Shown here piece after piece: positions 1 through 64,000 of a stretch of 64,000 nucleotides of DNA. How positions within the stretch are numbered: position 1 is the stretch's first letter; every line of letters begins with the position of its first letter. The position numbers and the translations under genes are program-made. The DNA is from a methanogenic archaeon mixed culture ISO4-G1 (GTDB taxonomy: Archaea; Thermoplasmatota; Thermoplasmata; Methanomassiliicoccales; Methanomethylophilaceae), in assembly GCA_001563305.1 (NCBI GenBank), contig CP013703.1, forward strand, positions 1,039,773 through 1,103,772. Reading direction: 5' to 3'. A model generated the notes under the pieces. The model was given only the letters and a program-made list of their open reading frames with translations. It made no database searches and had not been told where the DNA came from.

Positions 1-126
1 TGCCATAGACGATTACTCCTTCACCGTGGATCTGGGGAACTCATGGGTCTCCATCCCGTTCTCCCAATGAACGGAACATTTGATTACAATATACAGAAAA
101 TTATGAGTACTGGACGTGGGCTTGAG

Positions 127-200
127 CGGGCCCGTCGGGATTCGAACCCGAGTCCGGAGCTCCGGAGGCCCCTATGCTATCCAAGCTATACTACGGGCCC
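127..200 (-). tRNA. tRNA-Arg (anticodon CCG), 74 nt
   Basis: Minus-strand cloverleaf. Acceptor GGGCCCG/CGGGCCC, T-arm TCGGG-TTCGAAT-CCCGA, anticodon stem GGGGC/GCTCC with loop CTCCGGA. D-arm pairing is imperfect when folded by hand. Confidence 0.7.
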
Positions 201-298
201 AGAATGAGAAAGAAAGGGTATTTGCCGGGGTTAGATACTCCCCGGCGATCCTGTGCCTCCTGTTGAGAGGGAGGAGGCGAATGAAGAATTTACCTTTC

Positions 299-484
299 TC
301 AGTTCTTGGTGAACTCGGTGTATCCGCAGCATCCACAGGACACACGGTCCTTGTGAACTGCCATGAACGTGCCGGGTCCGCACTTGGGACAGAACTGCTT
401 TGTCCTGGTGACGGTGTTTCCGTCGACCTTGTAAGCGTTAGACTTCTTGATCGCTGCCTTGGGTGCCTTTGCTTTTCCTGCCAT
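299..484 (-). CDS. rps27ae: 30S ribosomal protein S27ae (eS31), zinc-ribbon
   Basis: 61-aa C-terminal portion of ORF 299..868 (MAGKAKAPK...CPKCGPG...CGCCGYTEF) with a C4 zinc ribbon. The rest of the 189-aa ORF is run-on in GC-rich DNA. Confidence 0.85.
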
Positions 485-489
485 TCGAA

Positions 490-813
490 TCACTCCTCTG
501 CAGGTGCCTCGGCGGGTGCCTCGGGCTTGTCCGCCTCGATTCCGTTCCTCTTCAGGAGGTACTCCCTGTCGAACTCGAGTGCAGCTTCCTTGTTGTCGTA
601 GACCTTGGCGTATCCCTTGGACATGCCCTTTCCGTAGACGGACTCGATGCAGTCGACGACGACGCAGTCCCTCTTGGTCTTGCATTCCTTGGCCACAGCC
701 TCGGCAACGGCGTTCCTTCCGGGTGTGCTCTCTCCCTCGTGCATGAGGGTGAAGTACACCTCGACCCTCTTGTACAGGGGGTTCTCTTTCTTGTTCGTGA
801 TTTCCATCTTCAT
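490..813 (-). CDS. rps24e: 30S ribosomal protein S24e
   Basis: 107 aa with S24e-like sequence ([13 protein letters not shown]...[14 protein letters not shown]), sitting in the conserved archaeal neighbourhood next to S27ae. Confidence 0.85.
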
Positions 814-1313
814 TCTGCTTCCTCCATTGCGAGCAGCATCTGCTCGAATTTGGCTCTGATGCCCTCATCCGTGGTGATGCGCATCATGCACTTCCCGGGC
901 CATCCGTACACGATATCGGTACCGATCGGGGACATCAGGACAACCGGCAACAATGCCAGGTCCTCCTCCCCGACGACCTTTATCAGTCCGCCAGACCCTT
1001 CGATGCATCCGCGGATCGTCTCAGCCAGTTCCCTGGTGATCCTTCCCGCGGGGTTTTCGACCTCCTTCTTCTCCTCGTTCTCCACGAGGAGGGCGAATTC
1101 GGTCATGTCACGGCGCTCCGTCATCCCGTCGTAGACCGACAGAAAGGGCGTTATGCCGTGCTTTCTGAACGTCAGGGATACCACGTCCCCGACGGTGATT
1201 AAGGTTGTTTGAGCGTGAAACGTTTCAAGGTCGCTGTCGTACAGTTCGGTTCCTATCGGTTCCTTGAACGCCTGCCTGTTCTCAGCCGGCAGGACAAGGT
1301 CCCTCTCGAACAT
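810..1313 (-). CDS. DUF359-family protein (archaeal GTP-dependent dephospho-CoA kinase candidate)
   Basis: Internal Met of ORF 810..1541. Its ATGA overlaps spt4 upstream and S24e downstream, the conserved archaeal rpoE'-spt4-DUF359-S24e-S27ae order. About 167 aa. Confidence 0.55.
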
Positions 1314-1507
1314 CAGCGTACCTTGAGAGCGTACTTTCCGTTTGCCGAGATTCCCATCTTCTTGGCGATCTCGGACTTCTCGAAGTCGAGGACCGCGAGG
1401 TATCCCTGCCACTCCTTGGAGGTCTGACCTCCGCAGCGGGGGCACACGTCCTCCTCGGAGATGAAACTGCACTGCTTGCATGCCTTCTGGACTATGACTG
1501 CCATCAC
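1313..1507 (-). CDS. spt4: Spt4 / RNA polymerase subunit E'' (zinc ribbon)
   Basis: 64 aa with a C4 motif (CKQC...CPRCGG), immediately downstream of rpoE'. Confidence 0.8.
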   Translation of the reverse strand: MMAVIVQKACKQCSFISEEDVCPRCGGQTSKEWQGYLAVLDFEKSEIAKKMGISANGKYALKVR

Positions 1508-2076
1508 TCATCACCTTCCGAATCCTTCTTCTTGCGGGCATCCTCCTCGATCCACTGGACCTTTCCCAGTCCGGGCTGCCTCATGGTGAGTCCGATCTTG
1601 CTGTCCTGGGGGTTCTTCTCGTTGAGATCGATGCTGACGACCCTGGCCCTGACTACGTCTCCCACTGCCAGGAATCTTCCGCTGTTCTTGCCTACGAGCC
1701 TCTGGTTGGTCTCATCGATGTCCACACGGTCATCCATGACCTGGCTGATGTGCAGGAGTCCGTCGAGGGGACCGAACCTGACGAAAGCACCGAACTTGAG
1801 GATCTCCACGACCACTCCCTCGATGATCTCGTTCTCTTTGGGCTTGAAGACGATCTGGTCGAACTTTACGGTCTGGTACACTGCACCGTCCCCGTGGACG
1901 ATACGGCCCGGACCCTCGGTCCTGACGTTCCTGATCAGTACGGTGAAGGTCTTGTCGTCACCGAATCTGCCCTCGTAGGCATCCCAGGTGAGTCTGTCGA
2001 TCACATCATCGATGTCTTCCTTCAGTTCGGCCGGTGGGATACGGACGACCTTTTCGACTTCTGTAAGCATGTACAT
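1504..2076 (-). CDS. rpoE: DNA-directed RNA polymerase subunit E' (Rpo7), S1 domain
   Basis: 190 aa with an Rpo7 N-domain plus S1 fold and an acidic tail, overlapping spt4 as in archaeal operons. Confidence 0.85.
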   Translation of the reverse strand: MYMLTEVEKVVRIPPAELKEDIDDVIDRLTWDAYEGRFGDDKTFTVLIRNVRTEGPGRIVHGDGAVYQTVKFDQIVFKPKENEIIEGVVVEILKFGAFVRFGPLDGLLHISQVMDDRVDIDETNQRLVGKNSGRFLAVGDVVRARVVSIDLNEKNPQDSKIGLTMRQPGLGKVQWIEEDARKKKDSEGDE

Positions 2077-2166
2077 AGCGTGCCCTCTGATAACTCCCGT
2101 TAGTGAGGACTGTTATATAAACTGTCTGTACGCGTAATATAGAAAGAAGGATGCTGGGTAAAGGAT

Positions 2167-2186
2167 GGGAGGGGTCTCCCCCTCCC
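2167..2186. terminator. GC hairpin GGGAGGGGTCTCCCCCTCCC downstream of hppA
   Basis: Perfect 8-bp-arm hairpin followed by T-rich sequence, between the convergent 3' end of hppA and the rpoE' promoter region. Confidence 0.3.
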
Positions 2187-2195
2187 TTTACAGTT

Positions 2196-4367
2196 TCACA
2201 CGAACAGGACTGCGGTGACCAGACAGATGGTGGACAGCAGTTTGACCAGAACGTGGATCGAAGGTCCGGCGGTGTCCTTGAAGGGATCTCCGATGGTATC
2301 TCCGACGACTGCCGCTGCGTGTGCAGGGGACTTCTTTCCGCCGTGGTTACCCTCTTCGATATACTTCTTGGCATTGTCCCAGGCTCCTCCTCCGTTGTTG
2401 AGGAAGTTGGCCATGAGGATACCGACGATCGTACCGATCATGATGAGTGCTCCGACGGACATGTAGGCCTCGACGTAGTCTCCGAGCGCGTACCTCATGA
2501 TGAGTCCGAAGACCACGGGCACGAGAATGGGCAGGAGTGCGGGGACGACCATTGTCTTGAGGGCACCGCGGGTAGCGATGTCGACGCACTTTGCGTAATC
2601 GGGCTGGCTGGTTCCCTCGAGGATTCCCTTGTCCTCACGGAACTGCCTGCGGACCTCCTCGACCATCTCACCGGCTGCCTTGGAGACTGCACGGATTGCG
2701 AGGGATGCGAAGAAGAACACGAGTGCTGCACCAACGAGTCCTCCTACGAAGATGAGGGGGTTACCAATGTTGATGTTAAACACGAGTGCCAGCGGGGTTC
2801 CGGTGACCTCGGAGATAATCTCGAAGAATGCTGCGAACAGCAGGAATGCTGCGAGTGCTGCGGATGCCATTGCGTATCCCTTGGTGAGGGCCTTGGTGGT
2901 GTTTCCGGCCGCATCGAGCTTGTCTGTCCTGTCCCTGACCTCCTCGGGCTGTCCGGACATCTCGGCGATTCCACCGGCGTTGTCGGTGATGGGTCCGAAT
3001 GTGTCCTCAGCGAGGATGAATGCGGAGGATGCGAGCATTGCGATGGTTCCGATCGCGGTTCCGTAGAATCCGAAGATCATGGGGTCCACGAGAGGGGGTG
3101 CTGCAACGTAACCGAGCATGTATGTCGCGATGATGGCGACGACGATGCAGACGACGGGCAGGACGGTGGACTCGAGTCCGACCGAGATACCCTCGATGAC
3201 GTTGGTTGCCGCTCCGGTCTCAGAGGCTGCTGCGATTCCCTTGACGGGCTTGTGGTCTCCGGTGTAGTACTGGGTGATGTAGACGATGCACAGTCCCAGT
3301 GCAATTCCGACGATTCCTGCTGCGAAGAAGTTGACCCAGTAGCTCTCACCGAGCAACATGTATGTGGTGACAGCAAGGAACACGATGTTCAGAGCGATGG
3401 TGACGTAGTATCCGACATTCAGGGACTTTACGACATCTCCATCCTCATCCATCCTGACAATAGCGATTCCGACGAGGGAAGCGATAAGTCCGAATGCCAT
3501 GAGGACGAGGGGGAGGAACACCCAGTTGCTTCCAAGAAGGGGTGCCGCTCCGACGACTGCTGTACCGATGACCATCGCACCGATGATCTCGGCTGCTGTT
3601 GACTCGAAGATGTCTGCTCCACGACCTGCACAGTCTCCGACATTGTCTCCGACGAGGTCGGCGACGACGGCGGGGTTCCTGGGGTCATCCTCGGGGATTC
3701 CGGCCTCGACCTTTCCGACGAGATCGGATCCGACATCTGCTGCTTTGGTGTAGATTCCTCCACCCAGCTGGGCGAAGAGTGCTGCGAAGGATGCACCGAA
3801 GGCGTATCCGACGACTGCGTGAAGTGTAGGTGTCAGAGAGGGGTAAAGCCCGTCTCCGTCACCGATCATAGCGTTGTAGATCAGGACGACCATGAAGAGT
3901 CCGAACAGGGAGAGGGTCGAGACTGCGATTCCGGAGAGTGCTCCTCCCCTGAATGATGTCTTGAATGCCTCGCCAAGGGACCTCTTGGCTGCTGCGGATG
4001 TCCTGATGTTCGAGTTGACCGAGACCTTCATTCCGATGAATCCGGAGAGGATCGAGAACGAAGCTCCGATCACGAATGCGATCGCAACTTTGTAGTTCAG
4101 GTAGAGCGAGAAAGGCTCACCTGCGAACGTACAGAGGGCGATTATGATTGCGAGAATCATGATGACGATTCCGATTGTCTTGATCTGGCGCTTCAGGTAA
4201 GCCATCGCACCAGTCTCGATCGCATCGGACACCTTCTGCATCTCAGGGGTGCCCTTGTCCTTGGACCATACGTCTTTGAAGAAGTAGGCCGCAAAGAGCA
4301 ATGCGACAATGCTTGCAACCGGGATCATGAACAGAAGATTCTCAGTAGCGAAAATATCGACTATCAT
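2196..4367 (-). CDS. hppA: membrane-bound proton/sodium-translocating pyrophosphatase
   Basis: 723 aa and polytopic, with the H+-PPase signatures GDNVGDCAGRGADIFES and DTIGDPFKDTAGPSIHVLVK. Confidence 0.95.
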   Translation of the reverse strand: MIVDIFATENLLFMIPVASIVALLFAAYFFKDVWSKDKGTPEMQKVSDAIETGAMAYLKRQIKTIGIVIMILAIIIALCTFAGEPFSLYLNYKVAIAFVIGASFSILSGFIGMKVSVNSNIRTSAAAKRSLGEAFKTSFRGGALSGIAVSTLSLFGLFMVVLIYNAMIGDGDGLYPSLTPTLHAVVGYAFGASFAALFAQLGGGIYTKAADVGSDLVGKVEAGIPEDDPRNPAVVADLVGDNVGDCAGRGADIFESTAAEIIGAMVIGTAVVGAAPLLGSNWVFLPLVLMAFGLIASLVGIAIVRMDEDGDVVKSLNVGYYVTIALNIVFLAVTTYMLLGESYWVNFFAAGIVGIALGLCIVYITQYYTGDHKPVKGIAAASETGAATNVIEGISVGLESTVLPVVCIVVAIIATYMLGYVAAPPLVDPMIFGFYGTAIGTIAMLASSAFILAEDTFGPITDNAGGIAEMSGQPEEVRDRTDKLDAAGNTTKALTKGYAMASAALAAFLLFAAFFEIISEVTGTPLALVFNINIGNPLIFVGGLVGAALVFFFASLAIRAVSKAAGEMVEEVRRQFREDKGILEGTSQPDYAKCVDIATRGALKTMVVPALLPILVPVVFGLIMRYALGDYVEAYMSVGALIMIGTIVGILMANFLNNGGGAWDNAKKYIEEGNHGGKKSPAHAAAVVGDTIGDPFKDTAGPSIHVLVKLLSTICLVTAVLFV

Positions 4368-4567
4368 TTCATAACCCCTATTCTTTCGGTTGAACCTCAG
4401 TATATCGATTTCCTATATAAGGACACACGTTATTTTTATAGAGGAATAAAGGGAAATCTGCGCGTTGGACATGGATGTGTGGATCCTTTTATTTGTTTCC
4501 GGCGGTAAAGTGAGGACAATACCCTTTTAACCCCCATCGCACCTAGCCCCAGGTCAGAGACGATAAA

Positions 4568-5518
4568 ATGTCCAAGGAAGGAGAACTCAATCTCATCGAA
4601 GTTGAAGACATCAAAGTGAAGAAAGGAATGACAGTGGACGAGCTCATGAGGTACATGAGCGGCGCAGGCGGATTCACGGCACAGAAGCTGGCGGACGCCA
4701 CCGACATCCTCGAGAAGATGGAGAAGGACAAGGACTGCCTCAAGATCCTGTCCTTCCCAGCATGCATCATGGCGACCGGAACCCGCGGTGTGCTCGTCGA
4801 CATGGTGAAGAACAAGCAGGTCGACCTCATCATGACCACCTGCGGATGCCTCGACCACGACATTTCCAGGACTTACGAGAACTACTTCCACGGAGACTTC
4901 CTGATGGACGATGCCGAGCTCAGGACCAAATACGAGATCTCTAGGCTCGGGAACATCCTTGTGCCAGACGACTGCTACGGAGAGGTCCTCGAGGGAGAGA
5001 TCCTGCCCATGTTCGACGAGATCTTCGAGGGCAAGGACTCCATGACCACCCACGAGATCATCTGGGAGGTCGGAAAGAGGATGAACGACGAGAGCTCGCT
5101 CATGTACTGGGCCTGGAAGAACCAGATCCCGATCGTCGTCCCCGGAATCACAGACGGATCCTTCGGATGCCAGCTCTGGATGTACTACCAGACACACAGG
5201 AAGTTCAGGATCGACCTCTTCGCCGACGAGCAGCTGCTCTCCGAGATGACCAACCACGCCGTCAGGACAGGGGCCCTCATGATCGGAGGAGGAATCTCCA
5301 AGCACCACGTCATCTGGTGGAACCAGTTCCGCGGAGGACTGGACTACGCCGTCTACCTGACCACCGCAATGGAGTACGACGGATCCCTTTCCGGAGCCAG
5401 GCTCAGAGAGGCCGTCTCCTGGGGTAAGGTTGCGCCCGAGGCCAAGAAGATGACCGTCGAGGGAGATGCCACCATCACCCTGCCGATGATCTACGCCTCA
5501 CTCGTGGACAGGCTGTGA
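4568..5518 (+). CDS. dys: deoxyhypusine synthase
   Basis: 316 aa with the DHS fold (PACIMATGTRGVL..TTCGCLDHDI...GGGISKHHV). Confidence 0.85.
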   Translation: MSKEGELNLIEVEDIKVKKGMTVDELMRYMSGAGGFTAQKLADATDILEKMEKDKDCLKILSFPACIMATGTRGVLVDMVKNKQVDLIMTTCGCLDHDISRTYENYFHGDFLMDDAELRTKYEISRLGNILVPDDCYGEVLEGEILPMFDEIFEGKDSMTTHEIIWEVGKRMNDESSLMYWAWKNQIPIVVPGITDGSFGCQLWMYYQTHRKFRIDLFADEQLLSEMTNHAVRTGALMIGGGISKHHVIWWNQFRGGLDYAVYLTTAMEYDGSLSGARLREAVSWGKVAPEAKKMTVEGDATITLPMIYASLVDRL

Positions 5519-6501
5519 GAATGAAGGAGAAGATACTGGTCCTACCGGGCGACGGAATCGGTCCGTCGATAACGTCCGCCTTCGAGAAGGTCATCACCGC
5601 CGCCACCGACGCAGTGGAGATAGTTCGCGGCGATATCGGCAGGAGCGCCTATGAGACCACGGGCCAGTACCTTCCCCATGACACCTTGGACCTTTTGGAC
5701 GAGTGCAAGACCGTCATATGCGGCCCCACCGTTCCGCCGGAGAACGGGAGCGATCCCGTCAACTCTCTCAGGGTCCAGCTCGATCTCTTCGCCAGGGTCA
5801 GATGGTTCAAGACCCTGGCCCCGGACCTCGGGAAGGAAGGGGTCGATGTGCTGCTCTGGAGCAGCAACAACGATATCTCGTCCGAATTCAGCGAGGTCCC
5901 GGACCTCGAAGGCATCACCATCGGCAAGTACATCAAGAACAACGCATACAGCAGGATGATGAAGCTGGCACACAAGGACATAGAGATTCTGGGACTCAAG
6001 AGGATCACCTGTCTCACGAGAGAGGACTTCTTCCCCCTGAGCAGCAAGAGATTCAGCGACACCTTCGACTCCATGTTCCCCGCCGAGATATATGATATAT
6101 CTCACCAGAACGTCAAATTCTGGCTGTCCAGGATCCTCAAGGAGCCGACCGTCGAGGACTGCATAGTCTGCGTGGACCTCTACAACCAGCCGGTGGCCGG
6201 TGTGCTGGCCGGGATGACCGGATACATACACATGGGCCCCTGCCTGGTCATGGGCGAGGAGTACAAGATGTACGAGCCCAGCCAATGGCCGTCGTACGAG
6301 GGGCTCGAAGAGAAGTTCGCCAACCCGACGTCGGCGATCCTGTCCGCGAGCATGATCCTCCATAATATCGGACTCGCCGATCAGGCCAGGAGGATCACCG
6401 ATGCGGTCGTCGAGGCGTACCGCCTGAAGGAGAGGACCCCCGAGGTCGGGGGCAAGCTCACCGCCGCGGAATTCACGGACAAGGTCATCTCCCACCTCTG
6501 A
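5515..6501 (+). CDS. isocitrate/isopropylmalate/homoisocitrate dehydrogenase family protein (divergent)
   Basis: N-terminal LVLPGDGIGP motif of beta-decarboxylating dehydrogenases, 328 aa. Substrate not assignable from sequence. Confidence 0.65.
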   Translation: MRMKEKILVLPGDGIGPSITSAFEKVITAATDAVEIVRGDIGRSAYETTGQYLPHDTLDLLDECKTVICGPTVPPENGSDPVNSLRVQLDLFARVRWFKTLAPDLGKEGVDVLLWSSNNDISSEFSEVPDLEGITIGKYIKNNAYSRMMKLAHKDIEILGLKRITCLTREDFFPLSSKRFSDTFDSMFPAEIYDISHQNVKFWLSRILKEPTVEDCIVCVDLYNQPVAGVLAGMTGYIHMGPCLVMGEEYKMYEPSQWPSYEGLEEKFANPTSAILSASMILHNIGLADQARRITDAVVEAYRLKERTPEVGGKLTAAEFTDKVISHL

Positions 6502-6505
6502 TAGG

Positions 6506-6526
6506 GATGCATTCATCCAACATCCA
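6506..6526. promoter_or_regulatory. palindrome GGATG-CATT-CATCC (plus an extra CATCC) about 57 bp upstream of the mtaA-like gene
   Basis: Seen directly. The same GGATG/CATCC half-sites recur upstream of mtaC at 55361-55620. Confidence 0.3.
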
Positions 6527-6575
6527 GTGCTTTTTGACTCATAGTCTTTTATCGGCGTAAGCCCTGTCTTGTCCT

Positions 6576-7625
6576 ATGATCGATGCGGGACACAGGGATT
6601 GTGTTCAGGCAGCCCTGAACCATGAGAGGACCGAAAGGACGCCAGTCAACAACTTCGTTCTGGCCACCGCCGCTCGCAGTGCGGGAGTGACCGTGGACTG
6701 TGCCAGGTGGGATCCGAAGATCTCAGCGAAGGTCTCCGTGGACCACGCGATCAAGACGAAATCGGATTTCGTCAAACCCGTGTTGGACTCGCAGGTCCCA
6801 TACAAGGATCTTGGGATGAAGGTCCGCTTCCCCGAGGATGACTACGGTCAGATTCTGGAACCCATCGCCACGGATTCGGAGGGACTTGATAAACTCGCAT
6901 TGTTCGACCCTTCGAGGGCGTCCGAGTGCCCCTCGTTCACCAAGGTCTTCGTGGAGGGGTTGCAGGAGACCGCCAGGATACTTCCCGAGGACCTCCACAT
7001 CTGCGGACTCTCATGGGGTCCGTTCACCACCGGCGGTTACATCATGGGTGCGGAGAACATGATCATGAACGTGTTCATGGACCCGGACCTCGTGACCAAG
7101 CTCATGAAGAAGGTAACTGGATTCGTTGCCGATATGCAGGCGGTCATGCTCGATGCCGGTGCAACCGTGATGTGGATGGCCGATCCGACATCCTCGGAGG
7201 ACCTCATAGCACCAGACATGTTCTTGGACTACTCCGCCCCGTACATCAAACAGGTCGTGGACAAGGTCAACAAGATGGACAACACCACACCGAAGTTCGT
7301 CCACATCTGCGGCAACACGCTGGACCTCATCCCCCATATGCCGATGACGGGCGCTGACTGCCTGAGCTTCGACCATGCCGTGGACCCCACGAAGGCCAAG
7401 CAGGCCGCCGGTAAGAAGGTGTCCATCATGGGCAACATCGATCCCGTCGAGGTCATGATGATGGGAACACCGGAGTCCATCACGAAGGAATGCTACAGGG
7501 TCATCGATGCCGCGGGACAGGACGGAGGGTTCATACTGGCGCCCGGATGCGAGACGCCGATACAGACCTCGGACGAGAACGTGCTGGCCATGGGCAACGC
7601 CGCCAGGACTTATTGGTCCAGATGA
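6576..7625 (+). CDS. methylcobamide:CoM methyltransferase, MtaA/MtbA family (URO-D fold)
   Basis: 349 aa with uroporphyrinogen-decarboxylase-like sequence and N-terminal 'AALNHERTERTPV' similar to the MtaA 'ALNGE.VDRVPV'. Which methyl substrate it serves is not resolvable. Confidence 0.75.
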   Translation: MIDAGHRDCVQAALNHERTERTPVNNFVLATAARSAGVTVDCARWDPKISAKVSVDHAIKTKSDFVKPVLDSQVPYKDLGMKVRFPEDDYGQILEPIATDSEGLDKLALFDPSRASECPSFTKVFVEGLQETARILPEDLHICGLSWGPFTTGGYIMGAENMIMNVFMDPDLVTKLMKKVTGFVADMQAVMLDAGATVMWMADPTSSEDLIAPDMFLDYSAPYIKQVVDKVNKMDNTTPKFVHICGNTLDLIPHMPMTGADCLSFDHAVDPTKAKQAAGKKVSIMGNIDPVEVMMMGTPESITKECYRVIDAAGQDGGFILAPGCETPIQTSDENVLAMGNAARTYWSR

Positions 7626-7675
7626 TGCGTTGGCAAACCTTTATTAACATCATCTATATCTCTGGACTACTGAGT

Positions 7676-7762
7676 GCAAGGGTAGTCAAGCATGGCCAAC
7701 GACGCTAGCTTGAGGGGCTAGTCCTTAGTGGTCCGCGAGTTCAAATCTCGTCCCTTGCACCA
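7676..7762 (+). tRNA. tRNA-Leu (anticodon GAG), class II with long variable arm, encoded CCA
   Basis: GCAAGGG...CCCTTGC acceptor, anticodon stem CTAGC/GCTAG with loop TTGAGGG, 14-nt variable arm, T-loop TTCAAAT, 3' ACCA. Confidence 0.8.
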
Positions 7763-7785
7763 CTTCTTCACAATTCTTCCCGGAT

Positions 7786-8139
7786 TCACTGTTCACGTCT
7801 CAGCTCGCCGAGACGGTCGATGAACGATCTGGCCGCCGAACGCATGTCCGGTGAAACGGCACCTCTGAACCTTCTCCTGCGAGAGGTGACCGCCCACGTG
7901 GAATCGTCCGGATCCCCCAGGAAGGAGAGCTTCGCCCTTATCTCCCCGATGTCCCAGATGAACACCGCGTCGTAAGGCTCGTCGGCGGAATAAGTGAACT
8001 CCATGCCGTCGAACGGAGAGAGGTCGGACCCCAGTTCTTCCCTGAACGCCTCGCAGAACTTCCCTGCCTGTTCGGCAAGACCGTAGGTGTCCATATCGAT
8101 GATGTAGGACCTCATGACATCGGCCGGGTTCACGGTCAT
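7786..8139 (-). CDS. hypothetical protein (117 aa)
   Basis: Intact ORF with coding-like composition. No recognisable motifs. Confidence 0.45.
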   Translation of the reverse strand: MTVNPADVMRSYIIDMDTYGLAEQAGKFCEAFREELGSDLSPFDGMEFTYSADEPYDAVFIWDIGEIRAKLSFLGDPDDSTWAVTSRRRRFRGAVSPDMRSAARSFIDRLGELRREQ

Positions 8140-8234
8140 GGTTGCTTAATGGTCGCTGCGGATAATAACGGAATCGATGGCTCTCGGACCGATCGCATAT
8201 CAACAATCTAATAGACGCATAGTTTTCGTGTGTC

Positions 8235-9347
8235 ATGGATTCTTCGGACAGGGAGAGCAGGATCATCCGCACCAGCGCGATAGGTATCGTCACCAACATC
8301 AGTCTCGTCGCCGTGAAGATGTTCATCGGAGTCCTGTCCAACTCCATCGCCGTCATGATGGACGCCGTCAACAATCTGTCCGATGCGCTGTCGTCGGTGG
8401 TCACCATCATCGGTACAAAACTGTCAATGCGCACCCCCGACAAGAAGCACCCGTTCGGATACGGGAGGATAGAGTACATGACCGCGCTGATCGTCGCGGT
8501 CATCGTCCTGTATGCAGGAATGACCGCGCTGATCGAATCCGCCGAACACATTCTCGAACCTGCGGAAACCGATTATACCACCATATCCCTGGTCATCATC
8601 GCAATCGCGGTCCTGGTAAAGGTAATCCTGGGGCGGTACACCATGTCCGTCGGGAAGGCGACCGACTCCGGAGCACTGACCGCATCCGGTGCGGACGCCC
8701 TCTTCGATGCCGTCCTGTCCACATCGGTCCTAGCATCCGCCCTCATTCTCGTGACCACCGGGATCTCCCTGGAGGCCTACGTCGGTGTCCTGATCTCCCT
8801 GTTCATCATCAAATCCGGTCTGGAGATGATCAAGGAGACCCTTGATGACGTCCTCGGCCAGAGATCCGATCCGGATGTGGCCAGGAGGATCAAGGAGATT
8901 GTGAGATCGGAACCCGGTGTCATAGGCGCTTACGATCTGGTGATCAACAACTACGGTCCCGGAAGAGATTACGCTTCCATCCATGCTGAGGTGGAATCCT
9001 CCATGAGAGCGGAGGACATCGACGTCCTATCCAGGAAGCTCCAGGTCAAGGTGCTCGAGGAGACCGGGATAACCCTGACCGCCATCGGGATATATTCGGT
9101 GGACGTGTCCGACCCGGAGGTCCTTGCCATAAGGGACAGGATCCTGGAGATAACCTCGTCGCACGACTGGATCCTGGAGATGCACGGTTTCCATGTGGAT
9201 ACGGTCGAGAAGACGATACGCTTCGACATCGTCCTCAGTTTCGACATCGATCGCAAGGATGCCCTGAGAACCATTTGCTCCGAGATCGGCGAGGCCTATC
9301 CTGAATACAGGCTGAGTGTGGTCCCTGACGTTGATGTGTCTGACTGA
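8235..9347 (+). CDS. cation diffusion facilitator (CDF) family metal efflux transporter
   Basis: Six TM helices plus a cytoplasmic C-domain, with HPFGYGRIE and the D-A-xx-D/N metal-site motifs typical of CzcD/FieF. Confidence 0.85.
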   Translation: MDSSDRESRIIRTSAIGIVTNISLVAVKMFIGVLSNSIAVMMDAVNNLSDALSSVVTIIGTKLSMRTPDKKHPFGYGRIEYMTALIVAVIVLYAGMTALIESAEHILEPAETDYTTISLVIIAIAVLVKVILGRYTMSVGKATDSGALTASGADALFDAVLSTSVLASALILVTTGISLEAYVGVLISLFIIKSGLEMIKETLDDVLGQRSDPDVARRIKEIVRSEPGVIGAYDLVINNYGPGRDYASIHAEVESSMRAEDIDVLSRKLQVKVLEETGITLTAIGIYSVDVSDPEVLAIRDRILEITSSHDWILEMHGFHVDTVEKTIRFDIVLSFDIDRKDALRTICSEIGEAYPEYRLSVVPDVDVSD

Positions 9348-9373
9348 TCGGATAACCTAAGAGAACGGATGAG

Positions 9374-9446
9374 TGGGCCCCCCCGGATTTGAACCGGAGT
9401 CAGTGGCTCCCGAAGCCACAAGGATACCAAGCTACCCCAAGGGCCC
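9374..9446 (-). tRNA. tRNA-Pro (anticodon CGG)
   Basis: Minus strand. GGGCCCT/GGGGCCC acceptor, anticodon stem GTGGC/GCCAC with loop TTCGGGA, T-loop TTCAAAT. Confidence 0.75.
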
Positions 9447-9479
9447 ACATGGACGGACAGATTATCTTCCGATTTATAA

Positions 9480-9713
9480 TTAACGAGAACCCAGTCCGAT
9501 GGTGTCCTCGGCTATCTTGATGCACGCCAGCAGATCGTCGGCGGTGTTCCTCAGCGAACCGGCGTCCTCCGCCTCCATCCTGAACGTCAGGAAGTTCCCC
9601 TCCACCTTCGACTCGACGTATCCCCCGTTGTCGGGATCGAGGGACCTCATGACCGTCTCCGCGGTCTTCGCATCGGGATACTCGAATCTCAGCTCAAGCG
9701 AAAGCATCAGCAC
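9480..9713 (-). CDS. KEOPS subunit Pcc1-like protein
   Basis: 77 aa. The spacing L.L.F...E.A..V..SL.P......VE..L.F..EA.D...LR...D..L..I resembles Pcc1. Confidence 0.45.
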   Translation of the reverse strand: MLMLSLELRFEYPDAKTAETVMRSLDPDNGGYVESKVEGNFLTFRMEAEDAGSLRNTADDLLACIKIAEDTIGLGSR

Positions 9714-9771
9714 TCGGTAACCGATAGGTGGTAAAATAATGGTTGCCCGGGGCGGACCCCGGGAATGAGTT

Positions 9772-12651
9772 TCAGCAGGCGAAGTACCCGTGCGTCCTGA
9801 GCATGCGCTTCTTGACCATGTGGCTCCCGAAGAAGTACACGCAGGCGATGAAGGGCATCCAGATCATGGCGGTTCCGGCTATGGCGAGGAAGTCGGGCTG
9901 GAATACCTCCATCGGGAACTCCGATATGCCTGCCCAGAGCTCTCCGCTGAACGGCAGCAGGGTCCCGATGATCAATGCTACGATGGCGGACACCACGAGG
10001 GCCTTGCAAGACCAGGACTGGTAGAACGGCATCTTGTTGGTACGCACTATGTGGATCGCCCAGACCTGCATCCAGTACTGCTCTATGACCCAGATGGCCT
10101 GGAACAATGCCTCCACGTTCGTTCCGCCGAGCTCCGCGCGACCGAGTATGGCCGCACCGACGGTGTCGAATCCCGCACCGACATAGTTGCCGTATGCGTC
10201 CACCGCTAACTCCCCGGCATCGTCCAGGATCTGGAAGACCGTACCGCTTCCCGTGTCGATCAGCGGCATCGATCCGAATATCACGAAGATCATGAAGCAC
10301 CATGTCATGACATCGGTCAGCGGGCACATCGGACCGTAATGGAACATGACGTTCCTCAGGTTTATCGCATCCCATTTGCGCGGTTCCCTGACGAACTCGT
10401 CCTCCACCTTGTCCCACGGGATGATCAGGCACGCGAAGTCGTTGATGAGGTTGAAGATCAGGATCATCATCGCGCCCATGGGCGAGAAGTTGAACAGGAG
10501 CGTCGCCAGGATCAGCGAGAACATATAACCGAAGTTGATGGATCCGATCATCTTCACGTACTTGATCGAGTTGACGTAGACCTTCCTTCCCTCGATGGCA
10601 CCGTCCTTGAGGATGCCCAGATCCTTCTCCAGAAGGATCATGCTGGCAGTCTCCTTGGCTATGTCGGTACCGGTGTCGACGGATATGCTGACGTCGGCGT
10701 TCTTCATCGCCAGGACGTCGTTGATGCCGTCACCCATCAGCCCGACGCAGTGGCCGTTGTTGCGCAGCGCCATGACGATACGGGACTTGTTGTCCGGTGT
10801 GAGCCTGACGAACACGTTGTTGGCCTCCACGACCTTGGCGAGGACCTCGTCGGACATCTCGTCGATCTGTGGGCCGGTGATGATGAATGACTTCCCTTCC
10901 TCCGGCTCGAACTCCTCGATGGATCCGATGTCCCTGTCCAGGACATCGCATCTGATCCCGATCTGGTCGCACACGTAGTGGGAGACGTATTCGTTGTCCC
11001 CGGTGAGGACCTTGACCTTAATCCCGTAATCGTTCAGGTCCTGTATGGCCTTCTTTGCGGTCCTCTTGACAGGGTCGGTGAACACGACGAATCCCGCGAA
11101 TGTCTGTCCCGATTCGTCGGACGGGGTGTATTCGGATTTCGCATCGCTGAAATGCCTGTGGGTGACTCCCAGGACACGCATCCCCTTGTTGCTGTACCAC
11201 TCGACCAGGCCCAGGATCTTGCTGACCGTTGCATCGTCCAGCTCCTGAGCGTCCCCGTTCTCGTCGAGGTACTTGTCAGAAATTGCCAGAATCTCCGGGA
11301 CCGCCCCCTTGGTGACCATGATGCAGGGGTCGCTTCCCTTCCTGACCACGACGGTGGCCCTTCTCCTGATGAAATCGAACGGCACATCGCCGATCCACTG
11401 GTAGTCGTCCAGCTCCTCCATCAGGTACTCGTTCTCGGCATGCTCCTGGATGGCCCAGTCGATCTGGTTCGTTGCCGATGTGAGCTTCGTGCTGTTCAGG
11501 CACACCAGTCTCTCGACCAGGGCGTTAGGCGTCCCATAGATGTCGTTGCATGACTCTACGGAGATCCTGTTCTCGGTGAGCGTTCCTGTCTTGTCCGAAC
11601 AGAGGACGTCCATCGCACCGAAGTTCTGAATCGAGTTCACGTCCTTCACGATGACCTTGCGCTTGGACAGGTCTATTGAACCCTTGGCCAGGTTCGTGGA
11701 GACTATGGTCGCCAGCATCTCGGGCATGAGACCGATGGCGAGGACTATGGTGAATGTGACCGCGAACATGAAGCTGGTCATGGTGAGCCCCTCGGAGCTG
11801 AGCATGGCCTTGGCGATCATGATTATGAAGACCGGCGGGATGGTGTAGAGCATCAGCTTGAGCAGGACCTTGACGATGGCCTTGCTCCCCTTGTCGTAGG
11901 TGGTCTTGGTCTTCTTGGTGGATAATTTCTCGGCCATCGAACCGATGACCGTATCGTCACCGACGGCGATGACTATCGCCTCTGCGGAACCTTCCATGAC
12001 GCTCGTCCCCATGAATGCCATGTTGTTGCATTCGAGGATGCTCCCAGTGACACTGACGGGCTCCGTGAACTTTGTGGCCGCATCGGACTCCCCGGTCAGT
12101 GCGGACTGGTCCACCTTCAGGTGGTTGGATTTGATGATCCTGACGTCCGCCGGGATGACATCCCCGGTATCGAGGATTAGGATGTCCCCGACGACCAGAT
12201 CGCAGGAGTCCACCTCCGTCTCCACGTTCTCACGGCGGACCGTGATTATAGTGGTGACCATGTTGATCAGTTTGGACGCCGCCGCACTGCTGCGGGTCTC
12301 CTGGATGAACGTCATGGTACCGCTGACGAGGATCAGGGTGGTCAGGATGACGAAATAGACGAGATCCGGTTCCTCTCCGACCTCGTAACCGAGCCCCGGG
12401 ATCAGCCATATGATGTCGATGATCGTCAGGGCTATGATGAAAACGTTCACGAACGCATGGTAGAGCCTCCTGAGGACCGCATGCGTGTTGTGGTTCGAAA
12501 CGATATTCTCGCCGTACTTGATGCGTGAGGTCGTCAGTTCCTCGTTGTAATGACCCTCTATCCTGCTGTCGTACTTCTCGATGATCTCGGCGACATCCGA
12601 TGACGCCGCTTCCTTCATCCTTTGTTCCGGAGAAAATGTATCCGTTGCCAC
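9772..12651 (-). CDS. mgtA: Mg2+-importing P-type ATPase (MgtA-like, PIII)
   Basis: 959 aa with CSDKTGTLT, TGD, GDGINDV and the MgtA-specific KVIVKD.NSIQNFGAMDVLC and EGRKVYVNSIKYVKM..SINFGYMFS blocks. Confidence 0.8.
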   Translation of the reverse strand: MATDTFSPEQRMKEAASSDVAEIIEKYDSRIEGHYNEELTTSRIKYGENIVSNHNTHAVLRRLYHAFVNVFIIALTIIDIIWLIPGLGYEVGEEPDLVYFVILTTLILVSGTMTFIQETRSSAAASKLINMVTTIITVRRENVETEVDSCDLVVGDILILDTGDVIPADVRIIKSNHLKVDQSALTGESDAATKFTEPVSVTGSILECNNMAFMGTSVMEGSAEAIVIAVGDDTVIGSMAEKLSTKKTKTTYDKGSKAIVKVLLKLMLYTIPPVFIIMIAKAMLSSEGLTMTSFMFAVTFTIVLAIGLMPEMLATIVSTNLAKGSIDLSKRKVIVKDVNSIQNFGAMDVLCSDKTGTLTENRISVESCNDIYGTPNALVERLVCLNSTKLTSATNQIDWAIQEHAENEYLMEELDDYQWIGDVPFDFIRRRATVVVRKGSDPCIMVTKGAVPEILAISDKYLDENGDAQELDDATVSKILGLVEWYSNKGMRVLGVTHRHFSDAKSEYTPSDESGQTFAGFVVFTDPVKRTAKKAIQDLNDYGIKVKVLTGDNEYVSHYVCDQIGIRCDVLDRDIGSIEEFEPEEGKSFIITGPQIDEMSDEVLAKVVEANNVFVRLTPDNKSRIVMALRNNGHCVGLMGDGINDVLAMKNADVSISVDTGTDIAKETASMILLEKDLGILKDGAIEGRKVYVNSIKYVKMIGSINFGYMFSLILATLLFNFSPMGAMMILIFNLINDFACLIIPWDKVEDEFVREPRKWDAINLRNVMFHYGPMCPLTDVMTWCFMIFVIFGSMPLIDTGSGTVFQILDDAGELAVDAYGNYVGAGFDTVGAAILGRAELGGTNVEALFQAIWVIEQYWMQVWAIHIVRTNKMPFYQSWSCKALVVSAIVALIIGTLLPFSGELWAGISEFPMEVFQPDFLAIAGTAMIWMPFIACVYFFGSHMVKKRMLRTHGYFAC

Positions 12652-12766
12652 GGAACAAATTGTATCCGTTTCTAATCTTAAAACTGTCCCTCGCCGTTTT
12701 CCCGCTTTTGTCCCTGTAGGGACAGCCCGGTCTCTGACGGCACATTATCAGTACCGTAGGAACAGT

Positions 12767-14356
12767 TCAATTTTCTAGACCATCTGAATCGTGGGCCTGC
12801 ATCTCGTACATCTCGATGATCTCGCCGACCGTCGTGCACTGCTCTGGGGACTTGTCGTCCCTGACGCGCCCCGTGAACCTCGGGAACCTAATGCCCAATC
12901 CCGAATCATCCTTGAGGACGCCCCTTGCGGCGGTGTGGATCGGACTGAGGGTGATCTCCGCCGCAACCACCTCCAATACGGTCGTGGGGTCGAACCAGAC
13001 GTCAGGGATCATCTCCGCATCCACGGATCTGGGCCTCTCCTGGGACAGCCCGGAGTTTAGAAGTTCCGGCATGGAATCCAGGAACGCGTCGTCGAATCCC
13101 GTGCCGAGCTTGCAGACCGTCTCGAACCTTCCCGTGTCCTCGTTGAACGCCGCCATCAGAAGGGCGCCGTACTTTCCGGCCCTCTTGCCCATTCCGTAGA
13201 ATGCACCGACGACCGCCAGGTCGAAGGAGTCCGTGAGCGCCTGCTGGTAATCCTTCTTGTATTTGATCCACAGGAATCCCCTGGACCCTGCCCTGTAGAT
13301 GGATTCAGGTGCGATGGACTTTGCCATTATGCCCTCGCATCTGGCCGCGACGGCGTTGTTGAAGAAGTCCTCTCCCTCCTCGGGGCCGTTGACGATCCTC
13401 ATGGTGGTCATCTGGACCTTGTCCCCGATGTCGAAGGACGATTCCAGCTCGGACCTGCGCTCCAGATAGGGGATGTTGGTCATGTCCTGACCGTCGCGGA
13501 ACAGGATGTCGAACATGAAGATCCTGACGCTGACCTCCTTGACGGCCTCCTCCATCCCGTGCTTCTTCCTGCGGTGGGTGACGGCCTGGAACGGGAGCAT
13601 GAATCCGGTCTCCGGATCGACCGCGACGCATTCACCTTCGATAATCGCCTCGCCGTACTTGCATCTGGCCCTTAGGGCCTCTGCGATGTCCGGGAAATTG
13701 GTGGTCAGGTCCTCGAGCCTGCGGGAGTACAGCTTGACCGAGTTCCTCCCGATGTGGGCCTGCACCCTTATCCCGTCGTACTTGTACTCTATGGCGCACT
13801 TGCCGCCCATCCTGGCGACGACCTCGGATACCGACGGCAGACGCTCCGCGAGCATGACCTTGATCGGGTTCCCGATCTGGACCTTGATGTCCCTGATGGC
13901 ATCCATGCCGCCCTCGGCGATGGTCTCCGCGACCAGTCCGATGTCGCATGTGATGTTGAACGCCCTCTCGATAGCTGGCCTGTCCTCTTTGGTTGCGAAG
14001 GCTTCGGCCAGAGCGTCCAGGATGGTCATGTCCCCTGCGCCGACCCTCATCCTCCCGGTGACGATCCTGCACAGATAGCGGGCCTCGATGGGTCCCGAAT
14101 CGTGGAGCATGTTGGCCAGGAGCTTCATCTTCTTCTCCTGGGAATCCTTGCCCTCGGCATCCTGGATGGCTGTGAGGCCCTTGTAGACCCTGTCCACAGT
14201 GAGCTCCTCCGCGAACAATGTCATCTGCTTCTTCTTGGAGATGAGCTTCTCTGCAACCTCCCCGGGATCTCCCGTCTTAATCCAGAGCTCCTCGGCCTGC
14301 GAATCCGGCGTACCGGATGTGAACGATATGGCCTTCAGGACCAGCTTGTCCGCCAT
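12767..14356 (-). CDS. lig: ATP-dependent DNA ligase
   Basis: 529 aa with motif I KYDGIRVQ and adenylation plus OB-fold organisation. Confidence 0.9.
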   Translation of the reverse strand: MADKLVLKAISFTSGTPDSQAEELWIKTGDPGEVAEKLISKKKQMTLFAEELTVDRVYKGLTAIQDAEGKDSQEKKMKLLANMLHDSGPIEARYLCRIVTGRMRVGAGDMTILDALAEAFATKEDRPAIERAFNITCDIGLVAETIAEGGMDAIRDIKVQIGNPIKVMLAERLPSVSEVVARMGGKCAIEYKYDGIRVQAHIGRNSVKLYSRRLEDLTTNFPDIAEALRARCKYGEAIIEGECVAVDPETGFMLPFQAVTHRRKKHGMEEAVKEVSVRIFMFDILFRDGQDMTNIPYLERRSELESSFDIGDKVQMTTMRIVNGPEEGEDFFNNAVAARCEGIMAKSIAPESIYRAGSRGFLWIKYKKDYQQALTDSFDLAVVGAFYGMGKRAGKYGALLMAAFNEDTGRFETVCKLGTGFDDAFLDSMPELLNSGLSQERPRSVDAEMIPDVWFDPTTVLEVVAAEITLSPIHTAARGVLKDDSGLGIRFPRFTGRVRDDKSPEQCTTVGEIIEMYEMQAHDSDGLEN

Positions 14357-14570
14357 ACCGAGTTCCTTGGCGACGAAGTCGGGATGGAGCTTGCCCTATG
14401 AAAGGTAGATGATGTTCCTGAGCTCCTTCTTGTCCACGCCCCTGATGAAGTCCGCAAGGATGCTGGTCATCTCGAGACGGCTGCCTGTGGCCTCCAGCCT
14501 GTCGAACGTGTCCGCGAGCTCGGAATACAACATGCCCTCCCGATTGCTCGACGGCCTATTATTACTATCG

Positions 14571-16124
14571 TCAGTAGAAATCCAAATTGGACTGGGAGGT
14601 GTCCGAGATGATCGGATGGCCTGTGCTCAGCTCCATGTTCAGCCTCATCAGGCTGGCGCGCATGGTCTCCTCCTTCCTCCTGCTGGTGCTCTCCGCCGCC
14701 TCGTCCATGGTGCCGGTGGCGATCAGCACGTACACGTCCCCGTCGTTCTTCCTGCCCGTACGGCCCTTCCTCTGGATCGTCCTTATCTCCGACGGGACCG
14801 GCTCGTAGAATATGACGGCGTTGGTGCTGGAGATGTCCAGCCCCTCCTCTCCGACGGATGTGGCGACGATGACGTTGAGCTCACCGCTGCGAAGCCTGTC
14901 CAGGATCTCGATCTGCTCCTTCTGCTTGAGCCCCTTCCCGGACTGTCCGACCAGCTTCCCTACCTTCGCGCCGTTGATCGCCGAGAGCTTCCCGACGATC
15001 ATGTCGCAGGTGTCGCGGTACTGGGTGAACACCATGACCTTCGAATCCGGATCGTCGATGAGCGTCTTGCTGACGATCGACATGATCTTGGAGACCTTCG
15101 GATGCTCCACGTTGGTGTAGTCCACGATGCTCCGCATCTGGACGTACTCCTTGCGGCTGACGATGTCCTTGGCGCTCCTGCCCTTCTTCTCCTGGGCTGC
15201 CTCGTCCTCTATCTTCTTCAGATACAGTTTGAGAGGGGTCACACCCTGTGTCTCGGCGAGCATGATCGCATGGTACACCTTCATGCACATCGCCGTGAGT
15301 GCCAGACCCCTGTAGATCAGTGCGGTCTCCTCCCCTCCCTGCAGCCTCATCTGGAGCATCCTCTGTATGTCCAGAAAGTGGGTCCTCGAAGGGGGGCGGT
15401 TGGGATTCATGAGCCTCAGAGCGATCAGCTCCCCGACATAGTGGTTCATCTGCCTCTTCAGCAGATCGATGATGTCCAACAGGTCCTCCGGCAGGTTCAG
15501 CCTGAGGTTTATCACATAGGTGTCGTGAACATAAGGTGCAACGTCCCTGTCGTCCTCTGACCTGGTGTCGATGCGCTTCAGGCCGAGGTTTACACAGACC
15601 TCTTTGATATGGTTGATGTTGTAACCAGGGGAGGCGGTCATGCCGACGCGGCGGATTCCCTTGTTACAGTATTCTGAGACCTTGACGTACGCGTAGTCCC
15701 CCGTGCCCCTGTGCGCCTCATCGAATATCACCAGGGAGAAGGCATCCATGCTGTATCTTCCCTCCTCGAGGTCGTTGGCCACCGTCTGGGGCGTCGCGAT
15801 GATGACATCGTTGTCCCTCACCATGCCGACCCTCTTCTCCGGGGCAACCGTACCGCTGATGACGCATACGCTGTGGCCAACCATCAGGTTCGTGAATGTG
15901 TCGAGATGCTGGTCCAGCAGGGGCTTCGTCGGTGCCATGATCAGCACCTTTCCCTTGTCCACGAACTCCGCCGCCACACGGAGTGCGATGATCGTCTTAC
16001 CAAGACCCGTGGGCAGGATGAGCAGGGTGTTGAAGGCAATGCAGCCGGCGGCCATGCTGGTCTGATAGCTGCGCTCCTCGACCCTGTCGGGCACGATGAA
16101 TGGGTGGACGACGTGACTCATCAC
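14571..16124 (-). CDS. hef: Hef/FANCM-like SF2 helicase (helicase-only, no ERCC4 nuclease domain)
   Basis: Motifs PTGLGKT, DEAH (VIFDEAHRGTGDYAY), TASPG and QRKGRTGR. 517 aa, ending before a nuclease domain. Confidence 0.75.
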   Translation of the reverse strand: MMSHVVHPFIVPDRVEERSYQTSMAAGCIAFNTLLILPTGLGKTIIALRVAAEFVDKGKVLIMAPTKPLLDQHLDTFTNLMVGHSVCVISGTVAPEKRVGMVRDNDVIIATPQTVANDLEEGRYSMDAFSLVIFDEAHRGTGDYAYVKVSEYCNKGIRRVGMTASPGYNINHIKEVCVNLGLKRIDTRSEDDRDVAPYVHDTYVINLRLNLPEDLLDIIDLLKRQMNHYVGELIALRLMNPNRPPSRTHFLDIQRMLQMRLQGGEETALIYRGLALTAMCMKVYHAIMLAETQGVTPLKLYLKKIEDEAAQEKKGRSAKDIVSRKEYVQMRSIVDYTNVEHPKVSKIMSIVSKTLIDDPDSKVMVFTQYRDTCDMIVGKLSAINGAKVGKLVGQSGKGLKQKEQIEILDRLRSGELNVIVATSVGEEGLDISSTNAVIFYEPVPSEIRTIQRKGRTGRKNDGDVYVLIATGTMDEAAESTSRRKEETMRASLMRLNMELSTGHPIISDTSQSNLDFY

Positions 16125-16190
16125 AGGGGCAACGTCATCAAGACATTTAATGTTTAGAAAAGAAGGATGGGCCTTGCGGCCCTGAAACGT

Positions 16191-16517
16191 TTAGTGGCAT
16201 CCTCCGCCGCAGGAGGCGCAGCCGTTGAAGTTGGGATTGCGGATCGTGAGTCCGGTTCCGAAGTTGGGGTCGTCGATGAACTCGATGACACACTCGTCCA
16301 GTTCCTTCTTGGTGTCCTGGTCGTAGAACATCTTGAATCCCTTTGCGGTAGCATCGACGATCTCGCCCTCTGCCTCCTTCTCCTGGAAGGACATGCCGAA
16401 CTGGGGGCCGGAGCATGCGAAGCCCGCAACGTAGATCTTGATTCCGTAGCCAGTCTTCTGGTTCTTCTCGAGCAGATCGGTGATGAACTTCTCTGCTTCA
16501 GGTGTAATCGCTACCAT
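16191..16517 (-). CDS. HesB/IscA-family Fe-S cluster insertion protein
   Basis: 108 aa with a CSG..FG.SF core and a C-terminal CASCGGGC cysteine cluster. Confidence 0.7.
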   Translation of the reverse strand: MVAITPEAEKFITDLLEKNQKTGYGIKIYVAGFACSGPQFGMSFQEKEAEGEIVDATAKGFKMFYDQDTKKELDECVIEFIDDPNFGTGLTIRNPNFNGCASCGGGCH

Positions 16518-16588
16518 TGTTATCAGGACTCACAAACAGGGACGAGGATATAAAACAATCCTATCGGAGTTTCGGAATATCCACGCAT

Positions 16589-16975
16589 TCACTTGTACTC
16601 AATGCCGAACGCGTCAGCATACGCCCTAAGCGCGTAGGACTGGGAGCGGGTCATCGACATGTACGATCCGATCATGATGCTCTCCAGGACCTCATCCTTG
16701 GTGGCTCCCGCCTCCTTGGCGTGCTTGATCTGGACCTTGAGACAGTACTCCCCTCCGACCGCTGCCGCGGCGGAGACTGCGCACAGGAACCTCTCCTTCC
16801 TCGGTATGGCGCCGTCCTTCCTGTCCAGCACGGCCTGGCTGAATTCTGCCGACGGGACGAACATGTCCGGTCTCTCGCTTAGGACCTGGTTGACGACTGG
16901 AACGAATCCGTACGCCTCCTCAATCGCTTTGATTATCCTGTCCGTGGCCTCGCGTAGCTCGGGATCTTCCTGCAT
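16589..16975 (-). CDS. carboxymuconolactone decarboxylase / AhpD-like family protein
   Basis: 128 aa with AhpD-like helical fold signatures. Confidence 0.6.
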   Translation of the reverse strand: MQEDPELREATDRIIKAIEEAYGFVPVVNQVLSERPDMFVPSAEFSQAVLDRKDGAIPRKERFLCAVSAAAAVGGEYCLKVQIKHAKEAGATKDEVLESIMIGSYMSMTRSQSYALRAYADAFGIEYK

Positions 16976-17018
16976 ACGGAACGAAGGGGGGAATGGCGAT
17001 TAAAACCCTGTCATCGAG

Positions 17019-17801
17019 TTGCATATGACATGCAGCGTTCATCTTTATAATCCGTACAAGCACGGTCACATCAATGCGTCAAAGACGCAGGAAAACGAAA
17101 TGAGCGAATGCGACATACAAGAGATATTCTCATCCGTCGGGAAGGACTACGGTTTCCGCTCGGTCACCGCAGCCTTCTCCCCTGAGAACGACCTGAAGGT
17201 CTGCTGGATGCGCACCGGACCGACCATAGACTTCTGGGTCAGCGACTATCTGGAATCCGCCCCGGAGGACATCCTGGAATCCGTGGCCGAGGCCATATAC
17301 CGCAAGATACGCGGGAGCGGGGACGACTCCTACCCGGAAAGGGTGGTGGAGTTCCTGACGTCCCGGGACTTCGCCGAGGAGAACAGGGGATCATACCTTC
17401 AGAGGAAGGGCGGGGTCTCCACCGACAGGATCGGCCGCCATCAGGACCTGGATGCCAGCTACAGAAGGCTGGTGAGAAGGGGATTGGTGGAGCGCGAGGA
17501 CGACCTGGTGATAGGCTGGGTGCCACTCGGCATCAAGAAGGATGTGGGGAACAGCAGCGTTCTGATGAGGACCGCGCTGCTCAACCGCAGGCTGGACAAC
17601 CCGTTCATGGACGACGATCTGATCGACTACTGCCTGTTCACGCAGATAACCTTCGTCCAGATGGGGTTCTACCAGGACTCCAGGGAACGCAGGGAGAGAC
17701 TGGAGGAACTCATCGGGAGCTATCCCCATCACGAGAGGTACGAATCCGCGCTGAGGGACATGGGTCTCGGGAACGGGGAAGAATTGTCCCCCGAATGCTA
17801 A
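17019..17801 (+). CDS. hypothetical protein (start possibly internal Met at 17100)
   Basis: 260-aa ORF. No family recognised. Confidence 0.4.
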   Translation: MHMTCSVHLYNPYKHGHINASKTQENEMSECDIQEIFSSVGKDYGFRSVTAAFSPENDLKVCWMRTGPTIDFWVSDYLESAPEDILESVAEAIYRKIRGSGDDSYPERVVEFLTSRDFAEENRGSYLQRKGGVSTDRIGRHQDLDASYRRLVRRGLVEREDDLVIGWVPLGIKKDVGNSSVLMRTALLNRRLDNPFMDDDLIDYCLFTQITFVQMGFYQDSRERRERLEELIGSYPHHERYESALRDMGLGNGEELSPEC

Positions 17802-18059
17802 CACACTCTTTCATGGTGACGGCGATGACGCCGATCTCGGAGCACTGACTTACACCGGGGGTATGTGTCGGACCCCACGTTGACCCCCGGTCATCGCCGT
17901 GACGACACGTCACACGCTCCCGCGGGAGCCCAACTGAGTTGGGATGAGGCCTCTGTATGCCGTCCCGTGCACATGGCGTTCATCGATCGCGCCCCTTCGC
18001 CGGTACGACATCACTGGTAAGTGGGGTCTGTATTTAAAGTCCTTCGACCATTATCATCC

Positions 18060-18782
18060 ATGGCCCACCTGGATATCGACCTGGACAAATGCATCGGCTG
18101 CGGGAAATGCACCCGTGTCTGCATGAAAGGCAACATCGTGGTGGAGAACAAGAAGGCGAAGGAGACCGGCAAGGGCTGCTTGGAATGCTCCCACTGCGTC
18201 TCCACGTGCCCCAAGGGCGCCATCACCCTCATCCAGTCCGAGGAGAGCAGCGGTCCCTTCTCCAACCTGAAGAAGGAGAAGATCTTCGACGGCGGGCTCA
18301 TCACCGACGCGGACCTGGACAAGCTCTTCTACGCCATGGACCACGGCAAGGGGAGATGCGAGTTCTTCGTCCTGGAGGGAAGCAAGCTGGACGCGTTCAT
18401 GGAGACGGTCTGGAACATCGTGAAGGACAGCGAGAGGGAGAAGCCCCTGATCAAGGAATGGTCGGAATGGAGGGAGAACCATGACATGCTCCAGCCCAAT
18501 CCGGTCCTGTGGGAGGGGAAGCAGGTACTGTTCATATTCGCCGACAGCGACGACAGGGCCGTCATCGCCTCGAACAGGATGATCGTGAAGGGCCTGGACC
18601 TGGGGATCCGCGGATTCCATTCCAACCTCATCATGCTGGCCTACGTCATGGACAGGCAGAGGATCAGGGCGCACTTCCCGGCGGCAACGAAGGAACTCCG
18701 TATGTGCTACGTGATAGGGCACGGCCGCAGGATGGTGGAACCCATACTCAAGCCGATAATGAATCTGTTCACTGGACACTGA
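18060..18782 (+). CDS. 2x[4Fe-4S] ferredoxin domain fused to a nitroreductase-like domain
   Basis: Two CxxCxxCxxxCP motifs at the N-terminus. The C-terminal part is nitroreductase-fold-like. Start taken at MAHLD inside ORF 18021..18782. Confidence 0.5.
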   Translation: MAHLDIDLDKCIGCGKCTRVCMKGNIVVENKKAKETGKGCLECSHCVSTCPKGAITLIQSEESSGPFSNLKKEKIFDGGLITDADLDKLFYAMDHGKGRCEFFVLEGSKLDAFMETVWNIVKDSEREKPLIKEWSEWRENHDMLQPNPVLWEGKQVLFIFADSDDRAVIASNRMIVKGLDLGIRGFHSNLIMLAYVMDRQRIRAHFPAATKELRMCYVIGHGRRMVEPILKPIMNLFTGH

Positions 18783-18990
18783 TATCGACGATTTTCGATT
18801 ACGTCTATTGTCGAATATTGGATGATAAAACTGCCAAAAAGCTCATTTTTGTTAGACATCTGACGAATTCTACTGATTTCATACAATTTTCTTATCTTTT
18901 TTACGATATCCGTAGATGTTCATACGTAAAATGAAGAATCCGCAACATCAACTCCCATAGTATTATATTAAGGATTAAAGATGGACATGC

Positions 18991-21093
18991 ATGAAAGGAC
19001 TATTGACACCCAGGTCTGTGGCCATCATTGGAGCGTCCAATGATGAGTCGAAGCTAGGTGGGATGCTTCTAAAGAACATGATCAACGCCGGATTTACCGG
19101 CAACCTGTACCCCGTCAACCCCAAGGGCGGAGAAATTCAGGGCCTGAAGGCCTACACATCGATCACGGAGGTCCCCGAACCCGTCGACCTCGCGGTCATC
19201 TCCATCAAGGCCGCACTCGTCCCCGACGAGATGGCAAACCTGAAGAAGAACGGCTGCCACTGCGCCACCATCCTCACGGCAGGATTCAAGGAGGACAGCC
19301 CCGAGGGAAAGATCCTGGAACAGAAGCTCGTCGCCGCCGCCAAAGAGGCCGATGTCAGGTTCTTCGGACCGAACTGCTTCGGTAACATGAACCCCTGGGC
19401 AGGAGTCAACGCGACATTCGCTCACCTCCTCCCCCGCAAGGGACACATCTCGATCTTCTCCCAGTCCGGAGCAGTCGGATCGTCCATCATCGATTGGGCG
19501 TACTTCAACAAGATCGGAATCGCCAACTTCGTCACGTTCGGAAACAAGGCCGACCTCGACGAGGCGGACATCATCCCCGAGATCTCCGCTGACCCCAACA
19601 CGAAGGTCATCGGAATGTACTGCGAGGGAATCTCCAACGGACACAGGTTCGTGGAGGCCATCAAGAACATGCCCGTGGAGAAGCCTATCGTCGTCTACAA
19701 GTCCGGAAGGACCCAGGCGGGAGCCGCAGCGGCATCCTCTCACACCGGATCGCTGGCAGGGGCCGACGCGGTCAACAACGTCATATTCAAGAAGCTCAAC
19801 GTCTACAGGGCCAGCAGCCTGGACGACATGTTCGACGTCCTCAACGTCTTTAGCGGATGCAGCGAGATGAAGAAGGGCGGACTCGGAATCATCACGAACG
19901 CCGGCGGTCTGGGAGTCATGTCCGCGGATGCGGCGTTCGATGCGAAGAACGTCCACGCGGTCAAGTTCTCCGACGAGACCATCGCGGAGATCAGGAGGAG
20001 GCTCCCCACCGTCGCCGGTGTCACCAACCCCATCGACATCCGCGGAGACGCCAAGCCCGAGTACTTCAAAGAGGTCATCGACATCCTTTCACACGACCCC
20101 GAGGTCGGCGCACTGGTCATCATGGGATCCCCGCTGGACACAGCGGACCTGGAAGCGGTCGCACAGTCCATCGTCGAGATCAAGGACCAGATCCCCGTCC
20201 CCTTCGTCGTCTGCTTCGCAGGCGGTCACAAGTGCGACAGGGCGAACAGCTACCTCAAGGAGGCCGGCATCCCCACATACCCCACACCCGACAGGGCCAT
20301 CCACGCCCTCGACGTGATGAGGACATACACGATCAACAAGGAGAAGACCCACACCCCTATGGCATACCCCAAGGTCACCGGCGGAGGAAGGGACGCAGCC
20401 AAGAAGGTCATCGACAAGGCCAAGGCAGAGGGCAGGGACTCCCTGTCCGAGGCCGAGGGTAAGGAGATCCTCAAGGCATACGGAGTACCCACCCCCGGAG
20501 AGGCCACCGTCAACTCGGCGGAGGAAGCGGCCAAGGAGTGTAACAGGATCGGATACCCCGTCGTCATGAAGATCGTCTCCCCCGACATCAAGCACAAGAC
20601 CGATGTGGGCGGAGTCGTCGTCGGAGTTAAGAACGCCGACGATGCGAAGGCAGCGTACACCAGGATCATGGACAACTGCACCAAGAATGTGCCAGGTGCC
20701 AAGATCGACGGTGTCTCCATCCAGCAGATGGTCTCCGGGCAGGAGGTCATCCTCTCGATGATCCGCGACTCGCAGTTCGGACCCGTCGTGTCCTTCGGAC
20801 TCGGAGGTATCTACGTTGAGATCCTGAGGGAGATCTCCCAGGCCCACGTCCCCATGACGGAGGAGCAGCTGGACGAGATGATCACCTCCACCAAGGCATA
20901 CAAGCTGATGTCCGGTGCAAGGGGACTCGCCAAGTCCGACATCCCTGCGATGAAGGAAGCGATCAAGAGGATCGCGCTCATCGCAGTGGAGAACCCCGAG
21001 ATCCACGAGCTGGAGATCAACCCGGTCATCGTGCAGGTCGAGGGCAAGGGCGCCTACGCGGTCGACGCGCTGGTCACCCTCGTCAAGAACTGA
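18991..21093 (+). CDS. acd: acetyl-CoA synthetase (ADP-forming), fused alpha/beta subunits
   Basis: 700 aa with an N-terminal CoA-binding/succinyl-CoA-synthetase-like domain and a C-terminal ATP-grasp domain. Confidence 0.9.
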   Translation: MKGLLTPRSVAIIGASNDESKLGGMLLKNMINAGFTGNLYPVNPKGGEIQGLKAYTSITEVPEPVDLAVISIKAALVPDEMANLKKNGCHCATILTAGFKEDSPEGKILEQKLVAAAKEADVRFFGPNCFGNMNPWAGVNATFAHLLPRKGHISIFSQSGAVGSSIIDWAYFNKIGIANFVTFGNKADLDEADIIPEISADPNTKVIGMYCEGISNGHRFVEAIKNMPVEKPIVVYKSGRTQAGAAAASSHTGSLAGADAVNNVIFKKLNVYRASSLDDMFDVLNVFSGCSEMKKGGLGIITNAGGLGVMSADAAFDAKNVHAVKFSDETIAEIRRRLPTVAGVTNPIDIRGDAKPEYFKEVIDILSHDPEVGALVIMGSPLDTADLEAVAQSIVEIKDQIPVPFVVCFAGGHKCDRANSYLKEAGIPTYPTPDRAIHALDVMRTYTINKEKTHTPMAYPKVTGGGRDAAKKVIDKAKAEGRDSLSEAEGKEILKAYGVPTPGEATVNSAEEAAKECNRIGYPVVMKIVSPDIKHKTDVGGVVVGVKNADDAKAAYTRIMDNCTKNVPGAKIDGVSIQQMVSGQEVILSMIRDSQFGPVVSFGLGGIYVEILREISQAHVPMTEEQLDEMITSTKAYKLMSGARGLAKSDIPAMKEAIKRIALIAVENPEIHELEINPVIVQVEGKGAYAVDALVTLVKN

Positions 21094-21103
21094 AAACCTT
21101 TCA

Positions 21104-21130
21104 GGGGAGGGCGACCTCCCCATTCTTTTC
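21104..21130 (+). terminator. hairpin GGGGAGG-GCGA-CCTCCCC followed by T-tract
   Basis: 7-bp perfect arms followed by ATTCTTTTC, directly after the acd stop. Confidence 0.45.
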
Positions 21131-21200
21131 TGGAGTGAGAAGCCACAGACCTAGGATCGACATCCATGGCTTCTCTGAGTCACCGAATGACTCTGACGGC

Positions 21201-21255
21201 ATCACGATGGGTTTATATCCAATCGATCACGATGGTTATATCGCCAATCGTGATG
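21201..21255. repeat. about 24-bp imperfect tandem repeat (ATCACGATGG-TT(T)ATAT-C(G)CCAATCG) x2 plus partial third copy
   Basis: Read directly. ATCACGATGG at 21201 and 21225, CCAATCG at 21219 and 21243, then TGATGG. Confidence 0.45.
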
Positions 21256-21485
21256 GTCAGCCGAAATCCTCCATGCGGAAGATGGCTGAAAGAGATCTGT
21301 GCGCTTGGCACAATATCACCTCCTGCCGAGGCCGGGGTCGATCACCCTGATTGAACCTCTCTGATCCGCTGTTTCGGACCAAGAGGCCCGAACTTCGGCA
21401 GGAGAACAACCTCCTGGGACCCTATTTAAGCTGAATCGCTGCATGTAATATGCATCTCAGAACAGCCATGTACGCGACCAACCCC

Positions 21486-21496
21486 CCTTTTATAAT
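21486..21496 (+). promoter_or_regulatory. TATA-like box TTTATAATG about 25 bp upstream of dph5 start (leaderless-type promoter)
   Basis: A/T box preceded by a C-run (possible BRE) in an otherwise GC-rich spacer. Confidence 0.3.
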
Positions 21497-21516
21497 GCGA
21501 CTCCATTGTTCGGGCG

Positions 21517-22314
21517 ATGACTTCCGAACTCATCTTCGTTGGACTGGGCCTCAGCGGCACCGACGGCATGACCGTCAAGGCGCTCCACGCCCTGAAGGAA
21601 TGCGACAAGATCTACGCCGAGTTCTACACCTCGCTGCTCATCGGCACCAAGGTGGAGGACCTGGAGGCCGCCATCGGCAAGAAGATCAAGGTCCTCTACA
21701 GGGCACAGGTCGAGGAGTGCGACGACATCATCAGGGATGCTCTCGAGATGAGGGTCGGATTCGTGACCGCCGGGGACACCATGTCGGCCACCACCCACGT
21801 GGACCTTAGGATCCAGGCTGCGGAAGCAGGGATACCAGTCAGGCTGTTCAACGGCATCACCATCTTCTCCGCATGCCCCACGGTGTTCGGCCTGCAGAAC
21901 TACAAGTTCGGAAGGACTGTCACATTGCCGTTCATCGAGCAGGGCTACCACCCCAAGTCGCCTTACGACCACATCATGGCGAACAAGAAGATGGGTCTCC
22001 ACACGATGATTCTCCTGGACATCCATGCCGACGAGATGAGGTACATGACCGCCCATGAGGCGATCGAATGGCTCATGCTCGGGGAGGAGAAGTGGGGTGA
22101 GGGACTCATCGACGACAGGACCATCCTGTGCGTCGCATCGAGGGTCGGTTCCCCCGATGAGAAGATCTTCGCCGGCTACCCGCAGGACCTTCTGAAGATG
22201 GATCTCGGAGAACCGCTGTTCACGCTCGTTCTTCCCGGGAACCTGCACTTCATGGAGCAGTATGCCCTTGTGAAGTTCGCTGGTGCCCCAGAGGATATCA
22301 TCGAGGATGAATGA
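21517..22314 (+). CDS. dphB: diphthine synthase
   Basis: 265 aa tetrapyrrole-methylase-fold protein with LIFVGLGL...FVTAGD and diphthine-synthase-like overall sequence. Confidence 0.85.
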   Translation: MTSELIFVGLGLSGTDGMTVKALHALKECDKIYAEFYTSLLIGTKVEDLEAAIGKKIKVLYRAQVEECDDIIRDALEMRVGFVTAGDTMSATTHVDLRIQAAEAGIPVRLFNGITIFSACPTVFGLQNYKFGRTVTLPFIEQGYHPKSPYDHIMANKKMGLHTMILLDIHADEMRYMTAHEAIEWLMLGEEKWGEGLIDDRTILCVASRVGSPDEKIFAGYPQDLLKMDLGEPLFTLVLPGNLHFMEQYALVKFAGAPEDIIEDE

Positions 22315-22385
22315 CCTATAAGTGGTAAATTATATCCGTTGTTCGATTCTGATACATGCTGGCTGGATGAGTTAGGACAATATAT

Positions 22386-22423
22386 CCAACCGTATTATAT
22401 ATACGGATTGGGATTACTAATCC
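22386..22423. promoter_or_regulatory. two adjacent palindromes (CCAACCGTA-TTATATA-TACGGATTGG and GGATTA-C-TAATCC) upstream of the ABC-importer island
   Basis: Seen directly, 45-80 bp upstream of the 22469 start. The first flanks a TATATA box. Confidence 0.3.
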
Positions 22424-22468
22424 AATTCACTTAGGTGAACTATATCAATGGTTTAACCAGGCGATATC

Positions 22469-23305
22469 ATGGATAAGAAAATCGGAATTATAGCCGTTGT
22501 CGCTGTAGTCATAGTCGTTGCAGCTGGAGCGATTGTTCTGACCAACGGTAAAGATCCTTCAGCCACAATCCTCGTTGAGGATCAGAATGGAGTTTTCTTC
22601 TGGACAGAGGGTTCAGGAAAGACCATTGCGGATTGTCTCGAGAAGACATCCGCAGGTGTAAAAGTAACAATGACTGACAGCTCATTCGGCAAGTACATCC
22701 AGGCAGTTAACGGACTTGCTGGAACCGAAGACTACACAGGATACTGGTCTGTTTATCAGTACAGCAACGGAGAATGGGTGTCATCAGAACTTGGAGTCTC
22801 AAGCCTTGAAACAAAAGATAACCAGTACATTGGACTGTTCTACGTAATCACGGACCCTGAGACATATGCAATTGTTCAGGGCGGTCCTGAGAAAGTAACC
22901 GTCCCCTCCATCACCGATGCAAAGGTCTGGGACGGATCAACCGACGGAGTCATCTTTGCACTTCAGGGAGAATCTGGATTGTACTGCTACATCAACAGCA
23001 CAGTCGGAGAGAACATGTCCGAGAGATTCGACGACGCATGCACCAAATACATGGTATCCCACAGTATGAGCTCCAGGGGAGGAATCTCCACCCTGTTCGG
23101 ACTCGGAAGCGTCCCTGTTGGAACTCAGGATGATGCCACCATCTACAAGTACTGGATCCAATACGGACTCGAGGACGGAAAGTGGACTTGGATGACCACC
23201 GGACTCAAGAACACCGATGCCAACGCATACAAACAGATGGCAATCTTCTACGGTGTCGGTTCCATGTATGGTGGAGAAGACCCCACTGTACCGGCTTACG
23301 CTTGA
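22469..23305 (+). CDS. N-terminally membrane-anchored extracytoplasmic protein with DUF4430/transcobalamin-beta-like module
   Basis: N-terminal TM (IIAVVAVVIVVAAGAIVL). Motif block DCLEK...VNG....YTGYWSVYQYSNGEW is shared with the N-termini of the next two proteins. Confidence 0.45.
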   Translation: MDKKIGIIAVVAVVIVVAAGAIVLTNGKDPSATILVEDQNGVFFWTEGSGKTIADCLEKTSAGVKVTMTDSSFGKYIQAVNGLAGTEDYTGYWSVYQYSNGEWVSSELGVSSLETKDNQYIGLFYVITDPETYAIVQGGPEKVTVPSITDAKVWDGSTDGVIFALQGESGLYCYINSTVGENMSERFDDACTKYMVSHSMSSRGGISTLFGLGSVPVGTQDDATIYKYWIQYGLEDGKWTWMTTGLKNTDANAYKQMAIFYGVGSMYGGEDPTVPAYA

Positions 23306-23349
23306 ACAACGTTTAAACAAACCTCTTCCAAACCCTTTTATTTGATAAA

Positions 23350-24714
23350 ATGAAAACATCCATGAAAGTTGTTTTGAGCCTTGTTCTGGTCTTCATTGGA
23401 ATAACTTTAGCGGTAGTTTTCACACCACAAGTGGAGTCGGCGTACGCACAGGGAATCATCCTAGATTTCGGGGATTATGACATTTACTATCTCGGTATTG
23501 ATGATGAGGATGAGAACGCAATCGATTCCGTCAACAAACTCTGCGACTACTATTCCATGTCGATAACATGGAACGGGAACCAGATCTCAAAGATTTCCAA
23601 GGAATATATTGATTATCCAGAATCAGGAAGCACAGCAACCTGGAAACTGTATATCAACGAAAAGGACACTATCGGTTGGAAACTGTTCGATGGATCCGCT
23701 GAAAAGCTCCACATCGGTGATTACTCGGCAGTTTGCTGGGGGCTCTGCGAAAAGGATGAGGAACCTACACCTGGCGTAGATGCCATGGGGATCTGCTTCT
23801 ACGGTTACGGACAAAGCTACCGCATTGTATCACTAGCACCGTCCTGTACCGAGACGATAGCCGCTTCAGGCGCTGGTAATATCATAGTCGGCGCCGATGA
23901 ATTCAGCAATTATCCGCTCTACATCAAACAAGCAATGGAGTCGGGTGCTATCGTTTCAGTTGGAGGGTACACCAATCCCAGTTACGAAGTGATAGCACAA
24001 TTGAATCCGGATATTGTTATAGGCGTTGCCGACCAGTCTACACATCGCTCAGTAATAGAAAAGATGAGGGCCCACGGGGTCCACTGTCTAGCCACCTACA
24101 CGGGTGACAGCATCAAGACAATCATGGACAATACGTACATGATCGGTGCGGCAATGAACTATCAGCTCAAATCCACACAGACCATGCAACAGATCGAGGA
24201 TGCACTGGAAATACTGGATGCAGAACTATCTTCCGGATTATCGCACAGATCTGATGTTATGATCTCCCTTTCAACCTCCAAATCACCCTGGGTGGCAGGA
24301 GGCAATACTTACGCTTCTGATGTAATAAGTCGCGCGTTGTGTAATAATATATACTCATCAGAAACAGGATGGGCGATGGTCAACAGTGAAACTGTTCCCT
24401 CGCGCGATCCTGAATATATCATCGTAGTTTCGTCTGATTACGGTAATACAGATGAAGACTACAATAACATGATCTCCTCCCTCTCTGCAGAATGGAGGAA
24501 TACAACTGCCTTCAAACAAGGTAACATCTTTTTGCTCACCGGAGGGGCCACAGATTTAGCATCTCGTCCTTCCACACGCATAGCACAATTCACAGAACTC
24601 ATGTGCAGGATGATCCAACCAGAAATCTTCAACGATATCAATCTACCTCATCACATCGGTGACGATTACAAGGATTACCTGACGATAACGAAAGAATTGG
24701 GGTTCGACACATGA
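23350..24714 (+). CDS. periplasmic-binding-protein (BtuF/FhuD class III) with extra N-terminal DUF4430-like domain
   Basis: Signal/TM at N-terminus. Residues about 150-454 are BtuF-like (IVSLAPSCTE..., NPDIVIG). The N-terminal 120 aa carry the W..Y.NG..W module. Confidence 0.65.
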   Translation: MKTSMKVVLSLVLVFIGITLAVVFTPQVESAYAQGIILDFGDYDIYYLGIDDEDENAIDSVNKLCDYYSMSITWNGNQISKISKEYIDYPESGSTATWKLYINEKDTIGWKLFDGSAEKLHIGDYSAVCWGLCEKDEEPTPGVDAMGICFYGYGQSYRIVSLAPSCTETIAASGAGNIIVGADEFSNYPLYIKQAMESGAIVSVGGYTNPSYEVIAQLNPDIVIGVADQSTHRSVIEKMRAHGVHCLATYTGDSIKTIMDNTYMIGAAMNYQLKSTQTMQQIEDALEILDAELSSGLSHRSDVMISLSTSKSPWVAGGNTYASDVISRALCNNIYSSETGWAMVNSETVPSRDPEYIIVVSSDYGNTDEDYNNMISSLSAEWRNTTAFKQGNIFLLTGGATDLASRPSTRIAQFTELMCRMIQPEIFNDINLPHHIGDDYKDYLTITKELGFDT

Positions 24715-27700
24715 TGAAACAGAACACGGTTCTAAAGACCTCTGCTTTGGTAGCGATCCTCGTGGTAACATCTCTCTTCCTGTTCGTGCCAGAGTTGGAT
24801 GCAGATGGTGCATACATCCTCATCGACAAAGGAGACGGAGACACCTATTGGTATTCCGGAACCACAGAGACAGTCGCTGATTCATTCAGTACGGCCGCCC
24901 AATCCCTGGGATTGGACCTGAACATCGACGGTTCTAAAATAACTGTTGACGGAGTATCTTCGATTACCATCGGAAGCCAAACCGTATCCTGGAGAATCTA
25001 TCAGTGGGGGGATGGATGGGTCGACGTCACATCTTCTATCGATATGAGCTCCGCGCCCACATCATCCATGGCCATCGGGTTGTATCCCGCGGGCACAACC
25101 CCTACCGAGACGCCCGCGTTCATGGACTCATGGACCCAGGTCCGCGGAAACGCCTCAATGACAGGTATACAGAATGCCAATCTGGATTCCGAGAAGACAA
25201 TGGAGAACGTACTAGCATGGTCAAGAGGGGATAACGACTACATCACCGGTTGCGTACTCGTGGCCCGTGAGCATGTCTATGGATTCTTCAACGGCGGATA
25301 CATGAACACCCAAAGTACCCCTGCATTGTTCTGCTTCAACAGATTTACGGGAGAGACAGAGTGGATCGTTAACGTTCCTGCAGGAGTCGGATATGAGACC
25401 ATGTCAGGCTGTATAGTCGGCGATTACTACTATCTCCCGACCAGTTACGGATACATCTACAGGATTCCACTGGATAACCCAGGTGAGGCCTCATACTATG
25501 TCCAGATGTCCTCAAGGCTCATGGTAGATGAGGACAAGATGCCTTCAGTGACTTCCGTGAAATATAAGGCAACAGGGGAAGGCACCTACCATGATGCCCC
25601 TCTGGAGATTATGGACACTAACGCTTTCGATATACCAGTCAGCATCGGATCTACCTATGACATCCAGATATCGGATAGTAGCAGAACCTACAACGGGACA
25701 TTAACCGTCAACAACGAAGATGCACTCGGGGTAAAAATAACCGGAAATACCGAAGAAGACAAGAGTCTCATCGGAGACTACTCCTCTCGCATAAGCTATT
25801 CGTATTCCGAAGTTACAAAGACATTCATCTCGAAGACCAGATCCCCGAACATGGAAGGGCGCACGATATACAACACTGGGCCCGCTTCCATCACATACTA
25901 CGGGGGCGCACTGTTCTTCGGCACCAGTTCAGGATACACCTATGCCCTGGATTTGGATCTAAATACCCTGTGGAAGACCGACGTTAGGAGTCAAAACTAC
26001 TACGATTCTGTCATGATTTGTGATGACAGAGTATTCGTGGGAACTTACAGCGGAAAACTGTACGCATTAGATGTCTCCACTGGAGAGATCAAAGCATCGG
26101 TAACAGCAGCCTCCTACCCATCCACCGTCTACGGTGACGGAGGAAGAGTCTGCACGCCTGTGAAAGTGGATGACATTCTATTCTTCTCATCATCCGACGG
26201 ATTAGGGATGAACAGTACCCAGGGAGGATTCTCTGCATACACATTCAAAAACGATTCGTTCACGAAGATCATGTCCAACACCGACTATGGTCAAGCCTCA
26301 ACATACATGACAGTAGTGATAAATACTGAATTCAAAGGAGTCTACTTTACCACAGATTACGGTCTGATGAGACTGTCCACCGATATGCAACTCGAGATCA
26401 TCAATGAGAAGATGACGGGAGTACGTGCATCCCCAGTGCTTGTCAACGGCGATACTCTCCTAATGCAGGATTACGCCTATGCCAAGAACAACGTGGGCGG
26501 ACAGATGTACAGAGTGACCCTCGATGGTACAATCGAAGGACAATACCAGAGGCCCAGTGAGGTGGATCAGTGGACTATGAGCCCAATCACGGCCATAGGC
26601 GAGTACCTGTACGGCGGAACAGATAATGGGTTCTTCATACTGGAAGGGAAAATGCCCGAAGTCAAAGATGATTCGGGCACCGGAGGGATCAATCCTCTAT
26701 GGATTGCTTTGGCGATAATCGCAGTTATAATCAACATACTGCTCATCATAAGCTTCTTCCTAGCCAAGAAGAGCAACATGTCGACGGGAAAATACATCGA
26801 ATCAAAATTCTCGAGGATCAGCGGATTCCACAACGACTCCATGTCAAAGACGCAGGCAAACAAACGTCGTCTATTGTTCGTCCTGATACTTGGAATCATA
26901 ATCATGCTTATCATGTTCATATGCTGTCTGGCATATGGGCCTTCGATGAGCCTCTCGCCCATAGATGCTTTCTCCAATCTGATATCCGCTATACAAAAAG
27001 GTGGAGAAGGATTGACTCTGTCCGAACTTGTTGTGTACGAATCGCGTCTACCTCGTGCGATAGCCGCGATTGCCGTAGGACTGGGATTAGCAGTAGCCGG
27101 TTGCATATATCAAGCTGTCATCCGTAACCCGATGGTGGACCCGTACATAATGGGTGTTTCATCCGGAGCAGGAACCTTCGCGGTTGCTGCCATAGCGAGC
27201 GGATTCACATTCTTTGGACTTCTGGATAACTCTGAATTCATGATTCCTGTCCTCGCGATTGTCGGTGGACTGCTCGCGTTTGGACTCACCATGCTTCTTG
27301 CCTCCAAGGCAGGGAACACGGCCACAGGGTATGTGCTTGCAGGAGTTGTTATCGGATTGGCGTTCACATCAATCCAGACGGTCATTTTGACAACATCTGA
27401 TTCGGAAAAGCTCCACAGTGCGATATCTTGGCTGTACGGAAGCTTCACCAGTGTCGATTGGGGAACCGTTTGGCTGATATTCTTCCCTGCACTGTTCCTA
27501 TCACTGACTTTCTTGATCTGGGCCAAGGAGCTGAATCTTGTTCTTCTGGGCGACGATAACGCACAACAAATGGGTCTGAATGTCAAAAAATTCGATGCCC
27601 TGATGCTCATACTTGCATCGGTCCTGACATCTGTCTGCGTCGCATTTGTGGGAATCATCGGATTTGTAGGACTGGTCGTTCCTCACATCTGCCGTATGAT

Positions 27701-27893
27701 CTTGGGAGGAGATCACAGGCTGGTCCTACCTGCATCAATGGTCCTAGGTGCAGCATTGATGCTGCTTGCGGATCTGTTGGCAAGAATGCTAATGATCCCG
27801 TTGGAATTACCAGTCGGTGCCATCACCACTGTCGTCGGAGTACCACTGTTCGCTTATCTACTCATTAAGAGAGGGAGGATGTACAATGGATGA
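24711..27893 (+). CDS. fusion protein: signal/TM anchor - DUF4430-like domain - PQQ-like beta-propeller - TM - FecCD/BtuC-type ABC permease
   Basis: 1060 aa. Residues about 380-620 hold repeated YALD..TG..W/K PQQ-type blades. Residues about 700-1060 are a canonical FecCD permease (RLPRAIAAIAVG..., GVSSGAG...). Confidence 0.75.
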   Translation: MMKQNTVLKTSALVAILVVTSLFLFVPELDADGAYILIDKGDGDTYWYSGTTETVADSFSTAAQSLGLDLNIDGSKITVDGVSSITIGSQTVSWRIYQWGDGWVDVTSSIDMSSAPTSSMAIGLYPAGTTPTETPAFMDSWTQVRGNASMTGIQNANLDSEKTMENVLAWSRGDNDYITGCVLVAREHVYGFFNGGYMNTQSTPALFCFNRFTGETEWIVNVPAGVGYETMSGCIVGDYYYLPTSYGYIYRIPLDNPGEASYYVQMSSRLMVDEDKMPSVTSVKYKATGEGTYHDAPLEIMDTNAFDIPVSIGSTYDIQISDSSRTYNGTLTVNNEDALGVKITGNTEEDKSLIGDYSSRISYSYSEVTKTFISKTRSPNMEGRTIYNTGPASITYYGGALFFGTSSGYTYALDLDLNTLWKTDVRSQNYYDSVMICDDRVFVGTYSGKLYALDVSTGEIKASVTAASYPSTVYGDGGRVCTPVKVDDILFFSSSDGLGMNSTQGGFSAYTFKNDSFTKIMSNTDYGQASTYMTVVINTEFKGVYFTTDYGLMRLSTDMQLEIINEKMTGVRASPVLVNGDTLLMQDYAYAKNNVGGQMYRVTLDGTIEGQYQRPSEVDQWTMSPITAIGEYLYGGTDNGFFILEGKMPEVKDDSGTGGINPLWIALAIIAVIINILLIISFFLAKKSNMSTGKYIESKFSRISGFHNDSMSKTQANKRRLLFVLILGIIIMLIMFICCLAYGPSMSLSPIDAFSNLISAIQKGGEGLTLSELVVYESRLPRAIAAIAVGLGLAVAGCIYQAVIRNPMVDPYIMGVSSGAGTFAVAAIASGFTFFGLLDNSEFMIPVLAIVGGLLAFGLTMLLASKAGNTATGYVLAGVVIGLAFTSIQTVILTTSDSEKLHSAISWLYGSFTSVDWGTVWLIFFPALFLSLTFLIWAKELNLVLLGDDNAQQMGLNVKKFDALMLILASVLTSVCVAFVGIIGFVGLVVPHICRMILGGDHRLVLPASMVLGAALMLLADLLARMLMIPLELPVGAITTVVGVPLFAYLLIKRGRMYNG

Positions 27894-28689
27894 AACACCG
27901 CTTCTTGAGGTCAGAAACCTCAACAAAATCTACGACAATGGATACCATGCGGTACGCGACGTATCATACAAGCTACCGTCCGGCAAACTCGTCGGATTAA
28001 TCGGACCGAACGGGTGCGGTAAATCCACAATGATGAGGTGCATCAACAAAATGCACTCTATCACATCCGGTGATGTTCTGATCGATGGTATATCGGTCCT
28101 TGACCAGAATGTCACAGAGATTGCAAAACAAGTCGCCAATGTGCCAGCAGAACTGAAAAACAGCTTTGGACTCACCGTTTATGAAACGGTCATGTTAGGC
28201 CGCTACCCGTATCTGAGGAACCTTTGGTGGGAGACCAACGAGGATGAATCGGATGTCATCGATGCCATGAAGAAATTTGGTGTCGACCACCTTCAAGATA
28301 GGCAGATTAATATGCTCTCATCAGGAGAGATGCAGAGAGTACTGATTGCCAAGGCATATGTTCAGAACCCCAGATTAATGCTGGTCGATGAACCAACATC
28401 ACACCTTGACATGAAGTACAAACTGAACGTCATGGAATATTTGCGTGCAATGGTACGTCAGGATATGACGGTTCTTGTCGCGGAACACGATATTTCCCTT
28501 ATGGCAAGATATTGTGATCTCTGCATCATCATGAAGAAAGGAGAGTTAGTGACGATAGGAGATCCGAAAGAGGTCATCACAGAAGAGTTAGTGCGCGATG
28601 TCTACGATGTCGTAGCCAATGTGGGCGTGGACAAAGATGGAGAAATATACGTCCTACCAAAAAGATTCGTAGGAAATTACGAACTATGA
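27886..28689 (+). CDS. ABC transporter ATP-binding protein (FecE/BtuD-like)
   Basis: Walker A GPNGCGKST, signature LSSGEMQRV, Walker B LMLVDEPTSHLD. Start MDETPLLEV overlaps the permease stop. Confidence 0.85.
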   Translation: MDETPLLEVRNLNKIYDNGYHAVRDVSYKLPSGKLVGLIGPNGCGKSTMMRCINKMHSITSGDVLIDGISVLDQNVTEIAKQVANVPAELKNSFGLTVYETVMLGRYPYLRNLWWETNEDESDVIDAMKKFGVDHLQDRQINMLSSGEMQRVLIAKAYVQNPRLMLVDEPTSHLDMKYKLNVMEYLRAMVRQDMTVLVAEHDISLMARYCDLCIIMKKGELVTIGDPKEVITEELVRDVYDVVANVGVDKDGEIYVLPKRFVGNYEL

Positions 28690-28727
28690 GGATAACGGTT
28701 TAATCGCCCTATTCAATCCGCTCCATC

Positions 28728-29726
28728 ATGGTCAAGTGCGTACTGGTACCCAAATCGGACGGGGAATCCGTCCGTTCGCGCCTCATGTCAGAGGGTATTC
28801 TGGACCTGGGTTCCAAGATACGCAGCGAGGGCGACAGCCTCCTGATACCAATCACATGCGACTCCTTCGAGGACTTCGAGATCGTCGAATCCGAGATGGA
28901 GGTGCAGGAGCACAAGGTCCTGGATTACACGGAGATCGCCGATGTACCAGATGAGCTGAGGGACAGCCTCCCCAGTTCTTTCGACATCGTCGGCGATGTC
29001 GCCATGATCAAGATCCCCGAAGAACTGTGGGACTACAGGTCCTCTATCGGGGATGCGCTGATTAAGGTCAACAAGAACATCCGTGTGGTGTTCCACGACT
29101 ACGGTGTGAAGGGCGACTTCAGGATCAGGGACCTGGAGAAGATAGGCGGAGAGGGGACTTCGGAGACGATCCACAAGGAGTTCGGCGTGAGGCTCTACAC
29201 AGACCCTTCTAAGGTCTACTTCAACCCCAGGCTATCATCCGAGAGGTCGAGGATCGCGAACCTCGTCAAGGACGGGGAGACGGTCATCGACATGTTCGCC
29301 GGTGTGGCCCCGTTCGGGACCGTCATCGGCAAGCTGGCACATCCCAAGGTCATCTATTCCATCGACCTCAATCCCGAGGCGGAGCGCTTCGCACGCATCA
29401 ACGCCGAGAAGAACCACATCGACTGCCTCGTTCCCATGACCGGCGACTCGTCGAAGCTCATCTATGACCTGCCGATGGCGGACAGGGTCATAATGAACCT
29501 ACCGCAGATCGCGGACAGGTTCCTGGGCTTCGCCATGGACAGGATGAATCATGGCGCCGTCGCCCACATGTACAAGATCATCGAGAGGGCGGAGTTCCCT
29601 CGGTTCTGCGATGGCCTTTCGGAAGAGATGGAGAAAAGAGGACACCGCATCGAGATACACAGCTCGCAGCTGAAGACATACTCCCCGACCATGAGCGTGT
29701 ACTCGATGGATGTCGTGAAACTGTGA
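28728..29726 (+). CDS. tRNA (guanine37-N1)-methyltransferase Trm5/Taw2 family
   Basis: Class I SAM methyltransferase with Trm5-type DMFAGVAPF motif and NLP catalytic loop. 332 aa. Confidence 0.7.
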   Translation: MVKCVLVPKSDGESVRSRLMSEGILDLGSKIRSEGDSLLIPITCDSFEDFEIVESEMEVQEHKVLDYTEIADVPDELRDSLPSSFDIVGDVAMIKIPEELWDYRSSIGDALIKVNKNIRVVFHDYGVKGDFRIRDLEKIGGEGTSETIHKEFGVRLYTDPSKVYFNPRLSSERSRIANLVKDGETVIDMFAGVAPFGTVIGKLAHPKVIYSIDLNPEAERFARINAEKNHIDCLVPMTGDSSKLIYDLPMADRVIMNLPQIADRFLGFAMDRMNHGAVAHMYKIIERAEFPRFCDGLSEEMEKRGHRIEIHSSQLKTYSPTMSVYSMDVVKL

Positions 29727-30218
29727 TCAATCCTTCTTGATCTGCTCCAGGGTGACCCCGGTCTGTCCCTGGTAGTGGCCGCTCCTCTCGGAGTAGTCCT
29801 TGAGCGTGACGCTGTTGAGCGTCTCGAACACCATCTGGCAGAACCTCTCGCCGATCGGCAGCTCTATCGGGTCGTCGGTGGCGTTGTATGCCCCGAGCGT
29901 CAGTGTTCCCTCGAATCCCGCATCGATCTTCCCGAATGCGCCAATGATGCCCTTCCTGATCCATGTGGTCCTGAGCCAAAGCTGTGCGCAGACGTCCTTG
30001 GGCATCCTGACCCTCTCTATAGTCGATACATAGAACATCGTCCTCGGAGGGATGGTGACCGTCCCCTCCGTCTTCAGGTCCGGGTCTCCCCTGACCATGA
30101 TCTCCTTGATGCGCAGATCGTAGCCGTTGGGTGTGAGTCCGCGCTCGTGGTAGTCGCTGATGCCCAGATATCCGGTCATCATGCTCTCGACGATGTCCTT
30201 GTCCGATAGTATTGCCAT
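29727..30218 (-). CDS. dcd: dCTP deaminase / dUTPase-fold protein
   Basis: 163 aa with the typical dCTP deaminase family sequence (GYDLR...G.IDAGF.G). Confidence 0.8.
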   Translation of the reverse strand: MAILSDKDIVESMMTGYLGISDYHERGLTPNGYDLRIKEIMVRGDPDLKTEGTVTIPPRTMFYVSTIERVRMPKDVCAQLWLRTTWIRKGIIGAFGKIDAGFEGTLTLGAYNATDDPIELPIGERFCQMVFETLNSVTLKDYSERSGHYQGQTGVTLEQIKKD

Positions 30219-30277
30219 GACGGGTGGATTGGCGACTTGCGATAAATGTTATCTCATCCATCGCCCTTCACCGGAGC

Positions 30278-31282
30278 ATGATCATCCCCAAATTCCTGAG
30301 AGAGGGCGGAACGATAGGGGTCACCGCACCGTCTTACGGCGTCACGGACCCGATGGACATCATCCGCTTCGACCACGCGAAGGAGGTGCTGCTCTCCAAG
30401 GGCCACCCGGTCGTGGAGACGCCCAATGTGCACACCGCGGACCAGGAAGGCAGGAGCTCCCCCATGATGCAACGCGTATCGGAATACTGCGGTCTCCTGG
30501 AGGATGAGAATATCGATGTGGTCATCTCCGCCAGCGGAGGGGATTACCAGTGCGAGATGTTGGCGGGTATGGACTGGGACTTCGTGGAGAGGCATCCCAA
30601 GTGGGTCCAGGGATATTCGGACAACACCGTGCTCCTGTTCAAGACCACGGTCGAGCATGACATCGCCACCATCTACTCTGGCAATTTCGGTGATTTCGGG
30701 ATGGAACCCTGGCACAGGAGCATCACGGAGAACCTGGAGTTCCTTGAGGGCAAGAGGGATTCCCAGTCGTCCTTCGACATGTACCAGAACGGATTCTCCA
30801 TGAAGTTCACCGGCACCGAGACGCTCAGGAGCGACCTGCCCGTCGAATGGAAGTGCCCTCAGGGCGATGTGTCGTTCTCCGGGAGGCTCATCGGAGGCTG
30901 CATGGACGTCCTCGAGTGGTATCTCATGAAGAAGAACCTGATCATGGACGACTTCATAGCGAAGTATTCCCAGGACGGGATCGTCTGGTTCATGGAGACC
31001 TACGACATGGACCAGGGGCGCATCGAGAGGATGTTCTCAGGCATGCTGGACAAGGGCTGGTTCGAAGGGGCTTCGGGATTCGTGTTCGGAAGACCCCTGT
31101 TCTACAAGGGTAACGATTACCAACAGGTCATCTGCGATGCCCTGGAGAGCCTGGATGTCCCCAAGGTCTTCGACGCGGATGTCGGGCACAAGGGTCCGAG
31201 GATGGTCTTCGTGAACGGTGCCTATTCCACATTCGAAGTCAGAGGCGGGAAGGCCGAGGTCAGATACGACCTGACTAGGTGA
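30278..31282 (+). CDS. LD-carboxypeptidase (peptidase S66, LdcA/MccF-like)
   Basis: GYSDNT nucleophile motif, N-terminal GGTIGVTAPS, about 335 aa. Start at internal MIIPKFL. Confidence 0.7.
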   Translation: MIIPKFLREGGTIGVTAPSYGVTDPMDIIRFDHAKEVLLSKGHPVVETPNVHTADQEGRSSPMMQRVSEYCGLLEDENIDVVISASGGDYQCEMLAGMDWDFVERHPKWVQGYSDNTVLLFKTTVEHDIATIYSGNFGDFGMEPWHRSITENLEFLEGKRDSQSSFDMYQNGFSMKFTGTETLRSDLPVEWKCPQGDVSFSGRLIGGCMDVLEWYLMKKNLIMDDFIAKYSQDGIVWFMETYDMDQGRIERMFSGMLDKGWFEGASGFVFGRPLFYKGNDYQQVICDALESLDVPKVFDADVGHKGPRMVFVNGAYSTFEVRGGKAEVRYDLTR

Positions 31283-31339
31283 ATCTGGTCATACGCGTGC
31301 GCGCAACCTGTTTTAAGCCGTTAAGGACATACGGGTCGC

Positions 31340-32662
31340 ATGGGACTAATCAAGGCAATCACCACTTCAGTTAGCACATCACTGTCTGACCAGTGGAAGG
31401 AGTTCTTCTACTGCGAGGCGATCCCCAAGGACATCCTGATGGTCAAGGGTGTCAAGCGCGTGGGGCCCCGTTCTACCAACACCAAAGGCAGCGACAACAT
31501 CATCAGCAACGGATCGGGCATTGCCGTCGCGGACGGACAGTGCATGATCATCGTCGAGCAGGGAAAAGTCGTCGAGCTGTGTGCCGAGCCGGGACAGTAC
31601 ACCTTCGACAAGTCCCTGGAACCCAGCATCTTCAGCGGAAGCCTGGGCTCGAGCATCATCAACACGTTCAAGGTCATGGGGAGACGTATCACCTACGGCG
31701 GCGACACCGGAAGGGACCAGCGCGTCTACTACTTCAACACCAAGGAGCTCCTCGGCAACGAGTTCTCAACTCCCATCCCGATCCCGTTCCGCGTCGTGGA
31801 CCCCAACATCAATCTGGACATCGATGTCTCGGTCCGCTGCTCGGGAGTGTTCTCGTACAAAATCGATGACCCCATACTGTTCTACACCAACGTCTGCGGC
31901 AACGTCACGGACCAGTATCCCAGGTCCGAGATCAACGGCCAGCTCATCACCGAGTTCCAGGCCGCACTCCAACCCGGATTCGGGAAACTCTCCGCGATGG
32001 GACTGCGCCCCAACCAGCTTGTATCTCACACAGAGGAGCTCCAGGATGCCATGAACGAGGCCCTGTCCAGCAAGTGGGGAGAGACCCGCGGACTGAAGAT
32101 TGTCAGCATCGGTATCGGATCGGTCACCCTGCCTCCGGAGGATGCGGAGCTCATCAAGAACGCCCAGAAGGCGGCCATACTGCGCGACCCGTCGATGGCG
32201 GGAGCGACCCTCGTGGAGGCACAGGCCTCCGCCCTCAAGGCAGCGGCCAGCAACGAGGCCGGTGCCATGACCGGACTGGTCGGAATGGGATTCGTGAGCC
32301 AGGTCTCCGGGTCCGGTATGGGCGCACAGGGCTACTACGATATGGCCAACCAGCAGCAGAAGCAGGCCCCTGCACAGCAGGCAGCCCCGGCAGCGAACGG
32401 CTGGAAGTGCTCCTGCGGAACCATGGCCACCGGCAAGTTCTGCCCCGAGTGCGGTGCGAAGAAGCCCGAATCGGACAGCTGGACCTGCAAATGCGGAACC
32501 GTTAACAAAGGGAAGTTCTGCCAGGAATGCGGGTCCAAGAGGCCCGAGGGTCCGCGCACCTACAAGTGCAGCAAGTGCGGATGGGTCCCCGAGGATCCGG
32601 CCAAGCCCCCGAAGTTCTGTCCGGAATGCGGCGACCCGTTCAACACCGACGACTCGGCCTGA
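31340..32662 (+). CDS. SPFH/band-7-like protein with C-terminal low-complexity linker and four zinc-ribbon repeats
   Basis: N-terminal roughly 300 aa resemble bacterial YdjI-type SPFH proteins. The C-terminus has 4x CxCG..GKFCxECG repeats. Confidence 0.55.
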   Translation: MGLIKAITTSVSTSLSDQWKEFFYCEAIPKDILMVKGVKRVGPRSTNTKGSDNIISNGSGIAVADGQCMIIVEQGKVVELCAEPGQYTFDKSLEPSIFSGSLGSSIINTFKVMGRRITYGGDTGRDQRVYYFNTKELLGNEFSTPIPIPFRVVDPNINLDIDVSVRCSGVFSYKIDDPILFYTNVCGNVTDQYPRSEINGQLITEFQAALQPGFGKLSAMGLRPNQLVSHTEELQDAMNEALSSKWGETRGLKIVSIGIGSVTLPPEDAELIKNAQKAAILRDPSMAGATLVEAQASALKAAASNEAGAMTGLVGMGFVSQVSGSGMGAQGYYDMANQQQKQAPAQQAAPAANGWKCSCGTMATGKFCPECGAKKPESDSWTCKCGTVNKGKFCQECGSKRPEGPRTYKCSKCGWVPEDPAKPPKFCPECGDPFNTDDSA

Positions 32663-32665
32663 TAA

Positions 32666-33938
32666 CATGGGAGAAGTCATCGAGCACAAGTGTCCCGCAT
32701 GCGGAGGCACGCTTCAATTCGACGCCACGTCCCAGAAGGTCAAATGCCCCTTCTGCGACAGCGAATACGACATCTCGCAGCTGACCCCGAACGAAGGGGA
32801 CCTCACCACCGATCTGGCCTCCAACGGAGGAGAGGAGTGGGAGGAGGCCGAGCTCTACGGGATCTCCGAGTATCAGTGCCAGTCATGCGGAGGCGACATA
32901 TACACAGACGGGAGCACATCCGCCACGATGTGCCCGTACTGCGGCAGCGCGGTCATGCTCAAGGGGCGTCTCAGCGGTACCCTCAAGCCCGACAGGGTCA
33001 TCCCGTTCCAGCAGACCAAGGATGCCGCTCTCAGCGCCCTCCAGCGCCACATCAGCAGCAAGAGCTTCGTCCCGAAGAACTTCCTGGCCAACAACAAGCT
33101 GGAGGAGGTCAAGGGGCTCTATGTTCCGTTCTGGGTCTATGATGCGGAGATCCGCGCCGACGTCCACTACGAAGGTATCGACGAACGCACGTACACCAGG
33201 GACGACACCGAATACACCGAGCGCAAGTACTACGACGTTTGGAGGAACGGGGATATCTCATTCGACCACGTTCCGGCCGACGGTTCCAGCAAGATGCAGG
33301 ACGACCTCATGGAATCCATCGAACCGTTCGACTATTCCAAGTCCCAGCCCTTCACCACGGGTTATCTCACGGGATACGTCGCGGACAAGTACGACGTGGA
33401 CCAGGACGCGGTCCGTCCCCGCGTCAGGAAAAGGCTCGCGGAGGGAGCGGCGGATGCATTCAGGTCCACCGTCAGCGGATACGACTACGTCTCCACCACC
33501 AGTTCCACCTACGACACGCTGAACTCCAAGGTCGATTACGTCCTGTATCCTGTCTGGCTGATCAACACCGACTGGGACGGCAGGAAGTTCTCCTTCGCCA
33601 TGAACGGACAGACCGGAAAGATGGTCGGAAACCTCCCCCTGGACAAGGCCAAGCTCAGCGCCGTGGCACTGGGCATATTCCTGGCGATCTCGGTGGTCGT
33701 CGGGGCCATGATGTGCATGGTCGCCGAGGAGATCAACATCGGAGCGATCGTCATGGGAATGGTCCTCGGCGGTATCGCCGCGTTCGCCGTGTACGGATAC
33801 TTCAAGAACAAGCTCAGGAGCGTCGAGTTCCAGCACGGTGCCAGCGACTACTACCGTCCGGGCAGCATGAACGTCACCGGCCAATCCGACACGTACCTGT
33901 ACACCAGGACCACCAGCAGAAGGATCAAAAGCGATTGA
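32666..33938 (+). CDS. double zinc-ribbon protein with C-terminal transmembrane helices
   Basis: Two CPxCGG...CPxCxS ribbons at the N-terminus and two predicted TM helices near the C-terminus. Starts 4 nt after the SPFH stop. Confidence 0.5.
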
Positions 33939-34014
33939 AACAGCCCCGGAAGGGGCATCTTCCCTCTTTTTCCATGACTTCGTCGGAACAGATTGAGTAT
34001 TGAAGAAAAGTGAG

Positions 34015-34089
34015 TGGTCCCGCTGAGATTTGAACTCAGGACCTTCCGGTTATCAGCCGGACGCTCAAACCGTGCTAAGCTACGGGACC
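34015..34089 (-). tRNA. tRNA-Ile (anticodon GAU)
   Basis: Clean cloverleaf: GGTCCCG acceptor, D-stem GCTT/GAGC, anticodon stem TCCGG/CCGGA with loop CTGATAA, T-loop TTCAAAT. Confidence 0.85.
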
Positions 34090-34172
34090 AACTATACCCC
34101 AGGATAGATAAGTCACATATAAAGTTTGCCAGTTGGCGGACTCCGAGCAAGCCCTTAATATCCAAATAACGA

Positions 34173-34652
34173 TTGACTGGCATGGATCCCGAGTACCAGG
34201 AGACCACGATGCTGCTTCCGAAGAACCTTGCGGCCCTTCTGTCGCTGATGCTCGTAGCCACATGGGTGTCGATGCTCGTCACCAAGCTGTTCTACTACAC
34301 GGGCATGCCGTCATGGATGCTGTACATCGCGGCAGCCGTCTTCGCGGCCATAATCTTCCTGTGCTTCTGGATGTCCCTATCCGTCACCGTTTATACCGAC
34401 AGGGTGGACATCAGATACGTCGTCAAGACCACGTCCATCCCCATGGAGCAGGTCATCGATACCAAGACCGGCGAGATGAACATCATCAAGAACTACGCCG
34501 GATGGAACCTCAAGGGCGTCAAGTACAGGACGTACTCCGTGATCGGTGAGGACATGGGCATAGGCCTCAAGCTCACCGGGAAGAGGGTCTGCTTCCTGTC
34601 CACCAAGGACCCATCGACCATAGCCGCGCTTCTACCGAAGGAGGCGGCCTGA
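34173..34652 (+). CDS. hypothetical membrane protein
   Basis: Two N-terminal TM helices followed by a soluble domain. Its stop overlaps the start of the next gene. Confidence 0.4.
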   Translation: MTGMDPEYQETTMLLPKNLAALLSLMLVATWVSMLVTKLFYYTGMPSWMLYIAAAVFAAIIFLCFWMSLSVTVYTDRVDIRYVVKTTSIPMEQVIDTKTGEMNIIKNYAGWNLKGVKYRTYSVIGEDMGIGLKLTGKRVCFLSTKDPSTIAALLPKEAA

Positions 34653-35095
34653 TGCAGGTCACATTCCACTGGGTCAGGGTCCAGACGTTCTGTTACGCCA
34701 CGGAGAAGCAGGATCTCATCGAGGACACCCTGAAAGAACTCCTGGGCGACATCGAGTTCGAGGAAGAGATCTCGGAGAGCGAACACGGGAACAGCATGAT
34801 GATCCTGGAGGCCCGCATAACCAAGCAGAGGGAGTTCGCGGACCTGTTCTCAAAGCTGGGAGACGGCATCCTCGATTTCATCCTGGAGGACATCGACAAC
34901 AGGGTGGACGAGGACGACATGTTCTACCTCCGTCTCGACAAGCAGAAGGCGGTCCAGGGGATCTACGAGGTCGCCCATCACGGGGACGTGATATCGATCT
35001 TCGGAAAGGTCCAGGCCCATCCGGCGAAGAAGGAAGCCGCCATCAGGGTCCTGAAGGAGTTCATACAATCTCTTCAGGCTCGGAATCGTTCTTGA
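34652..35095 (+). CDS. putative RNA-binding protein, UPF0201/COG1931-like
   Basis: 147 aa. Weak recollection-based match to the archaeal UPF0201 family. Confidence 0.35.
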   Translation: MQVTFHWVRVQTFCYATEKQDLIEDTLKELLGDIEFEEEISESEHGNSMMILEARITKQREFADLFSKLGDGILDFILEDIDNRVDEDDMFYLRLDKQKAVQGIYEVAHHGDVISIFGKVQAHPAKKEAAIRVLKEFIQSLQARNRS

Positions 35096-36323
35096 CCGCT
35101 ATCGAGCATTCCACCACACGGTGTCCCCTGACGGACATCACCGTTATGATAACGTTGTCCAGTTCGACCTCGTCACCCTTGGTGGGGGCCCTCTGCAGCT
35201 TGTGCATGATGAACCCGCTGACGTTGGTCTCCTCATAACCGTCGCGATCGATGAAGACGCCTATCTTCTCCATCACATCATCCAGATTGGCCACTCCCTT
35301 GACGATGTACTTCCCGCCGGTGGTGGCGCTGACATCCTGCTGGATGAAGTCGCTCTCGTCCCATATCTCTCCTACCAACTCCTCCAGGAGGTCCTCAAGC
35401 GTGATGATCCCCCTGGTCCCTCCGTAGGAGTCCAGGACGACCGCCATGTGGATCTTCGACTTCTGGAGCTCGCTGAGTGCGTTGGCGACGGTCACGGTCT
35501 CCGGGATGTACTTGACGGGCATGATGATGTCGCGGATGGTGAACTTGACGTTCATCGCGGTGTTGGTGAAGTATGTCTTGGAATAGACCACTCCCACGAT
35601 GTTGTCTATGGTCTCCTCGTACACCGGGATCCTCGAGAATCCCGACTTTATGAGGAGCTTTCCGAGCTCTTCCACGGGCTCGTTGATCTCGACGGCGACG
35701 ATGTCCATACGGTGAACATAGACCTCGGCGACGGTGATGTCGTCCAGCCTCATCGCTGACTTGATCAGTTCGCTCTCGCTCTTCTCCAGGACCCCGTCGG
35801 ACTGGATCTCGTCGATCATGACCTCGAGCTCGTCCTCCGTGATGATGTTCTCGTCCCCCTTGCCAATGAACTTCGTCAGCTTGAGGAACAGCCATGTGAG
35901 GGGCGTGAATAGCCAGATGAGCCAGTATATGATGCTGCAGATGGTTATGCAGGTCTCCTCGGGATGCTTCTTGGCGTAGGATTTGGGAGTGATCTCCCCG
36001 AATGTCAGGAGGACCAGGGTCATGACGACCGTCGTGACTATGGCACCGGTCTCGGCTCCGATGAGTATCGCGAACATCGTGGTGGCGATGGATGTGCCTG
36101 CGATGTTGACCAGGTTGTTCCCGACGAGGATGGTAGTGAGGAACTTATCGTAGTTCTCACGGATGTCCAGGGCCCTCTGGGCCTTCCTGTTGCCCTCGTT
36201 GGCCATCTTCTTCAGCTTGATATCGTTGACACTGGTGAAGGCGGTCTCGGACATGGAGAAAAAGGCCGACAGAACGATCAGAATAACGATGGCGGCGGCA
36301 TATGCTATGATGATAGGTTCCAT
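35061..36323 (-). CDS. HlyC/CorC family transporter (CNNM/DUF21 + CBS pair + CorC_HlyC)
   Basis: N-terminal 4-TM DUF21, a tandem CBS pair, and a C-terminal transporter-associated domain. Confidence 0.85.
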   Translation of the reverse strand: MEPIIIAYAAAIVILIVLSAFFSMSETAFTSVNDIKLKKMANEGNRKAQRALDIRENYDKFLTTILVGNNLVNIAGTSIATTMFAILIGAETGAIVTTVVMTLVLLTFGEITPKSYAKKHPEETCITICSIIYWLIWLFTPLTWLFLKLTKFIGKGDENIITEDELEVMIDEIQSDGVLEKSESELIKSAMRLDDITVAEVYVHRMDIVAVEINEPVEELGKLLIKSGFSRIPVYEETIDNIVGVVYSKTYFTNTAMNVKFTIRDIIMPVKYIPETVTVANALSELQKSKIHMAVVLDSYGGTRGIITLEDLLEELVGEIWDESDFIQQDVSATTGGKYIVKGVANLDDVMEKIGVFIDRDGYEETNVSGFIMHKLQRAPTKGDEVELDNVIITVMSVRGHRVVECSIAVKNDSEPEEIV

Positions 36324-36446
36324 ATGTCAGGCACACATCCAGTCGGGGGCATCGTACGATGTCAATTTAATTCAACCATTTCATCTGTATGAGCCCCTAT
36401 ACTTTAAATATTGTTATATTGCGCAAGTGCTTTACGTACCTGTATG

Positions 36447-36956
36447 AAAGCCTTGGTAGTTGTCGATTACCAGAACGATTACGTGAAAGGCCCCCTCGGA
36501 AGCAAGTACGCCAAACTCATCGAGGGCAACATATGTGCCAGGATAGAAGAGTTCCTCAAGGACAGGGGGACACTCTTCCTGGTCATCGATTATCTGCCGT
36601 CCAACCACCCCGGGTTCATCCCCGATGGCAAGAAGAAGCCCGTCAAATGCTGCATAGCAGGCACTGCGGGAGCGGACGTCTACGGGAAGGTCGGGGATTA
36701 CCTGTCCTCGGGCTACATGATCCGCAAGGACGCCCTCGGCTCCGAGGAACTCCTAAAGAGGCTGAAGTCCTACGACGATATCGAGATCTGCGGGTTGGAG
36801 ACCAATACCGGCATCATCGCCAGCGCGGTGTTCGCCAGGACCGCTAACCCCTCCGCCACCGTATCCATCAGACAGAACTGCATAGCATCCGGTGATTCAG
36901 AGCTCGGGGAAGAGGCCCTGAACGTCATGGCCTCGATGGGGGTCAGGATCCTATGA
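36447..36956 (+). CDS. isochorismatase-family cysteine hydrolase (PncA-like)
   Basis: KALVVVDYQNDY N-terminus and a catalytic Cys context (CGLETNTGI). Start at an internal Met of ORF 36411. Confidence 0.7.
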   Translation, partial: KALVVVDYQNDYVKGPLGSKYAKLIEGNICARIEEFLKDRGTLFLVIDYLPSNHPGFIPDGKKKPVKCCIAGTAGADVYGKVGDYLSSGYMIRKDALGSEELLKRLKSYDDIEICGLETNTGIIASAVFARTANPSATVSIRQNCIASGDSELGEEALNVMASMGVRIL

Positions 36957-37499
36957 TCAGTCCGGGAGATTGTCCCTGACGCTGTTTATCCTCTTGACGA
37001 CCTGGATGTACTTCTCGTGCTCGGCATCGGCGGCCTTCTTGCAATCGAGATACTGCTGGTGGCACTCCTGCGCCTCGTCCCTGAGCCTGTCGGCCTCCTC
37101 GAACATCTGATGCATCTTCTCGTGGAGAGCCTGACCGCTGGCGTTGCATTTCACCATCTTCTGATGGTATGTGTCGGCCATCTGCCTGGCGCCATTGATG
37201 TCACCTAACCCGCCACGCTCCTTCATCATCTTGGCCTTGTCGTTCCACTCGTCGCGCTTCTGCTTGGCCTCCCTTGCGGAAAGGTTGTAGTCGTCCCTCT
37301 GGTCCTTCATGGCCCTTGCCTCGGACGACAGCCTCCTGGCCTTCTCCTGCAGCTTATCGCGCTTCTCGGCCAGGACGTCGGCCTGCTGATGGAACCTGTC
37401 CCTCTCGGACTTGTGCTCGGCAGCCTCCTTGTTCAGCTGGTGCAGGATCTCGTCCAGGCTGCGGAGGTCCTGCTCGACGCTATCGGAAATCTCGCTCAT
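36957..37499 (-). CDS. coiled-coil protein (hypothetical)
   Basis: About 180 aa, highly charged with heptad-like K/E/R/D/Q composition. Start set at MSEISDS. Confidence 0.4.
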   Translation of the reverse strand: MSEISDSVEQDLRSLDEILHQLNKEAAEHKSERDRFHQQADVLAEKRDKLQEKARRLSSEARAMKDQRDDYNLSAREAKQKRDEWNDKAKMMKERGGLGDINGARQMADTYHQKMVKCNASGQALHEKMHQMFEEADRLRDEAQECHQQYLDCKKAADAEHEKYIQVVKRINSVRDNLPD

Positions 37500-37542
37500 G
37501 GGATACGAAAGGATAATGTGCAACGCGGATATATTGTAAGCG

Positions 37543-37779
37543 ATGACCAACGAGGCGTACCGCAAATGCAAGACCTGCAGATACTGCAACCACAAGGATG
37601 AGATGTGGGTGTGCGTCCTGACGTCGTCCAGCACCGGCCCCGAGTCCACATGCGAGAGGTACAGGCCGGGATGCTGCGAGAACTGCGGGAGCTATTCCGG
37701 AGGCGTGTGCAGGAGGAACGGCGAGGAGAAATACGAGCTGGACGTCTGCAGCGATTACGACCCTTCAGGTTCCCTCTGA
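37543..37779 (+). CDS. small cysteine-rich protein (78 aa, 10 Cys)
   Basis: CKTCRYC...WVC and CERYRPGCCENCG...GGVC clusters. Has its own upstream A/T box. Confidence 0.4.
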   Translation: MTNEAYRKCKTCRYCNHKDEMWVCVLTSSSTGPESTCERYRPGCCENCGSYSGGVCRRNGEEKYELDVCSDYDPSGSL

Positions 37780-38676
37780 CATCCTCTGCTTCCTGTTGGA
37801 GAGCATGTTCTTGACGCTCTTCTTCGCGGTGGAGCTCCCCATCACGACCTTCTTCGCCGAATCCGGGATCCCCATGTAGACTATGTTGTCGCATATCCCC
37901 GTGGAGCACCTCATCTGACCCCTGACCTTGGAATACGATTCCTGGAGGAGCCCTATCTCCCCGTTGAGCATGGATGTGATCTCGTACACGTGCTTCATCC
38001 TGAAGTCGCTGGCGTTGGTGTAACCGGTCTCCGGCAGGAGGGGGTTGTACGTCCCTTCCATGAAATCCTCGTCCAGATCGTCCACCACATCCATCAGGTA
38101 GACTACGGTGCTGAGGTGCCTGAACACATCATCCAGATCGTCGCTGGCGTGCTCCCCGGCGATATCCCTGAGCGCCCCGATCAGGCCCTCCCCGAACGTC
38201 CTGCCCATGAGGACCGCATCCTTGCATCCCTGCTGTTCCAGATCGCGGAGGTTCGAGAATCCATCCCCCACCATCCTATCGTATTCCGGGAACTGCTCCA
38301 CGGCCTTCTCTATAGCCTTGGCCAAGGTCACGGATGCCAGCTTGGACTTGACCGAGGGCTTGTCGCTCTCGTCGTCCTGGAGCTCCCATTTGGTCAGGAT
38401 CAGTGTGTAGGCGGCCATCTTCCTCATGAGGTCGGAATCCGCCTTCGGCCTGTCCAGGACGCATAACCTGCTCTTCGTCCCTTCGAAATCCAATACGTCC
38501 CCCGCGATGCTGTTGAGGAGGATCGTGTTGAACGTCATGTCGTAGTTGACCGTCAGAGTGCTCGCGACCCCGAAACCGTCCCTGAGATGATGGCAGCCCT
38601 CGCAGTAGTACCTGCGGTAGACCTTGTTGTCCGCAGGGGAGAGCCTGTTGTAGTACGGCAGGGTGTAGCCGAGCAT
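37765..38676 (-). CDS. hypothetical protein with N-terminal Y-Y-C-E-G-C-H-H motif (303 aa)
   Basis: Intact ORF, divergent from the Cys-rich peptide/rSAM pair. No family assigned from sequence alone. Confidence 0.45.
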   Translation of the reverse strand: MLGYTLPYYNRLSPADNKVYRRYYCEGCHHLRDGFGVASTLTVNYDMTFNTILLNSIAGDVLDFEGTKSRLCVLDRPKADSDLMRKMAAYTLILTKWELQDDESDKPSVKSKLASVTLAKAIEKAVEQFPEYDRMVGDGFSNLRDLEQQGCKDAVLMGRTFGEGLIGALRDIAGEHASDDLDDVFRHLSTVVYLMDVVDDLDEDFMEGTYNPLLPETGYTNASDFRMKHVYEITSMLNGEIGLLQESYSKVRGQMRCSTGICDNIVYMGIPDSAKKVVMGSSTAKKSVKNMLSNRKQRMSEGT

Positions 38677-38814
38677 AAGCAGACATCAATCACGGACGAT
38701 TAATGGTTTCCCATCCAGTAACCGGAAAAACCAGGTCTTTGCCAACCGCCAATGATTATATAATAAGAAATTATTTGACGGAATATCAGACCCCCGCTGA
38801 TAAGGTGAATTTCA

Positions 38815-39123
38815 ATGTCCTACGATGCAGAATCCGTCGACAAACTGACCGCACTGTATGTGAGCCAATCTCCCAACGCTTTCATCGCATTCTCCATGGA
38901 GGGGCTCCCGCAGGACAACCAGCACGCAGAGCGCTTCGACAAGGGAGCCGATGCGGAGCACAGCGAACTCACCTCATGCGACTACTGCTGCTGCAACGAC
39001 AAGGGATACTGCAACAGCTGGGGATGGCACCTCTGCGTCATCGGAACCGTCGTGGTCCTCGTGGCGTGCTGCTGCTACGCCACCGATGGATTCTTCGGCG
39101 TCTGGCCCTACTGGCCCTTCTGA
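38815..39123 (+). CDS. Cys-rich peptide (102 aa; candidate RiPP precursor or membrane-anchored Cys-rich peptide)
   Basis: N-terminal about 50 aa is leader-like. The C-terminal SCDYCCCNDKGYCNSWGWHLCVIGTVVVLVACCCYATDGFFGVWPYWPF has 9 Cys including two CCC triplets. It sits 48 bp upstream of a radical SAM/SPASM gene. Confidence 0.45.
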   Translation: MSYDAESVDKLTALYVSQSPNAFIAFSMEGLPQDNQHAERFDKGADAEHSELTSCDYCCCNDKGYCNSWGWHLCVIGTVVVLVACCCYATDGFFGVWPYWPF

Positions 39124-39171
39124 TCCGTCTGAAGTCCGTTCCTTTGCATCGTGGGACGGACCAGGGTTATC

Positions 39172-40296
39172 ATGAAGCCTCATATCACCATCGTCATCAA
39201 ACCGACATTATTCTGCAACACCGATTGCAAGCACTGTTACCACCCTCCCGAGGAGAGGGTCAAAGGGGACATCCCGCTGGAAAGGGTGGAGAAGATCATA
39301 AGGCTCGCCTCGCAGGAGTATCAGAGCGCCTGGTTCATCTGGCATGGAGGGGAGCCCATGACGCTGCCGATGTCGTTCTACAAGGAGGTCATCGGCCTCG
39401 AGGAGAAGTACTTCGGCAAGGACTCCATGAGATACGGGAACACCATCAACACCAACGGCACCCTTCTCAACAGGAGATTCATGGCGTACTGCCGTGAGAA
39501 GAAGATCAACATAGGCGTCTCTTACGAGGGGCCCTACAACGGCATCCTCAGGGCGGAGAATCTGGAGAAGACCTTGGGGACGCTCTCCGCCAAGGAGAAC
39601 ATGTATTCCGTCAGCGCCACCATCTCCAAGGAGACCGCATCGAAGCAGGCGGAGATATATAGGTACTTCAGGGACAAGGACATCGCGACGACGTTCGCCC
39701 CGGTCATCGGTGCAGGCTGCGGGAAGCCTTACGTACCGGACACGGAGGAGTTCGTCAAAGGGAGCATAGAGGCCTTCGACGAGTGGCTATACGACAACAA
39801 GGCTAGGGTCCCCCTCATGCCGTTCTACCAGTACATCAGGAACTATCTCGGGGAGCCCATACCCTCCGACTGTGCCCACACGTCCTGCCTGACCAAATGG
39901 ATCTGCCTGTACCCTGACGGTTCGCTGTATCCGTGCTCCAAGGCATGTCCCAAGGAATTCCTCATGGGGAACATCGATTCCGTCTCCTCGATAGACGAGG
40001 CATTCCAGTCCGAGGGCTTCAGGAACATCCTCATCGGCTCGATAAAGAGGCGCGAGAGATGTGCCAGCTGTGAGATATTCAAGTTCTGCAACGGAGGATG
40101 CAGCATAGATGCATGCTACGAGAACGGGCTCGAGGAGAATGGAGGCGCATCCTGCGAATCTTACAAGGCGATCTTCTCGCACGTCGTCGGCGAGATCCAG
40201 AGGATACTCGACGAGAAACCCGATATGGATGTTTATAACCCCTTTGTGAAGGATGCGGTCATCAACAAGCTGATCAATCCGAAGACCGTCGGATGA
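39172..40296 (+). CDS. radical SAM enzyme with SPASM domain (anSME / peptide-maturase-like)
   Basis: CNTDCKHC (Cx3Cx2C) at the N-terminus and C-terminal auxiliary-cluster cysteines (CxxCxxxxxCxxxC: CASCEIFKFCNGGCSIDAC; plus CSKAC). Confidence 0.8.
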   Translation: MKPHITIVIKPTLFCNTDCKHCYHPPEERVKGDIPLERVEKIIRLASQEYQSAWFIWHGGEPMTLPMSFYKEVIGLEEKYFGKDSMRYGNTINTNGTLLNRRFMAYCREKKINIGVSYEGPYNGILRAENLEKTLGTLSAKENMYSVSATISKETASKQAEIYRYFRDKDIATTFAPVIGAGCGKPYVPDTEEFVKGSIEAFDEWLYDNKARVPLMPFYQYIRNYLGEPIPSDCAHTSCLTKWICLYPDGSLYPCSKACPKEFLMGNIDSVSSIDEAFQSEGFRNILIGSIKRRERCASCEIFKFCNGGCSIDACYENGLEENGGASCESYKAIFSHVVGEIQRILDEKPDMDVYNPFVKDAVINKLINPKTVG

Positions 40297-41202
40297 TCAG
40301 TCGAAGATGCCCGTGCTCATGTACTTGTCCCCGCCATCAGGCAGGATTGCGAGTATGACCTTGTCAGGCCCCTCTTCCGCTTTTCTGAGGGCTGCGTACA
40401 CCGCCGCACCCGATGATATGCCGCAGAATATCCCCTCCTTCCTGGCCATCTCCACGGTCGTGGCTATCGCATCGTCGCCCTTCACAGCCACTACATCGGC
40501 CAGCAGGGACCTGTCGAATATGCTAGGAACGAAGTTCGCACCGATCCCCTGGATCTTGTGGGGGCCGGCCTTCCCTTCCGTCACCAGAGGGCTCTCGTAG
40601 GGCTCCACCCCTATGACCTTTGCCTTGGACCCGGCATCCCTGAAAGCCATCGCCAGACCGCAAGCGGTCCCTGCGGTCCCGAATCCAGCGAACACGTAAT
40701 CGACATCCGGGAGGTCGCGGAGTATCTCCTTGCCGGTCCCGACACGGTGTGCGACCGCGTTCATCGGGTTGTCGAACTGCCCGCATATCCATCCGCCGGT
40801 CTCCTTGGCGATCTCCTCCGCCTTCCTCACGGCCCCTCCCATGCCCTCGCTGCCCGGGGTCAGTACTATCTCGGCCCCATAAGCATGTATGGCCTGCCTC
40901 CTCTCAACGGACATTGTGTCAGGCATGACGATTATGGCCCTGTAACCGCGGACGGCGGAGATCATCGCTATCGCGATACCGGTGTTGCCCGAAGTGGGCT
41001 CCACTATAGTTCCGCCCTCCTTCAGTATGCCCCTCGCCACGGCATCCTCTATCATCGAGAGCACCGCACGGTCCTTGATGGATCCACCGGGATTCCCGCG
41101 CTCCGGTTTGACATAGACCTTCGAACCCTCCTTGGGAAGGCGGTTCAGACGGACTATGGGCGTCTCTCCGATCGTTTCGATGATGCTGTCGTATATGGGC
41201 AT
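40297..41202 (-). CDS. cysK: cysteine synthase (O-acetylserine sulfhydrylase), PLP-dependent
   Basis: PLP-lysine context GGSIKDR, GNTG loop, about 301 aa. Start at internal MPIYDS. Confidence 0.8.
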   Translation of the reverse strand: MPIYDSIIETIGETPIVRLNRLPKEGSKVYVKPERGNPGGSIKDRAVLSMIEDAVARGILKEGGTIVEPTSGNTGIAIAMISAVRGYRAIIVMPDTMSVERRQAIHAYGAEIVLTPGSEGMGGAVRKAEEIAKETGGWICGQFDNPMNAVAHRVGTGKEILRDLPDVDYVFAGFGTAGTACGLAMAFRDAGSKAKVIGVEPYESPLVTEGKAGPHKIQGIGANFVPSIFDRSLLADVVAVKGDDAIATTVEMARKEGIFCGISSGAAVYAALRKAEEGPDKVILAILPDGGDKYMSTGIFD

Positions 41203-41284
41203 GCGGGGAAAATCGCGCGGACCCGTAATTAATGTATCGGACACCGACCAAACGCTAAAATTCTGGTCCCTGTTAACGGGCATC

Positions 41285-42647
41285 ATGGAGTACTCGGCAT
41301 CGGAGGTCAGGGCGGTTCAGCTTGCATGCTACGTCTCGGCGTTCATCACGCCCCTGCTGAGTACCATGATGAACCTCTCGCTGATCAACATCGGAGAGGA
41401 CTTCGATGTGGGATCCCACGATCTGGCCTACATCAACTCTGCTTTCCTCCTGGCATCGGTCATATTCATGGTCCCGTTCGCCAAGCTCGCAGACATCGTC
41501 GGGAAGAAGAGACTGTTCGTTATAGGGCTGCTTCATCGCCTGCTTCGCACCGGTATTCTGGGTGGTCATCCTGGGAAGGGCGATCATAGGCGTAGGCGCC
41601 TCATCGCTGGCTATGGTCAGCATATCCATACTCACGGATGTGGTCCCGCCGGAGAGGAGAGGGACCGCCATCGGATATCAGACAATGTTCGTCTACATGG
41701 GACTATCCTTCGGACCCGCCCTCGGCGGAGCCCTGAACGACCTGGTCGGATGGAGGCTGCTGTTCCTGATCACCGTCCCGATGGCCGTAGCATCGACGAT
41801 CATCATTCTGACCGGATTCCACAAAGAGATCGCGGTCGACAAGGACGGGTCGTTCGACCTCAGGAACTCGGTGCTGTACGGAGCGGCGATGCTGCTCTCC
41901 ATGGGCGGTGTGATGAACCTCCCGGCGGTTTGGGCGGCAGTCTGCGTCGTTATCGGAATACTCCTGCTGGCACTGTTCGTGAGATCACAGATCAACAACA
42001 GCAGATGCCTCCTGAACATGGGACTGTTCAAGAACTGGACCTTCAGCGGGTCCTGCCTCGCCGCATTCATGAACTACGCCTCGTCGTTCTCGATATCCTT
42101 CTTCCTCGCGCTGTACCTGCAGAGCATCGGCGGGCTCACCGCCACTGAAGCAGGTCTGCTAATGATAGTCCAGCCCGTGGTCCAGTGCATATTCACCCCG
42201 TTCTTCGGCAAACTTACCGACAGGATTTCGAACAAGATCATACTCCCCACAGTGGGAATGATCCTCACGTCCATCTGCATCCTGACCTATGTGTTCTACA
42301 CCCTGGACACACCGAAATACGTCGTGGCCATGTCGATGGTAATCGGAGGTTTCGGATTCGCGATGTTCTCGGCTCCGAACAGCACCCTGATCATGTCCTC
42401 CGTCCCCAAGGAGCACTCCAGCGAGGCCTCCGCAGTACTGTCCGTCATGAGACAGACCGGGATGATGGTCAGCATGGGCATCGCCATGACATACATCACC
42501 GTGATCATGGGTTCCACCGACAATCTCGGTCCCGAGACCTACGGCCTGTTCCTTCAGGTCTTGGAGCTCTCCATGATCACCTGCTTCATCATGTGCATCA
42601 TCGGGACGATAGCCTCGATTTCCAGAGGCAAACCTAAACAATTTTAA
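41285..42647 (+). pseudogene. MFS transporter gene interrupted by a +1 frameshift near 41524-41528 (GGG run)
   Basis: Frame-2 ORF encodes TM1-3 up to ...KKRLFVIG. Frame 0 continues directly with GCFIACFAPVFWVVILGRAIIGVGASS... (MFS TM4/5). Deleting one G from 'ataggg' restores a single roughly 450-aa MFS protein. Confidence 0.5.
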
Positions 42648-42699
42648 ACGGTTTTAACTCGAAATAATCGCTTTATAGTCATTTTACCATGATTCTGCT

Positions 42700-43740
42700 A
42701 TGGATGAGGCGGCGAAAACCAACTTCGATTTTCAGAAGATAGTCGCTGCCGTAGGATTCATCCTGATGGCCCTGAAATTCCTCGCCGTCTACCTCACCGG
42801 CTCCATGGCCATCCTGACGGATGCTCTGGAATCCATCGTCAACGTTGTGGCCGCCTTCATAGGCCTGTACGCTCTGTATCTGTCAGCACAACCTGCGGAC
42901 AAATCGCATCCGTTCGGGCACGGGAAGGTAGAGAACATCTCCGCCCTGATCGAAGGGAGCATGATCCTCATCGCTGGATTGATCATCATCAGCGAATCGA
43001 TAAGGTCGCTCCTGAACCCCGGCGAGATCAGGCAGCTCGATATCGGACTGGTCATCGTCGCCGCGGCGGCGTTGGTGAATTACGTCGTGGGAAGGGCCGC
43101 CATCAGCAAGGGGAAGAAGACCCGCTCGCCCGCACTGGTCGCGAGCGGAAGGCACCTGTGCTCGGACACGTATTCCTCCGTGGGCATCCTCCTGGGACTG
43201 TTCGTCGTGTACATCGCCATAGGCATGGGCTACGACGCGGCGTGGCTGGACTCTTCCATCGCCATAATCTTCGGTGTCATCATCGGTTACACAGGCATCA
43301 AGGTCGTCAAGCGGAGCATGGACGATGCCATGGACAGGACGGACGAGGAACTGCTGGAGGACATCACCGCCATCATCAACGAGTACAGGCACAACGACTG
43401 GATCGACATCTACAGGCTCAGGATCATAAAGTACGGCCACAACCTGTTCGTGGACATGCATCTGGTCCTCCCCAAGGAGCTGTCCATCGAGGATACGTAC
43501 GACGAGGAGTGCGAGCTCGGGGAGGCGCTGAGGTCCAGATACGGGGATGCCGTGGAGCTGTCCATCACCCCCAGCCCCTGCAGCGAGATGTTCTGCCGGT
43601 TCTGCGACAGGACCTGTCCCCGCAGGGCCGAGGATTTCGAGAAGTATCTCAAATGGACCTCCGAATCGCTCATCTCGAAGTACCGCCACAACCCTCCCCG
43701 GATGGTCCTCATCGACGATTCTATAAAGCAGGATGACTGA
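42700..43740 (+). CDS. cation diffusion facilitator (CDF) transporter with Cys-rich C-terminal tail
   Basis: HPFGHGKVE motif, 6 TM helices, cytoplasmic domain, then C-terminal CSEMFCRFCDRTCP. Confidence 0.8.
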   Translation: MDEAAKTNFDFQKIVAAVGFILMALKFLAVYLTGSMAILTDALESIVNVVAAFIGLYALYLSAQPADKSHPFGHGKVENISALIEGSMILIAGLIIISESIRSLLNPGEIRQLDIGLVIVAAAALVNYVVGRAAISKGKKTRSPALVASGRHLCSDTYSSVGILLGLFVVYIAIGMGYDAAWLDSSIAIIFGVIIGYTGIKVVKRSMDDAMDRTDEELLEDITAIINEYRHNDWIDIYRLRIIKYGHNLFVDMHLVLPKELSIEDTYDEECELGEALRSRYGDAVELSITPSPCSEMFCRFCDRTCPRRAEDFEKYLKWTSESLISKYRHNPPRMVLIDDSIKQDD

Positions 43741-44329
43741 TTCACCCAGCATGGCACAGGCGATTCCCAGCGAGATTTCCGAGGCTGGATTAGTAGATTG
43801 GTTCGATTCACTGAACGATATGAACAAGGTGAAGGTCAAGAGGTATCTGGCCGACATCGATACAAGCTCCAAGAAGGGGTTCCTTGTAGACCTCATGAAG
43901 CGTTCCAGCGACGACCACAACTACGGGCTCTCGATCATCGCGGGACAGTACGCCCTGCAGCAGGACCTCTGCGACTACGACCGCTTCATGGTCACCGAGG
44001 CCTACATCGACGGGCTCTTCGGAAGCGAGGATGCCGAGGCGACCAAGGAGCAGTGCTGCAAGAACCTGGACCTGTTCCCTTCGGTAAAGGACCGCTTCAT
44101 CAAGGAGAACGGAGGGGAGCTGCCCAAGACGATCATGTGCCGCAACAGGCTCATCGACGTGCTCGTCGGGATGGAGTCCGACTACGATTCCGCGCTCGAG
44201 GCCTTGGATGACTTCGTGGAGATCGGCATACTCGACCCCGCGGAACTCGACTACAGGAAGCAGAGCCTCAAGATCCACAAGATGCAGAGGACCTTCGACA
44301 ACGTGTTCTCGATCAGTCCGAAGAACTGA
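43733..44329 (+). CDS. hypothetical protein (198 aa)
   Basis: Intact ORF overlapping the CDF stop. No motifs recognised. Confidence 0.4.
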   Translation: MTDSPSMAQAIPSEISEAGLVDWFDSLNDMNKVKVKRYLADIDTSSKKGFLVDLMKRSSDDHNYGLSIIAGQYALQQDLCDYDRFMVTEAYIDGLFGSEDAEATKEQCCKNLDLFPSVKDRFIKENGGELPKTIMCRNRLIDVLVGMESDYDSALEALDDFVEIGILDPAELDYRKQSLKIHKMQRTFDNVFSISPKN

Positions 44330-44696
44330 ACCTCTTCCATCCGAACATCGGTATGACATCGATGGCTGGCTCTTCGTAAGGATGTACCCTTACGATGGCC
44401 TCCACGGCCCTGCCGACATCCTTCTCCTTCACGGCGAACTCGACCCTCATCTCGTCCGCGACCTCGATCCTTCCGATGGTGCCGTTGTAGGGATCCGACC
44501 CATTCTGGGGCCTCCATGTGCCCTTGATGGGCCAATACATGAACGTACGGTCGTATTTCGGATAGACCGGCTCAATGGCCTCTGTGACAGTATCCATCAG
44601 CCTTTCCAAGAACTCTGCGGGGATGTTCACCCCGATCTTGAAGATATCAGGACTTTCCTGCGTCATATTCCTTGATGATCCTGTCGATCTCAGCAA
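44313..44696 (-). CDS. hypothetical conserved protein (about 117-127 aa)
   Basis: Coding-like composition. Start probably the internal MTQESPD, given the overlap with the PHP gene. Confidence 0.35.
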   Translation of the reverse strand: MLRSTGSSRNMTQESPDIFKIGVNIPAEFLERLMDTVTEAIEPVYPKYDRTFMYWPIKGTWRPQNGSDPYNGTIGRIEVADEMRVEFAVKEKDVGRAVEAIVRVHPYEEPAIDVIPMFGWKRFSSSD

Positions 44697-45594
44697 GACG
44701 CTGAGGAATCTCCTTCTCCATCCTCCTCGCCCCGCGGGCGAGCCAGGCTGTGCTCAGCGCGGTGGCGAGACCGCTCATCCACGGTGTGGCGTAGGCGTAT
44801 GCGGCGAATATACCAGTGACCTTCTTCAGGTCGTTGACGCTGAGGATCTTCTCTATGAGATGGTCGTTGGGGACCTGCTCGAGCTTCCCGAACAGGGCCT
44901 TCCTCATGAGCTTCGCTCCGCCCAATGCGACCTCGATGCTCCACTGCACCTGTCCGAGGACCGGTGCTGGAACGCCAGCCGCCTTGGTCGTCCTGTTGAG
45001 GATCGATTTCCTGAGGTCCTCCGCGGTGGTGCCCTCGAACTCCGTCCAGTTGTAGCCGGAGGTGTATACCGAATGTGCATCGGATCCTGAGATCTCCGCC
45101 CATCTCTTGGGATATCTGTCCATGACCATCTTCGCGAACTTGTTGGAATACTTGTCCGGATGCCCGCCGTTGATGGTCTCGAAACCGTCGATGTCCAGCG
45201 TCAGGATCTGCTCCTTGAGTCCGAACACATGGTAGCTGAACGGGTGGGGCGCTATCACAAGACCGCCCTGTTCGCGGATGATGTCGACGGTCTCCTCGAT
45301 CGGAAGGTCCTCGGGGATCCTCTCGGTCAGGAACAGTCCTATGACCTCCCCGTCGTGGGTGGTGACCTCCTCCCCTGCGATGACCTCGATGTCGTCGAAC
45401 TTCTTGGCGTACTCCTGGGCGATGAAGGCGGCCGCGGTCTCGTCGTGGTCTGTTATGGCGATGACGTCCATCCCGTTCTTCCTTCCCTTGTCGACCTGCA
45501 TGGCCGGCGAGAGCACGGATTCCGGGAACTTCATCACTCCGAGCTTGGAGAATCCCGAGTATTGCGTATGCAGATGTGTATCGGCTTTTCCCAT
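44647..45594 (-). CDS. PHP-domain metal-dependent phosphoesterase
   Basis: N-terminal DTHLHTQYS and further His/Asp ligands (ITDHD, PHP, GSDAH). Confidence 0.7.
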   Translation of the reverse strand: MGKADTHLHTQYSGFSKLGVMKFPESVLSPAMQVDKGRKNGMDVIAITDHDETAAAFIAQEYAKKFDDIEVIAGEEVTTHDGEVIGLFLTERIPEDLPIEETVDIIREQGGLVIAPHPFSYHVFGLKEQILTLDIDGFETINGGHPDKYSNKFAKMVMDRYPKRWAEISGSDAHSVYTSGYNWTEFEGTTAEDLRKSILNRTTKAAGVPAPVLGQVQWSIEVALGGAKLMRKALFGKLEQVPNDHLIEKILSVNDLKKVTGIFAAYAYATPWMSGLATALSTAWLARGARRMEKEIPQRLAEIDRIIKEYDAGKS

Positions 45595-45612
45595 CTCAAT
45601 CCCCTGCGATTA

Positions 45613-47403
45613 TCACTGTGCGACCTGCTGGGTCACATCAGAGTAGTAATACTCCCCTTTGGACTTCTGCTCCCTATCTAGCCTCGAATCCGGCTTGTTT
45701 ATCCTCGGACGGTGGGAGTCAGCGTCCCTTCTAAATGTAATGTCTACGGCCTCGAGGAACCTGTTCATTCCTTCGCGCATGTCGAACGGTCCGTCTCCGA
45801 AACCGTGGTGTCCCGGATCCCCTCCGAACACCATCATGGAGTCGGAGACCATGTCCAGGAAGTAGATGTCGTGGTCGACGATCATTCCGCTGCGTCCGGT
45901 CTTCTCCATCATCCTCCTGATGGTCTTCGCTGCGTTCATCCTCTGGTTGGAATCCAGATACGCCGAGGGCTCGTCGAACAGGTACATGTCCGCTTCCGTC
46001 GCGAGGCACATCGTGATGGCCACACGCTGAAGCTCTCCTCCGGAGAGGTTCTTCACCTGCTTGTCCATGAGGTATTTGATACCGAGCGGTTCCAGTACCT
46101 CTCCGTTGAAGAAGCTGGTATTGACCGTGTCGTAGTACTTCATGAACAGGAGGTCCTGCACCGTCCCGTCGAAGTCGGCCGAGATGTACTGCGGCTTGTA
46201 GGCCACCTTGACCTTGTTGTCCATCTCTCCCGAATCGGGTTCGATGGCCCCCGCCAGCATCTTGACGAAGGTGGTCTTTCCCGTAGCATTGGGACCTACG
46301 ATACCTACGGATTCGCCGATCTTGACGGCCCCTCCGGAGATATCAAGCTTGAACTCCCCGAAATCCTTCTTCAGTCCCTTGAATGAAATGATGTCCGCTG
46401 TCTGCCAGTCCGCTCTGGGTGGCGATGCGGCGAACTCGATCGGCCTGTCCCTGAACCTGATATTCTCCTCGGGGAGATAACCGTCGAGATAGACGTTGAT
46501 GGCCGTCCTGACCTGCCTGGGCATGGTGAACACTCCGTATGCCCCCTCGGTTCCGTAGACGACGTTCACGTTGTCGGCCAGAAAGTCCAGGATCGCCAGG
46601 TCGTGCTCTATGACCATGACCTGCTTCTCCATGCTGAGGTCCTTGATGAGCCTGGCCATCTTGACCCTCTGGTAGATGTCCAGATACGATGTGGGTTCGT
46701 CGAAGAAGTAGACGTCCGCGTCCTTCATCATCGTGGCCGCCATGGCCAGACGCTGAAGCTCTCCTCCTGAGAGTTTCGACAGCTCCCTGTCGATGACCTC
46801 GGTGAGGTCGAAGATCTCCGCCGCCTCCTCCACGGTCATGCGCTCCTGGACCTTCGAGAGGAGGTCCCTGACGACGCCGTTGGATGCCTTGGGAAGCAGA
46901 TCGACGTACTGGGGCTTGATAGCGGTCTTGACCTTCCCGTCGTAGACGTTCTTCAGATACTCATGGAGCTCGGTACCAGCGAAATGCTTGAGGACCTCCT
47001 CCTTGGAGGGCGGGTTCTCGTAGTTACCGAGGTTGGGGATCTCGGCCCCGGAAAGCATCTTGATAGCGGTGGACTTTCCGATTCCGTTCGGTCCCAGGAT
47101 ACCGGTGACCAGCCCCTTCTTGGGAACGGGCAGCCTGTAGAGGCGGAAGCTGTTCTCGCCGTACTGGTGGATCATCTGCTCCTTCAGCTCGTCGGCGAGA
47201 CCGATGATCTTGACGGCGTCGAAGTTGCACTTGTTGACGCATATACCGCATCCCTGGCAGAGCTCCTCCGAGATTATGGGCTTGCCCCTCTCTCCGAAGG
47301 TAACACATTCCACACCGGTCCTGTTCAGGGGACAGAACTTCTCGCATTCGTGATTGCACTTCTTGTTCTGGCATCTGTCTACCAGGACTGCCGCTATCCG
47401 CAT
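45613..47403 (-). CDS. abcE1: ribosome recycling/translation factor ABCE1 (RNase L inhibitor homologue)
   Basis: N-terminal 2x[4Fe-4S] domain (CNHECEKFCP; CQGCGICVNKC) and twin ABC cassettes. 596 aa. Confidence 0.9.
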   Translation of the reverse strand: MRIAAVLVDRCQNKKCNHECEKFCPLNRTGVECVTFGERGKPIISEELCQGCGICVNKCNFDAVKIIGLADELKEQMIHQYGENSFRLYRLPVPKKGLVTGILGPNGIGKSTAIKMLSGAEIPNLGNYENPPSKEEVLKHFAGTELHEYLKNVYDGKVKTAIKPQYVDLLPKASNGVVRDLLSKVQERMTVEEAAEIFDLTEVIDRELSKLSGGELQRLAMAATMMKDADVYFFDEPTSYLDIYQRVKMARLIKDLSMEKQVMVIEHDLAILDFLADNVNVVYGTEGAYGVFTMPRQVRTAINVYLDGYLPEENIRFRDRPIEFAASPPRADWQTADIISFKGLKKDFGEFKLDISGGAVKIGESVGIVGPNATGKTTFVKMLAGAIEPDSGEMDNKVKVAYKPQYISADFDGTVQDLLFMKYYDTVNTSFFNGEVLEPLGIKYLMDKQVKNLSGGELQRVAITMCLATEADMYLFDEPSAYLDSNQRMNAAKTIRRMMEKTGRSGMIVDHDIYFLDMVSDSMMVFGGDPGHHGFGDGPFDMREGMNRFLEAVDITFRRDADSHRPRINKPDSRLDREQKSKGEYYYSDVTQQVAQ

Positions 47404-47614
47404 GGGATGGCCGATTCAATCTTAATATAAATATAATTAGACTCGACCCCTCGATGCCGATGAAGCAAAACAACGATCCACGATCCTTAGATTTGCATCA
47501 TCTGGCACATTCTGATTCCATATCGAAAACACCGCACATGGCCAGCACCTCTGGTCGTGTGTGCCCACGCGTAATCAATTAATAAAGCGTGCACAATTGA
47601 GGGGCGGTTTCAAA

Positions 47615-49861
47615 ATGTCGAAGATTTGCATAAACGTCGCGTGGCCGTACGCCAACGGACCCATACACCTGGGCCATGTGGCCGGATCGCTCCTGCCCCC
47701 TGACATATTCAGGAGATACAACCTGCTCCTTGGGAACGAGGTGCTGATGGTCGGAGGTTCGGACCAGCACGGGACACCGATTACGATCTCAGCGGAGAAA
47801 TGCGGAATGACCCCCGAGGCCTACGCCGACAAGTTCCATGAGATCAACAAGAAGGCCATCGAGGACCTCAACATCCACTACTTCTTCAACAAGACCCACT
47901 GCCCCACCCACTTCGAGGTCACGCAGTACATCTTCAACAAGCTGAAGGACAACGGATACGTCTACGTGAAGGAGACCAACCAGTACTTCTGTCCCAAGTG
48001 CGGACGTTTCCTTCCCGACAGGTACGTCGAGGGGATCTGTCCCAAGTGTGGTGCGGAGAAGACCCGTTCGGACCAGTGCGACAGCTGCGGAACCACCTTC
48101 GAACCCGGGGACCTCAAGGAACCGTACTGCACACTATGCGGATCAACACCCGAGATCAGGGCCACCAAGCATTTCTTCCTGAAACTGAGCGCGTTCACGG
48201 ACAGACTCATCGACTACGTAAAGGACAAGGACTACTGGAGATCCAATGTCAAGACGTTCACCCAGAACTGGCTACAGGGCGAGGGACTCACCGACAGGGC
48301 CATCACGAGGGACATGTCCTGGGGAGTGCCCATCCCCATGGAGGGCTGGGACGACAAGGTCATCTACGTTTGGTTCGACGCGGTTATCGGCTACCTCTCG
48401 GCATCCATCGAGTACTCCAGGCAGATCGGGAAGCCCGACTACTGGAAGGAGTTCTGGAAGAACCCCGAGTGCAAGCACTACTATTTCATCGGAAAGGACA
48501 ACATCCCGTTCCATTCGATCATCTGGCCCGCCATACTCATGGGAGTCGGCGGACTGGAGCTCCCCTACGACATCCCCGCCAACGAGTACCTCATGATAGG
48601 CGGAGGAAAGCTCTCCAAGAGCCGCGGAGGAGCGATCGATATCCCAAGCGTACTCCAGAAGTACGACGCGGACGTTATCAGATACTACCTGTCGGCGGTC
48701 ATGCCCGACACCCATGATTCAGAGTTCACCTGGGAGGACTTCCAGACCAAGGTCAACACCGAACTGGTGGCCAACCTCGGTAACTTCTTCCACAGGTCGC
48801 TGGACTTCTCGAAGAAGAACTTCGGCACCATCCCCGCGGGCGAGGACGACCCGGCGGTCACACAGGCCATCGAGGACACGGTGAAGGAGTACTGCGACTG
48901 CATCGGACGCTGCGACTTCAAGAAGGGACTAAAAGCGGTCATGAACCTCTCGTCCTTCGGGAACAAGTACTTCAACGATGCGGCGCCCTGGAAACTGGTT
49001 AAGGAGGACAAGGAGGCCTGCGGAAAGGTCATCCACAACGTCCTCAGGCTCGTCCAGGCACTGTCCGTCCTGTCTTGGCCTTACGTCCCCACGGCAGCGG
49101 AAAAGGTCTGGGGCTTCCTCGGAAACGAGGGAACGATCCAGGATGCCGGACTCAATGCGGCCAAGGCATCCGTGAAAACGGGACAGCAGCTCAACGACTC
49201 CGTGCCAGTGTTCAAGAAGCTGGATATCCCCGAGCTCAAGGAGGACAAGAAGAAGGAGAACGCTGAACCCCAGCCTGCCAACTTCACCGGGCCCTTCGCT
49301 GACTTCAGGCGCCTGGATGTCCGTGTGGGAACGATCGTGTCCGTAGAGGACCACCCCGAGGCTGAGAGGCTGTACGTCCTCAAGGTCGACCTCGGAGAGG
49401 AGGAGCCCAGACAGCTGGTCACCAACATCAAGTCGATCTTCCCCAAGGATTACATGATGGGAAGGAGGCTGCTCGTGATCTCCAACCTCAAGAAGGCCAA
49501 GTTCAAGGGCGTGGAGTCCTTCGGAATGCTCATGGCCGCCGACGACGAACAGGTCGGAGGGGACCATCTGGCACTTCTCAAGCCCAACAAGGACGTCCCC
49601 AACGGAACCGTTCTTAACTGCGGTCTCGAGAACTCATCCTCCAGGATCGAGCTGAAGCACTTCGAGGCTGTCAAGATCAAGACGGCGAGGATCAAGGACG
49701 GCAAATTCCTCGGAATGGACATAGAACTTCCCCCCGACGCACCCGAGGTGGTCACGGCGATCATCGACGGTGACAAGGCCATCCCGTTCGGAGACGGTAA
49801 AGGATGCATCATCACCGTCGACGACGGATGCGGCATCCTCGACGGGGCAGACGTAAGATGA
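47615..49861 (+). CDS. metG: methionyl-tRNA synthetase with C-terminal tRNA-binding (EMAP/Trbp111-like) domain
   Basis: HIGH (PYANGPIHLGH), KMSKS (KLSKSRG), four-Cys knuckle, and a C-terminal OB domain. Confidence 0.9.
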   Translation: MSKICINVAWPYANGPIHLGHVAGSLLPPDIFRRYNLLLGNEVLMVGGSDQHGTPITISAEKCGMTPEAYADKFHEINKKAIEDLNIHYFFNKTHCPTHFEVTQYIFNKLKDNGYVYVKETNQYFCPKCGRFLPDRYVEGICPKCGAEKTRSDQCDSCGTTFEPGDLKEPYCTLCGSTPEIRATKHFFLKLSAFTDRLIDYVKDKDYWRSNVKTFTQNWLQGEGLTDRAITRDMSWGVPIPMEGWDDKVIYVWFDAVIGYLSASIEYSRQIGKPDYWKEFWKNPECKHYYFIGKDNIPFHSIIWPAILMGVGGLELPYDIPANEYLMIGGGKLSKSRGGAIDIPSVLQKYDADVIRYYLSAVMPDTHDSEFTWEDFQTKVNTELVANLGNFFHRSLDFSKKNFGTIPAGEDDPAVTQAIEDTVKEYCDCIGRCDFKKGLKAVMNLSSFGNKYFNDAAPWKLVKEDKEACGKVIHNVLRLVQALSVLSWPYVPTAAEKVWGFLGNEGTIQDAGLNAAKASVKTGQQLNDSVPVFKKLDIPELKEDKKKENAEPQPANFTGPFADFRRLDVRVGTIVSVEDHPEAERLYVLKVDLGEEEPRQLVTNIKSIFPKDYMMGRRLLVISNLKKAKFKGVESFGMLMAADDEQVGGDHLALLKPNKDVPNGTVLNCGLENSSSRIELKHFEAVKIKTARIKDGKFLGMDIELPPDAPEVVTAIIDGDKAIPFGDGKGCIITVDDGCGILDGADVR

Positions 49862-50517
49862 AAGCAGACCTTCACGTTCATACGGAGTTCTCCCTCGACG
49901 GCCACACCAAGATGGATGAGCTGGTCAGAACGGCCGTGGAGAAGGGCATCGGCTGCATAGCCGTGACCGACCACAACGAGTTCAAGGCCTACGATATCCT
50001 CAAGGACAACAAGGACGTCATCATAATCCCTGCGGAGGAGGTCTCGTCCAAGGAAGGCCACATCCTGGCCTTCGGCATCGACAGGCAGATTCCCAAGGGA
50101 CTTTCCATCCAGGATACCATCGACAAGATACACGAGGCCGGAGGATACGCCTTCGCTGCCCACCCATACAGATGGTGGTCCGGACTGGGCGAGAAGAATA
50201 CCCTGTCCTATGATTACGACGGCATCGAATCAAGGAACGCACGCTCCATCCCATCCGCCAACAGGAAATCGGAGAAGCTCGCGGAGAGGATCGGAAAACC
50301 GGTCTCCGCCGGTTCTGATGCGCACACACCCGGGCGCATAGGCTGGGGCTACGTGGAACTGCCGGACACTGTCACCAACTGGCGGGAGGCCGTGGATGCC
50401 ATCATGAACGGTGACATCACCGCCGTCTACAGCGAGAGCCGCTCGTTCATCCAGACGCTGAGATACGGGATCAAATCCATAGGTCAGTGGATGTTCCGCG
50501 GATTCCATAGAATGTGA
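49858..50517 (+). CDS. PHP-domain phosphoesterase (small)
   Basis: MKADLHVHTEFS... and the other His/Asp ligands. ATGA overlaps the metG stop. Confidence 0.7.
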   Translation: MKADLHVHTEFSLDGHTKMDELVRTAVEKGIGCIAVTDHNEFKAYDILKDNKDVIIIPAEEVSSKEGHILAFGIDRQIPKGLSIQDTIDKIHEAGGYAFAAHPYRWWSGLGEKNTLSYDYDGIESRNARSIPSANRKSEKLAERIGKPVSAGSDAHTPGRIGWGYVELPDTVTNWREAVDAIMNGDITAVYSESRSFIQTLRYGIKSIGQWMFRGFHRM

Positions 50518-50520
50518 GAC

Positions 50521-50817
50521 ATGCCTTCCGATGCGAATTCTCTGGAAAAGGTCAGGGCGATCCTGCCCGAGATCACCTCCCACAAGATGATGGGGGAATA
50601 TCTCCTGTACATGGAAGGGAAACTATTCGGCGGGATCTACGACGACAGACTCCTGATCAAACTCACCAAGGCATCGACTACCCTTCTGAAGGGCTATCCC
50701 TCGGCATTCCCCTACGAAGGAGGAGGGGAGATGATACATTTCACGGAACCTTACGATGCGTTCCAGCTGAGAAGGGTCGTGATGGCCATGCTTCCGGAGC
50801 TCAAGACCCGTGAATGA
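50521..50817 (+). CDS. TfoX N-terminal-domain-like protein
   Basis: 98 aa. The GEYLLYMEGKLFGGIYDDRLLIK core resembles the TfoX/Sxy N-domain. Confidence 0.45.
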   Translation: MPSDANSLEKVRAILPEITSHKMMGEYLLYMEGKLFGGIYDDRLLIKLTKASTTLLKGYPSAFPYEGGGEMIHFTEPYDAFQLRRVVMAMLPELKTRE

Positions 50818-50822
50818 TACGG

Positions 50823-51425
50823 TCATCCGGTCATCTTCGACCCGATGAAATCATAGAGGGCTTCCATCCCCGCATCCGTCTTGGCGGAGACTGAGAATAC
50901 AGGTTTCGACGGATAGTTCTCCGAGAACCATCCCGCTATGCGTGATATCTCATCGTTCGTGACCAGGTCCGATTTGTTTATCAGGACGATGTCGGAACCG
51001 GACATCTGCATCTTGTAGAAGTTCTCCTTCTTCTCGATCAGCGAGTCGAAACGGTCCGCATCGGCGAGTCCGATGATGGAGCAGGAGTCCTCGTCGATCA
51101 TCGACGTGTGGACGAACTGCTTCACCTTATGTGGAAGTGCCAGACCGGTAGGTTCTATGATCAGGATGTCGGGATCGATGTCGCTCTTGATCTGCTTGAG
51201 GGTGGCCTGCAGGGATCCGACAAGGCTGCAGCATATGCATCCCTCGGGAAGCTCCGTGGCGCTGAACCCCTGAGCCTTTATCGTGGATCCGTCCACCCCG
51301 ACCTCGCCGGATTCGTTGACTATGATGGCAACGCTCTTCCCCTTGCCCGTGTACAGTCTCGCGAGGCTCAGAAGGATCGTGGTCTTTCCGCTGCCAAGGA
51401 ATCCGCCGATGATGAACACGTGCAT
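50823..51425 (-). CDS. CobW/HypB/UreG-family (G3E) GTPase
   Basis: P-loop GGFLGSGKTT and a GCICCS metal-binding motif. Last gene of the mta operon. Confidence 0.75.
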   Translation of the reverse strand: MHVFIIGGFLGSGKTTILLSLARLYTGKGKSVAIIVNESGEVGVDGSTIKAQGFSATELPEGCICCSLVGSLQATLKQIKSDIDPDILIIEPTGLALPHKVKQFVHTSMIDEDSCSIIGLADADRFDSLIEKKENFYKMQMSGSDIVLINKSDLVTNDEISRIAGWFSENYPSKPVFSVSAKTDAGMEALYDFIGSKMTG

Positions 51426-51434
51426 TTCGAATCC

Positions 51435-53051
51435 TCACTGGACCAATCTCAGGGAGTCGTACTTATAGACTTTCTTGGGGCAACTGAACTGGCATCTGTA
51501 GCATGCGGTTCCGAGACAGTTCTTGGTCTGTACCACGATCTCGTTGTCGTCCATGACCTTCAGTGCATGCTCGGGGCATTCGTTCTCGCATTTCTTGCAG
51601 CCAATGCAGCCTTCCATGTATCCGCGAAGCTCGGTCCCGATGTCGTGAAGGATGAAGAGCCCTCTGTCACCCAGATCAGGGATGTCACGCTGGACCATCC
51701 TGTGGACCGTGGGGTTACCGGTCGGTTTCGGCAGCTCCTGTATGCCGGCGATCGCGTTGTTCCTGTTGTACATCTCCATGCTCATGCCCTCGTCGCAGAC
51801 CGCGAGTTCCTGGGTGTAGATCTGCTCGAACACCTCGTCCCCGGCGAACATTATGTGGTTGGCCCTGATGCCGTTGGCTATGTCCTGGAGCTTATCCAGC
51901 AGCTCTGGGTCCCTGAGGATGTCCGTAGCCATTGCCAGCGATGTATTCCCGTACTGGTAGATCGTGTTGCACGAAGGGGGCAAGAGTCCCACCTTCCTGG
52001 CCTTGACAGCATCCACGTATGTACCGGATGCGCCGGCCATGTACATGATGTCCAGATCGCTGAACTTGATGCCTGCGTGCTCCAGAAGGGTGAAGTGACC
52101 GGCCCTCATCGCACCGATGGCCTTCAGGGCCTCCGATATGTCGTGTGAATCGATGGTGATACCATCCTGCAGATGGAGCAGCCCGTCGCTGGTGTCGATC
52201 TTCCCCTTCCTCCACAGATGGGCCTCGAGAAGGGCGGATACGGCCGCGATCACACCTGTTCCGGTGATACCTTTGGCCTTCCCGCTCATCGGACCCTCCG
52301 GCGTGACGGTCTCCAGGGCTATGTCGACCCTGTCGCCGTTCTCAGGTATTATATCGTCATTCAGGACCTTGCATATGTACTGGAAGTCGTACTCCAGGTC
52401 CGAGATGGCCCCGGGCCCGGCGAGCATACCGCATCTTATGGACTGGCCTTCCATGGCAGGTCCGGCCGCGGCCGAACCCGTGTATATGTCGTCGCCGACC
52501 TTCAGCGCCATCTCCGCGTTCGTACCGTAATCCGTGACGAGGCAGTTCTCCTTCTGCTCGAGGAAACCGCTCTTGTACATCATGGCCAAGGCGTCCGCAC
52601 CGATCTCGTGCCTGATGGCCGGAGGGACCAATAATTCGCATCCGTCCTTGACATCGAGACCGACGTCCACCGCGGAGAATGTACCAGCATCCCTCTTCTG
52701 GGCGACTATCCCTCTTGCCTTGTGGGCGTTGTCGCCTGCGAACGCAAGATCGTCCACGGGGATCCCCTGGAAGAGCGACAGCTGGATAGGGTTTCCGCAG
52801 ATGCTTACCCTCTCGACCTTGTTCAGATCGACGCCTAGGGTCCTGATCAGCTTGTTAACGGTATCCATCAGGATGTTGTGGGCCGTCTCAGTGCCGTTGT
52901 TGATGCAGAACGTAAGGTGATCCATGATGTTGGCACCCGGCAAGGGATGACATTCCGTGACAGATGTCGAAAGGATCCTGCCGTTCGAGAGATCGACCGC
53001 ATGACCCCTTGTTCCGCTCGTACCTATATCCAGGGAAATACCGTAACTCAT
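51435..53051 (-). CDS. ramA: RamA-like corrinoid reductive activation protein (ASKHA ATPase + 2x[4Fe-4S] ferredoxin domain)
   Basis: 538 aa with a C-terminal CIGCKKCENECP...CYRCQFSCP. Positioned between mtaB and the cobW-like gene. Confidence 0.7.
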   Translation of the reverse strand: MSYGISLDIGTSGTRGHAVDLSNGRILSTSVTECHPLPGANIMDHLTFCINNGTETAHNILMDTVNKLIRTLGVDLNKVERVSICGNPIQLSLFQGIPVDDLAFAGDNAHKARGIVAQKRDAGTFSAVDVGLDVKDGCELLVPPAIRHEIGADALAMMYKSGFLEQKENCLVTDYGTNAEMALKVGDDIYTGSAAAGPAMEGQSIRCGMLAGPGAISDLEYDFQYICKVLNDDIIPENGDRVDIALETVTPEGPMSGKAKGITGTGVIAAVSALLEAHLWRKGKIDTSDGLLHLQDGITIDSHDISEALKAIGAMRAGHFTLLEHAGIKFSDLDIMYMAGASGTYVDAVKARKVGLLPPSCNTIYQYGNTSLAMATDILRDPELLDKLQDIANGIRANHIMFAGDEVFEQIYTQELAVCDEGMSMEMYNRNNAIAGIQELPKPTGNPTVHRMVQRDIPDLGDRGLFILHDIGTELRGYMEGCIGCKKCENECPEHALKVMDDNEIVVQTKNCLGTACYRCQFSCPKKVYKYDSLRLVQ

Positions 53052-53161
53052 AGTATCATCTCAGCTGCACCTACGAAATATGCTTACAAATATGTGAATG
53101 TTGGAGGTCCCGGCGATACGAGGAGATCGGACCCGCCGGTAAATGGTTTTCAAGGGGGAAT

Positions 53162-54562
53162 TCAGAGTCCGTAGTTCTTCATGTTGAAGTTGGGGACGAT
53201 GTCCTTGTACTCCTTTGCTGCCCACTCGACGAACTTGTCCTCGTCATCGGGGAGTGCGGAGAGCTTCTTGTTGATGTCCTGGAGGGTCTCGAGCTGCTTG
53301 GTGGTGAGTCCGAGCTCCTTGGATTCGTAGCCCTTAAGGAGGATCTCGACTGCCTTGGTTCCGGCGGCCTTGGCCCTGAGGTAGAGGTTGTCACCGTACT
53401 GGGCGATTGCCTTTCCAATCTCGTATGCGTGGTCGTACGCGAGGATGTATGCCTCGGGTCCTCTGTACCTGTCAGAGTACATGTACATGTCCCTGAGGGT
53501 CTTCTCCTGCTTGAGCTGGATCGCGGTGTTCATGAGTGAGGCCTCGTATCCGATCGATCCGAACCAGCACTGGACGGAGGTTCCTCCGAACTCGGGGTGG
53601 TACTCGACGGACTCGTTGGACCACAGGTCACAGCACTGGGCGATGAGGTTACCCTGCAGATCGCAGTGTGCGCACTGGCAGTTCTTTCCCTCCTGTGCGG
53701 TGGGCTTTCCTGCGATGGCTTTGACGATGGGTCCCTCGTAACCGCAGTCCTTGTCGGGACCGACGGCTCCGGCCTCCCAGGCGCAGAGCGTCCTTGCGGC
53801 GGAGATTGCACGGGTGACGGCGGAGAAGGTCCTCTGGACATCCTGGTCCATCATTCCTCCGGCCATGAACATGGAAACGTTCGCTCCGGAACAGTTGGTG
53901 TCTCCTCCCGCAACGCAGTGGTTCTTCTTCGCGATGTCGACGAGCTGCTCCCAGAGCCAGGTCATATCGATGGATCCGAGGTAACCGACTCCGAACAGGA
54001 ATGCGACGATGTCTCCGTTGGTGACTGCGTAATCTGCGAACTCCTTTCCTCCGACAGACTCGATGGAGAGGTTGTTGCATCCGTTCTCACATGCGATGTC
54101 CGCACACTCGAACAGCTTCTCGGGATAGGCGTGGGCGGAGTCCATGCCGGGCCTGAGTCCGTGGTCGGCCTCACGCTGGTCGGGGATGGTCTGCCTGGTA
54201 CCGCAGTTGAGTCCGTACTCCTCGTGGTACTTCTCGCACATCTCCTGCTGTCCCGCGACGACGGGTGCGGAGAGCTTGGCCTGGTTCATCTGGGAGACCC
54301 ACTCGGTCTCGAGCTGGACATTGGGGAATCCGACTGTGAGTGCCCTGTTGAGGATGTCCTTGGTGATGTAGTCCACGTACTCCTTTCTGAGCCTCTCGGG
54401 ATCCTTCTCGGTTCCGGGCCTGGGTGCGTAGTTGATCTCGGGGATGACGTATCCGGCTCCGATCTTCAGACCGAATCCGTAGGACACGGGATTCTTCGAG
54501 AAACCGAAGACCATGTCGTCTGCACAGTCGTATGCCATCTTTGTGTATCTTGATACTGCCAT
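53162..54562 (-). CDS. mtaB: methanol:corrinoid methyltransferase MtaB
   Basis: 466 aa, collinear with Methanosarcina MtaB from the N-terminus (MAVSRYTKMAY...EINYAPRP...) to the C-terminus (ENYG). Confidence 0.9.
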   Translation of the reverse strand: MAVSRYTKMAYDCADDMVFGFSKNPVSYGFGLKIGAGYVIPEINYAPRPGTEKDPERLRKEYVDYITKDILNRALTVGFPNVQLETEWVSQMNQAKLSAPVVAGQQEMCEKYHEEYGLNCGTRQTIPDQREADHGLRPGMDSAHAYPEKLFECADIACENGCNNLSIESVGGKEFADYAVTNGDIVAFLFGVGYLGSIDMTWLWEQLVDIAKKNHCVAGGDTNCSGANVSMFMAGGMMDQDVQRTFSAVTRAISAARTLCAWEAGAVGPDKDCGYEGPIVKAIAGKPTAQEGKNCQCAHCDLQGNLIAQCCDLWSNESVEYHPEFGGTSVQCWFGSIGYEASLMNTAIQLKQEKTLRDMYMYSDRYRGPEAYILAYDHAYEIGKAIAQYGDNLYLRAKAAGTKAVEILLKGYESKELGLTTKQLETLQDINKKLSALPDDEDKFVEWAAKEYKDIVPNFNMKNYGL

Positions 54563-54563
54563 C

Positions 54564-55346
54564 TCACTGACCCCCTACAATTGCATCCCATTCTTCTCTA
54601 ACCTGTTTCCACGTGTAACCCTGCCTGATCTTCTCTGCGATCAAGGGGGTCTGAGGTGCCTTCTCGGAATAGATTCCGAGGTCGTAGGAGTTAGCGTACT
54701 CCCTGTTGACTGCACCGCCGCATCCCATCAGGGGAATCTCGATTCCCTTCTCCATGAGGATCTTGGCCTCGGCAGGGAATGCGGACATGGTCGTGGTCAT
54801 GAGTGCGGTTCCGCTTGCGAACAGGGGCTTGACCTCCTCGACCTTTGCGATGAAGTTTGTGATTGCCACATCACGTCCCATGTCGATGACGTCGTATCCG
54901 GAGGACCTGACCATGACGGCCGCGATGTTCTTTCCGATGTCGTGGGGGTCTCCCTCGGCAGCGTGCATGACGACGGTTCCCTTGGACTCTCTTCCGCCGG
55001 GGACCATCTTGACTGCGATCGCGATTCCGATCTCCATTGTCTTTGCTGCCATCATGATCTCGGGAAGGAAGTAGACGTGCTCTGCGTAGAGCTTTGCGAC
55101 ACATTCCATACCTGCGACCAGTCCATTGTTGATGACGTCGAGGGGATCTTTCTGTTTGAGGGCCTCCGTAACGACGGGGACCACTGTCTTGAATCTCATA
55201 TAGAGAATCTCTTCTGCTACCTGCCTTAATACAGGATCTTCGGGCAAGAGTTTCTTTGCCATCTGCTCGGGTGTGAGTGATACCTGAGTCTCGATGTCGT
55301 AACGCTTGAGGACCTTTGTGAAATCTGCACCTTCCTTACTAAGCAT
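54564..55346 (-). CDS. mtaC: methanol corrinoid protein MtaC (B12-binding)
   Basis: 260 aa with a DxHxxG cobalamin-binding motif (GDPHDIGKN) and an N-terminal cap helix domain. 1-nt gap to mtaB. Confidence 0.9.
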   Translation of the reverse strand: MLSKEGADFTKVLKRYDIETQVSLTPEQMAKKLLPEDPVLRQVAEEILYMRFKTVVPVVTEALKQKDPLDVINNGLVAGMECVAKLYAEHVYFLPEIMMAAKTMEIGIAIAVKMVPGGRESKGTVVMHAAEGDPHDIGKNIAAVMVRSSGYDVIDMGRDVAITNFIAKVEEVKPLFASGTALMTTTMSAFPAEAKILMEKGIEIPLMGCGGAVNREYANSYDLGIYSEKAPQTPLIAEKIRQGYTWKQVREEWDAIVGGQ

Positions 55347-55607
55347 CTAATCACCTGCTTGGATGTTATCAGGATGCCTAACTTTATAACCTGTCTCAAA
55401 ATACAAACTCGATGCTCCAATTATAACAAATTTAAATTTATCTACAATATATCCTACCTAGATGGATGATACATCCAGCACACAATTTACATCAATTGTT
55501 CAATTCTGGATAGTGGTATTTACCGCATCTAACTAAATCAATCAATCTATACTAATTCTTGTATAATTGGATAACTATTTGTATAATTATATTATTATAC
55601 AATATGG
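55347..55607. promoter_or_regulatory. AT-rich divergent intergenic region with mtaC promoter elements and GGATG/CATCC palindromes
   Basis: SD-like AGGTGAT about 7 nt before the mtaC ATG. TTATAAA box about 50 bp upstream. TGGATG-ATA-CATCCA at 55463-55477 and ATGGATG-T-CATCCAT at 55604-55618. Direct repeat TTGTATAATT x2. Confidence 0.45.
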
Positions 55608-57125
55608 ATGTCATCCATAGTCTATTTGAAAAATCCGAGGTCCAATACTATTTATGCCTATCTCAATGAATCCGTTTGGGATCCAGAAAGGAAGAAGACG
55701 GTATACAGGAGGAAGTGCGTAGGGCATGTGGACCCGGAGACTGGGGAGATCGTTCCCAACAGGAAGACGTTGGTGAAAGACAGTCCGATCGTGAAATCCA
55801 GATACCTGTGCGCCATCTATGACAGGGTATCCGAGGACATGCACCTTACGGAGACACTCAAACTTTCCTTCCCGGACCACTGGAAGAAGATCCTTTCCAT
55901 AGCCTACTACCTGCTATCAACCAACGAACCGCTCTCGTTCTGCAAACAATGGTCGGAACAGCATAAGACCCCATACAACCAGACCATCAGCAACAATCTG
56001 ATCAACGACCTCCTGACATCCATCAACCCCAATGGGATCTCCCTTTTTTTCACACTCTGGAAACTGCGTGTCCAGCCTGTGGAAACATTCACCGCGTCCA
56101 TCAATATCGGAGGCCACAGGATCAACCTCAGCGAGTTCTCAAAAGACTATATGGAGATCAGCAACGACTTCGACAACAGTCTGAAGATGACCATGTACTT
56201 CTCCACTAAGAGCAACGTCCCGATTTGCTATCAGCTGTCCGACCCCATCACCGGGCGCAAGATCGGCGATTACGATGTCTCCCCCAACAGCTTCAGCAGG
56301 CTGTCGTCCTTCATCGACCATACCCGCGGTGACAACGTGGACCCTTCACTGGTGCCGTATGCGGACAGCAACATCACCGTCCGCACCTACCCCAACAACG
56401 ATTTCGTCAGGAACCTTGTCGAGAAGGTCGGATCGACCATCACCAACCCTGAGAACTACAGGATCATCCTGGGAACCCCGATGTTCATCGAGAGCTTCAT
56501 GCAGCACGTCAGCGGGAAGAAGTACTATGTCCACATCTTCTTCGACCCGAACCAGGCCGTGACGGACCTGTCCGCATTCATCTCGGTTATCAACATGTGC
56601 AAATACGAACTCGAGATGGATTCCCCTGTGGAGAGGCATCAGCAGTTGTACGACGAGTTCCTGATAGTCAAGGAGGATGAGAAAGGGAACACTGTGGTGG
56701 AACTGAACAGTGAGGCTATCATGAACCACAACAAGTTCCTTGGATACAACGTCCTGATATCGAACTTCACGGGTAACGCCTCCACTGCCATCGTCCCGTT
56801 CATCCAGAGGTCCAGCGTCTCAAGGAGGTTCGATTCGATAAGGAACGAGTACGACAGCACTACCATGAACCTCTTCACGGAGACCAACTATCTGAGCAGG
56901 GTCTTCCTACAGTTCATATCACTGATCCTCAGGGTCGGCGTCCTGAACGTGATGAACACGAAGAAGCTCAACAGGACCATGACCTTCAAGGAGGTGGTCA
57001 TGGAGATATCCAACCTCAGGACCGTGAAGATTCCGGGGGTAAAGAGACCCCAGAACACGTTCGCCAGCGATGAGCAGCTCCGTATCCTGAGGGCTTTCGA
57101 CGTGCCCATCGACGATGAGAAATGA
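55608..57125 (+). CDS. IS1634/IS4-family transposase-like protein (possibly degenerate or domesticated)
   Basis: N-terminal IVYLKN..TIYAYLNESVWDPERKK..RRKCVGHVDPETGEIVP resembles the conserved N-terminal block of IS1634-type transposases, and GYNVLISN resembles their internal motif. A clean DDE triad could not be confirmed by eye. Composition looks AT-shifted. Confidence 0.4.
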   Translation: MSSIVYLKNPRSNTIYAYLNESVWDPERKKTVYRRKCVGHVDPETGEIVPNRKTLVKDSPIVKSRYLCAIYDRVSEDMHLTETLKLSFPDHWKKILSIAYYLLSTNEPLSFCKQWSEQHKTPYNQTISNNLINDLLTSINPNGISLFFTLWKLRVQPVETFTASINIGGHRINLSEFSKDYMEISNDFDNSLKMTMYFSTKSNVPICYQLSDPITGRKIGDYDVSPNSFSRLSSFIDHTRGDNVDPSLVPYADSNITVRTYPNNDFVRNLVEKVGSTITNPENYRIILGTPMFIESFMQHVSGKKYYVHIFFDPNQAVTDLSAFISVINMCKYELEMDSPVERHQQLYDEFLIVKEDEKGNTVVELNSEAIMNHNKFLGYNVLISNFTGNASTAIVPFIQRSSVSRRFDSIRNEYDSTTMNLFTETNYLSRVFLQFISLILRVGVLNVMNTKKLNRTMTFKEVVMEISNLRTVKIPGVKRPQNTFASDEQLRILRAFDVPIDDEK

Positions 57126-57487
57126 ATAAAACGATTGAATCCCTGCGAACCCTCATGTCGGACTGCAAACTATGCGTGGATGCCGGTGTGTGCAAGATGA
57201 TCACCACCATCACGGCCAAGACAGACGATATCGGCATGGTCGAACTGGATGTCAAGAGCGACTGCCCCCACATCCTGAAGATGTGCTGGCATCTGGAACC
57301 CATCAGCCCCTATTCGGAGGTGGAGTCCGAGTTCTACAAGTCCGAGATATACAGGCTAGCGCAGGAGGCGCCCCTCCCGCATACTGCCTGCCCCGTACCC
57401 TCCGCCATGATCAAGGCAATAGAGGTCGCAGGTGGCCTCGGGCTCAAGCGTGACGTTCACATCACGTTCATGGACCCCGAGGAATGA
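57122..57487 (+). CDS. hypothetical Cys-containing protein (121 aa), translationally coupled to the upstream gene
   Basis: ATGA overlap with the stop of the transposase-like gene. CxxCxxxxxC cluster near the N-terminus. Confidence 0.4.
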   Translation: MNKTIESLRTLMSDCKLCVDAGVCKMITTITAKTDDIGMVELDVKSDCPHILKMCWHLEPISPYSEVESEFYKSEIYRLAQEAPLPHTACPVPSAMIKAIEVAGGLGLKRDVHITFMDPEE

Positions 57488-57590
57488 GCGGTCAGGGTTA
57501 ACGACTGTGGTCCCGCGGCCATCCGTTCGCATGTCTTATTAATCATTATTTCCGTCCGCCTCACATCACAATCCCAAGAGGGTAGAGCAA

Positions 57591-58571
57591 ATGGACAGCA
57601 ACGTACGCCCGGATTCTATGGAACGCATAACGACGCCTGCGCTGGCAGACGCCTTCATCAACGAACAGGTAGAGGCACTCAGGAAACAGATCGGTGACGG
57701 AAAGGTGCTGCTGGCACTGTCAGGAGGAGTTGACTCCTCCGTCGTGGCCGCACTCCTCATCAAGGCCATCGGTAAGAACCTCACATGCGTGCACGTCAAC
57801 CACGGACTCCTCCGCAAGGGTGAGGCCGAGCAGGTCATCGAAGTGTTCCGCAACCAGATGAAGGCCAACCTCGTGTACGTTGACGCGACCGACCGTTTCC
57901 TCGACAAGCTCGCAGGAGTCTCCGACCCGGAGCAGAAGAGGAAGATCATCGGTAAGGAGTTCATCGATGTCTTCGAGGAGGAGGCCAACAAGATCGAGGG
58001 CGTCAAGTTCCTCGGACAGGGGACCATCTACCCTGACATCCTGGAGAGCCACGGAGTGAAGGCCCACCACAACGTCGGCGGACTTCCGGAGAAGTTCGGA
58101 TTCGAGCTCGTGGAACCCGTCAAGCTGCTGTTCAAGGACGAGGTCCGCGTGGTCGGAAAACAGCTGGGCCTCCCGGACAACATGGTCTACAGGCAGCCCT
58201 TCCCCGGACCCGGACTCGGTGTCCGCTGCACAGGTGCGATCACACGCGACAGGCTCGAGGCCGTCAGAGAGTCCGATGCCATCCTCCGTGAGGAGTTCGC
58301 CAAGGCGGGACTCGAGGGCAAGGTCTGGCAGTACTTCACCGTCGTCCCCGACTACTGCTCCACCGGAGTCCGCGATGGAAAGCGTCTCTGGGACTGGCCC
58401 GTCATCATCCGTGCCGTCAACACCAAGGATGCCATGACCGCGACGGTAGAGGAGGTCCCCTGGCCACTCCTGAAGAAGATCACCGACAGGATCCTCAGCG
58501 AGGTCAAGGGAGTCAACCGTGTGCTCTACGACCTCTCGCCCAAACCCTGCGCCACCATCGAGTGGGAATGA
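57591..58571 (+). CDS. guaAB: GMP synthase, ATP-pyrophosphatase subunit (archaeal split guaA, subunit B)
   Basis: PP-loop SGGVDSS, with conserved dimerisation and C-terminal blocks. True start may be an internal Met. Confidence 0.85.
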   Translation: MDSNVRPDSMERITTPALADAFINEQVEALRKQIGDGKVLLALSGGVDSSVVAALLIKAIGKNLTCVHVNHGLLRKGEAEQVIEVFRNQMKANLVYVDATDRFLDKLAGVSDPEQKRKIIGKEFIDVFEEEANKIEGVKFLGQGTIYPDILESHGVKAHHNVGGLPEKFGFELVEPVKLLFKDEVRVVGKQLGLPDNMVYRQPFPGPGLGVRCTGAITRDRLEAVRESDAILREEFAKAGLEGKVWQYFTVVPDYCSTGVRDGKRLWDWPVIIRAVNTKDAMTATVEEVPWPLLKKITDRILSEVKGVNRVLYDLSPKPCATIEWE

Positions 58572-58656
58572 ATATCATCGGCGGGCACCAGCCCGCCATC
58601 CAAACCCTTTCGACATTGTTTTATCGGCTGTCGGCGATTTCTCTACCGGCGATATC

Positions 58657-59199
58657 ATGGGAGAGCTCGAGGACATCCGCAGGGAACTGGGATTGGTTCA
58701 GATCTACACCGGGAACGGCAAAGGGAAGACCACGGCCGCATTGGGTCTGGCACTTAGGGCGAGCGGACGCGGGCTGAACGTCCTTTTCCTCCAGTTCCTG
58801 AAACCCGACGCAGGCTACGGGGAGCAGAAGGCATGCTCCGGGATCGATAAGATCACCATGATCCCGATGGGGGCCGACCACTTCATCGGAAAGAACCCCT
58901 CGCAGGAGGACATCGACATGGCACATGACGCACTGTCGAAGTCGGAGGAACTGATAGGTTCCGGCAGATACGACGTGGCGATCCTCGACGAGGCAATAAA
59001 TGCCGTCCGTCTAGGGCTTATTACTTCAGAAGAACTCATAGCATCATTGAAAAGACGCCCCAAACACGTCGAGATCGTCCTCACCGGAAGGGGAATGACC
59101 CCCGAGCTCGAGGAGTATGCCGACCTCATCACCGAGATGAGACTCGTGAAGCACCCCATGGACAAGGGGATCGATGCGAGAATGGGAATCGAATACTGA
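58657..59199 (+). CDS. cobA: ATP:cob(I)alamin adenosyltransferase (CobA/CobO/BtuR family)
   Basis: About 180 aa with the P-loop-like YTGNGKGKTTAALG characteristic of the CobA family. Confidence 0.8.
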   Translation: MGELEDIRRELGLVQIYTGNGKGKTTAALGLALRASGRGLNVLFLQFLKPDAGYGEQKACSGIDKITMIPMGADHFIGKNPSQEDIDMAHDALSKSEELIGSGRYDVAILDEAINAVRLGLITSEELIASLKRRPKHVEIVLTGRGMTPELEEYADLITEMRLVKHPMDKGIDARMGIEY

Positions 59200-59208
59200 A
59201 AGAAGGAA

Positions 59209-59282
59209 TGGGGTCGGGAGAGGGGATCGAACCCCCGTATGCGGATCTGCAGTCCGCCACATAGCCACTGTGTTACCCCGAC
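59209..59282 (-). tRNA. tRNA-Cys (anticodon GCA) with encoded CCA
   Basis: Acceptor GTCGGGG/TCCCGAC, D-stem CACA/TGTG, anticodon stem GCGGA/TCCGC with loop CTGCAGA, T-loop TTCGATC, 3' CCCA. Confidence 0.75.
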
Positions 59283-59375
59283 GCTGGACAGTAGCATTAT
59301 TTGACCCTATATAACACTAACGTCATCGCTTTTTCGGCATCAATCGAGAATCGATTTTGCCACACGTTCCGCCAT

Positions 59376-60389
59376 CTAGCCCAAGGAATCGATGCCTATG
59401 CGCTCGTTCCAGAACAGGCGCCCGCTGACCGCCGCCTGAGGGTCGGGGATGAACGACACCTTCTCAGGTACCAGGCCCCTGAATATCGGATCGCCTATGA
59501 CACACTTGTATCCTGAGGATACGAGTTCCGTGAGATGCTCCTCGGACCTCACCTTCAGGTCCCCCTCCTCGGAGAAACTGTCGCTGAGCGTGAAGAATGT
59601 GGCCACGTCCGCATCGACACCCTTGTGCCTGAGCTCGTTGCGTATAACATTGGACCTAACCTGCTCGCCGACCACAAGGATCTGGCGGTCGCCGTTCCCT
59701 TCGGCCTTGGTCCCCGGCATGAACGCCTCGTATTCGACACCGAATTTGGACCTCATTATCCTGGCGAACGGTTCCGCGGACGATGACAGCAGGATGTTCC
59801 TTTCTGCGTTTCTGATTCCCGACAGGACCCTGATGTCGGAACCTGGGAATGTCACGGCCGCTCTTACATCGGCGGAGATCGCGGACATCTCCTCTGCGGT
59901 GTATTCCAAGGGACTGAATCCCAGAAGGGCCGTTCCGGACCCTTCGCCTTCGGGAACGATCTCCAGTATCCTCTTCATGGCTTTGGCCATACCGTCGTGG
60001 TACGTACCGTACCCGTTCGTCTCTATGGATACCGCCGGGATCCCGAACTCCTTCTTCAGCCTCCTGCACATGATGTCCGTGTCTATTCCGACCAGCGACG
60101 ACACCGGTGTGTGGACGAACCCTATGAATCCCGTATCCTTAGGGATGTCGAGATTCCTGAACTCCTCCATCCAGTCCCTGTCGCCGAAGATAACGTCCTT
60201 CTCGTTGAGCTCGAGCTGCAGTACGTTTCCCGGGAGTTCCGCCCAGCGGGGCTCGTCGAAGCGGACGTAGTTCCCCATGCAACCGTTAGGGCAGCATATG
60301 ACCGCCAGACCTCCGCAGTCGCGGACTGCCGATGCGGCCGAGGAATAATCGGTGGCGAACAACGGCAGTGTGCTGTACAGTCTTCCCAT
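59376..60389 (-). CDS. nitrogenase component-1-like oxidoreductase (NifD/K / BchN/B / CfbD family), 337 aa
   Basis: Oxidored_nitro-like Rossmann-type layout with an N-terminal Cys cluster (AVICCPNGCMG). Adjacent to a paralog with a 1-nt overlap. Confidence 0.55.
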   Translation of the reverse strand: MGRLYSTLPLFATDYSSAASAVRDCGGLAVICCPNGCMGNYVRFDEPRWAELPGNVLQLELNEKDVIFGDRDWMEEFRNLDIPKDTGFIGFVHTPVSSLVGIDTDIMCRRLKKEFGIPAVSIETNGYGTYHDGMAKAMKRILEIVPEGEGSGTALLGFSPLEYTAEEMSAISADVRAAVTFPGSDIRVLSGIRNAERNILLSSSAEPFARIMRSKFGVEYEAFMPGTKAEGNGDRQILVVGEQVRSNVIRNELRHKGVDADVATFFTLSDSFSEEGDLKVRSEEHLTELVSSGYKCVIGDPIFRGLVPEKVSFIPDPQAAVSGRLFWNERIGIDSLG

Positions 60390-61609
60390 CAGATCACCAG
60401 ATTCGCATTTTCGACCTGACGGTGGAAGTCGGTCGGCGACTCGATCGATTCCTCGATCTTGTCCATCAGTCTCTCGATCCCGTAGAATCCGAACAGACCC
60501 CTGTCCTGCACGATGTCCACCGAGCGCTGCGCCATGGTGAAGTACGCGGCATTGAACCCTATCGCTATGTCAACGCTCCCGCACTTCCCTACCATGGAGG
60601 ACATCGCCGGATCTCCGCAGTCATAGACCTTCAGGTCCGGGATCCTGGCCTGCAGATACTCCAGATCCTCCCTCTCGGACTTCGATATCCCCGAATGGAA
60701 CACGGAACGCACATCGAAACCGTAATTCACCAGGCTCCTGGCGAGGTCGAACGGCCTCTCGGTGGCCATGCTCCCAACCGATACGGTCATACCCTTGACC
60801 ATATCGGATACCTTCCTGACATGGTCCTCTGCGCTCTTGGCGTACTTATCGAGATCGAAGCTGACCCCGAGCGATTCGGACAGCCTGCGGTAATGGTCCT
60901 TCACGCGGTCCACGGAATATGTGGGGAGCAACGGAATGTGCCTTGCGTTGCTGATCTCCTTGGCAGCACTCATCGCCTTCACGGACAGAACGAGGTTCGT
61001 GCCTGCCATCCCCATACGGAGGAAATCATCGTAGGTTCTGCACAGCGTGAGATGCTTGACCTCTTTCACCCCGCATCCCTTCAACAACGGGTACAGTTCG
61101 CATTCCGCATCTGGTGCCGCATCGGAGCCGATGAGGTTCACGATGTCGTCCCGGACATCCGTGAAATCCAAAAGACCCAGTATCTTCTTTTGTGTGGCGA
61201 CCGCGGGCGGATTGTGGGTGTCCGCGGCCACAGGGTTCATGTCCACCACGAGCACCTCTGTATCCGAATTCTCCGATTTGACCCTCTGTCTGAGACGCTC
61301 GTTGTCCAGACCTGAAATGTACGTCGAACAGCAGACGTATATCAGGAGTATCCTTGGGCGTCTGCTCCGGATGATCTTCGAGGCTGCCTCGACGACGCCG
61401 TCCTCGGCCACGCCCAGGATTACCTCGCTCTCGTCCATCACATAGTAGCTCATCCTGTCGCTGTATCCTGCCAGGTGAGCGGATATTGATATGTGCCTGC
61501 CGCAGGCATTGGAGGATGCCATCAGGATCTGGCTCTCCGGTATGTCCGAACCGACGCGTACGATGCCGTAACCGCCGTCGGTCGCCGGACAGAAGCACAG
61601 CCTGGACAT
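60389..61609 (-). CDS. nitrogenase component-1-like oxidoreductase paralog, 406 aa (alternative start at 61522)
   Basis: Same family by overall pattern. If the start is M30 (61522), it forms a TGATG overlap with the upstream ABC ATPase stop. Confidence 0.55.
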   Translation of the reverse strand: MSRLCFCPATDGGYGIVRVGSDIPESQILMASSNACGRHISISAHLAGYSDRMSYYVMDESEVILGVAEDGVVEAASKIIRSRRPRILLIYVCCSTYISGLDNERLRQRVKSENSDTEVLVVDMNPVAADTHNPPAVATQKKILGLLDFTDVRDDIVNLIGSDAAPDAECELYPLLKGCGVKEVKHLTLCRTYDDFLRMGMAGTNLVLSVKAMSAAKEISNARHIPLLPTYSVDRVKDHYRRLSESLGVSFDLDKYAKSAEDHVRKVSDMVKGMTVSVGSMATERPFDLARSLVNYGFDVRSVFHSGISKSEREDLEYLQARIPDLKVYDCGDPAMSSMVGKCGSVDIAIGFNAAYFTMAQRSVDIVQDRGLFGFYGIERLMDKIEESIESPTDFHRQVENANLVI

Positions 61610-62394
61610 CGCAGCCTCCCGATCGGAATTATGAACCTGTACGTCTCGCCGTTCTCGGTCATGGAGCCTATCCTGGCCTTGACCCTGAACACGTTCATGA
61701 GGTTCTCCTCCGTGATCACATCAGCGGTGTTTCCGAATATGTAGTTGCCCTTGCCGTCCAGCATGAGGGTCTTGTCCGAGATGCGGAGAGCGTGCTCCGG
61801 ATAATGGGTGTTGATTATGCATGTCATCTCGCCAGACAGTTCCTCGATCAGATCCATTATCCTCAGCTGGTTGCTGTAGTCCAGATTGGATTCAGGCTCG
61901 TCGAGCACGAGGATCTCCGGTTCGGACACGAGTGCTCTCGCGATCATGACGAGCTGCATCTCTCCCCCGCTCAGGGTGTTGTAGCGGCGGTCCGCAAGAG
62001 ACGCGATGTTGAGTCTCTCCAGATAGGAGTCGACGATGGCCTCGTCGGCCTCCGAGGGGGAATCATACATGCCGATGTGGCCTGAACGGCCCATCATGAC
62101 CATCTCCCTGACCGTGTAGTCGAAGGTGGCACTCTTCATCTGCGGAACATATGCCAGATGCTTGGTCAGCTCCCTGGGGGAGAACGTGCTTATGTCCCTG
62201 CCATTGAGTTCGGCCTTCCCCGAGGACCACTTGTAGAATCCCATCACGCACTTGAGGAGCGTGGTCTTCCCGGCCCCGTTGGGTCCGAGGATGGTGAGGA
62301 CCTGATTGTCCCCTACCTCGAAGCTTATGTCGGAGAACAGGACGCGGTCCCCGAACCCGAAACGCCCGTTCGTGACCTTCAAATCCTTGACCAT
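61522..62394 (-). CDS. ABC transporter ATP-binding protein (FecE/BtuD-like)
   Basis: Walker A GPNGAGKTT, signature LSGGEMQLV, Walker B LVLDEPESNLD. Start MVKDLKV overlaps the permease end. Confidence 0.8.
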   Translation of the reverse strand: MVKDLKVTNGRFGFGDRVLFSDISFEVGDNQVLTILGPNGAGKTTLLKCVMGFYKWSSGKAELNGRDISTFSPRELTKHLAYVPQMKSATFDYTVREMVMMGRSGHIGMYDSPSEADEAIVDSYLERLNIASLADRRYNTLSGGEMQLVMIARALVSEPEILVLDEPESNLDYSNQLRIMDLIEELSGEMTCIINTHYPEHALRISDKTLMLDGKGNYIFGNTADVITEENLMNVFRVKARIGSMTENGETYRFIIPIGRLRCPGCASVRRPTAVTASYASVRTYRRARS

Positions 62395-63380
62395 GACCTT
62401 TGCCTCCTTATGAACAGTACAGCGAATATGGGCGCACCGATGAGCGCCGTGCAGATGGACAGCGGGATCTCGGCCGCGATGAGGCTGCGGCATATGGTGT
62501 CGCAGACCATCAGGAACGTCGCCCCCAGGACCATCGATACGGGGATGACACGGCTGTTGTCAGAACCGACGACCAGCCTTGCGATGTGCGGGATGACCAA
62601 TCCTATCCACCCGATCTGACCGCACAACGAAACCGACGTGGCGACCAACAGCGTGGCGGCCAGCATGAATGTCCAGCGCAGCTTGGCCGGATCGTGCCCC
62701 AGGGCCCTGATCTCCTCGTCATCGAGCGATATTATGTTGAGTCTCCACCTCAGGGCGTATATCACGATGGCTCCTATCAGGAACAGCGGCAGGGCGTTGA
62801 GTATCGTATCGTACCCCTTCCCGGAAAGGCTTCCCATGAGCCAGTAGGTGATATCCGGCAATTGTGTCAAAGGGTCCGCTATGTACTTTATGAGGGCGAT
62901 CAGAGCGTTGAACACCCCTGCTATGATGATTCCTGCCAGTACTATGGACAGAATGGATGATGAATGCGATGATTTGCAGATGAAGAACACGACCGCCAAT
63001 GCGACCAGTCCCATCGCCAATGCGAGGAACTGCATGGGGAATGCCGAGAGACCGATGAAGATCGCGAGGGCGGCTCCGAATGCCGTGGCTGACGACACTC
63101 CGATGACGTCAGGCGATGCCAGCGGGTTGGAGAGTGTGGACTGGAACACGGTACCGGCCATGGCCAGCGCACAGCCGACGATGGCTGACATCACTATGCG
63201 CGGGAACCTGACCTCCATCACCACCGTCTCCTCCGTGGAACCGGTGGGGGATACTATGAACGACCATATGCACTCCACCACATGATCGAAAGGTACGGAG
63301 TACCTGCCGACCCCGAGTAGTAGGAACCCGAGGACGACAGGCACAGCGACCAGTAAGAGTATTTTGTTCTCGTATTTCAT
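62379..63380 (-). CDS. FecCD/BtuC-family ABC permease
   Basis: 333 aa, about 9 TM helices, with RFPRIVMSAIVG and GVSSATAFG motifs. Confidence 0.85.
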   Translation of the reverse strand: MKYENKILLLVAVPVVLGFLLLGVGRYSVPFDHVVECIWSFIVSPTGSTEETVVMEVRFPRIVMSAIVGCALAMAGTVFQSTLSNPLASPDVIGVSSATAFGAALAIFIGLSAFPMQFLALAMGLVALAVVFFICKSSHSSSILSIVLAGIIIAGVFNALIALIKYIADPLTQLPDITYWLMGSLSGKGYDTILNALPLFLIGAIVIYALRWRLNIISLDDEEIRALGHDPAKLRWTFMLAATLLVATSVSLCGQIGWIGLVIPHIARLVVGSDNSRVIPVSMVLGATFLMVCDTICRSLIAAEIPLSICTALIGAPIFAVLFIRRQRSWSRI

Positions 63381-64000
63381 CAGTGGATGACCGCGGAAGT
63401 CGGATCAGGGTATATGAATTTTGATACCATCTCATCCGACGCATCATATCCGAACATGTCCTTGATCCATTTCTTGGCAACATTCTCGATGTCAAGGGAT
63501 TCGAACAGGTCTGGATGCAGAACCTTCGCTAGGAACTGGAGTGTGACTCCCGCTTCCAGGGAGGGGGCGTACGAGAAATATGTCTCCGAGGGGAACACGT
63601 AAACGTGACTGTCCTGAGCGGCCTTCACGGATGCCCAGTTCTGTCCGTCGATCTTGTTCTCGATGATATCCGCCGGCATCTTCCCGGAACTGTTGGCGAA
63701 GAAGATGTATTCAGGATTCCATGCGAGGATCTGATCCATATTGACGTCCTGGAGTCCGGTAAGGGACGCGGCTACGTTCTTCGCACCGGCAGCATTGAGC
63801 CAGTACTCGGAGTAGTGTCCGCTTCCGGCGACCTTGACCGTTCCGTTCGCATTGATAGCGAAGATGATCATGACCTTGGGTTTGTCAGCGTCCGCCACGG
63901 TATCGATCTTCTCCTTGACGAGGGCCTTCGCCGAATTGTTGTAGTCGACCAGTTTCTTGGTGGGCCCGTCGTTCTTGAAGATGTCCTTCATGAGCTTGAG
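63380..64000 (-). CDS. periplasmic binding protein (BtuF/FhuD-like), 5'-truncated by window edge
   Basis: C-terminal 203 aa of a class III SBP (NPEYIFF, KVMIIFAINANG). The N-terminus lies beyond 64000. Confidence 0.6.
   Translation of the reverse strand, partial: LKLMKDIFKNDGPTKKLVDYNNSAKALVKEKIDTVADADKPKVMIIFAINANGTVKVAGSGHYSEYWLNAAGAKNVAASLTGLQDVNMDQILAWNPEYIFFANSSGKMPADIIENKIDGQNWASVKAAQDSHVYVFPSETYFSYAPSLEAGVTLQFLAKVLHPDLFESLDIENVAKKWIKDMFGYDASDEMVSKFIYPDPTSAVIH

What the first reader, a model, noticed from the sequence alone, without database searches (positions are those of the whole stretch)
38815..39123. The 102-aa Cys-rich ORF has a hydrophobic stretch inside its Cys-rich half
The segment WHLCVIGTVVVLVACCCYATDGFFGVWPYWPF could be a transmembrane anchor. 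The product may therefore be a membrane-tethered Cys-rich peptide rather than a classic secreted RiPP core, for example a metal-binding or redox peptide that is still modified by the adjacent radical SAM enzyme. Both readings are unusual.
Basis: seen in the sequence. Interest (0 to 1): 0.6.

Follow-up and report, generated by a model that had tools for sequence, protein, structure and literature searches.

The report
Conserved archaeal radical-SAM peptide, hydrophobic Cys-rich core
The 102-residue open reading frame is a real, strongly conserved small gene found across the methanogen order Methanomassiliicoccales, always just upstream of a peptide-modifying radical SAM enzyme; its hydrophobic stretch is real and conserved but so rich in cysteine that a membrane anchor is plausible and unproven.

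The parts
37543..37779 (+). Conserved Cys-rich 78-aa ORF (orf78). Motif: E.Y.KC.TCR.C.H...W.C...C.RYRPG.CE.C...C...L.VC..YDP.G. It converges on, and overlaps, the 3' end of the DUF5685 gene.
   Evidence: tblastn found it in most loci. An alignment of 58 distinct sequences shows 8-9 conserved Cys. It is retained in the most divergent locus, L092, at 42% identity. No Pfam, NCBIfam, PADLOC or PDB hit.
37765..38676 (-). DUF5685 protein, 303 aa, transcribed divergently from the peptide. The model has a trans-isoprenyl-diphosphate-synthase / prenyltransferase fold. It carries an invariant DDxxD (101-105), a second Asp-rich motif (D196, D199, D200, D204), and an invariant CxxCH plus further invariant Cys.
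38755..38766 (+). TATA-like box ATTATATAATAA, about 50-60 nt upstream of the start codon.
   Evidence: Sequence. An AT-rich box (at least 9 of 10 A/T) is present upstream in 69 of 82 loci, mostly around -60.
38784..38808 (+). 5'-UTR hairpin (TATCAG, 7-nt loop, CTGATA; 38784-38802) directly followed by the Shine-Dalgarno sequence GGTGA (38804-38808), 6 nt before the ATG.
   Evidence: An SD-like motif is present in 76 of 82 loci. A hairpin of differing sequence sits at the same position in most loci, but single-sequence z-scores are weak (mean -1.05).
38815..38976 (+). Peptide residues 1-54: acidic N-terminal region resembling a RiPP leader (net charge about -6). Y15, Q18 and S19 are invariant. 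Two short helices are predicted.
   Evidence: This region is replaced by an unrelated Lys-rich N-terminus in P0144 while the C-terminal half is kept.
38977..39012 (+). Peptide residues 55-66: Cys box C-x-Y-x-C-C-x-[DE]-x-G-x-C, with C55, C59, C60 and C66 invariant.
   Evidence: Column counts in 81 sequences. This region has the lowest dN/dS in the gene, 0.10.
39031..39075 (+). Peptide residues 73-87: the conserved apolar block rich in Cys, Val and Gly. This is the candidate membrane segment and the subject of the finding.
   Evidence: KD 2.13. No polar or charged residues in 1215 aligned positions and 37% Cys. dN/dS 0.24. Predicted helix 69-92 with pLDDT about 75. 57 of 20,000 shuffles reach the observed value.
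39076..39123 (+). Peptide residues 88-102 plus the TGA stop: near-invariant aromatic C-terminal tail Y-x-T-x-G-F-x-G-x-W-x-Y-W-P-F, with no Lys or Arg.
   Evidence: Y88, T90, G92, W100 and P101 are invariant. dN/dS 0.14. The orthologues end in ...WP[F/L] followed by a TGA stop, except L080 where the stop is missing.
39134..39161 (+). Intercistronic RNA hairpin between the peptide stop and the radical SAM start: GTCCGTTCC, loop TTTGCATCGT, GGGACGGAC.
   Evidence: RNAalifold on 14 loci gives a 9-bp stem. Four pairs show compensatory changes, and the loop core GCAUCGU is invariant.
39172..40296 (+). Radical SAM/SPASM enzyme, 374 aa. It has no N-terminal RiPP-recognition extension, has the Cx3Cx2C motif, and keeps all eight auxiliary-cluster Cys.
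   Evidence: Pfam Radical_SAM. NCBIfam SPASM TIGR04085 scores 40.6 bits, above its cutoff of 27. Best named hits are DynA and anaerobic sulfatase maturase at 148 bits each, both far below their cutoffs. PDB: anSME 4k36, E 1e-25, with the cluster Cys aligned.

Best explanation
The ORF encodes a ribosomal substrate of the downstream radical SAM/SPASM enzyme. The two genes are co-transcribed as part of a vertically inherited four-gene module of Methanomassiliicoccales: the Cys-rich orf78, the prenyltransferase-fold DUF5685, the peptide, and the radical SAM enzyme. The proposed mechanism follows; every step is inferred unless marked as shown. The acidic N-terminal region, with its Y-x-x-Q-S-P motif, docks the peptide on the cytoplasmic enzyme. 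The enzyme installs one or more cross-links in the conserved C-terminal half. The most likely chemistry is an aromatic-to-C-beta (cyclophane-type) link in the invariant Y88-x-T90 / W97-x-Y99 tail, or a Cys thioether. Because no protease or exporter is conserved with it, the product probably stays as a small protein. It would insert post-translationally, tail-anchor fashion, through the apolar block 73-87. That places the N-terminal region and Cys box in the cytoplasm and the 15-residue aromatic tail outside. DUF5685 may add an isoprenoid to a Trp or Cys. Shown: the gene is real and constrained; the gene coupling; the conserved hydrophobicity; the enzyme class. Inferred: substrate status, type of cross-link, membrane insertion, topology and prenylation.
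For: The gene is real: about 80 distinct orthologues, pS 0.61 against pN 0.25, dN/dS 0.23. Promoter and ribosome-binding signals are present. Coupling: the radical SAM gene lies 1-53 nt downstream on the same strand, in 165 of 166 loci, and the exception is a frameshifted copy. All 7 radical SAM orthologues sampled have the peptide upstream. The arrangement is kept even in the most divergent member, L092. Enzyme class: full SPASM domain with both auxiliary clusters. Its nearest named families are peptide cross-linkers that lack an RRE domain, plus anSME. Hydrophobic block: KD 1.60-2.47 in all orthologues, no polar residue in 1215 positions, sequence variable but hydrophobicity fixed, predicted helix 69-92. 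Low-entropy positions 77, 80/81, 84 and 87/88 recur about every 3.5 residues. Tail-anchor geometry: the KD maximum in residues 1-54 is only 0.68. The block ends 15 residues from the C-terminus. K/R is common at position 63 on the N side, and there is no K/R in the tail. No protease or transporter is in the conserved module. The single-copy, syntenic distribution across at least 90 species genomes is unlike strain-variable bacteriocin clusters.
Against: The apolar core is short (15-17 residues), and the rough Hessa sum is borderline (+0.75 kcal/mol for 19 residues). Its 37% Cys and low Leu, Ile and Phe content is unlike normal membrane helices in the same window, which have 1.6% Cys. The AlphaFold2 model has low overall confidence (pLDDT 55.5). 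The bipartite pattern, with the N-terminus replaceable in P0144, and the intercistronic hairpin are just what a classical leader-core RiPP precursor would show. The radical SAM enzyme scores far below every curated family cutoff, so the chemistry cannot be read from homology. There are no expression, mass-spectrometry or localisation data. The link to DUF5685 and orf78 rests on synteny within one order, which could be inherited gene order rather than function. In 6 of 139 loci DUF5685 was not found within the upstream sequence held, 1.5-5 kb.
Confidence: 0.45

Rival explanations
1. Classical RiPP precursor. Residues 1 to about 54 are a leader that a generic protease removes. The Cys box, apolar block and aromatic tail form a hydrophobic core peptide, cross-linked by the radical SAM enzyme, for example into a sactipeptide- or ranthipeptide-like hairpin or a cyclophane. 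The core is then released as a membrane-active or signalling peptide. On this reading the hydrophobic stretch is part of the product, not an anchor.
For: Leader-like and core-like conservation split: the N-terminus is swapped in P0144 while the core is kept. Cys donors sit upstream and conserved Thr, Phe, Trp and Tyr acceptors sit downstream. The intercistronic hairpin is the kind that raises precursor-to-enzyme mRNA ratios. The enzyme belongs to the SPASM peptide-maturase superfamily. The block's composition is atypical for a membrane helix.
Against: No protease, exporter or immunity gene is conserved with it. The family is single-copy, syntenic and order-wide, with purifying selection on the 'leader' too (dN/dS 0.25). 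That differs from patchy, fast-evolving antimicrobial clusters, although SCIFF peptides in Clostridia are a precedent for class-wide conservation (from my own knowledge). The enzyme has no RRE domain.
Confidence: 0.3
2. Metal- or Fe-S-binding or redox small protein. The Cys box and the CCC motif ligate a metal cluster. The apolar block is buried in an oligomer or embedded at the membrane. The neighbouring radical SAM enzyme uses it as a partner (cluster or sulfur donor, or electron carrier) rather than as a substrate.
For: Five invariant Cys (55, 59, 60, 66, 86) and up to 14 Cys in total. A second Cys-rich small protein, orf78, is in the module. Cys and Met biosynthesis genes are adjacent in many loci.
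Against: The Cys within the apolar block exchange freely with Val and Leu, so most are not ligands. If the block spans a membrane, the invariant Cys lie on opposite sides of it. No similarity to any known metal-binding family. The near-invariant aromatic C-terminal tail is unexplained by this reading. SPASM enzymes next to small ORFs are, as far as known, peptide modifiers (established knowledge of the family).
Confidence: 0.12
3. Spurious ORF, or a chance hydrophobic run in GC-rich DNA.
For: Gene callers skipped it in some contigs (L006 and L088). It has no database annotation.
Against: dN/dS 0.23 with near-saturated synonymous sites. About 80 intact orthologues, nearly all with a TGA stop immediately after the terminal WP[F/L] (L080 is the exception). 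Conserved SD and TATA signals. 57 of 20,000 shuffles reach the observed hydrophobicity.
Confidence: 0.01

Closest known systems
Triceptide (three-residue cyclophane) and daropeptide systems: XyeA/XyeB, GrrA/GrrM-OscB, ChlB, DynA (dynobactin), DarE (darobactin)
   Same: A small precursor lies directly upstream of an anSME-like radical SAM/SPASM enzyme that has no RRE domain. The best NCBIfam hits are DynA (148 bits), GrrM/OscB, AmcB, DarW/DarE, YhhB and XyeB. The triceptide synthase ChlB is among only four PDB sequence hits (PMC11499958). The peptide tail has invariant-variable-invariant triplets starting with an aromatic residue (Y88-x-T90, W97-x-Y99), like the aromatic-X2-X3 motifs described in PMC11499958.
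   Different: Every score is far below the family cutoffs (148 against 450 for DynA; 38-93 against 310-450 for the cyclophane families). The hosts are archaea, and the module is an order-wide syntenic gene set. The precursor carries a Cys box and a 15-residue apolar, Cys-rich block that those precursors lack. No cross-link has been demonstrated.
Anaerobic sulfatase-maturating enzyme (anSME; PDB 4k36)
   Same: It is the closest solved structure by sequence (E 1e-25). The match is full-length, with Cx3Cx2C and all eight auxiliary-cluster Cys conserved. It has the same size and no N-terminal extension.
   Different: 148 bits against a cutoff of 349. The peptide has no C/S-x-P/A-x-R sulfatase motif. 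The enzyme is tied to a dedicated small ORF rather than to sulfatases.
SCIFF peptides with the ScfB maturase (ranthipeptides) of Clostridia
   Same: A Cys-rich small peptide paired with a SPASM maturase. It is conserved vertically across a whole higher taxon rather than patchily, and no dedicated protease or exporter is required in the core pair (from my own knowledge of the family).
   Different: The ScfB model scores only 39 bits against a cutoff of 425. SCIFF peptides are about 45 aa, soluble, and lack an apolar block or an aromatic C-terminus.
Tail-anchored membrane proteins (single C-terminal membrane helix, post-translational insertion; PMC10248533, PMC6593721)
   Same: One hydrophobic segment close to the C-terminus, no signal peptide, and a cytoplasm-like acidic N-terminal region. 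Post-translational insertion would leave time for a cytoplasmic radical SAM enzyme to act first.
   Different: The hydrophobic segment is short and 37% Cys. Insertion has not been demonstrated. I know of no tail-anchored protein that is a radical SAM substrate.
ComX/ComQ (Bacillus): a ribosomal peptide prenylated on Trp by a polyprenyl-synthase-fold enzyme (from my own knowledge)
   Same: A protein with a trans-IPPS fold and Asp-rich motifs (DUF5685) is encoded next to a small peptide whose conserved C-terminal end contains Trp.
   Different: DUF5685 is not a Pfam polyprenyl_synt member. It is transcribed divergently, and its linkage is inferred from synteny only. ComX systems have no radical SAM enzyme. 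Prenylation is untested.
Peptide-derived cofactor systems: PqqA/PqqE, MftA/MftC, QhpC/QhpD
   Same: A small peptide plus a SPASM enzyme. These systems are housekeeping-like and vertically conserved, and the peptide's extreme C-terminus matters (as in MftA). The QhpD and MftC models give weak hits.
   Different: The scores are very low (37-38 bits). The accompanying genes of those pathways (PqqB-D, MftB/D/E/F, QhpE-G) are absent.

Membership tests
Radical SAM/SPASM peptide-maturase system (RiPP-like precursor plus maturase) | Enzyme has the Cx3Cx2C radical SAM motif and a SPASM domain with auxiliary-cluster cysteines | tested here: met
   Pfam Radical_SAM 41 bits, above its cutoff of 29.5. TIGR04085 SPASM 40.6 bits, above its cutoff of 27. 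All cluster Cys align with anSME 4k36.
Radical SAM/SPASM peptide-maturase system (RiPP-like precursor plus maturase) | A small ORF sits adjacent to and co-oriented with the maturase, and the pairing is conserved | tested here: met
   165 of 166 loci, with the exception a frameshifted radical SAM gene. 7 of 7 when starting from the enzyme.
Radical SAM/SPASM peptide-maturase system (RiPP-like precursor plus maturase) | Leader/core organisation of the precursor | tested here: inconclusive
   The N-terminus is replaceable in P0144 while the C-terminal half is kept. However, the N-terminus is itself well conserved (dN/dS 0.25), and no cleavage motif was identified.
Radical SAM/SPASM peptide-maturase system (RiPP-like precursor plus maturase) | Leader peptidase and/or exporter in the cluster | tested here: not met
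   None among the genes conserved with the pair.
Radical SAM/SPASM peptide-maturase system (RiPP-like precursor plus maturase) | Covalent modification of the peptide by the enzyme | not testable with these tools
   Needs co-expression and mass spectrometry.
Triceptides / 3-residue cyclophane-forming enzymes | Maturase scores above the family model cutoff (XyeB, GrrM/OscB, YhhB, AmcB) | tested here: not met
   38-93 bits against cutoffs of 310-450.
Triceptides / 3-residue cyclophane-forming enzymes | Aromatic-X2-X3 motifs in the core (PMC11499958) | tested here: inconclusive
   Y88-x-T90 and W97-x-Y99 fit the pattern, but this is not specific and no cross-link is shown.
Daropeptides (DarE, DynA) | Maturase above the equivalog cutoff | tested here: not met
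   DynA 148 bits against 450. DarE 71 bits against 650.
Anaerobic sulfatase maturase | Score above the TIGR03942 cutoff, and a C/S-x-P/A-x-R substrate motif | tested here: not met
   148 bits against 349. The motif is absent from the peptide sequence.
SCIFF / ranthipeptide | ScfB-type maturase (TIGR03974) | tested here: not met
   39 bits against 425.
Tail-anchored membrane protein | A single hydrophobic segment near the C-terminus and no N-terminal signal sequence | tested here: met
   The only KD peak above 1.6 is at residues 68-80 onward. The maximum in residues 1-54 is 0.68. The block ends 15 residues before the C-terminus.
Tail-anchored membrane protein | The segment is long and hydrophobic enough to span a membrane | tested here: inconclusive
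   KD says yes (2.13). The rough Hessa sum is +0.75 for 19 residues and -1.6 for 17 (scale values from memory). Composition is atypical, 37% Cys against 1.6%.
Tail-anchored membrane protein | Membrane localisation | not testable with these tools
   Needs fractionation or proteomics.
ComQ-like peptide prenyltransferase partner | Trans-IPPS fold with Asp-rich motifs | tested here: met
   [not shown]
ComQ-like peptide prenyltransferase partner | Sequence membership of the polyprenyl_synt family, and demonstrated peptide prenylation | tested here: not met
   Only PF18937 (DUF5685) is hit. About 10% identity to the structural neighbours. Prenylation is untestable here.

The most novel reading that the evidence does not exclude
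The module makes a new kind of membrane-resident, peptide-derived redox or lipidated factor specific to Methanomassiliicoccales. In this reading a tail-anchored small protein has its Cys/Trp/Tyr-rich segments cross-linked by the radical SAM enzyme and prenylated by the IPPS-fold DUF5685, possibly with orf78 as an Fe-S partner. It would serve a core physiological role, for example in membrane electron transfer. These methanogens lack cytochromes and HdrE, and the Fpo-like complex is only assumed to contact HdrD directly (PMC7374477).
Probability: 0.06. Interest if true: 0.9.

Novelty: new variant of a known kind. Interest (0 to 1): 0.6.

Why it matters
Methanomassiliicoccales are major gut and rumen methylotrophic methanogens with few cultured strains. 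A four-gene module kept in at least 90 species genomes, with a strongly constrained substrate peptide, points to a conserved physiological function rather than an accessory antibiotic. If the product is a radical-SAM-modified, membrane-embedded small protein, that would extend RiPP-type chemistry to membrane proteins in archaea. It would also give a lineage-specific marker and a possible target. The enzyme sits outside every curated radical SAM/SPASM family, so its chemistry is likely to be informative. The peptide is also missed by gene callers in some assemblies, so the family is under-annotated.

Tried and rejected
- **Peptide against known families.** Pfam, NCBIfam, PADLOC and PDB sequence searches found nothing significant. 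The only hits were DUF7144 at E 0.064 (13.8 bits against a cutoff of 27) and C5a anaphylatoxin at E about 1. I treat both as noise.
- **Profile search of 1.84 billion representative proteins.** It found only five true family clusters. The three longer hits (P0145-P0147) are Cys/Asp-rich repeat proteins and were not pursued.
- **AlphaFold2 of the peptide.** Confidence was too low (pLDDT 55.5) for a fold search, so none was run.
- **afdb50 fold library for DUF5685.** It was not available.
- **Bacterial DUF5685 contexts.** I could not test whether bacterial DUF5685 genes also sit beside radical SAM/peptide pairs.
- **Literature.** Searches for DUF5685, TIGR04083, and Methanomassiliicoccales with radical SAM, peptide or ranthipeptide found no description of this module.
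- **5'-UTR hairpin.** It is positionally recurrent, but single-sequence folding z-scores are weak (mean -1.05). I list it as noticed, not as established.
- **Outer-membrane beta-signal or BamA-mimic idea for the C-terminal ...YWPF.** Considered from memory and dropped. The spacing does not fit the motif, and it was not tested.
- **'Bacterial' record titles among the loci** (Lachnospiraceae, Bacteroides and others). I regard these as mis-binned archaeal contigs, because their gene content is that of the archaeal module.

Full report
**1. Observation**

Window 38815..39123 (+) is an ATG-to-TGA ORF of 102 codons with the quoted sequence. All nine Cys lie in residues 55-87. The quoted 32-residue string is residues 71-102, but only residues 73-87 (LCVIGTVVVLVACCC) are strictly apolar. 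The remainder (YATDGFFGVWPYWPF) is an aromatic and Gly-rich tail. The Kyte-Doolittle 19-residue maximum is 2.13 at residues 72-90, above the classical 1.6 threshold. Shuffles of the same 102 residues reach 2.13 in 57 of 20,000 trials. No N-terminal hydrophobic segment exists; the maximum in residues 1-54 is 0.68.

**2. The gene is real**

- A word-indexed search of 5.8 billion proteins gave 19 clusters of 98-103 aa at 56-87% identity, all unannotated, from Thermoplasmata and Methanomethylophilaceae assemblies.
- A profile search of 1.84 billion representatives found only five true family clusters.
- A pattern scan of one genome per GTDB species found 90 genomes encoding a relative. A metagenome scan found 117 more stretches.
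- From the first 87 loci plus the window I extracted 82 distinct sequences. They end in ...WP(F/L) followed by a TGA stop, except L080, where the stop is missing.
- Codon analysis on 81 of them gave pS 0.61, pN 0.25 and dN/dS 0.23. The strongest constraint is on the Cys box (0.10) and the C-terminal tail (0.14). The apolar block scores 0.24.
- Upstream there is a TATA-like box at about -60 in 69 of 82 loci, and an (A)GGTGA Shine-Dalgarno motif in 76 of 82.
- Overlapping ORFs in other frames are therefore spurious.

**3. Anatomy of the family**

- **(a) Residues 1-54.** Acidic (mean net charge -6), with Y15, Q18 and S19 invariant and two short predicted helices.
- **(b) Cys box.** C55-x-Y-x-C59-C60-x-[DE]-x-G64-x-C66.
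- **(c) Aromatic junction.** A short W/Y-H/Y junction at residues 71-72.
- **(d) Apolar block 73-87.**
  - Its sequence varies but its chemistry does not. Among 1215 aligned residues there is no D, E, K, R, N, Q or H.
  - The composition is C 37%, V 22%, G 13%, A 11%, L 7% and I 6.5%.
  - Several columns swap between Cys and Val or Leu.
- **(e) C-terminal motif.** C86-C87-Y88-x-T90-x-G92-F93-x-G95-x-W97-x-Y99-W100-P101-F102 at the C-terminus, with no Lys or Arg.

One divergent member, P0144, has an unrelated Lys-rich N-terminus but retains parts (b) to (e). The C-terminal half therefore defines the family.

**4. Genomic context**

- In the loci of the first scan, the peptide stop lies 1-53 nt before a radical SAM/SPASM gene on the same strand.
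- Over all loci with at least 400 nt downstream, 165 of 166 have that gene directly after the peptide. The exception, L124, is a frameshifted copy.
- Going the other way, all seven radical SAM orthologues of 54-63% identity that I looked up have the peptide ORF upstream. In two cases the gene caller had missed it.
- A divergent DUF5685 gene lies upstream in 133 of 139 loci with at least 1.3 kb of upstream sequence. In some loci 1-2 kb is inserted between it and the peptide.
- Beyond DUF5685 lies a convergent 78-aa ORF with 8-9 conserved Cys.
- The same four-gene arrangement is kept in the locus of P0144, where the enzymes are 53-54% identical to those of the window.
- No protease or transporter is consistently present.
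- Flanking genes vary. They include cysteine synthase-like PALP, HTS, RidA, CobA and MFS genes.

**5. The enzymes**

The radical SAM protein (374 aa) starts its core domain at about residue 9, so it has no RRE-type extension.
- It has CNTDCKHC (Cx3Cx2C), and all eight auxiliary-cluster Cys align with anSME.
- Its best curated matches are DynA (148 bits, cutoff 450), anaerobic sulfatase maturase (148, cutoff 349) and TIGR04083 (111, cutoff 300). After those come cyclophane, daropeptide and thioether maturases. All are far below their cutoffs.
- Its PDB sequence hits are anSME, CteB and the triceptide synthase ChlB (PMC11499958).
- It is thus an unclassified member of the anSME-like peptide-modifying SPASM group. 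Its chemistry cannot be assigned from homology.

DUF5685 modelled with pLDDT 81.5.
- Its structural neighbours are exclusively terpenoid-synthase-fold proteins.
- It has an invariant DDxxD at 101-105, a second Asp-rich motif at 196-204, and an invariant CxxCH plus further invariant Cys.
- It is plausibly an isoprenoid-diphosphate-using enzyme. Its connection to the peptide rests on synteny alone.

**6. Is the apolar block a membrane anchor?**

For:
- Hydrophobicity is conserved while the sequence drifts.
- AlphaFold2 predicts a helix at 69-92, although the model is poor overall (pLDDT 55.5).
- Aromatic residues sit at both ends (W71/Y-H72 and Y88).
- Low-entropy positions at 77, 80/81, 84 and 87/88 recur about every 3.5 residues.
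- The position is near the C-terminus and there is no signal peptide.
- K/R at position 63 lies on the N side and there is none in the tail.
- The module has no export or processing genes.
- Tail-anchored proteins are inserted post-translationally (PMC10248533, PMC6593721). That would allow a cytoplasmic radical SAM enzyme to modify even the future external tail first.

Against:
- The apolar core is only 15-17 residues long.
- A rough sum on the Hessa biological scale (values from memory) is +0.75 kcal/mol for the best 19-mer and -1.6 for the best 17-mer in the window. The family means are +0.74 and -0.82. That is borderline.
- The 37% Cys contrasts with 1.6% Cys in 488 residues of ordinary membrane-like segments in five proteins of the same window.

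The stretch is therefore not an ordinary anchor. It could equally be a hydrophobic RiPP core or a thiol-rich functional element.

**7. Mechanism**

My best reading, at 0.45, is a radical-SAM-modified small protein that remains membrane-embedded in tail-anchor topology.
- The cross-link or cross-links would lie in the invariant aromatic tail, on cyclophane-type Y-x-T or W-x-Y motifs, or would involve the invariant Cys.
- Lipidation by DUF5685 is possible.

The rivals are:
- a classical cleaved hydrophobic RiPP (0.30);
- a metal or redox partner protein (0.12);
- an artefact (0.01, refuted).

Which parts are shown and which inferred is set out in the Best explanation section.

**8. RNA features seen on the way**

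A hairpin lies between the peptide stop and the radical SAM start (window 39134-39161). In the 14 loci with a 45-53 nt spacer it has a 9-bp stem. Four pairs show compensatory changes, and the loop core GCAUCGU is invariant. Clades with a 12-18 nt spacer carry a short GC hairpin instead. This would fit differential expression of peptide and enzyme.

A second hairpin sits just 5' of the Shine-Dalgarno sequence in most loci, with lineage-specific sequences. Statistical support is weak.

**9. Novelty**

No Pfam, NCBIfam or PADLOC family covers the peptide or orf78. The literature searches found no description of the module.

It is a new variant of the known precursor-plus-SPASM-maturase kind. What sets it apart:
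- order-wide vertical conservation in an archaeal lineage;
- a Cys-dense apolar block;
- an invariant aromatic C-terminus;
- association with a prenyltransferase-fold DUF and a second Cys-rich small protein.

A role in membrane electron transfer is speculative (about 6%). The context is that these methanogens lack cytochromes and HdrE (PMC7374477).

Noticed in passing
window 39134-39161: Intercistronic hairpin between the peptide stop and the radical SAM start. In 14 related loci it has a 9-bp stem, 4 pairs with compensatory changes and an invariant GCAUCGU loop core. Clades with a 12-18 nt spacer carry a short GCCGGC-GGAA-GCCGGC-type hairpin instead.
   Followed up: partly
window 38784-38802: Hairpin (TATCAG / CTGATA) immediately 5' of the Shine-Dalgarno sequence of the peptide gene. 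Other lineages have a different stem sequence at the same position (for example TACCGA..TCGGTA and CCTATCC..GGATAGG). Folding z-scores are weak, mean -1.05.
   Followed up: partly
window 37543-37779 (+): A 78-aa ORF with 8-9 conserved Cys (CxxCxxC...C...C...CxxC...C...C), conserved with the module and overlapping the 3' end of DUF5685 convergently. It has no hit in any family or structure library. It could be an Fe-S or Zn protein, or a second substrate.
   Followed up: partly
[not shown]
   Followed up: yes
window 40297-41286 (-) and related loci: Cys and Met metabolism genes converge on the 3' end of the radical SAM gene in many loci. They include a PALP cysteine-synthase-like gene and, in relatives, HTS homoserine acyltransferase and RidA. 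This may be inherited gene order, or a link to the supply of Cys or SAM.
   Followed up: no
L006 4694-4999; L088 2693-2989: The peptide ORF was not called by the gene predictors in these public contigs although it is intact. The family is under-annotated.
   Followed up: yes
L080 (Methanomassiliicoccaceae archaeon COG_1); L124: In L080 the stop codon after ...YWPF is missing and the ORF reads on to 198 aa. In L124 the radical SAM gene is split by a frameshift. These are either assembly errors or rare decay of the module.
   Followed up: no
L018, L028-L030, L040, L044, L047, L048, L052, L083: Contigs carrying the archaeal module are filed under bacterial bin names (Lachnospiraceae, Bifidobacteriaceae, Bacteroides, Prevotella, Dialister, Eggerthellaceae) in the species-representative collection. 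They are most likely mis-binned.
   Followed up: partly
window 36960-37649 (-): A 230-aa coiled-coil protein matching the archaeal DUF7121 and DUF7491 lies next to the module. Its function is unknown.
   Followed up: no

What the first reader, a model, noticed from the sequence alone, without database searches (positions are those of the whole stretch)
55361..55620. Recurrent GGATG/CATCC palindromic motif upstream of both the mtaCB operon and the distant mtaA-like gene
Between mtaC and the transposase-like gene the pentamer GGATG or its complement occurs 6 times in about 260 bp, against roughly 0.5 expected by chance. Two occurrences are palindromes, TGGATG-ATA-CATCCA (55463-55477) and ATGGATG-T-CATCCAT (55604-55618). 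A third palindrome, GGATG-CATT-CATCC, sits 57 bp upstream of the MtaA/MtbA-family gene at 6506-6519, 49 kb away. A shared operator for a methanol-regulon transcription factor is a reasonable hypothesis. The variable spacer (1-4 nt) argues for caution.
Basis: seen in the sequence. Interest (0 to 1): 0.55.

Follow-up and report, generated by a model that had tools for sequence, protein, structure and literature searches.

The report
Conserved TGGATG motif in methanol-operon promoters
The repeated GGATG/CATCC motif upstream of the methanol methyltransferase genes is a real regulatory DNA element, conserved across a family of gut and rumen methanogens, and beside it lies a disabled transposase gene that is always linked to this operon and may be its regulator.

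Summary
The 260-bp region has 6 GGATG/CATCC against 0.48 expected (0 of 5000 shuffles).

The motif is not a local accident. In 33 non-redundant mtaC upstream regions from related Methanomethylophilaceae, CATCCA/TGGATG is the most over-represented hexamer (61 vs 5.5, z 22.7). It usually forms GGATR-N7-YATCC, or an N3 pair, about 10 nt upstream of a TATA box. Those columns are invariant while the flanks have diverged.

A matrix trained only on other genomes ranks the window's central palindrome (55463-55477) 1st and 2nd of 128,000 positions. The mtaA-like upstream site (6505-6526) ranks 3rd.

- The start-codon palindrome (55604-55618) is a by-product of GG+ATG and the Ser-Ser-Ile codons.
- The mtaA-like site is absent from orthologues at 57-86% identity.

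The "transposase-like" gene is not mobile. It has a Tn5-like fold, has lost catalytic residues, and lies next to mtaCB/ramA in every genome examined, down to 25% identity. A second, more conserved element precedes it: TGTATAA-N13-TGTATAAT-N6-ATTATACA (55560-55601).

Best reading: binding sites for a methanol-operon transcription factor. The protein is not identified.

The parts
55463..55477 (.). Central inverted pair TGGATG-ATA-CATCCA (N3). An imperfect N7 register is also present (GGATG-N7-CATCT). It is centred about 37 bp upstream of the mtaC TATA box and sits midway in the divergent intergenic region.
   Evidence: The same position carries GGATG-N7/N3-CATCC in L001, L003, L004 and L024, and half a site in L022. 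It takes ranks 1 and 2 of 128,000 window positions with a matrix trained on other genomes.
55359..55365 (-). Promoter-proximal copy. It reads CATCCAA on the mtaC sense strand, at -19 to -13 from the mtaC ATG, just upstream of the GGTGAT ribosome-binding site.
   Evidence: (C)ATCCAAC is nearly invariant at this place in alignment A1 of 12 orthologous regions. Its positions run from -19 to -32.
55372..55376 (-). Second proximal CATCC on the mtaC sense strand (AGGATG on the + strand). It is not conserved.
   Evidence: Only L020 has a second proximal copy, at a different spacing.
55604..55618 (.). ATGGATG-T-CATCCAT overlapping the start codon of the 505-aa gene. This is a coding and start-context by-product, not an operator.
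   Evidence: The sequence is GG + ATG TCA TCC AT. The Ser2/Ser3 codons vary (TCT, TCC, TCG, TCA) and the GG is present only in the window, L001 and L022.
6505..6526 (.). GGATG-CATT-CATCCA-A-CATCCA cluster. It starts 4 nt after the stop of the Iso_dh-family gene and ends 50 nt before the ATG of the MtaA/MtbA-family gene. A TATA-like TTTTAT lies at 6547-6552.
   Evidence: 3 vs 0.23 expected, P = 0.0006. Matrix rank 3 in the window. Present in the 98%-identical L035 but absent from orthologues at 57-86% identity.
55560..55601 (+). Triple box TGTATAA-N13-TGTATAAT-N6-ATTATACA, ending 6 nt before the ATG of the 505-aa gene. The middle box sits at -28 to -22, which is the TATA position for a leaderless mRNA. 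This is the probable promoter and auto-operator of that gene.
   Evidence: All three boxes are invariant in alignment A1. The heptamer occurs only these 3 times in the window. TGTATAA-N5-10-TTATACA occurs 18 times in 647 kb, always directly upstream of a 505-aa-family gene or its relic.
55568..55573 (+). TGGATA half-site between boxes 3 and 2 of the triple box.
   Evidence: (A/C)TGGATA is kept here in about 9 of 14 orthologues.
55421..55443 (-). Inferred BRE/TATA of mtaC. It reads AGATAAATTTAAATTTGTTATAA on the sense strand. The orthologue consensus is AAAGTTTTATAAATGTTATAA.
   Evidence: Conserved block in alignment A1. Its assignment as BRE/TATA is by consensus only; no transcription start data exist.
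55382..55400 (-). Second conserved block, TTTGAGACAGGTTATAAAG on the sense strand. It is either a second TATA-like promoter or part of the 5' leader.
   Evidence: Nearly invariant in alignment A1. The leader shows no significant RNA fold (z = -0.58).
55506..55512 (-). Conserved TA(G/T)CCAG block. It reads TATCCAG here and TAGCCAG in most orthologues.
   Evidence: AGCCAG is among the top-10 enriched hexamers.
50823..55346 (-). mtaC (54564-55346), mtaB (53162-54562), ramA/RACo (51435-53051) and cobW (50823-51425).
   Evidence: Pfam matches B12-binding, MtaB (687 bits), RACo and cobW.
55608..57125 (+). 505-aa transposase-derived gene, transcribed divergently from mtaC.
   Evidence: No Pfam match; IS1634 model scores 65 bits against a cut-off of 100. 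It aligns full-length with PF01609 transposases at 23-26% identity. The first Asp and the Glu of the DDE triad are replaced. The model (pLDDT 85) matches Tn5 transposase with probability 1.0. It lies next to mtaCB/ramA in every genome examined.
57122..57487 (+). DUF6951 gene (121 aa, Cys-rich). Its start overlaps the stop of the 505-aa gene (ATGA).
   Evidence: Pfam PF22263, E = 3e-31. It is also linked to the same locus in L001, L002, L010 and L028.
6576..7625 (+). MtaA/MtbA-family (URO-D fold) methyltransferase gene.
   Evidence: It scores below the equivalog cut-offs, so substrate specificity is not established.

Best explanation
TGGATG/CATCCA is the recognition element of a sequence-specific DNA-binding protein that controls the methanol methyltransferase operon in Methanomethylophilaceae.

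Arrangement in most promoters: an inverted pair, GGATR-N7-YATCC or the N3 register, lies just upstream of the BRE/TATA box. Further single copies lie upstream. This is where archaeal activators usually bind.

Arrangement in the window:
- The pair at 55463-55477 sits about 37 bp upstream of the inferred mtaC TATA box.
- A conserved single copy (CATCCAA, 55359-65) lies next to the ribosome-binding site. There a bound protein would instead hinder initiation, or the sequence may mark the transcription start.
- The cluster in front of the mtaA-like gene is probably a recent, species-specific addition to the same regulon.

What is shown: enrichment, conservation, and fixed position relative to the TATA box.
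What is inferred: protein binding, the direction of the effect, and any response to methanol.

The binding protein is unidentified. The local candidate is the divergently encoded, catalytically disabled transposase homologue. That gene has its own distinct TGTATAA/TTATACA operator-like boxes.
For: Enrichment in the window.
- These are the two intergenic segments of the window with the most copies.

Unbiased k-mer ranking over mtaC upstream regions from other genomes.
- GGATG ranks 1st of all pentamers (76 vs 14.7, z 17.2).
- TGGATG ranks 1st of all hexamers (61 vs 5.5, z 22.7).
- Against other intergenic DNA the count is 65 vs 9.0, with the hexamer present in 27 of 35 promoters. Density is 7.1 per kb against 1.2 per kb.

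Conservation against diverged flanks.
- In promoter classes B and C the palindrome columns, TATA boxes and ribosome-binding site are the invariant columns. Mean column identity is about 61-62%.

Specificity of the pair.
- GGATR-N7-YATCC occurs 25 times in 621 kb.
- 16 of these lie within 300 nt upstream of mtaC, and 5 more lie in the same cobW-mtaC intergenic regions.

Prospective test.
- A matrix built without the window places its top three hits at 55459, 55466 and 6508.

Orientation and RNA checks.
- Copies occur in both orientations and as dyads.
- There is no Rfam match and no significant RNA fold.
Against: - No protein binding, transcription start or expression data exist for this lineage, so TATA and start-site positions are inferred from consensus.
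- Promoters within a class are homologous, so part of the enrichment reflects shared ancestry.
- The central pair is missing from about half of the class-A orthologues (L005, L006, L007, L019, L020, L021, L031).
- Spacing is not uniform: N3 in the window, N7 in most others, and N4/N11 at the mtaA-like site.
- The mtaA-like site is not conserved.
- In Methanomassiliicoccus luminyensis, a different family, mtaC transcript levels were almost the same on methanol and methylamines (PMC5688252). A methanol-responsive switch is therefore not a given.
Confidence: 0.72

Rival explanations
1. The proximal copies (55359-55376), and by extension the conserved CATCCAAC box, are core-promoter or leader features rather than sites for a regulator. 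They could be an initiator or transcription-start region of a second promoter (GGTTATAAA), or an element of the mRNA 5' leader.
For: CATCCAAC lies 21-26 nt downstream of the conserved GGTTATAAA block, which is the normal TATA-to-start distance. It is always in one orientation at this place.
Against: The same hexamer forms dyads in both orientations upstream of TATA boxes in other promoter classes. The leader has no significant fold (z = -0.58) and no Rfam match.
Confidence: 0.15
2. The motif is a constitutive upstream activating element that gives the very highly expressed mta genes strong transcription. It would be bound by a general or housekeeping factor and would not be a substrate-responsive operator.
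For: In M. luminyensis, mtaC transcripts do not change between methanol and methylamines. The motif lies upstream of BRE/TATA, the position typical of activators.
Against: The motif is confined to mta/cobW control regions: 21 of 25 N7 pairs in 621 kb. A general factor would be expected at other strong promoters. M. luminyensis belongs to a different family and was not examined here.
Confidence: 0.2
3. The repeats are relics of the terminal inverted repeats of the insertion sequence that gave rise to the neighbouring transposase-like gene.
For: The adjacent gene descends from an IS4/IS1634-type transposase. Transposases bind repeats at element ends.
Against: The motif is equally present in mtaC promoters that have no such gene nearby (classes B and C). 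No matching repeat lies beyond the 3' end of the gene. A related active IS has the ends AACCTGCATTCCCGAT, with no GGATG.
Confidence: 0.04
4. The motif is a chance or compositional artefact of picking one pentamer after the fact.
For: The pentamer was chosen post hoc, and GGATG is generally common in this genome (336 vs 261 expected).
Against: 0 of 5000 shuffles reach the observed count. The k-mer ranks first in independent genomes. The cross-genome matrix test succeeds.
Confidence: 0.01

Closest known systems
Msr regulators (MsrA-G) of the mtaCB isozyme operons in Methanosarcina acetivorans (Bose and Metcalf 2008, cited in PMC5688252)
   Same: Dedicated regulators are encoded beside the methanol methyltransferase operons and control them. 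There is one regulator gene per operon, as seen here in L028, where two paralogues flank ramA and mtaCB.
   Different: From general knowledge, Msr proteins are winged-helix (ArsR-like) proteins with a DUF1724 domain. The neighbour here is a Tn5-fold transposase homologue, and no such helix-turn-helix gene lies near the operon. No shared DNA motif is known. The archaeal order is different.
AmzR (MA2561), one-component repressor of methylamine methyltransferase promoters in Methanosarcina (bioRxiv 10.1101/2025.05.05.652248)
   Same: It is a newly recognised, non-canonical DNA-binding regulator acting on the BRE/TATA/start region of a methyltransferase operon.
   Different: AmzR is a PAS/GAF protein with a zipper-like DNA-binding motif. 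It is specific for methylamines, and the paper reports it lost from host-associated methanogens. It has no relation to the 505-aa protein or to TGGATG.
TrmB/TrmBL1 and the TGM palindrome (TATCAC-N5-GTGATA) of Thermococcales (general knowledge)
   Same: A short dyad with a fixed spacer marks a metabolic regulon. Its position relative to BRE/TATA decides between activation (upstream) and repression (downstream). The same logic is proposed here for the distal pair and the proximal copy.
   Different: The sequence and spacer differ. The protein is known there and unknown here.
Transposase-derived regulators, such as the TnpB-derived TldR repressors in bacteria and FHY3/FAR1 in plants (general knowledge)
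   Same: A mobile-element nuclease or transposase has lost catalysis, become fixed at a locus, and is thought to keep sequence-specific DNA binding.
   Different: Here the ancestor is a DDE (Tn5/IS4-IS1634 type) transposase in an archaeon, and any regulatory function is not demonstrated.

Membership tests
Transcription-factor binding site (operator/UAS) of an archaeal regulon | Over-representation beyond base composition in the promoters concerned | tested here: met
Transcription-factor binding site (operator/UAS) of an archaeal regulon | Conservation in orthologous promoters while flanking sequence diverges | tested here: met
   For mtaCB: invariant columns in alignments A2 and A4, and partial conservation (6 of 14) at the central site of class A. 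For the mtaA-like gene: not met.
Transcription-factor binding site (operator/UAS) of an archaeal regulon | Fixed position relative to BRE/TATA | tested here: met
   In classes B and C the pair ends about 10 nt before TAAATA. In the window it is one helical turn further away. TATA boxes are assigned by consensus only.
Transcription-factor binding site (operator/UAS) of an archaeal regulon | Dyad symmetry with constant spacing | tested here: inconclusive
   N7 dominates, with 11 hexamer pairs and 16 pentamer pairs within 300 nt upstream of mtaC. The window site is N3, and the mtaA-like site is N4/N11.
Transcription-factor binding site (operator/UAS) of an archaeal regulon | Demonstrated binding protein and effect on transcription | not testable with these tools
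   This needs EMSA or footprinting, DAP-seq and transcription start mapping.
Insertion sequence of the IS4/IS1634 type (for the 505-aa gene and its flanks) | Intact DDE catalytic triad | tested here: not met
   The first Asp is replaced in all operon-linked members. The Glu of Y-2-R-3-E-6-K is replaced by Ser in the window's clade. There is no PF01609 match, and the IS1634 model scores 65 bits against a cut-off of 100.
Insertion sequence of the IS4/IS1634 type (for the 505-aa gene and its flanks) | Terminal inverted repeats flanking the gene | tested here: not met
   No arm pair brackets 55608-57125. DUF6951 and guaA follow directly.
Insertion sequence of the IS4/IS1634 type (for the 505-aa gene and its flanks) | Multiple copies in varying genomic contexts | tested here: not met
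   It lies next to mtaCB/ramA in 11 of 27 genome loci and in all 6 homologue look-ups (25-47% identity). By contrast, the true transposase P0098 is found in several different contexts.
Insertion sequence of the IS4/IS1634 type (for the 505-aa gene and its flanks) | Transposase fold | tested here: met
   Foldseek matches Tn5 transposase 1muh with probability 1.0 and E = 6e-5. The protein aligns full-length with PF01609 proteins.
Msr-type methanol regulator system (Methanosarcina) | ArsR-like/DUF1724 regulator gene adjacent to mtaCB | tested here: not met
   Genes within about 8 kb on either side carry no such domain. The rest of the genome was not examined.

The most novel reading that the evidence does not exclude
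The 505-aa protein is a domesticated DDE (Tn5-fold) transposase that now serves as the sequence-specific regulator of the methanol methyltransferase operon in Methanomassiliicoccales.

In this reading it binds its own TGTATAA/TTATACA boxes and, directly or with a partner such as DUF6951, the TGGATG sites. The two motifs differ by one base (TGTATA vs TGGATA).

This would be a transposase-derived metabolic transcription factor in archaea, and a handle on the control of methanol-dependent methane formation in gut and rumen.
Probability: 0.35. Interest if true: 0.8.

Novelty: new member of a known kind. Interest (0 to 1): 0.62.

Why it matters
Methanomethylophilaceae are major methanol- and methylamine-consuming methanogens of the rumen and the human gut. 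Nothing turned up in the literature searches on how they control their methyltransferase genes.

A defined, conserved promoter motif gives a concrete target for several experiments:
- footprinting;
- DAP-seq;
- regulon prediction.

The operon-linked, catalytically disabled transposase homologue gives a specific candidate protein to test.

If that protein proves to be the regulator, it would be a clear prokaryotic case of a DDE transposase turned transcription factor.

Tried and rejected
- **Exact-protein look-ups.** Searches for the window's MtaC and 505-aa protein found nothing. The source genome is not in that index.
- **Mobile IS reading of the 505-aa gene.** Rejected because of strict synteny, lost catalytic residues and no flanking repeats.
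- **IS-end origin of GGATG.** Rejected. The related active IS has different ends, and the motif occurs without the gene.
- **RNA element reading.** There is no Rfam match and no significant fold of the mtaC leader.
- **PDB sequence search with the family profile.** It found nothing useful. Only the fold search did.
- **Small divergent regulator gene upstream of the class-C promoters.** I looked for one, but the neighbour there is cobW.
- **L010 region near DUF6951.** It holds only a frameshifted, unrelated transposase.
- **Second corrinoid/MT2 gene pair downstream of mtaB in L024.** Its upstream region showed no clear motif.
- **Restriction-site reading.** GGATG is a type IIS recognition sequence (from memory). 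I set this aside because the word is over-represented rather than avoided in the window, and its clustering is promoter-specific.
- **Is the 505-aa family present elsewhere in the class-B and class-C genomes?** I could not determine this.
Full report
**Observation**

The region lies between mtaC (54564-55346, minus strand) and a 505-aa gene (55608-57125, plus strand).
- It contains GGATG at 55361, 55372, 55464 and 55606, and CATCC at 55472 and 55612.
- Dinucleotide shuffles of this 29% G+C stretch give 0.48 copies on average. None of 5000 shuffles reaches 6.
- The word is commoner in the window as a whole (336 copies). Even so, only one other 260-bp window reaches 6.
Another CATCC follows at 6521, giving 3 copies in the 74-bp gap before the MtaA-family gene (P = 0.0006).
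- Among the 24 intergenic segments I could delimit in the window, these two hold the most copies.
- Pairs of the form TGGATR-N0-12-YATCCA occur nowhere else in the 64 kb.

**Genes**

Pfam confirms several genes:
- MtaC, MtaB, RamA/RACo and CobW on the minus strand;
- a URO-D/MtaA-family gene at 6576;
- DUF6951 at 57122-57487, overlapping the stop codon of the 505-aa gene.

The 505-aa protein has no Pfam match. It gives only a sub-threshold IS1634 match over its C-terminal part.

**Comparative test for mtaCB**

A scan of one genome per species with MtaB returned 27 loci, all Methanomassiliicoccales-type archaeal sequence, although a few records are labelled as other taxa. I later added five more loci by protein look-up. 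I took 260 nt upstream of each of 35 mtaC genes.

Three results stand out.
1. CATCCA/TGGATG is the top hexamer against other intergenic DNA from the same loci. The count is 65 vs 9.0, and 27 of 35 promoters carry it.
2. Against dinucleotide shuffles of 33 non-redundant promoters, GGATG is the top pentamer (76 vs 14.7, z 17.2). TGGATG is the top hexamer (61 vs 5.5, z 22.7). A second background of 18.6 kb of intergenic DNA gives 1.2 hexamers per kb, against 7.1 per kb in mtaC promoters.
3. Alignments show purifying selection rather than mere shared ancestry.
   - In the promoters of the second tandem mtaCB copy (class B, 8 sequences), the invariant columns are TGGA...ATCCA, a second TTGGATG, the TATA boxes and the ribosome-binding site.
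   - In the first-copy promoters (class C, 7 sequences), the invariant columns are GG.T.T...CCATCC and TAAATA.

The common architecture is GGATR-N7-YATCC, ending about 10 nt before the TATA box. An overlapping N3 register is present where the half-site is duplicated (CATCCATCC or TGGATGGATG).

The N7 pair occurs 25 times in 621 kb of held sequence. Sixteen lie within 300 nt upstream of mtaC. Five more lie about 345 nt upstream, in the same cobW-mtaC divergent regions.

**The window's own promoter**

The window belongs to class A, the promoters facing the 505-aa gene. Alignment A1 covers 12 orthologous regions.
- The central pair keeps its place in the window, L001, L003, L004 and L024. L022 keeps half a site. 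Six other orthologues lack it.
- The copy next to the ribosome-binding site, (C)ATCCAAC at 55359-65 in the window, is nearly invariant across the alignment.
- A matrix built from 57 sites in other genomes, with the window excluded, was scanned over both strands of the window. Its three best hits are 55459(+), 55466(-) and 6508(-). These are the two halves of the central pair and the mtaA-like site.

**Sites that do not hold up**

The start-codon palindrome at 55604-55618 is GG + ATG TCA TCC AT.
- The N-terminus Met-Ser-Ser-Ile-Val-Tyr-Leu is conserved in the whole family.
- The two Ser codons vary synonymously among orthologues, and the preceding GG is present in only three.
- It is therefore a by-product, not an operator.

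The mtaA-like upstream cluster has no comparative support.
- It is present in a 98%-identical metagenome contig.
- It is absent from about 50 orthologues at 57-79% identity, and from the closest ones found by protein search (86% and 79%). Their intergenic gap is about 49 nt instead of 74.
- The gene order Iso_dh then MtaA-like is conserved, and so is a TATA box about 30 nt before the ATG.
- The site is statistically notable within this genome. I read it as a recent gain, with low certainty.

First, the 505-aa gene is not a mobile element.
- It lies divergently next to mtaC in 11 of the 27 genome loci (30-70% identity).
- Homologues at 25-47% identity (P0032, P0034, P0040, P0043, P0044, P0076) all lie next to mtaCB or ramA. 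All six look-ups gave this result.
- One genome carries two paralogues, one facing ramA and one facing mtaCB.
- The family aligns full-length with true PF01609 transposases. The first catalytic Asp is replaced in all operon-linked members. The Glu of the Y-2-R-3-E-6-K signature is replaced in the window's clade.
- The AlphaFold model (pLDDT 85) matches Tn5 transposase with probability 1.0.
- The most conserved part is a beta-rich N-terminal domain of about 60 residues. It is shared with the active transposases and is a plausible DNA-binding module.

Second, the best-conserved DNA in the region is not GGATG.
- It is TGTATAA-N13-TGTATAAT-N6-ATTATACA at 55560-55601, ending 6 nt before the ATG of the 505-aa gene.
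- All three boxes are invariant in alignment A1.
- The boxes persist in the most distant family members examined.
- The heptamer occurs only these three times in the window.
- The inverted pair occurs 18 times in 647 kb, each time directly upstream of a family member or its relic.
- The middle box sits at the TATA position for a leaderless transcript. I read the set as that gene's promoter and auto-operator. This is an inference.

**Mechanism**

Shown: a short word, often as a dyad, is specifically enriched and conserved at a fixed distance upstream of TATA boxes of mtaCB across genera.

Inferred:
- It is bound by a sequence-specific protein.
- The distal dyad acts positively, because sites upstream of BRE/TATA are typical of archaeal activators (general knowledge).
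- The proximal copy either overlaps the transcription start or acts negatively.

The protein is unknown.
- In favour of the 505-aa protein: location, retained DNA-binding-like domain, and the one-base similarity between TGTATA and TGGATA.
- Against it: the motif is equally strong in promoters with no such gene within 5 kb. I could not check the rest of those genomes.

Whether control responds to methanol is open. In M. luminyensis, mtaC transcripts were nearly the same on methanol and methylamines (PMC5688252).

**Comparison with known systems**

The nearest functional analogues are the Msr regulators beside the mtaCB operons of Methanosarcina, and AmzR for the methylamine operons. Neither protein family is present near this operon, and no shared motif is known. 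Literature searches found nothing on this motif, on DUF6951, or on a transposase-like gene linked to mtaCB.

**Verdict**

It is a new regulatory motif of a known kind, with an unusual candidate regulator beside it. One of the three palindromes is a coding by-product. The link to mtaA is specific to this species.

Noticed in passing
window 55560-55601: Triple box TGTATAA-N13-TGTATAAT-N6-ATTATACA directly upstream of the 505-aa gene. These are the only three copies of the heptamer in the window. The boxes are invariant in all orthologues, and the pair is found only upstream of this gene family in 647 kb of related sequence.
   Followed up: yes
window 55608-57125: The 'transposase-like' gene is a Tn5-fold protein with lost catalytic residues. 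It is fixed next to mtaCB/ramA across Methanomassiliicoccales down to 25% identity, so it is a domesticated transposase.
   Followed up: yes
window 57122-57487: A Cys-rich DUF6951 gene whose start overlaps the stop of the 505-aa gene (ATGA). It recurs beside mta loci in L001, L002, L010 and L028. No literature on it was found.
   Followed up: partly
window 22364-22403: TGGATG-N13-TATCCA immediately followed by a TATA-like TATTATATATA. It lies upstream of a 278-aa gene with no Pfam match and a Peripla_BP_2/FecCD ABC transporter (23350-27893), and just after a corrin methylase gene. This is a weak matrix hit that could tie corrinoid uptake to the same regulon.
   Followed up: partly
window 18815-18830: A single good matrix hit (ATATTGGATGATAAAA, 14.8 bits) lies about 170 nt upstream of an ADP-forming acetyl-CoA synthetase-like gene (18991-21093).
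   Followed up: no
L008:4130-4200 and the same place in L009, L014, L017, L026, L027: A hairpin in the presumed mtaC 5' leader (AAGGGnn...nnCCCTT) just before the ribosome-binding site, kept by compensatory changes across class-B promoters. It is not present in the window's promoter.
   Followed up: no
L024:6600-6680, L003 and L004 at the same place: A conserved G+C-rich element (GATCGATGAAGGGGCCCCCTTCACAACCTCCTTCGGGAGGGGGCC) in the spacer downstream of mtaB. It may be a structured RNA.
   Followed up: no
L008:1249, L009:1280, L014:1283, L017:1136, L027:2958: An additional conserved GGATG-N7-(C/T)ATCC pair about 345 nt upstream of the first mtaC copy, inside the divergent cobW-mtaC region. It may serve the cobW/ramA side.
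   Followed up: partly
L094:1372-3126: The related active IS (1755 bp, ends AACCTGCATTCCCGAT) carries a perfect palindrome CGTTATATAT-TATA-ATATATAACG at its own transposase promoter. The placement is the same as that of the TGTATAA/TTATACA pair in the domesticated genes.
   Followed up: partly
window 5515-7625: The gene order Iso_dh-family dehydrogenase then MtaA-like methyltransferase is conserved in nearly all of about 50 orthologous contigs. The gap is short, with a TATA box about 30 nt before the ATG, which suggests a leaderless or very short-leader mRNA.
   Followed up: partly

Follow-up and report, generated by a model that had tools for sequence, protein, structure and literature searches.

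A divergent nitrogenase-like subunit pair in a chelate-importer operon of the rumen methanogen ISO4-G1, and its predicted link to nickel

At the end of the 64-kb stretch of DNA analysed here (the window), the rumen methanogen ISO4-G1 carries two adjacent genes for nitrogenase-like proteins, A and B. They close a translationally coupled, minus-strand operon of five genes, following those for the binding protein, the FecCD permease and the ATPase of an importer. The reading that we favour is that A and B would form an uncharacterised nitrogenase-like (NFL) reductase with a simple [4Fe-4S] cluster, which would reductively process an imported chelate, most likely a nickel complex, with CfbC as the electron donor; a probability of about 0.45, slightly under even odds, is given to it. 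The features of the region are as follows.

58657-59199, plus strand: cobA (inside an open reading frame at 58519-59199; Pfam CobA_CobO_BtuR, 200.8 bits)
59209-59282, minus strand: tRNA-Cys, anticodon GCA
59376..60389, minus strand: subunit B, NifK/NifN-like chain, 337 aa (PF00148, 56.8 bits, E = 2e-15)
60389..61609, minus strand: subunit A, NifD/NifE-like chain, 406 aa (PF00148, 83.1 bits, E = 2e-23)
61522..62394 (open reading frame to 62493), minus strand: ABC ATPase of the importer (Pfam ABC_tran, PF00005, 114 bits)
62379..63380, minus strand: FecCD/BtuC-type permease (Pfam PF01032, 286 bits)
63380..64000, minus strand: importer binding protein, class III, Peripla_BP_2 (PF01497, 58 bits), running off the window

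All the features described in the initial annotation were found in place. The binding-protein and permease genes overlap by 1 nt (TGATG), as do A and B (TGATG), and the permease/ATPase and ATPase/A junctions overlap by 16 and 88 nt, respectively; the occurrence of PF01497, PF01032 and PF00005 in one operon with overlapping junctions identifies the importer as one of type II (BtuCD/FecCD class). Only the C-terminal ~206 codons of the binding-protein gene lie inside the window, with 203 aa in the open reading frame at 63380-63991. Sequence beyond position 64000 was read from a strain contig, L014, that is 98-99% identical to the window; there, the full-length ortholog (L014:7057-8178) encodes 373 aa with an N-terminal membrane anchor and is 99% identical over the common part. 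The closest solved relatives of the binding protein are an uncharacterised PBP (4ovk) and then HI_1472, and it weakly matches nickel-binding CeuE-type proteins. The permease has the exact sequence of AMK14094.1 ('iron ABC transporter permease', methanogenic archaeon ISO4-G1). The ATPase probably starts at Met34 of its open reading frame (62394), giving 290 aa, as gene-called in L014, and its top NCBIfam matches are to chelate-importer ATPases, every one below cutoff. Depending on the start chosen, A had been said to overlap the ATPase gene by 1 or 88 nt. The overlap is real, and the 406-aa start, which corresponds to the 88-nt overlap, is favoured since the first 29 residues of this form are conserved family-wide (with an FC(P/S) cysteine that is invariant in the importer-linked clade) and GGGAGG lies 5 nt upstream of its ATG. 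B has the exact sequence of AMK14091.1 ('nitrogenase component 1 type oxidoreductase') and stops at an in-frame TAG, where a 99%-identical relative has Gln; relatives run 12 residues further, which would reach position 59340.

The profiles of A and B are homologous at 15% identity (BLASTP of A against B, E = 0.09), and the two chains are ancient paralogs. Their AlphaFold2 models (pLDDT 83.6 for A and 84.4 for B) both have the three-domain alpha/beta fold of NifD/K, NifE/N and BchN/B, and Foldseek matched them with a probability of 1.00 and TM values of 0.6-0.72 to NifK, BchN, NifE/N (NifEN) and MarD/K (MarDK). The initial annotation had proposed that the conserved cysteines be mapped. The family representatives (148/148) all have A-Cys36 and A-Cys94, and A-Cys7 is an additional conserved cysteine in the importer-linked clade; the sole conserved cysteine of B, Cys37 in a GC(M)GN motif, is invariant wherever it could be aligned, in the B family (21/21) as well as in the K-halves of D-K fusion proteins (22/22), which exist naturally. 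A-Cys94 aligns to NifE Cys124 and B-Cys37 to NifN Cys44, the HGxxGC cysteine of NifN/NifE; A-Cys36 and A-Cys7 were assigned to NifE C62 and C37 by motif and spacing only, the N-terminus of the A model being of low confidence. No cysteine, and hence no L-cluster/FeMo-co ligand, stands at the NifE C250/NifD C275 position, which is Ser209 in A and variable across the 148 representatives. This pattern of conserved cysteines implies that the subunit interface would hold one bridging [4Fe-4S] cluster of the NifEN/DPOR type, with no site predicted for a complex cofactor.

A and B pass PF00148 (gathering cutoff 28.6 bits), yet reach no curated NCBIfam subfamily cutoff. The best sequence match of both profiles was NifE (E = 1e-16 for A and 2e-30 for B), to which A was closer than to the MarD chains; with TIGR01283 (nifE; cutoff 505) A scored 43.8 bits and B 25.4 bits, and the best Bch models for A were BchY (23.3 bits) and BchN (19.8 bits), with cutoffs above 400. 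The initial annotation had proposed a distinct 'Nfl/Mar-type' reductase; the distinct nitrogenase-like heteropair stands, while 'Mar-type' is a misfit, since ligands for the P-cluster and the L-cluster are absent from A/B. A Mar/Isr-type Group IV reductase, whose P-cluster takes three Cys from D and three from K, was also considered as a candidate and rejected: B has one conserved Cys, there is no C275 equivalent, and no NifB-like gene was found in any locus examined.

Several known systems share part of this organisation. NifEN has a bridging [4Fe-4S] cluster held by three Cys of the E-like chain and one of the N-like chain, an arrangement that A/B may have too, but A/B lack the L-cluster cysteine, nifB and the nitrogenase context, and score far under the family cutoff. 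DPOR (BchNB/ChlNB) and COR (BchYZ), of NFL Group V, are D/K-like heterotetramers that hold a single, simple [4Fe-4S] cluster between subunits and use electrons from a NifH-like ATPase for the reduction of a tetrapyrrole ring, and BchN is structurally similar to A/B (TM about 0.68-0.70) at a sequence identity of 12-16%; however, A/B give only 20-23 bits with the corresponding models, show no photosynthesis context, and would act on an imported, not a biosynthetic, substrate. CfbC/CfbD, of F430 synthesis, are also simple [4Fe-4S] nitrogenase-like enzymes of methanogens tied to nickel and a tetrapyrrole, with a related operator before both operons, but CfbD is a single homomeric chain encoded in a cfbC-A-E-D-B operon whereas the importer operon encodes A and B as two different chains. 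In Elusimicrobia, the Group VI NflHDK (Méheust et al. 2020) likewise have a very divergent D/K pair that lacks FeMo-co ligands, is not accompanied by NifB and has no more than four of the six P-cluster cysteines, and they have been proposed, as A/B are here, to act on a tetrapyrrole; in gene neighbourhood they differ, having many radical-SAM genes nearby where A/B have importer/metal-transport genes. By description, A/B match the NifEN-like pairs beside ABC transporters of Dos Santos et al. 2012 (PMC3464626), e.g. Methanocorpusculum labreanum Mlab_1040/1039 and Desulfitobacterium hafniense Dhaf_1539/1540, which have two Cys in the D/E-like chain (equivalents of NifD C88 and C154) and one in the K/N-like chain (NifK C95), a co-located ABC transporter and no FeMo-co ligands, and occur in anaerobic Archaea and Firmicutes. 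The window's clade differs from them in its extra N-terminal Cys (3+1) and in having no NifH-like gene in the operon. The clade appears to have been noted already in 2012 and has been uncharacterised since; the NikR-type operator, the link to a TonB receptor and the loss of the NifH-like gene (H) are absent from that paper.

An ABC transporter was co-located with A/B in every examined locus having enough flanking DNA, in Archaea and Bacteria alike. In most relatives the module includes its own NifH-like gene; this gene together with the binding protein, FecCD permease and ATPase was found in Methanospirillum, Ca. Methanoplasma, Oscillospiraceae, Tissierellia, a human-gut contig and Rhodoplanes. 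Synteny with the importer, the lack of which in relatives the initial annotation would have counted against its reading, is strongly conserved. In Rhodoplanes, a gene for a TonB-dependent receptor lies directly upstream of H-D-K, which argues for a bulky chelate as the cargo.

H is missing from the operon at all loci of the window's clade. The H-less loci group in a single clade with Methanoplasma, a carrier of H, as its sister. The window's clade is a derived lineage in which the operon has lost its NifH-like gene. That no such partner is visible nearby had been remarked upon before and was borne out: tblastn with a NifH-like query from the modules found none in the 64-kb window (best E = 0.5), and there is none in the 7 kb past its end as read from L014. 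The only NifH-like gene near an H-less locus (L015) is cfbC, a 79%-identical homolog of which comes first in a cfbC-A-E-D-B operon; CfbC is 53-58% identical to the H proteins of the modules. Given the loss of H from the window's clade, the F430 enzyme CfbC most likely serves these loci, and would probably substitute for H in trans.

A further link to F430 was provided by the promoters. The window's own promoter lies past position 64000; in the 98-99%-identical L014, GTAACAC-N13-GTGTTAt was found upstream of the binding-protein gene, and the L033/L034 promoter, obtained independently, carries tTAACAC-N13-GTGTTAt. The region upstream of cfbC likewise has GTAACAC half-sites, or pairs of them, in four lineages; two of these were examined only after the operator hypothesis had been set, a prospective test that was passed. 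The cfbC sites vary in spacing (N15, N24 or a single half-site); paired half-sites at the canonical spacing were seen in the H-less clade only, and there was no match to the operator at the bacterial modules, Methanoplasma or L021. Elsewhere the operator is rare, with two matches in the 64-kb window, both non-promoter. The L014 and L033/L034 sites fit the form, or the reversed form, of the published NikR signal, GTGTTAC-[N13/14]-GTAACAC (PMC545781), a consensus that is a comparative-genomic prediction for δ-proteobacteria. The operon and the cfb (F430) operon thus appear to share a nickel-type control site, predicted to be NikR-like, and the importer operon may respond to nickel. When the DNA examined was searched by tblastn with an approximate E. 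coli NikR sequence, no match was found.

Because this NikR-type inverted repeat is common to the operon and the cfb promoters, the cargo would most likely be a nickel complex, possibly a nickel tetrapyrrole. The role in tetrapyrrole processing or salvage (corrinoid or F430) that had been suggested for the pair consequently gains a link to F430 and nickel; as to the salvage of a tetrapyrrole, that is still something we infer. The operon resembles NikR-regulated nickel uptake (e.g. nikMNQO in δ-proteobacteria) in its operator, GTAACAC-N13-GTGTTAC, and nickel uptake systems in its class III binding protein and FecCD-type permease, with a TonB-dependent receptor in the Gram-negative carrier. Another nickel uptake system of the NikR-regulated kind is that of Helicobacter, CeuE/FecDE with the TonB-dependent FrpB4/FecA3. 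We know of no nickel uptake system that has a nitrogenase-like enzyme. The release of nickel has no obvious need for reduction, unless the ligand is a macrocycle.

The alternative that survives best is iron acquisition, in which heme or a ferric siderophore would be the cargo of the importer and the enzyme, with ATP-driven low-potential electrons, would reduce the ring or Fe(III), freeing iron anoxically. The label of the permease in the source genome agrees with this, and each module binding protein weakly matches heme-binding IsdE. Two observations point to iron and away from nickel: in the human-gut locus L022, H is directly preceded by FeoB, and the Rhodoplanes TonB receptor scores highest on heme/hemoglobin receptor models (242 and 238 bits), above the siderophore, copper and B12 models. 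However, all these profile matches are below curated cutoffs, the FRAP/NPNL heme-receptor motifs are absent from the Rhodoplanes receptor, and Fur-box matches are no commoner than in shuffles. The operator fits NikR, not Fur, and is common to the nickel-dependent cfb operon, and the G3E GTPase of the Tissierellia module has its best score with the nickel-type HypB/UreG. Iron acquisition is therefore regarded as unlikely.

It is rather improbable that the pair acts as a NifEN-like scaffold or maturase, assembling or carrying a metal cluster or cofactor made from imported metal with no organic substrate reduced. The rank of NifE as top match and the NifEN-like cysteine pattern would suit such a role, as would a HypB-like GTPase in L004 and the second-best solved relative of the binding protein, HI_1472, which we take to be the molybdate/tungstate binder MolA. 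Against it, no cysteine occupies the L-cluster/FeMo-co ligand position, NifB is missing as described above, a search for riboswitches found no Moco riboswitch, and the TonB-dependent receptor suggests a bulky chelate, not a free ion or oxyanion. Methanogens of the ISO4-G1 type would, moreover, appear to have no known complex-cluster enzyme in need of a scaffold. The idea goes back to Dos Santos et al. (PMC3464626), who proposed for nitrogenase-like genes beside ABC transporters that the transport of metal is tied to the assembly of a cofactor; in related clades they also observed neighbours of the hydrogenase-maturation type.

Corrinoid salvage, with the importer as the equivalent of BtuFCD and the enzyme reducing or remodelling imported corrinoids together with the adjacent cobA, seems to us a poor prospect. 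The organism relies on corrinoid methyltransferases, the permease and ATPase score on BtuC and corrinoid-ATPase models, and cobA lies 177 nt past B, beyond tRNA-Cys. The gene is, however, convergent and not co-transcribed, scores on the BtuF and BtuB models are far lower than those on the competing ones, and no cobalamin riboswitch was found at six bacterial loci. The initial annotation had seen the pair as sandwiched between cobA and the importer, but wherever the flanking DNA is long enough to judge, in 47-74%-identical relatives among others, no other locus has cobA beside the pair, and the placement of cobA here is better explained by the mtaB/mtaC/ramA corrinoid methyltransferase cluster inside the window, 4 kb from it.

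A decaying remnant, in which the loss of H has left the pair non-functional or binding cargo without redox chemistry, would account for the lack of H throughout the clade and for the TAG that removes 12 residues from B in ISO4-G1. It is nevertheless very improbable, since orthologs at 47-60% identity keep intact, length-conserved open reading frames, all cluster cysteines and the coupled junctions, the conserved operator is kept upstream, and these methanogens possess CfbC, which is closely related to the H that was lost. A tandem cfbD duplication giving a heteromeric CfbD, to which the presence of two PF00148 members in a methanogen and the weak match of B to TIGR03282 (CfbD) might point, can be dismissed almost entirely: B scores 17 bits and A has no match where the cutoff is 268 bits, BLASTP with an authentic Methanomethylophilaceae CfbD (L026:10789-11862) gave E = 0.078 for A and 0.22 for B, the kinship of A and B is visible at the profile level only, and the real cfbD of relatives sits in its separate cfbC-A-E-D-B operon. 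The earlier view of A/B as a heteromeric pair outside the CfbD clade was thus upheld.

Returning to the favoured reading, in which A/B reductively process an imported nickel complex, the importer would carry a bulky metal chelate into the cell, where an A2B2 enzyme would bind it in the cytoplasm. A NifH-type ATPase (CfbC, acting in trans, in the window's clade) would supply low-potential electrons, and the enzyme would reduce the chelate, so that its metal or its macrocycle may become usable.

The right end of the window carries five minus-strand genes, among them A (a NifD/NifE-like subunit) and B (a NifK/NifN-like subunit), followed by a tRNA gene and cobA:

63380 to beyond 64000, minus: Peripla_BP_2 binding-protein gene (domain match), cut by the window end
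62379-63380, minus: FecCD permease
61522-62493, minus: ABC ATPase (open reading frame; likely start 62394)
60389-61609, minus: A, PF00148, 406 aa
59376-60389, minus: B, PF00148, 337 aa
59209-59282, minus: tRNA-Cys
58657-59199, plus: cobA, convergent to the operon

All four junctions overlap (binding protein/permease, TGATG, 1 nt; permease/ATPase, 16 nt; ATPase/A, 88 nt; A/B, TGATG), so the five genes form a single, translationally coupled operon. The initial annotation had left the ATPase/A overlap at 1 or 88 nt depending on the start chosen. The 88-nt version was borne out, and the 406-aa form of A is the true one, since its first 29 residues, which include a cysteine, are conserved and a GGGAGG lies 5 nt upstream. 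In ISO4-G1-type strains (window 61522-61609; contigs L014 and L016) the ATPase frame enters A for 88 nt, rendering a 290-aa product; in several relatives (L001, L006, L033-L035) the ATPase has 257-264 aa and stops where A starts or just short of it. B terminates at an in-frame TAG (59376-59378, minus), where a 99%-identical protein (P0012, 349 aa) has Gln; past it (window 59340-59378, minus), 11 codons (MAERVAKSILD) and then a TGA are all intact. This TAG may have arisen by a recent nonsense mutation or, in a pyrrolysine-decoding methanogen, may be a UAG that is read through. ISO4-G1 belongs to the Methanomassiliicoccales, lives in the rumen and has a genome of 1.59 Mb; its existing annotation describes B just as a 'nitrogenase component 1 type oxidoreductase' and calls the permease an 'iron ABC transporter permease'.

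Neither A nor B reached the cutoff of any curated subfamily model. The nifE model gave 44 bits for A and 25 bits for B (cutoff 505), the CfbD model 17 bits for B only (cutoff 268), and the BchN and BchY models about 20 bits for A (cutoffs above 400). The authentic CfbD (the nitrogenase-like subunit of F430 biosynthesis) of a related Methanomethylophilaceae cfbC-A-E-D-B operon showed non-significant similarity to A (E = 0.08) and to B (E = 0.22). BLASTP between A and B likewise gave no significant similarity, their homology being seen at the profile level only (hhalign probability 96.5%, 15% identity). The possibility, raised in the initial annotation, that both proteins are tandem CfbD duplicates was ruled out because these pairwise comparisons were non-significant and the kinship of A and B is confined to profiles. 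A and B are instead an ancient heteropair of a D-type and a K-type chain, and the natural occurrence of D-K fusion proteins in the family confirms that the two chains work together. AlphaFold2 models of both were confident (pLDDT 83.6 for A and 84.4 for B) and in Foldseek searches lay about equally far from NifK, BchN, NifE/N and MarD/K (TM 0.6-0.72, 12-18% identity); the ranking over these folds was essentially flat, with no specific nearest solved fold. On these models, the pair appears to be a separate deep branch. When 1.84 billion cluster representatives were searched exhaustively, 613 matched at E ≤ 1e-3 and 405 of them at E ≤ 1e-10, which makes this a modest family. Some 22 of its proteins have 750-1000 aa, D-K fusions being numerous. 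One member (P0067, 552 aa) combines a D-like chain with an SBP_bac_6 solute-binding domain in a single fusion protein, and a Tissierellia locus (L004) has a stand-alone SBP_bac_6 gene 5′ of its NifH-like gene.

The association with the importer is recurrent. A NifH-like gene (module H), D and K, together with the binding-protein, FecCD permease and ATPase genes of the importer, make up a six-gene module that was found in Methanospirillum and Ca. Methanoplasma glyptotermitis, in MAGs of Oscillospiraceae (two) and Tissierellia (one), in a human-gut contig and in two other metagenome contigs. The importer of two Rhodoplanes species is placed divergently from H-D-K, and a gene for a TonB-dependent outer-membrane receptor lies immediately upstream of H-D-K, which argues for a bulky chelate as the likely cargo. 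An iron reading, in which this chelate is heme or a siderophore, is possible and comes first among the alternatives. The top scores of the Rhodoplanes receptor were for heme-receptor families, yet under the cutoff, and the FRAP and NPNL heme-receptor motifs are absent from it; Fur-box matches (TGATAATNATTATCA) were no commoner than in shuffled sequences at any locus. Further metal-handling neighbours include FeoB, a ZnuA/ABC-3 system, P-type ATPases, a CDF transporter and a G3E GTPase scoring best as HypB/UreG. A P-type (E1-E2) ATPase gene adjoins the module in Ca. Methanoplasma (L010, 12326-14233), and another adjoins the cfb operon, beside a TetR-family regulator, in a Methanomethylophilaceae contig (L026, 13328-15268); these could be nickel or cobalt pumps. 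Around the L021 module lie three gene pairs (4045-5939, 12753-14638 and 14684-16826), each coding for a Peripla_BP_2 binding protein and a UbiE-type SAM methyltransferase; in L001 (6305-6910) such a methyltransferase gene adjoins the binding-protein gene.

Mapping of conserved cysteines, as the initial annotation had proposed, showed A-Cys36 and A-Cys94 to be invariant in 148/148 diverse representatives, the latter aligned with NifE Cys124. In B the sole invariant cysteine is Cys37, within a GC(M)GN motif, which aligns with the HGxxGC cysteine of NifN and NifE; the Cys-Cys of A is replaced by Thr-Pro-Val. The importer-linked clade has an extra N-terminal F/Y-C cysteine in A (Cys7). At the L-cluster/FeMo-co cysteine site (NifE C250, NifD C275), A instead has a variable Ser. 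This pattern implies one bridging [4Fe-4S] cluster, as in NifEN or DPOR, with the complex cofactor predicted to be absent. A NifEN-like scaffold is a possible reading, second among the alternatives; the cysteine pattern speaks for it and the missing L-cluster cysteine against it. The same family-wide 2+1 signature, as compared by published description, was already given for Mlab_1040/1039 and Dhaf_1539/1540, which are co-located with ABC transporters (Dos Santos et al. 2012, PMC3464626). Molybdate or tungstate as cargo, raised by a match to HI_1472, was dropped as the leading idea because complex-cluster ligands are missing and a TonB-dependent receptor is present.

A corrinoid reading is possible too, third among the alternatives. 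The initial annotation had placed the pair between cobA and the importer; the importer side is a recurrent module, while cobA adjoins A/B in the window only. Its adjacency is probably incidental, because it is unique to the window and cobA has a RamA-type activator, mtaB and mtaC close by, a corrinoid cluster that probably explains its nearness (stretch 51435-57487, with the genes that follow the cluster):

51435-53051: RamA-type corrinoid activator
53162-54562: mtaB
54564-55346: mtaC
55608-57125: IS1634-family transposase, 3′ of the methanol methyltransferase set
57122-57487: DUF6951 gene, overlapped by the transposase end

An Rfam search at gathering thresholds revealed no riboswitches at six bacterial loci, leaving riboswitch control by corrinoid, Moco or NiCo unsupported. 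The window holds a second chelate-type importer (23350-28689, plus), with a Peripla_BP_2 protein (454 aa), an ABC ATPase and an unusual 1060-aa protein in which a weak beta-propeller-like N-terminal region is fused to a FecCD permease.

No NifH-like gene is present in the window, in agreement with the initial annotation, which saw no NifH/CfbC-like partner before its end, and none was found in the operon at clade orthologs (47%, 53%, 60-61%, 72-74% and ≥95% identity). In a neighbour-joining tree of the loci, those lacking H form one clade, sister to Methanoplasma (H present) and nested among H-containing lineages, which makes the loss of the operon's H a single, derived event. At one H-less locus (L015) a NifH-like gene lies 2 kb off. 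Its being a relocated module H was rejected; it is CfbC, the NifH-like ATPase of F430 biosynthesis, with over 120 close cluster representatives in the Methanomassiliicoccales and a 79%-identical homolog that is the first gene of a cfbC-cfbA-cfbE-cfbD-cfbB operon. There (641-3530) cfbC and the importer-A-B operon are divergent, with an Asn_synthase-like PP-loop gene in between. CfbC shows 53-58% identity to module H proteins, which share 55-79% among themselves; none of these proteins, CfbC included, lacks the P-loop or either cluster cysteine. In the H-less clade, electrons to A2B2 probably come from CfbC.

Since the promoter of the window's operon lies beyond position 64000, it was read from a 98-99%-identical strain contig (L014), where GTAACAC-N13-GTGTTAt lies upstream of the binding-protein gene. 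The GTAACAC core also precedes the same operon in L015, L001/L019 and Methanospirillum, and, unexpectedly, a GTAACAC half-site occurs 45-100 nt upstream of cfbC. The element was then put to two prospective tests. In the first, on further cfbC promoters, that of strain BRNA1 contained GTAACAC-N24-GTGTTAC and that of another lineage a single AGTAACAC; the spacing of the cfbC sites is non-canonical. In the second, an independent importer-A-B promoter (L033/L034, of the 61% clade) bears tTAACAC-N13-GTGTTAt, and thus, like L014, a perfect TAACAC-N13-GTGTTA, which we estimate would arise by chance in 240 nt with a probability of about 1e-5. The GTAACAC 7-mer is rare (two copies in the 64 kb window, both outside promoters), and a systematic scan of 396 kb rendered the L014 and L033/L034 promoters as the sole independent matches with ≤1 mismatch. 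The operator corresponds, in reversed form, to the NikR signal GTGTTAC-[N13/14]-GTAACAC derived for nickel transporters (Rodionov et al. 2004, PMC545781), a consensus that is itself a comparative-genomic prediction for δ-proteobacteria. A two-half-site match was not found at the bacterial modules, and tblastn with E. coli NikR as query gave no nikR match within the 64 kb window and the relatives' contigs. An operator-like GTAACAC-N13-atATTAC lies ∼130 nt downstream of B in L018 (3189) and L025 (1510); in L025 another FecCD-type gene (2870-3823) follows it, an arrangement suggesting that further importers share the operator's regulon.

A degenerate remnant is unlikely because the ligands, open reading frames and operator are all conserved. 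The best-supported reading is that of an importer-coupled nitrogenase-like reductase acting on an imported metal chelate, probably nickel-regulated, F430-linked and, in this clade, powered by CfbC. A narrower version, which we regard as improbable, is that the module serves the salvage or piracy of environmental nickel tetrapyrroles, i.e. F430, its oxidised forms or precursors from neighbouring methanogens. The importer would bring in the nickel macrocycle and A2B2 would reduce it, drawing power from CfbC in methanogens or a dedicated NifH-like protein in bacteria; in the former, reduction would regenerate usable F430, and in the latter the ring, loosened by it, would give up its nickel to HypB-type chaperones. 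If so, A2B2 would be without precedent among nitrogenase-like enzymes in working on an imported cofactor, and the module would provide the first recycling route known for F430 or a nickel tetrapyrrole.

A 2026 review (PMC13474568) counts the functions of the many uncharacterised nitrogenase-like clades among the field's greatest challenges, finds gene context of little help to date and gives the A/B clade no function. No characterised importer-linked nitrogenase-like enzyme was found in the literature, the sole mention of the clade being the 2012 paper. The context of A/B is unusually informative: coupling to a chelate importer in both prokaryotic domains, a TonB-dependent receptor in a Gram-negative carrier, loss of the reductase gene in one clade (with CfbC probably borrowed) and a nickel-type operator common to the F430 operon together make it possible to frame a testable hypothesis for an orphan family. 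This points to nickel chelates and F430-type macrocycles as ligands, CfbC as electron donor and NikR as regulator. Abundant rumen and gut methanogens are among the carriers, and a nickel/F430 supply route in these organisms would bear on methane mitigation.
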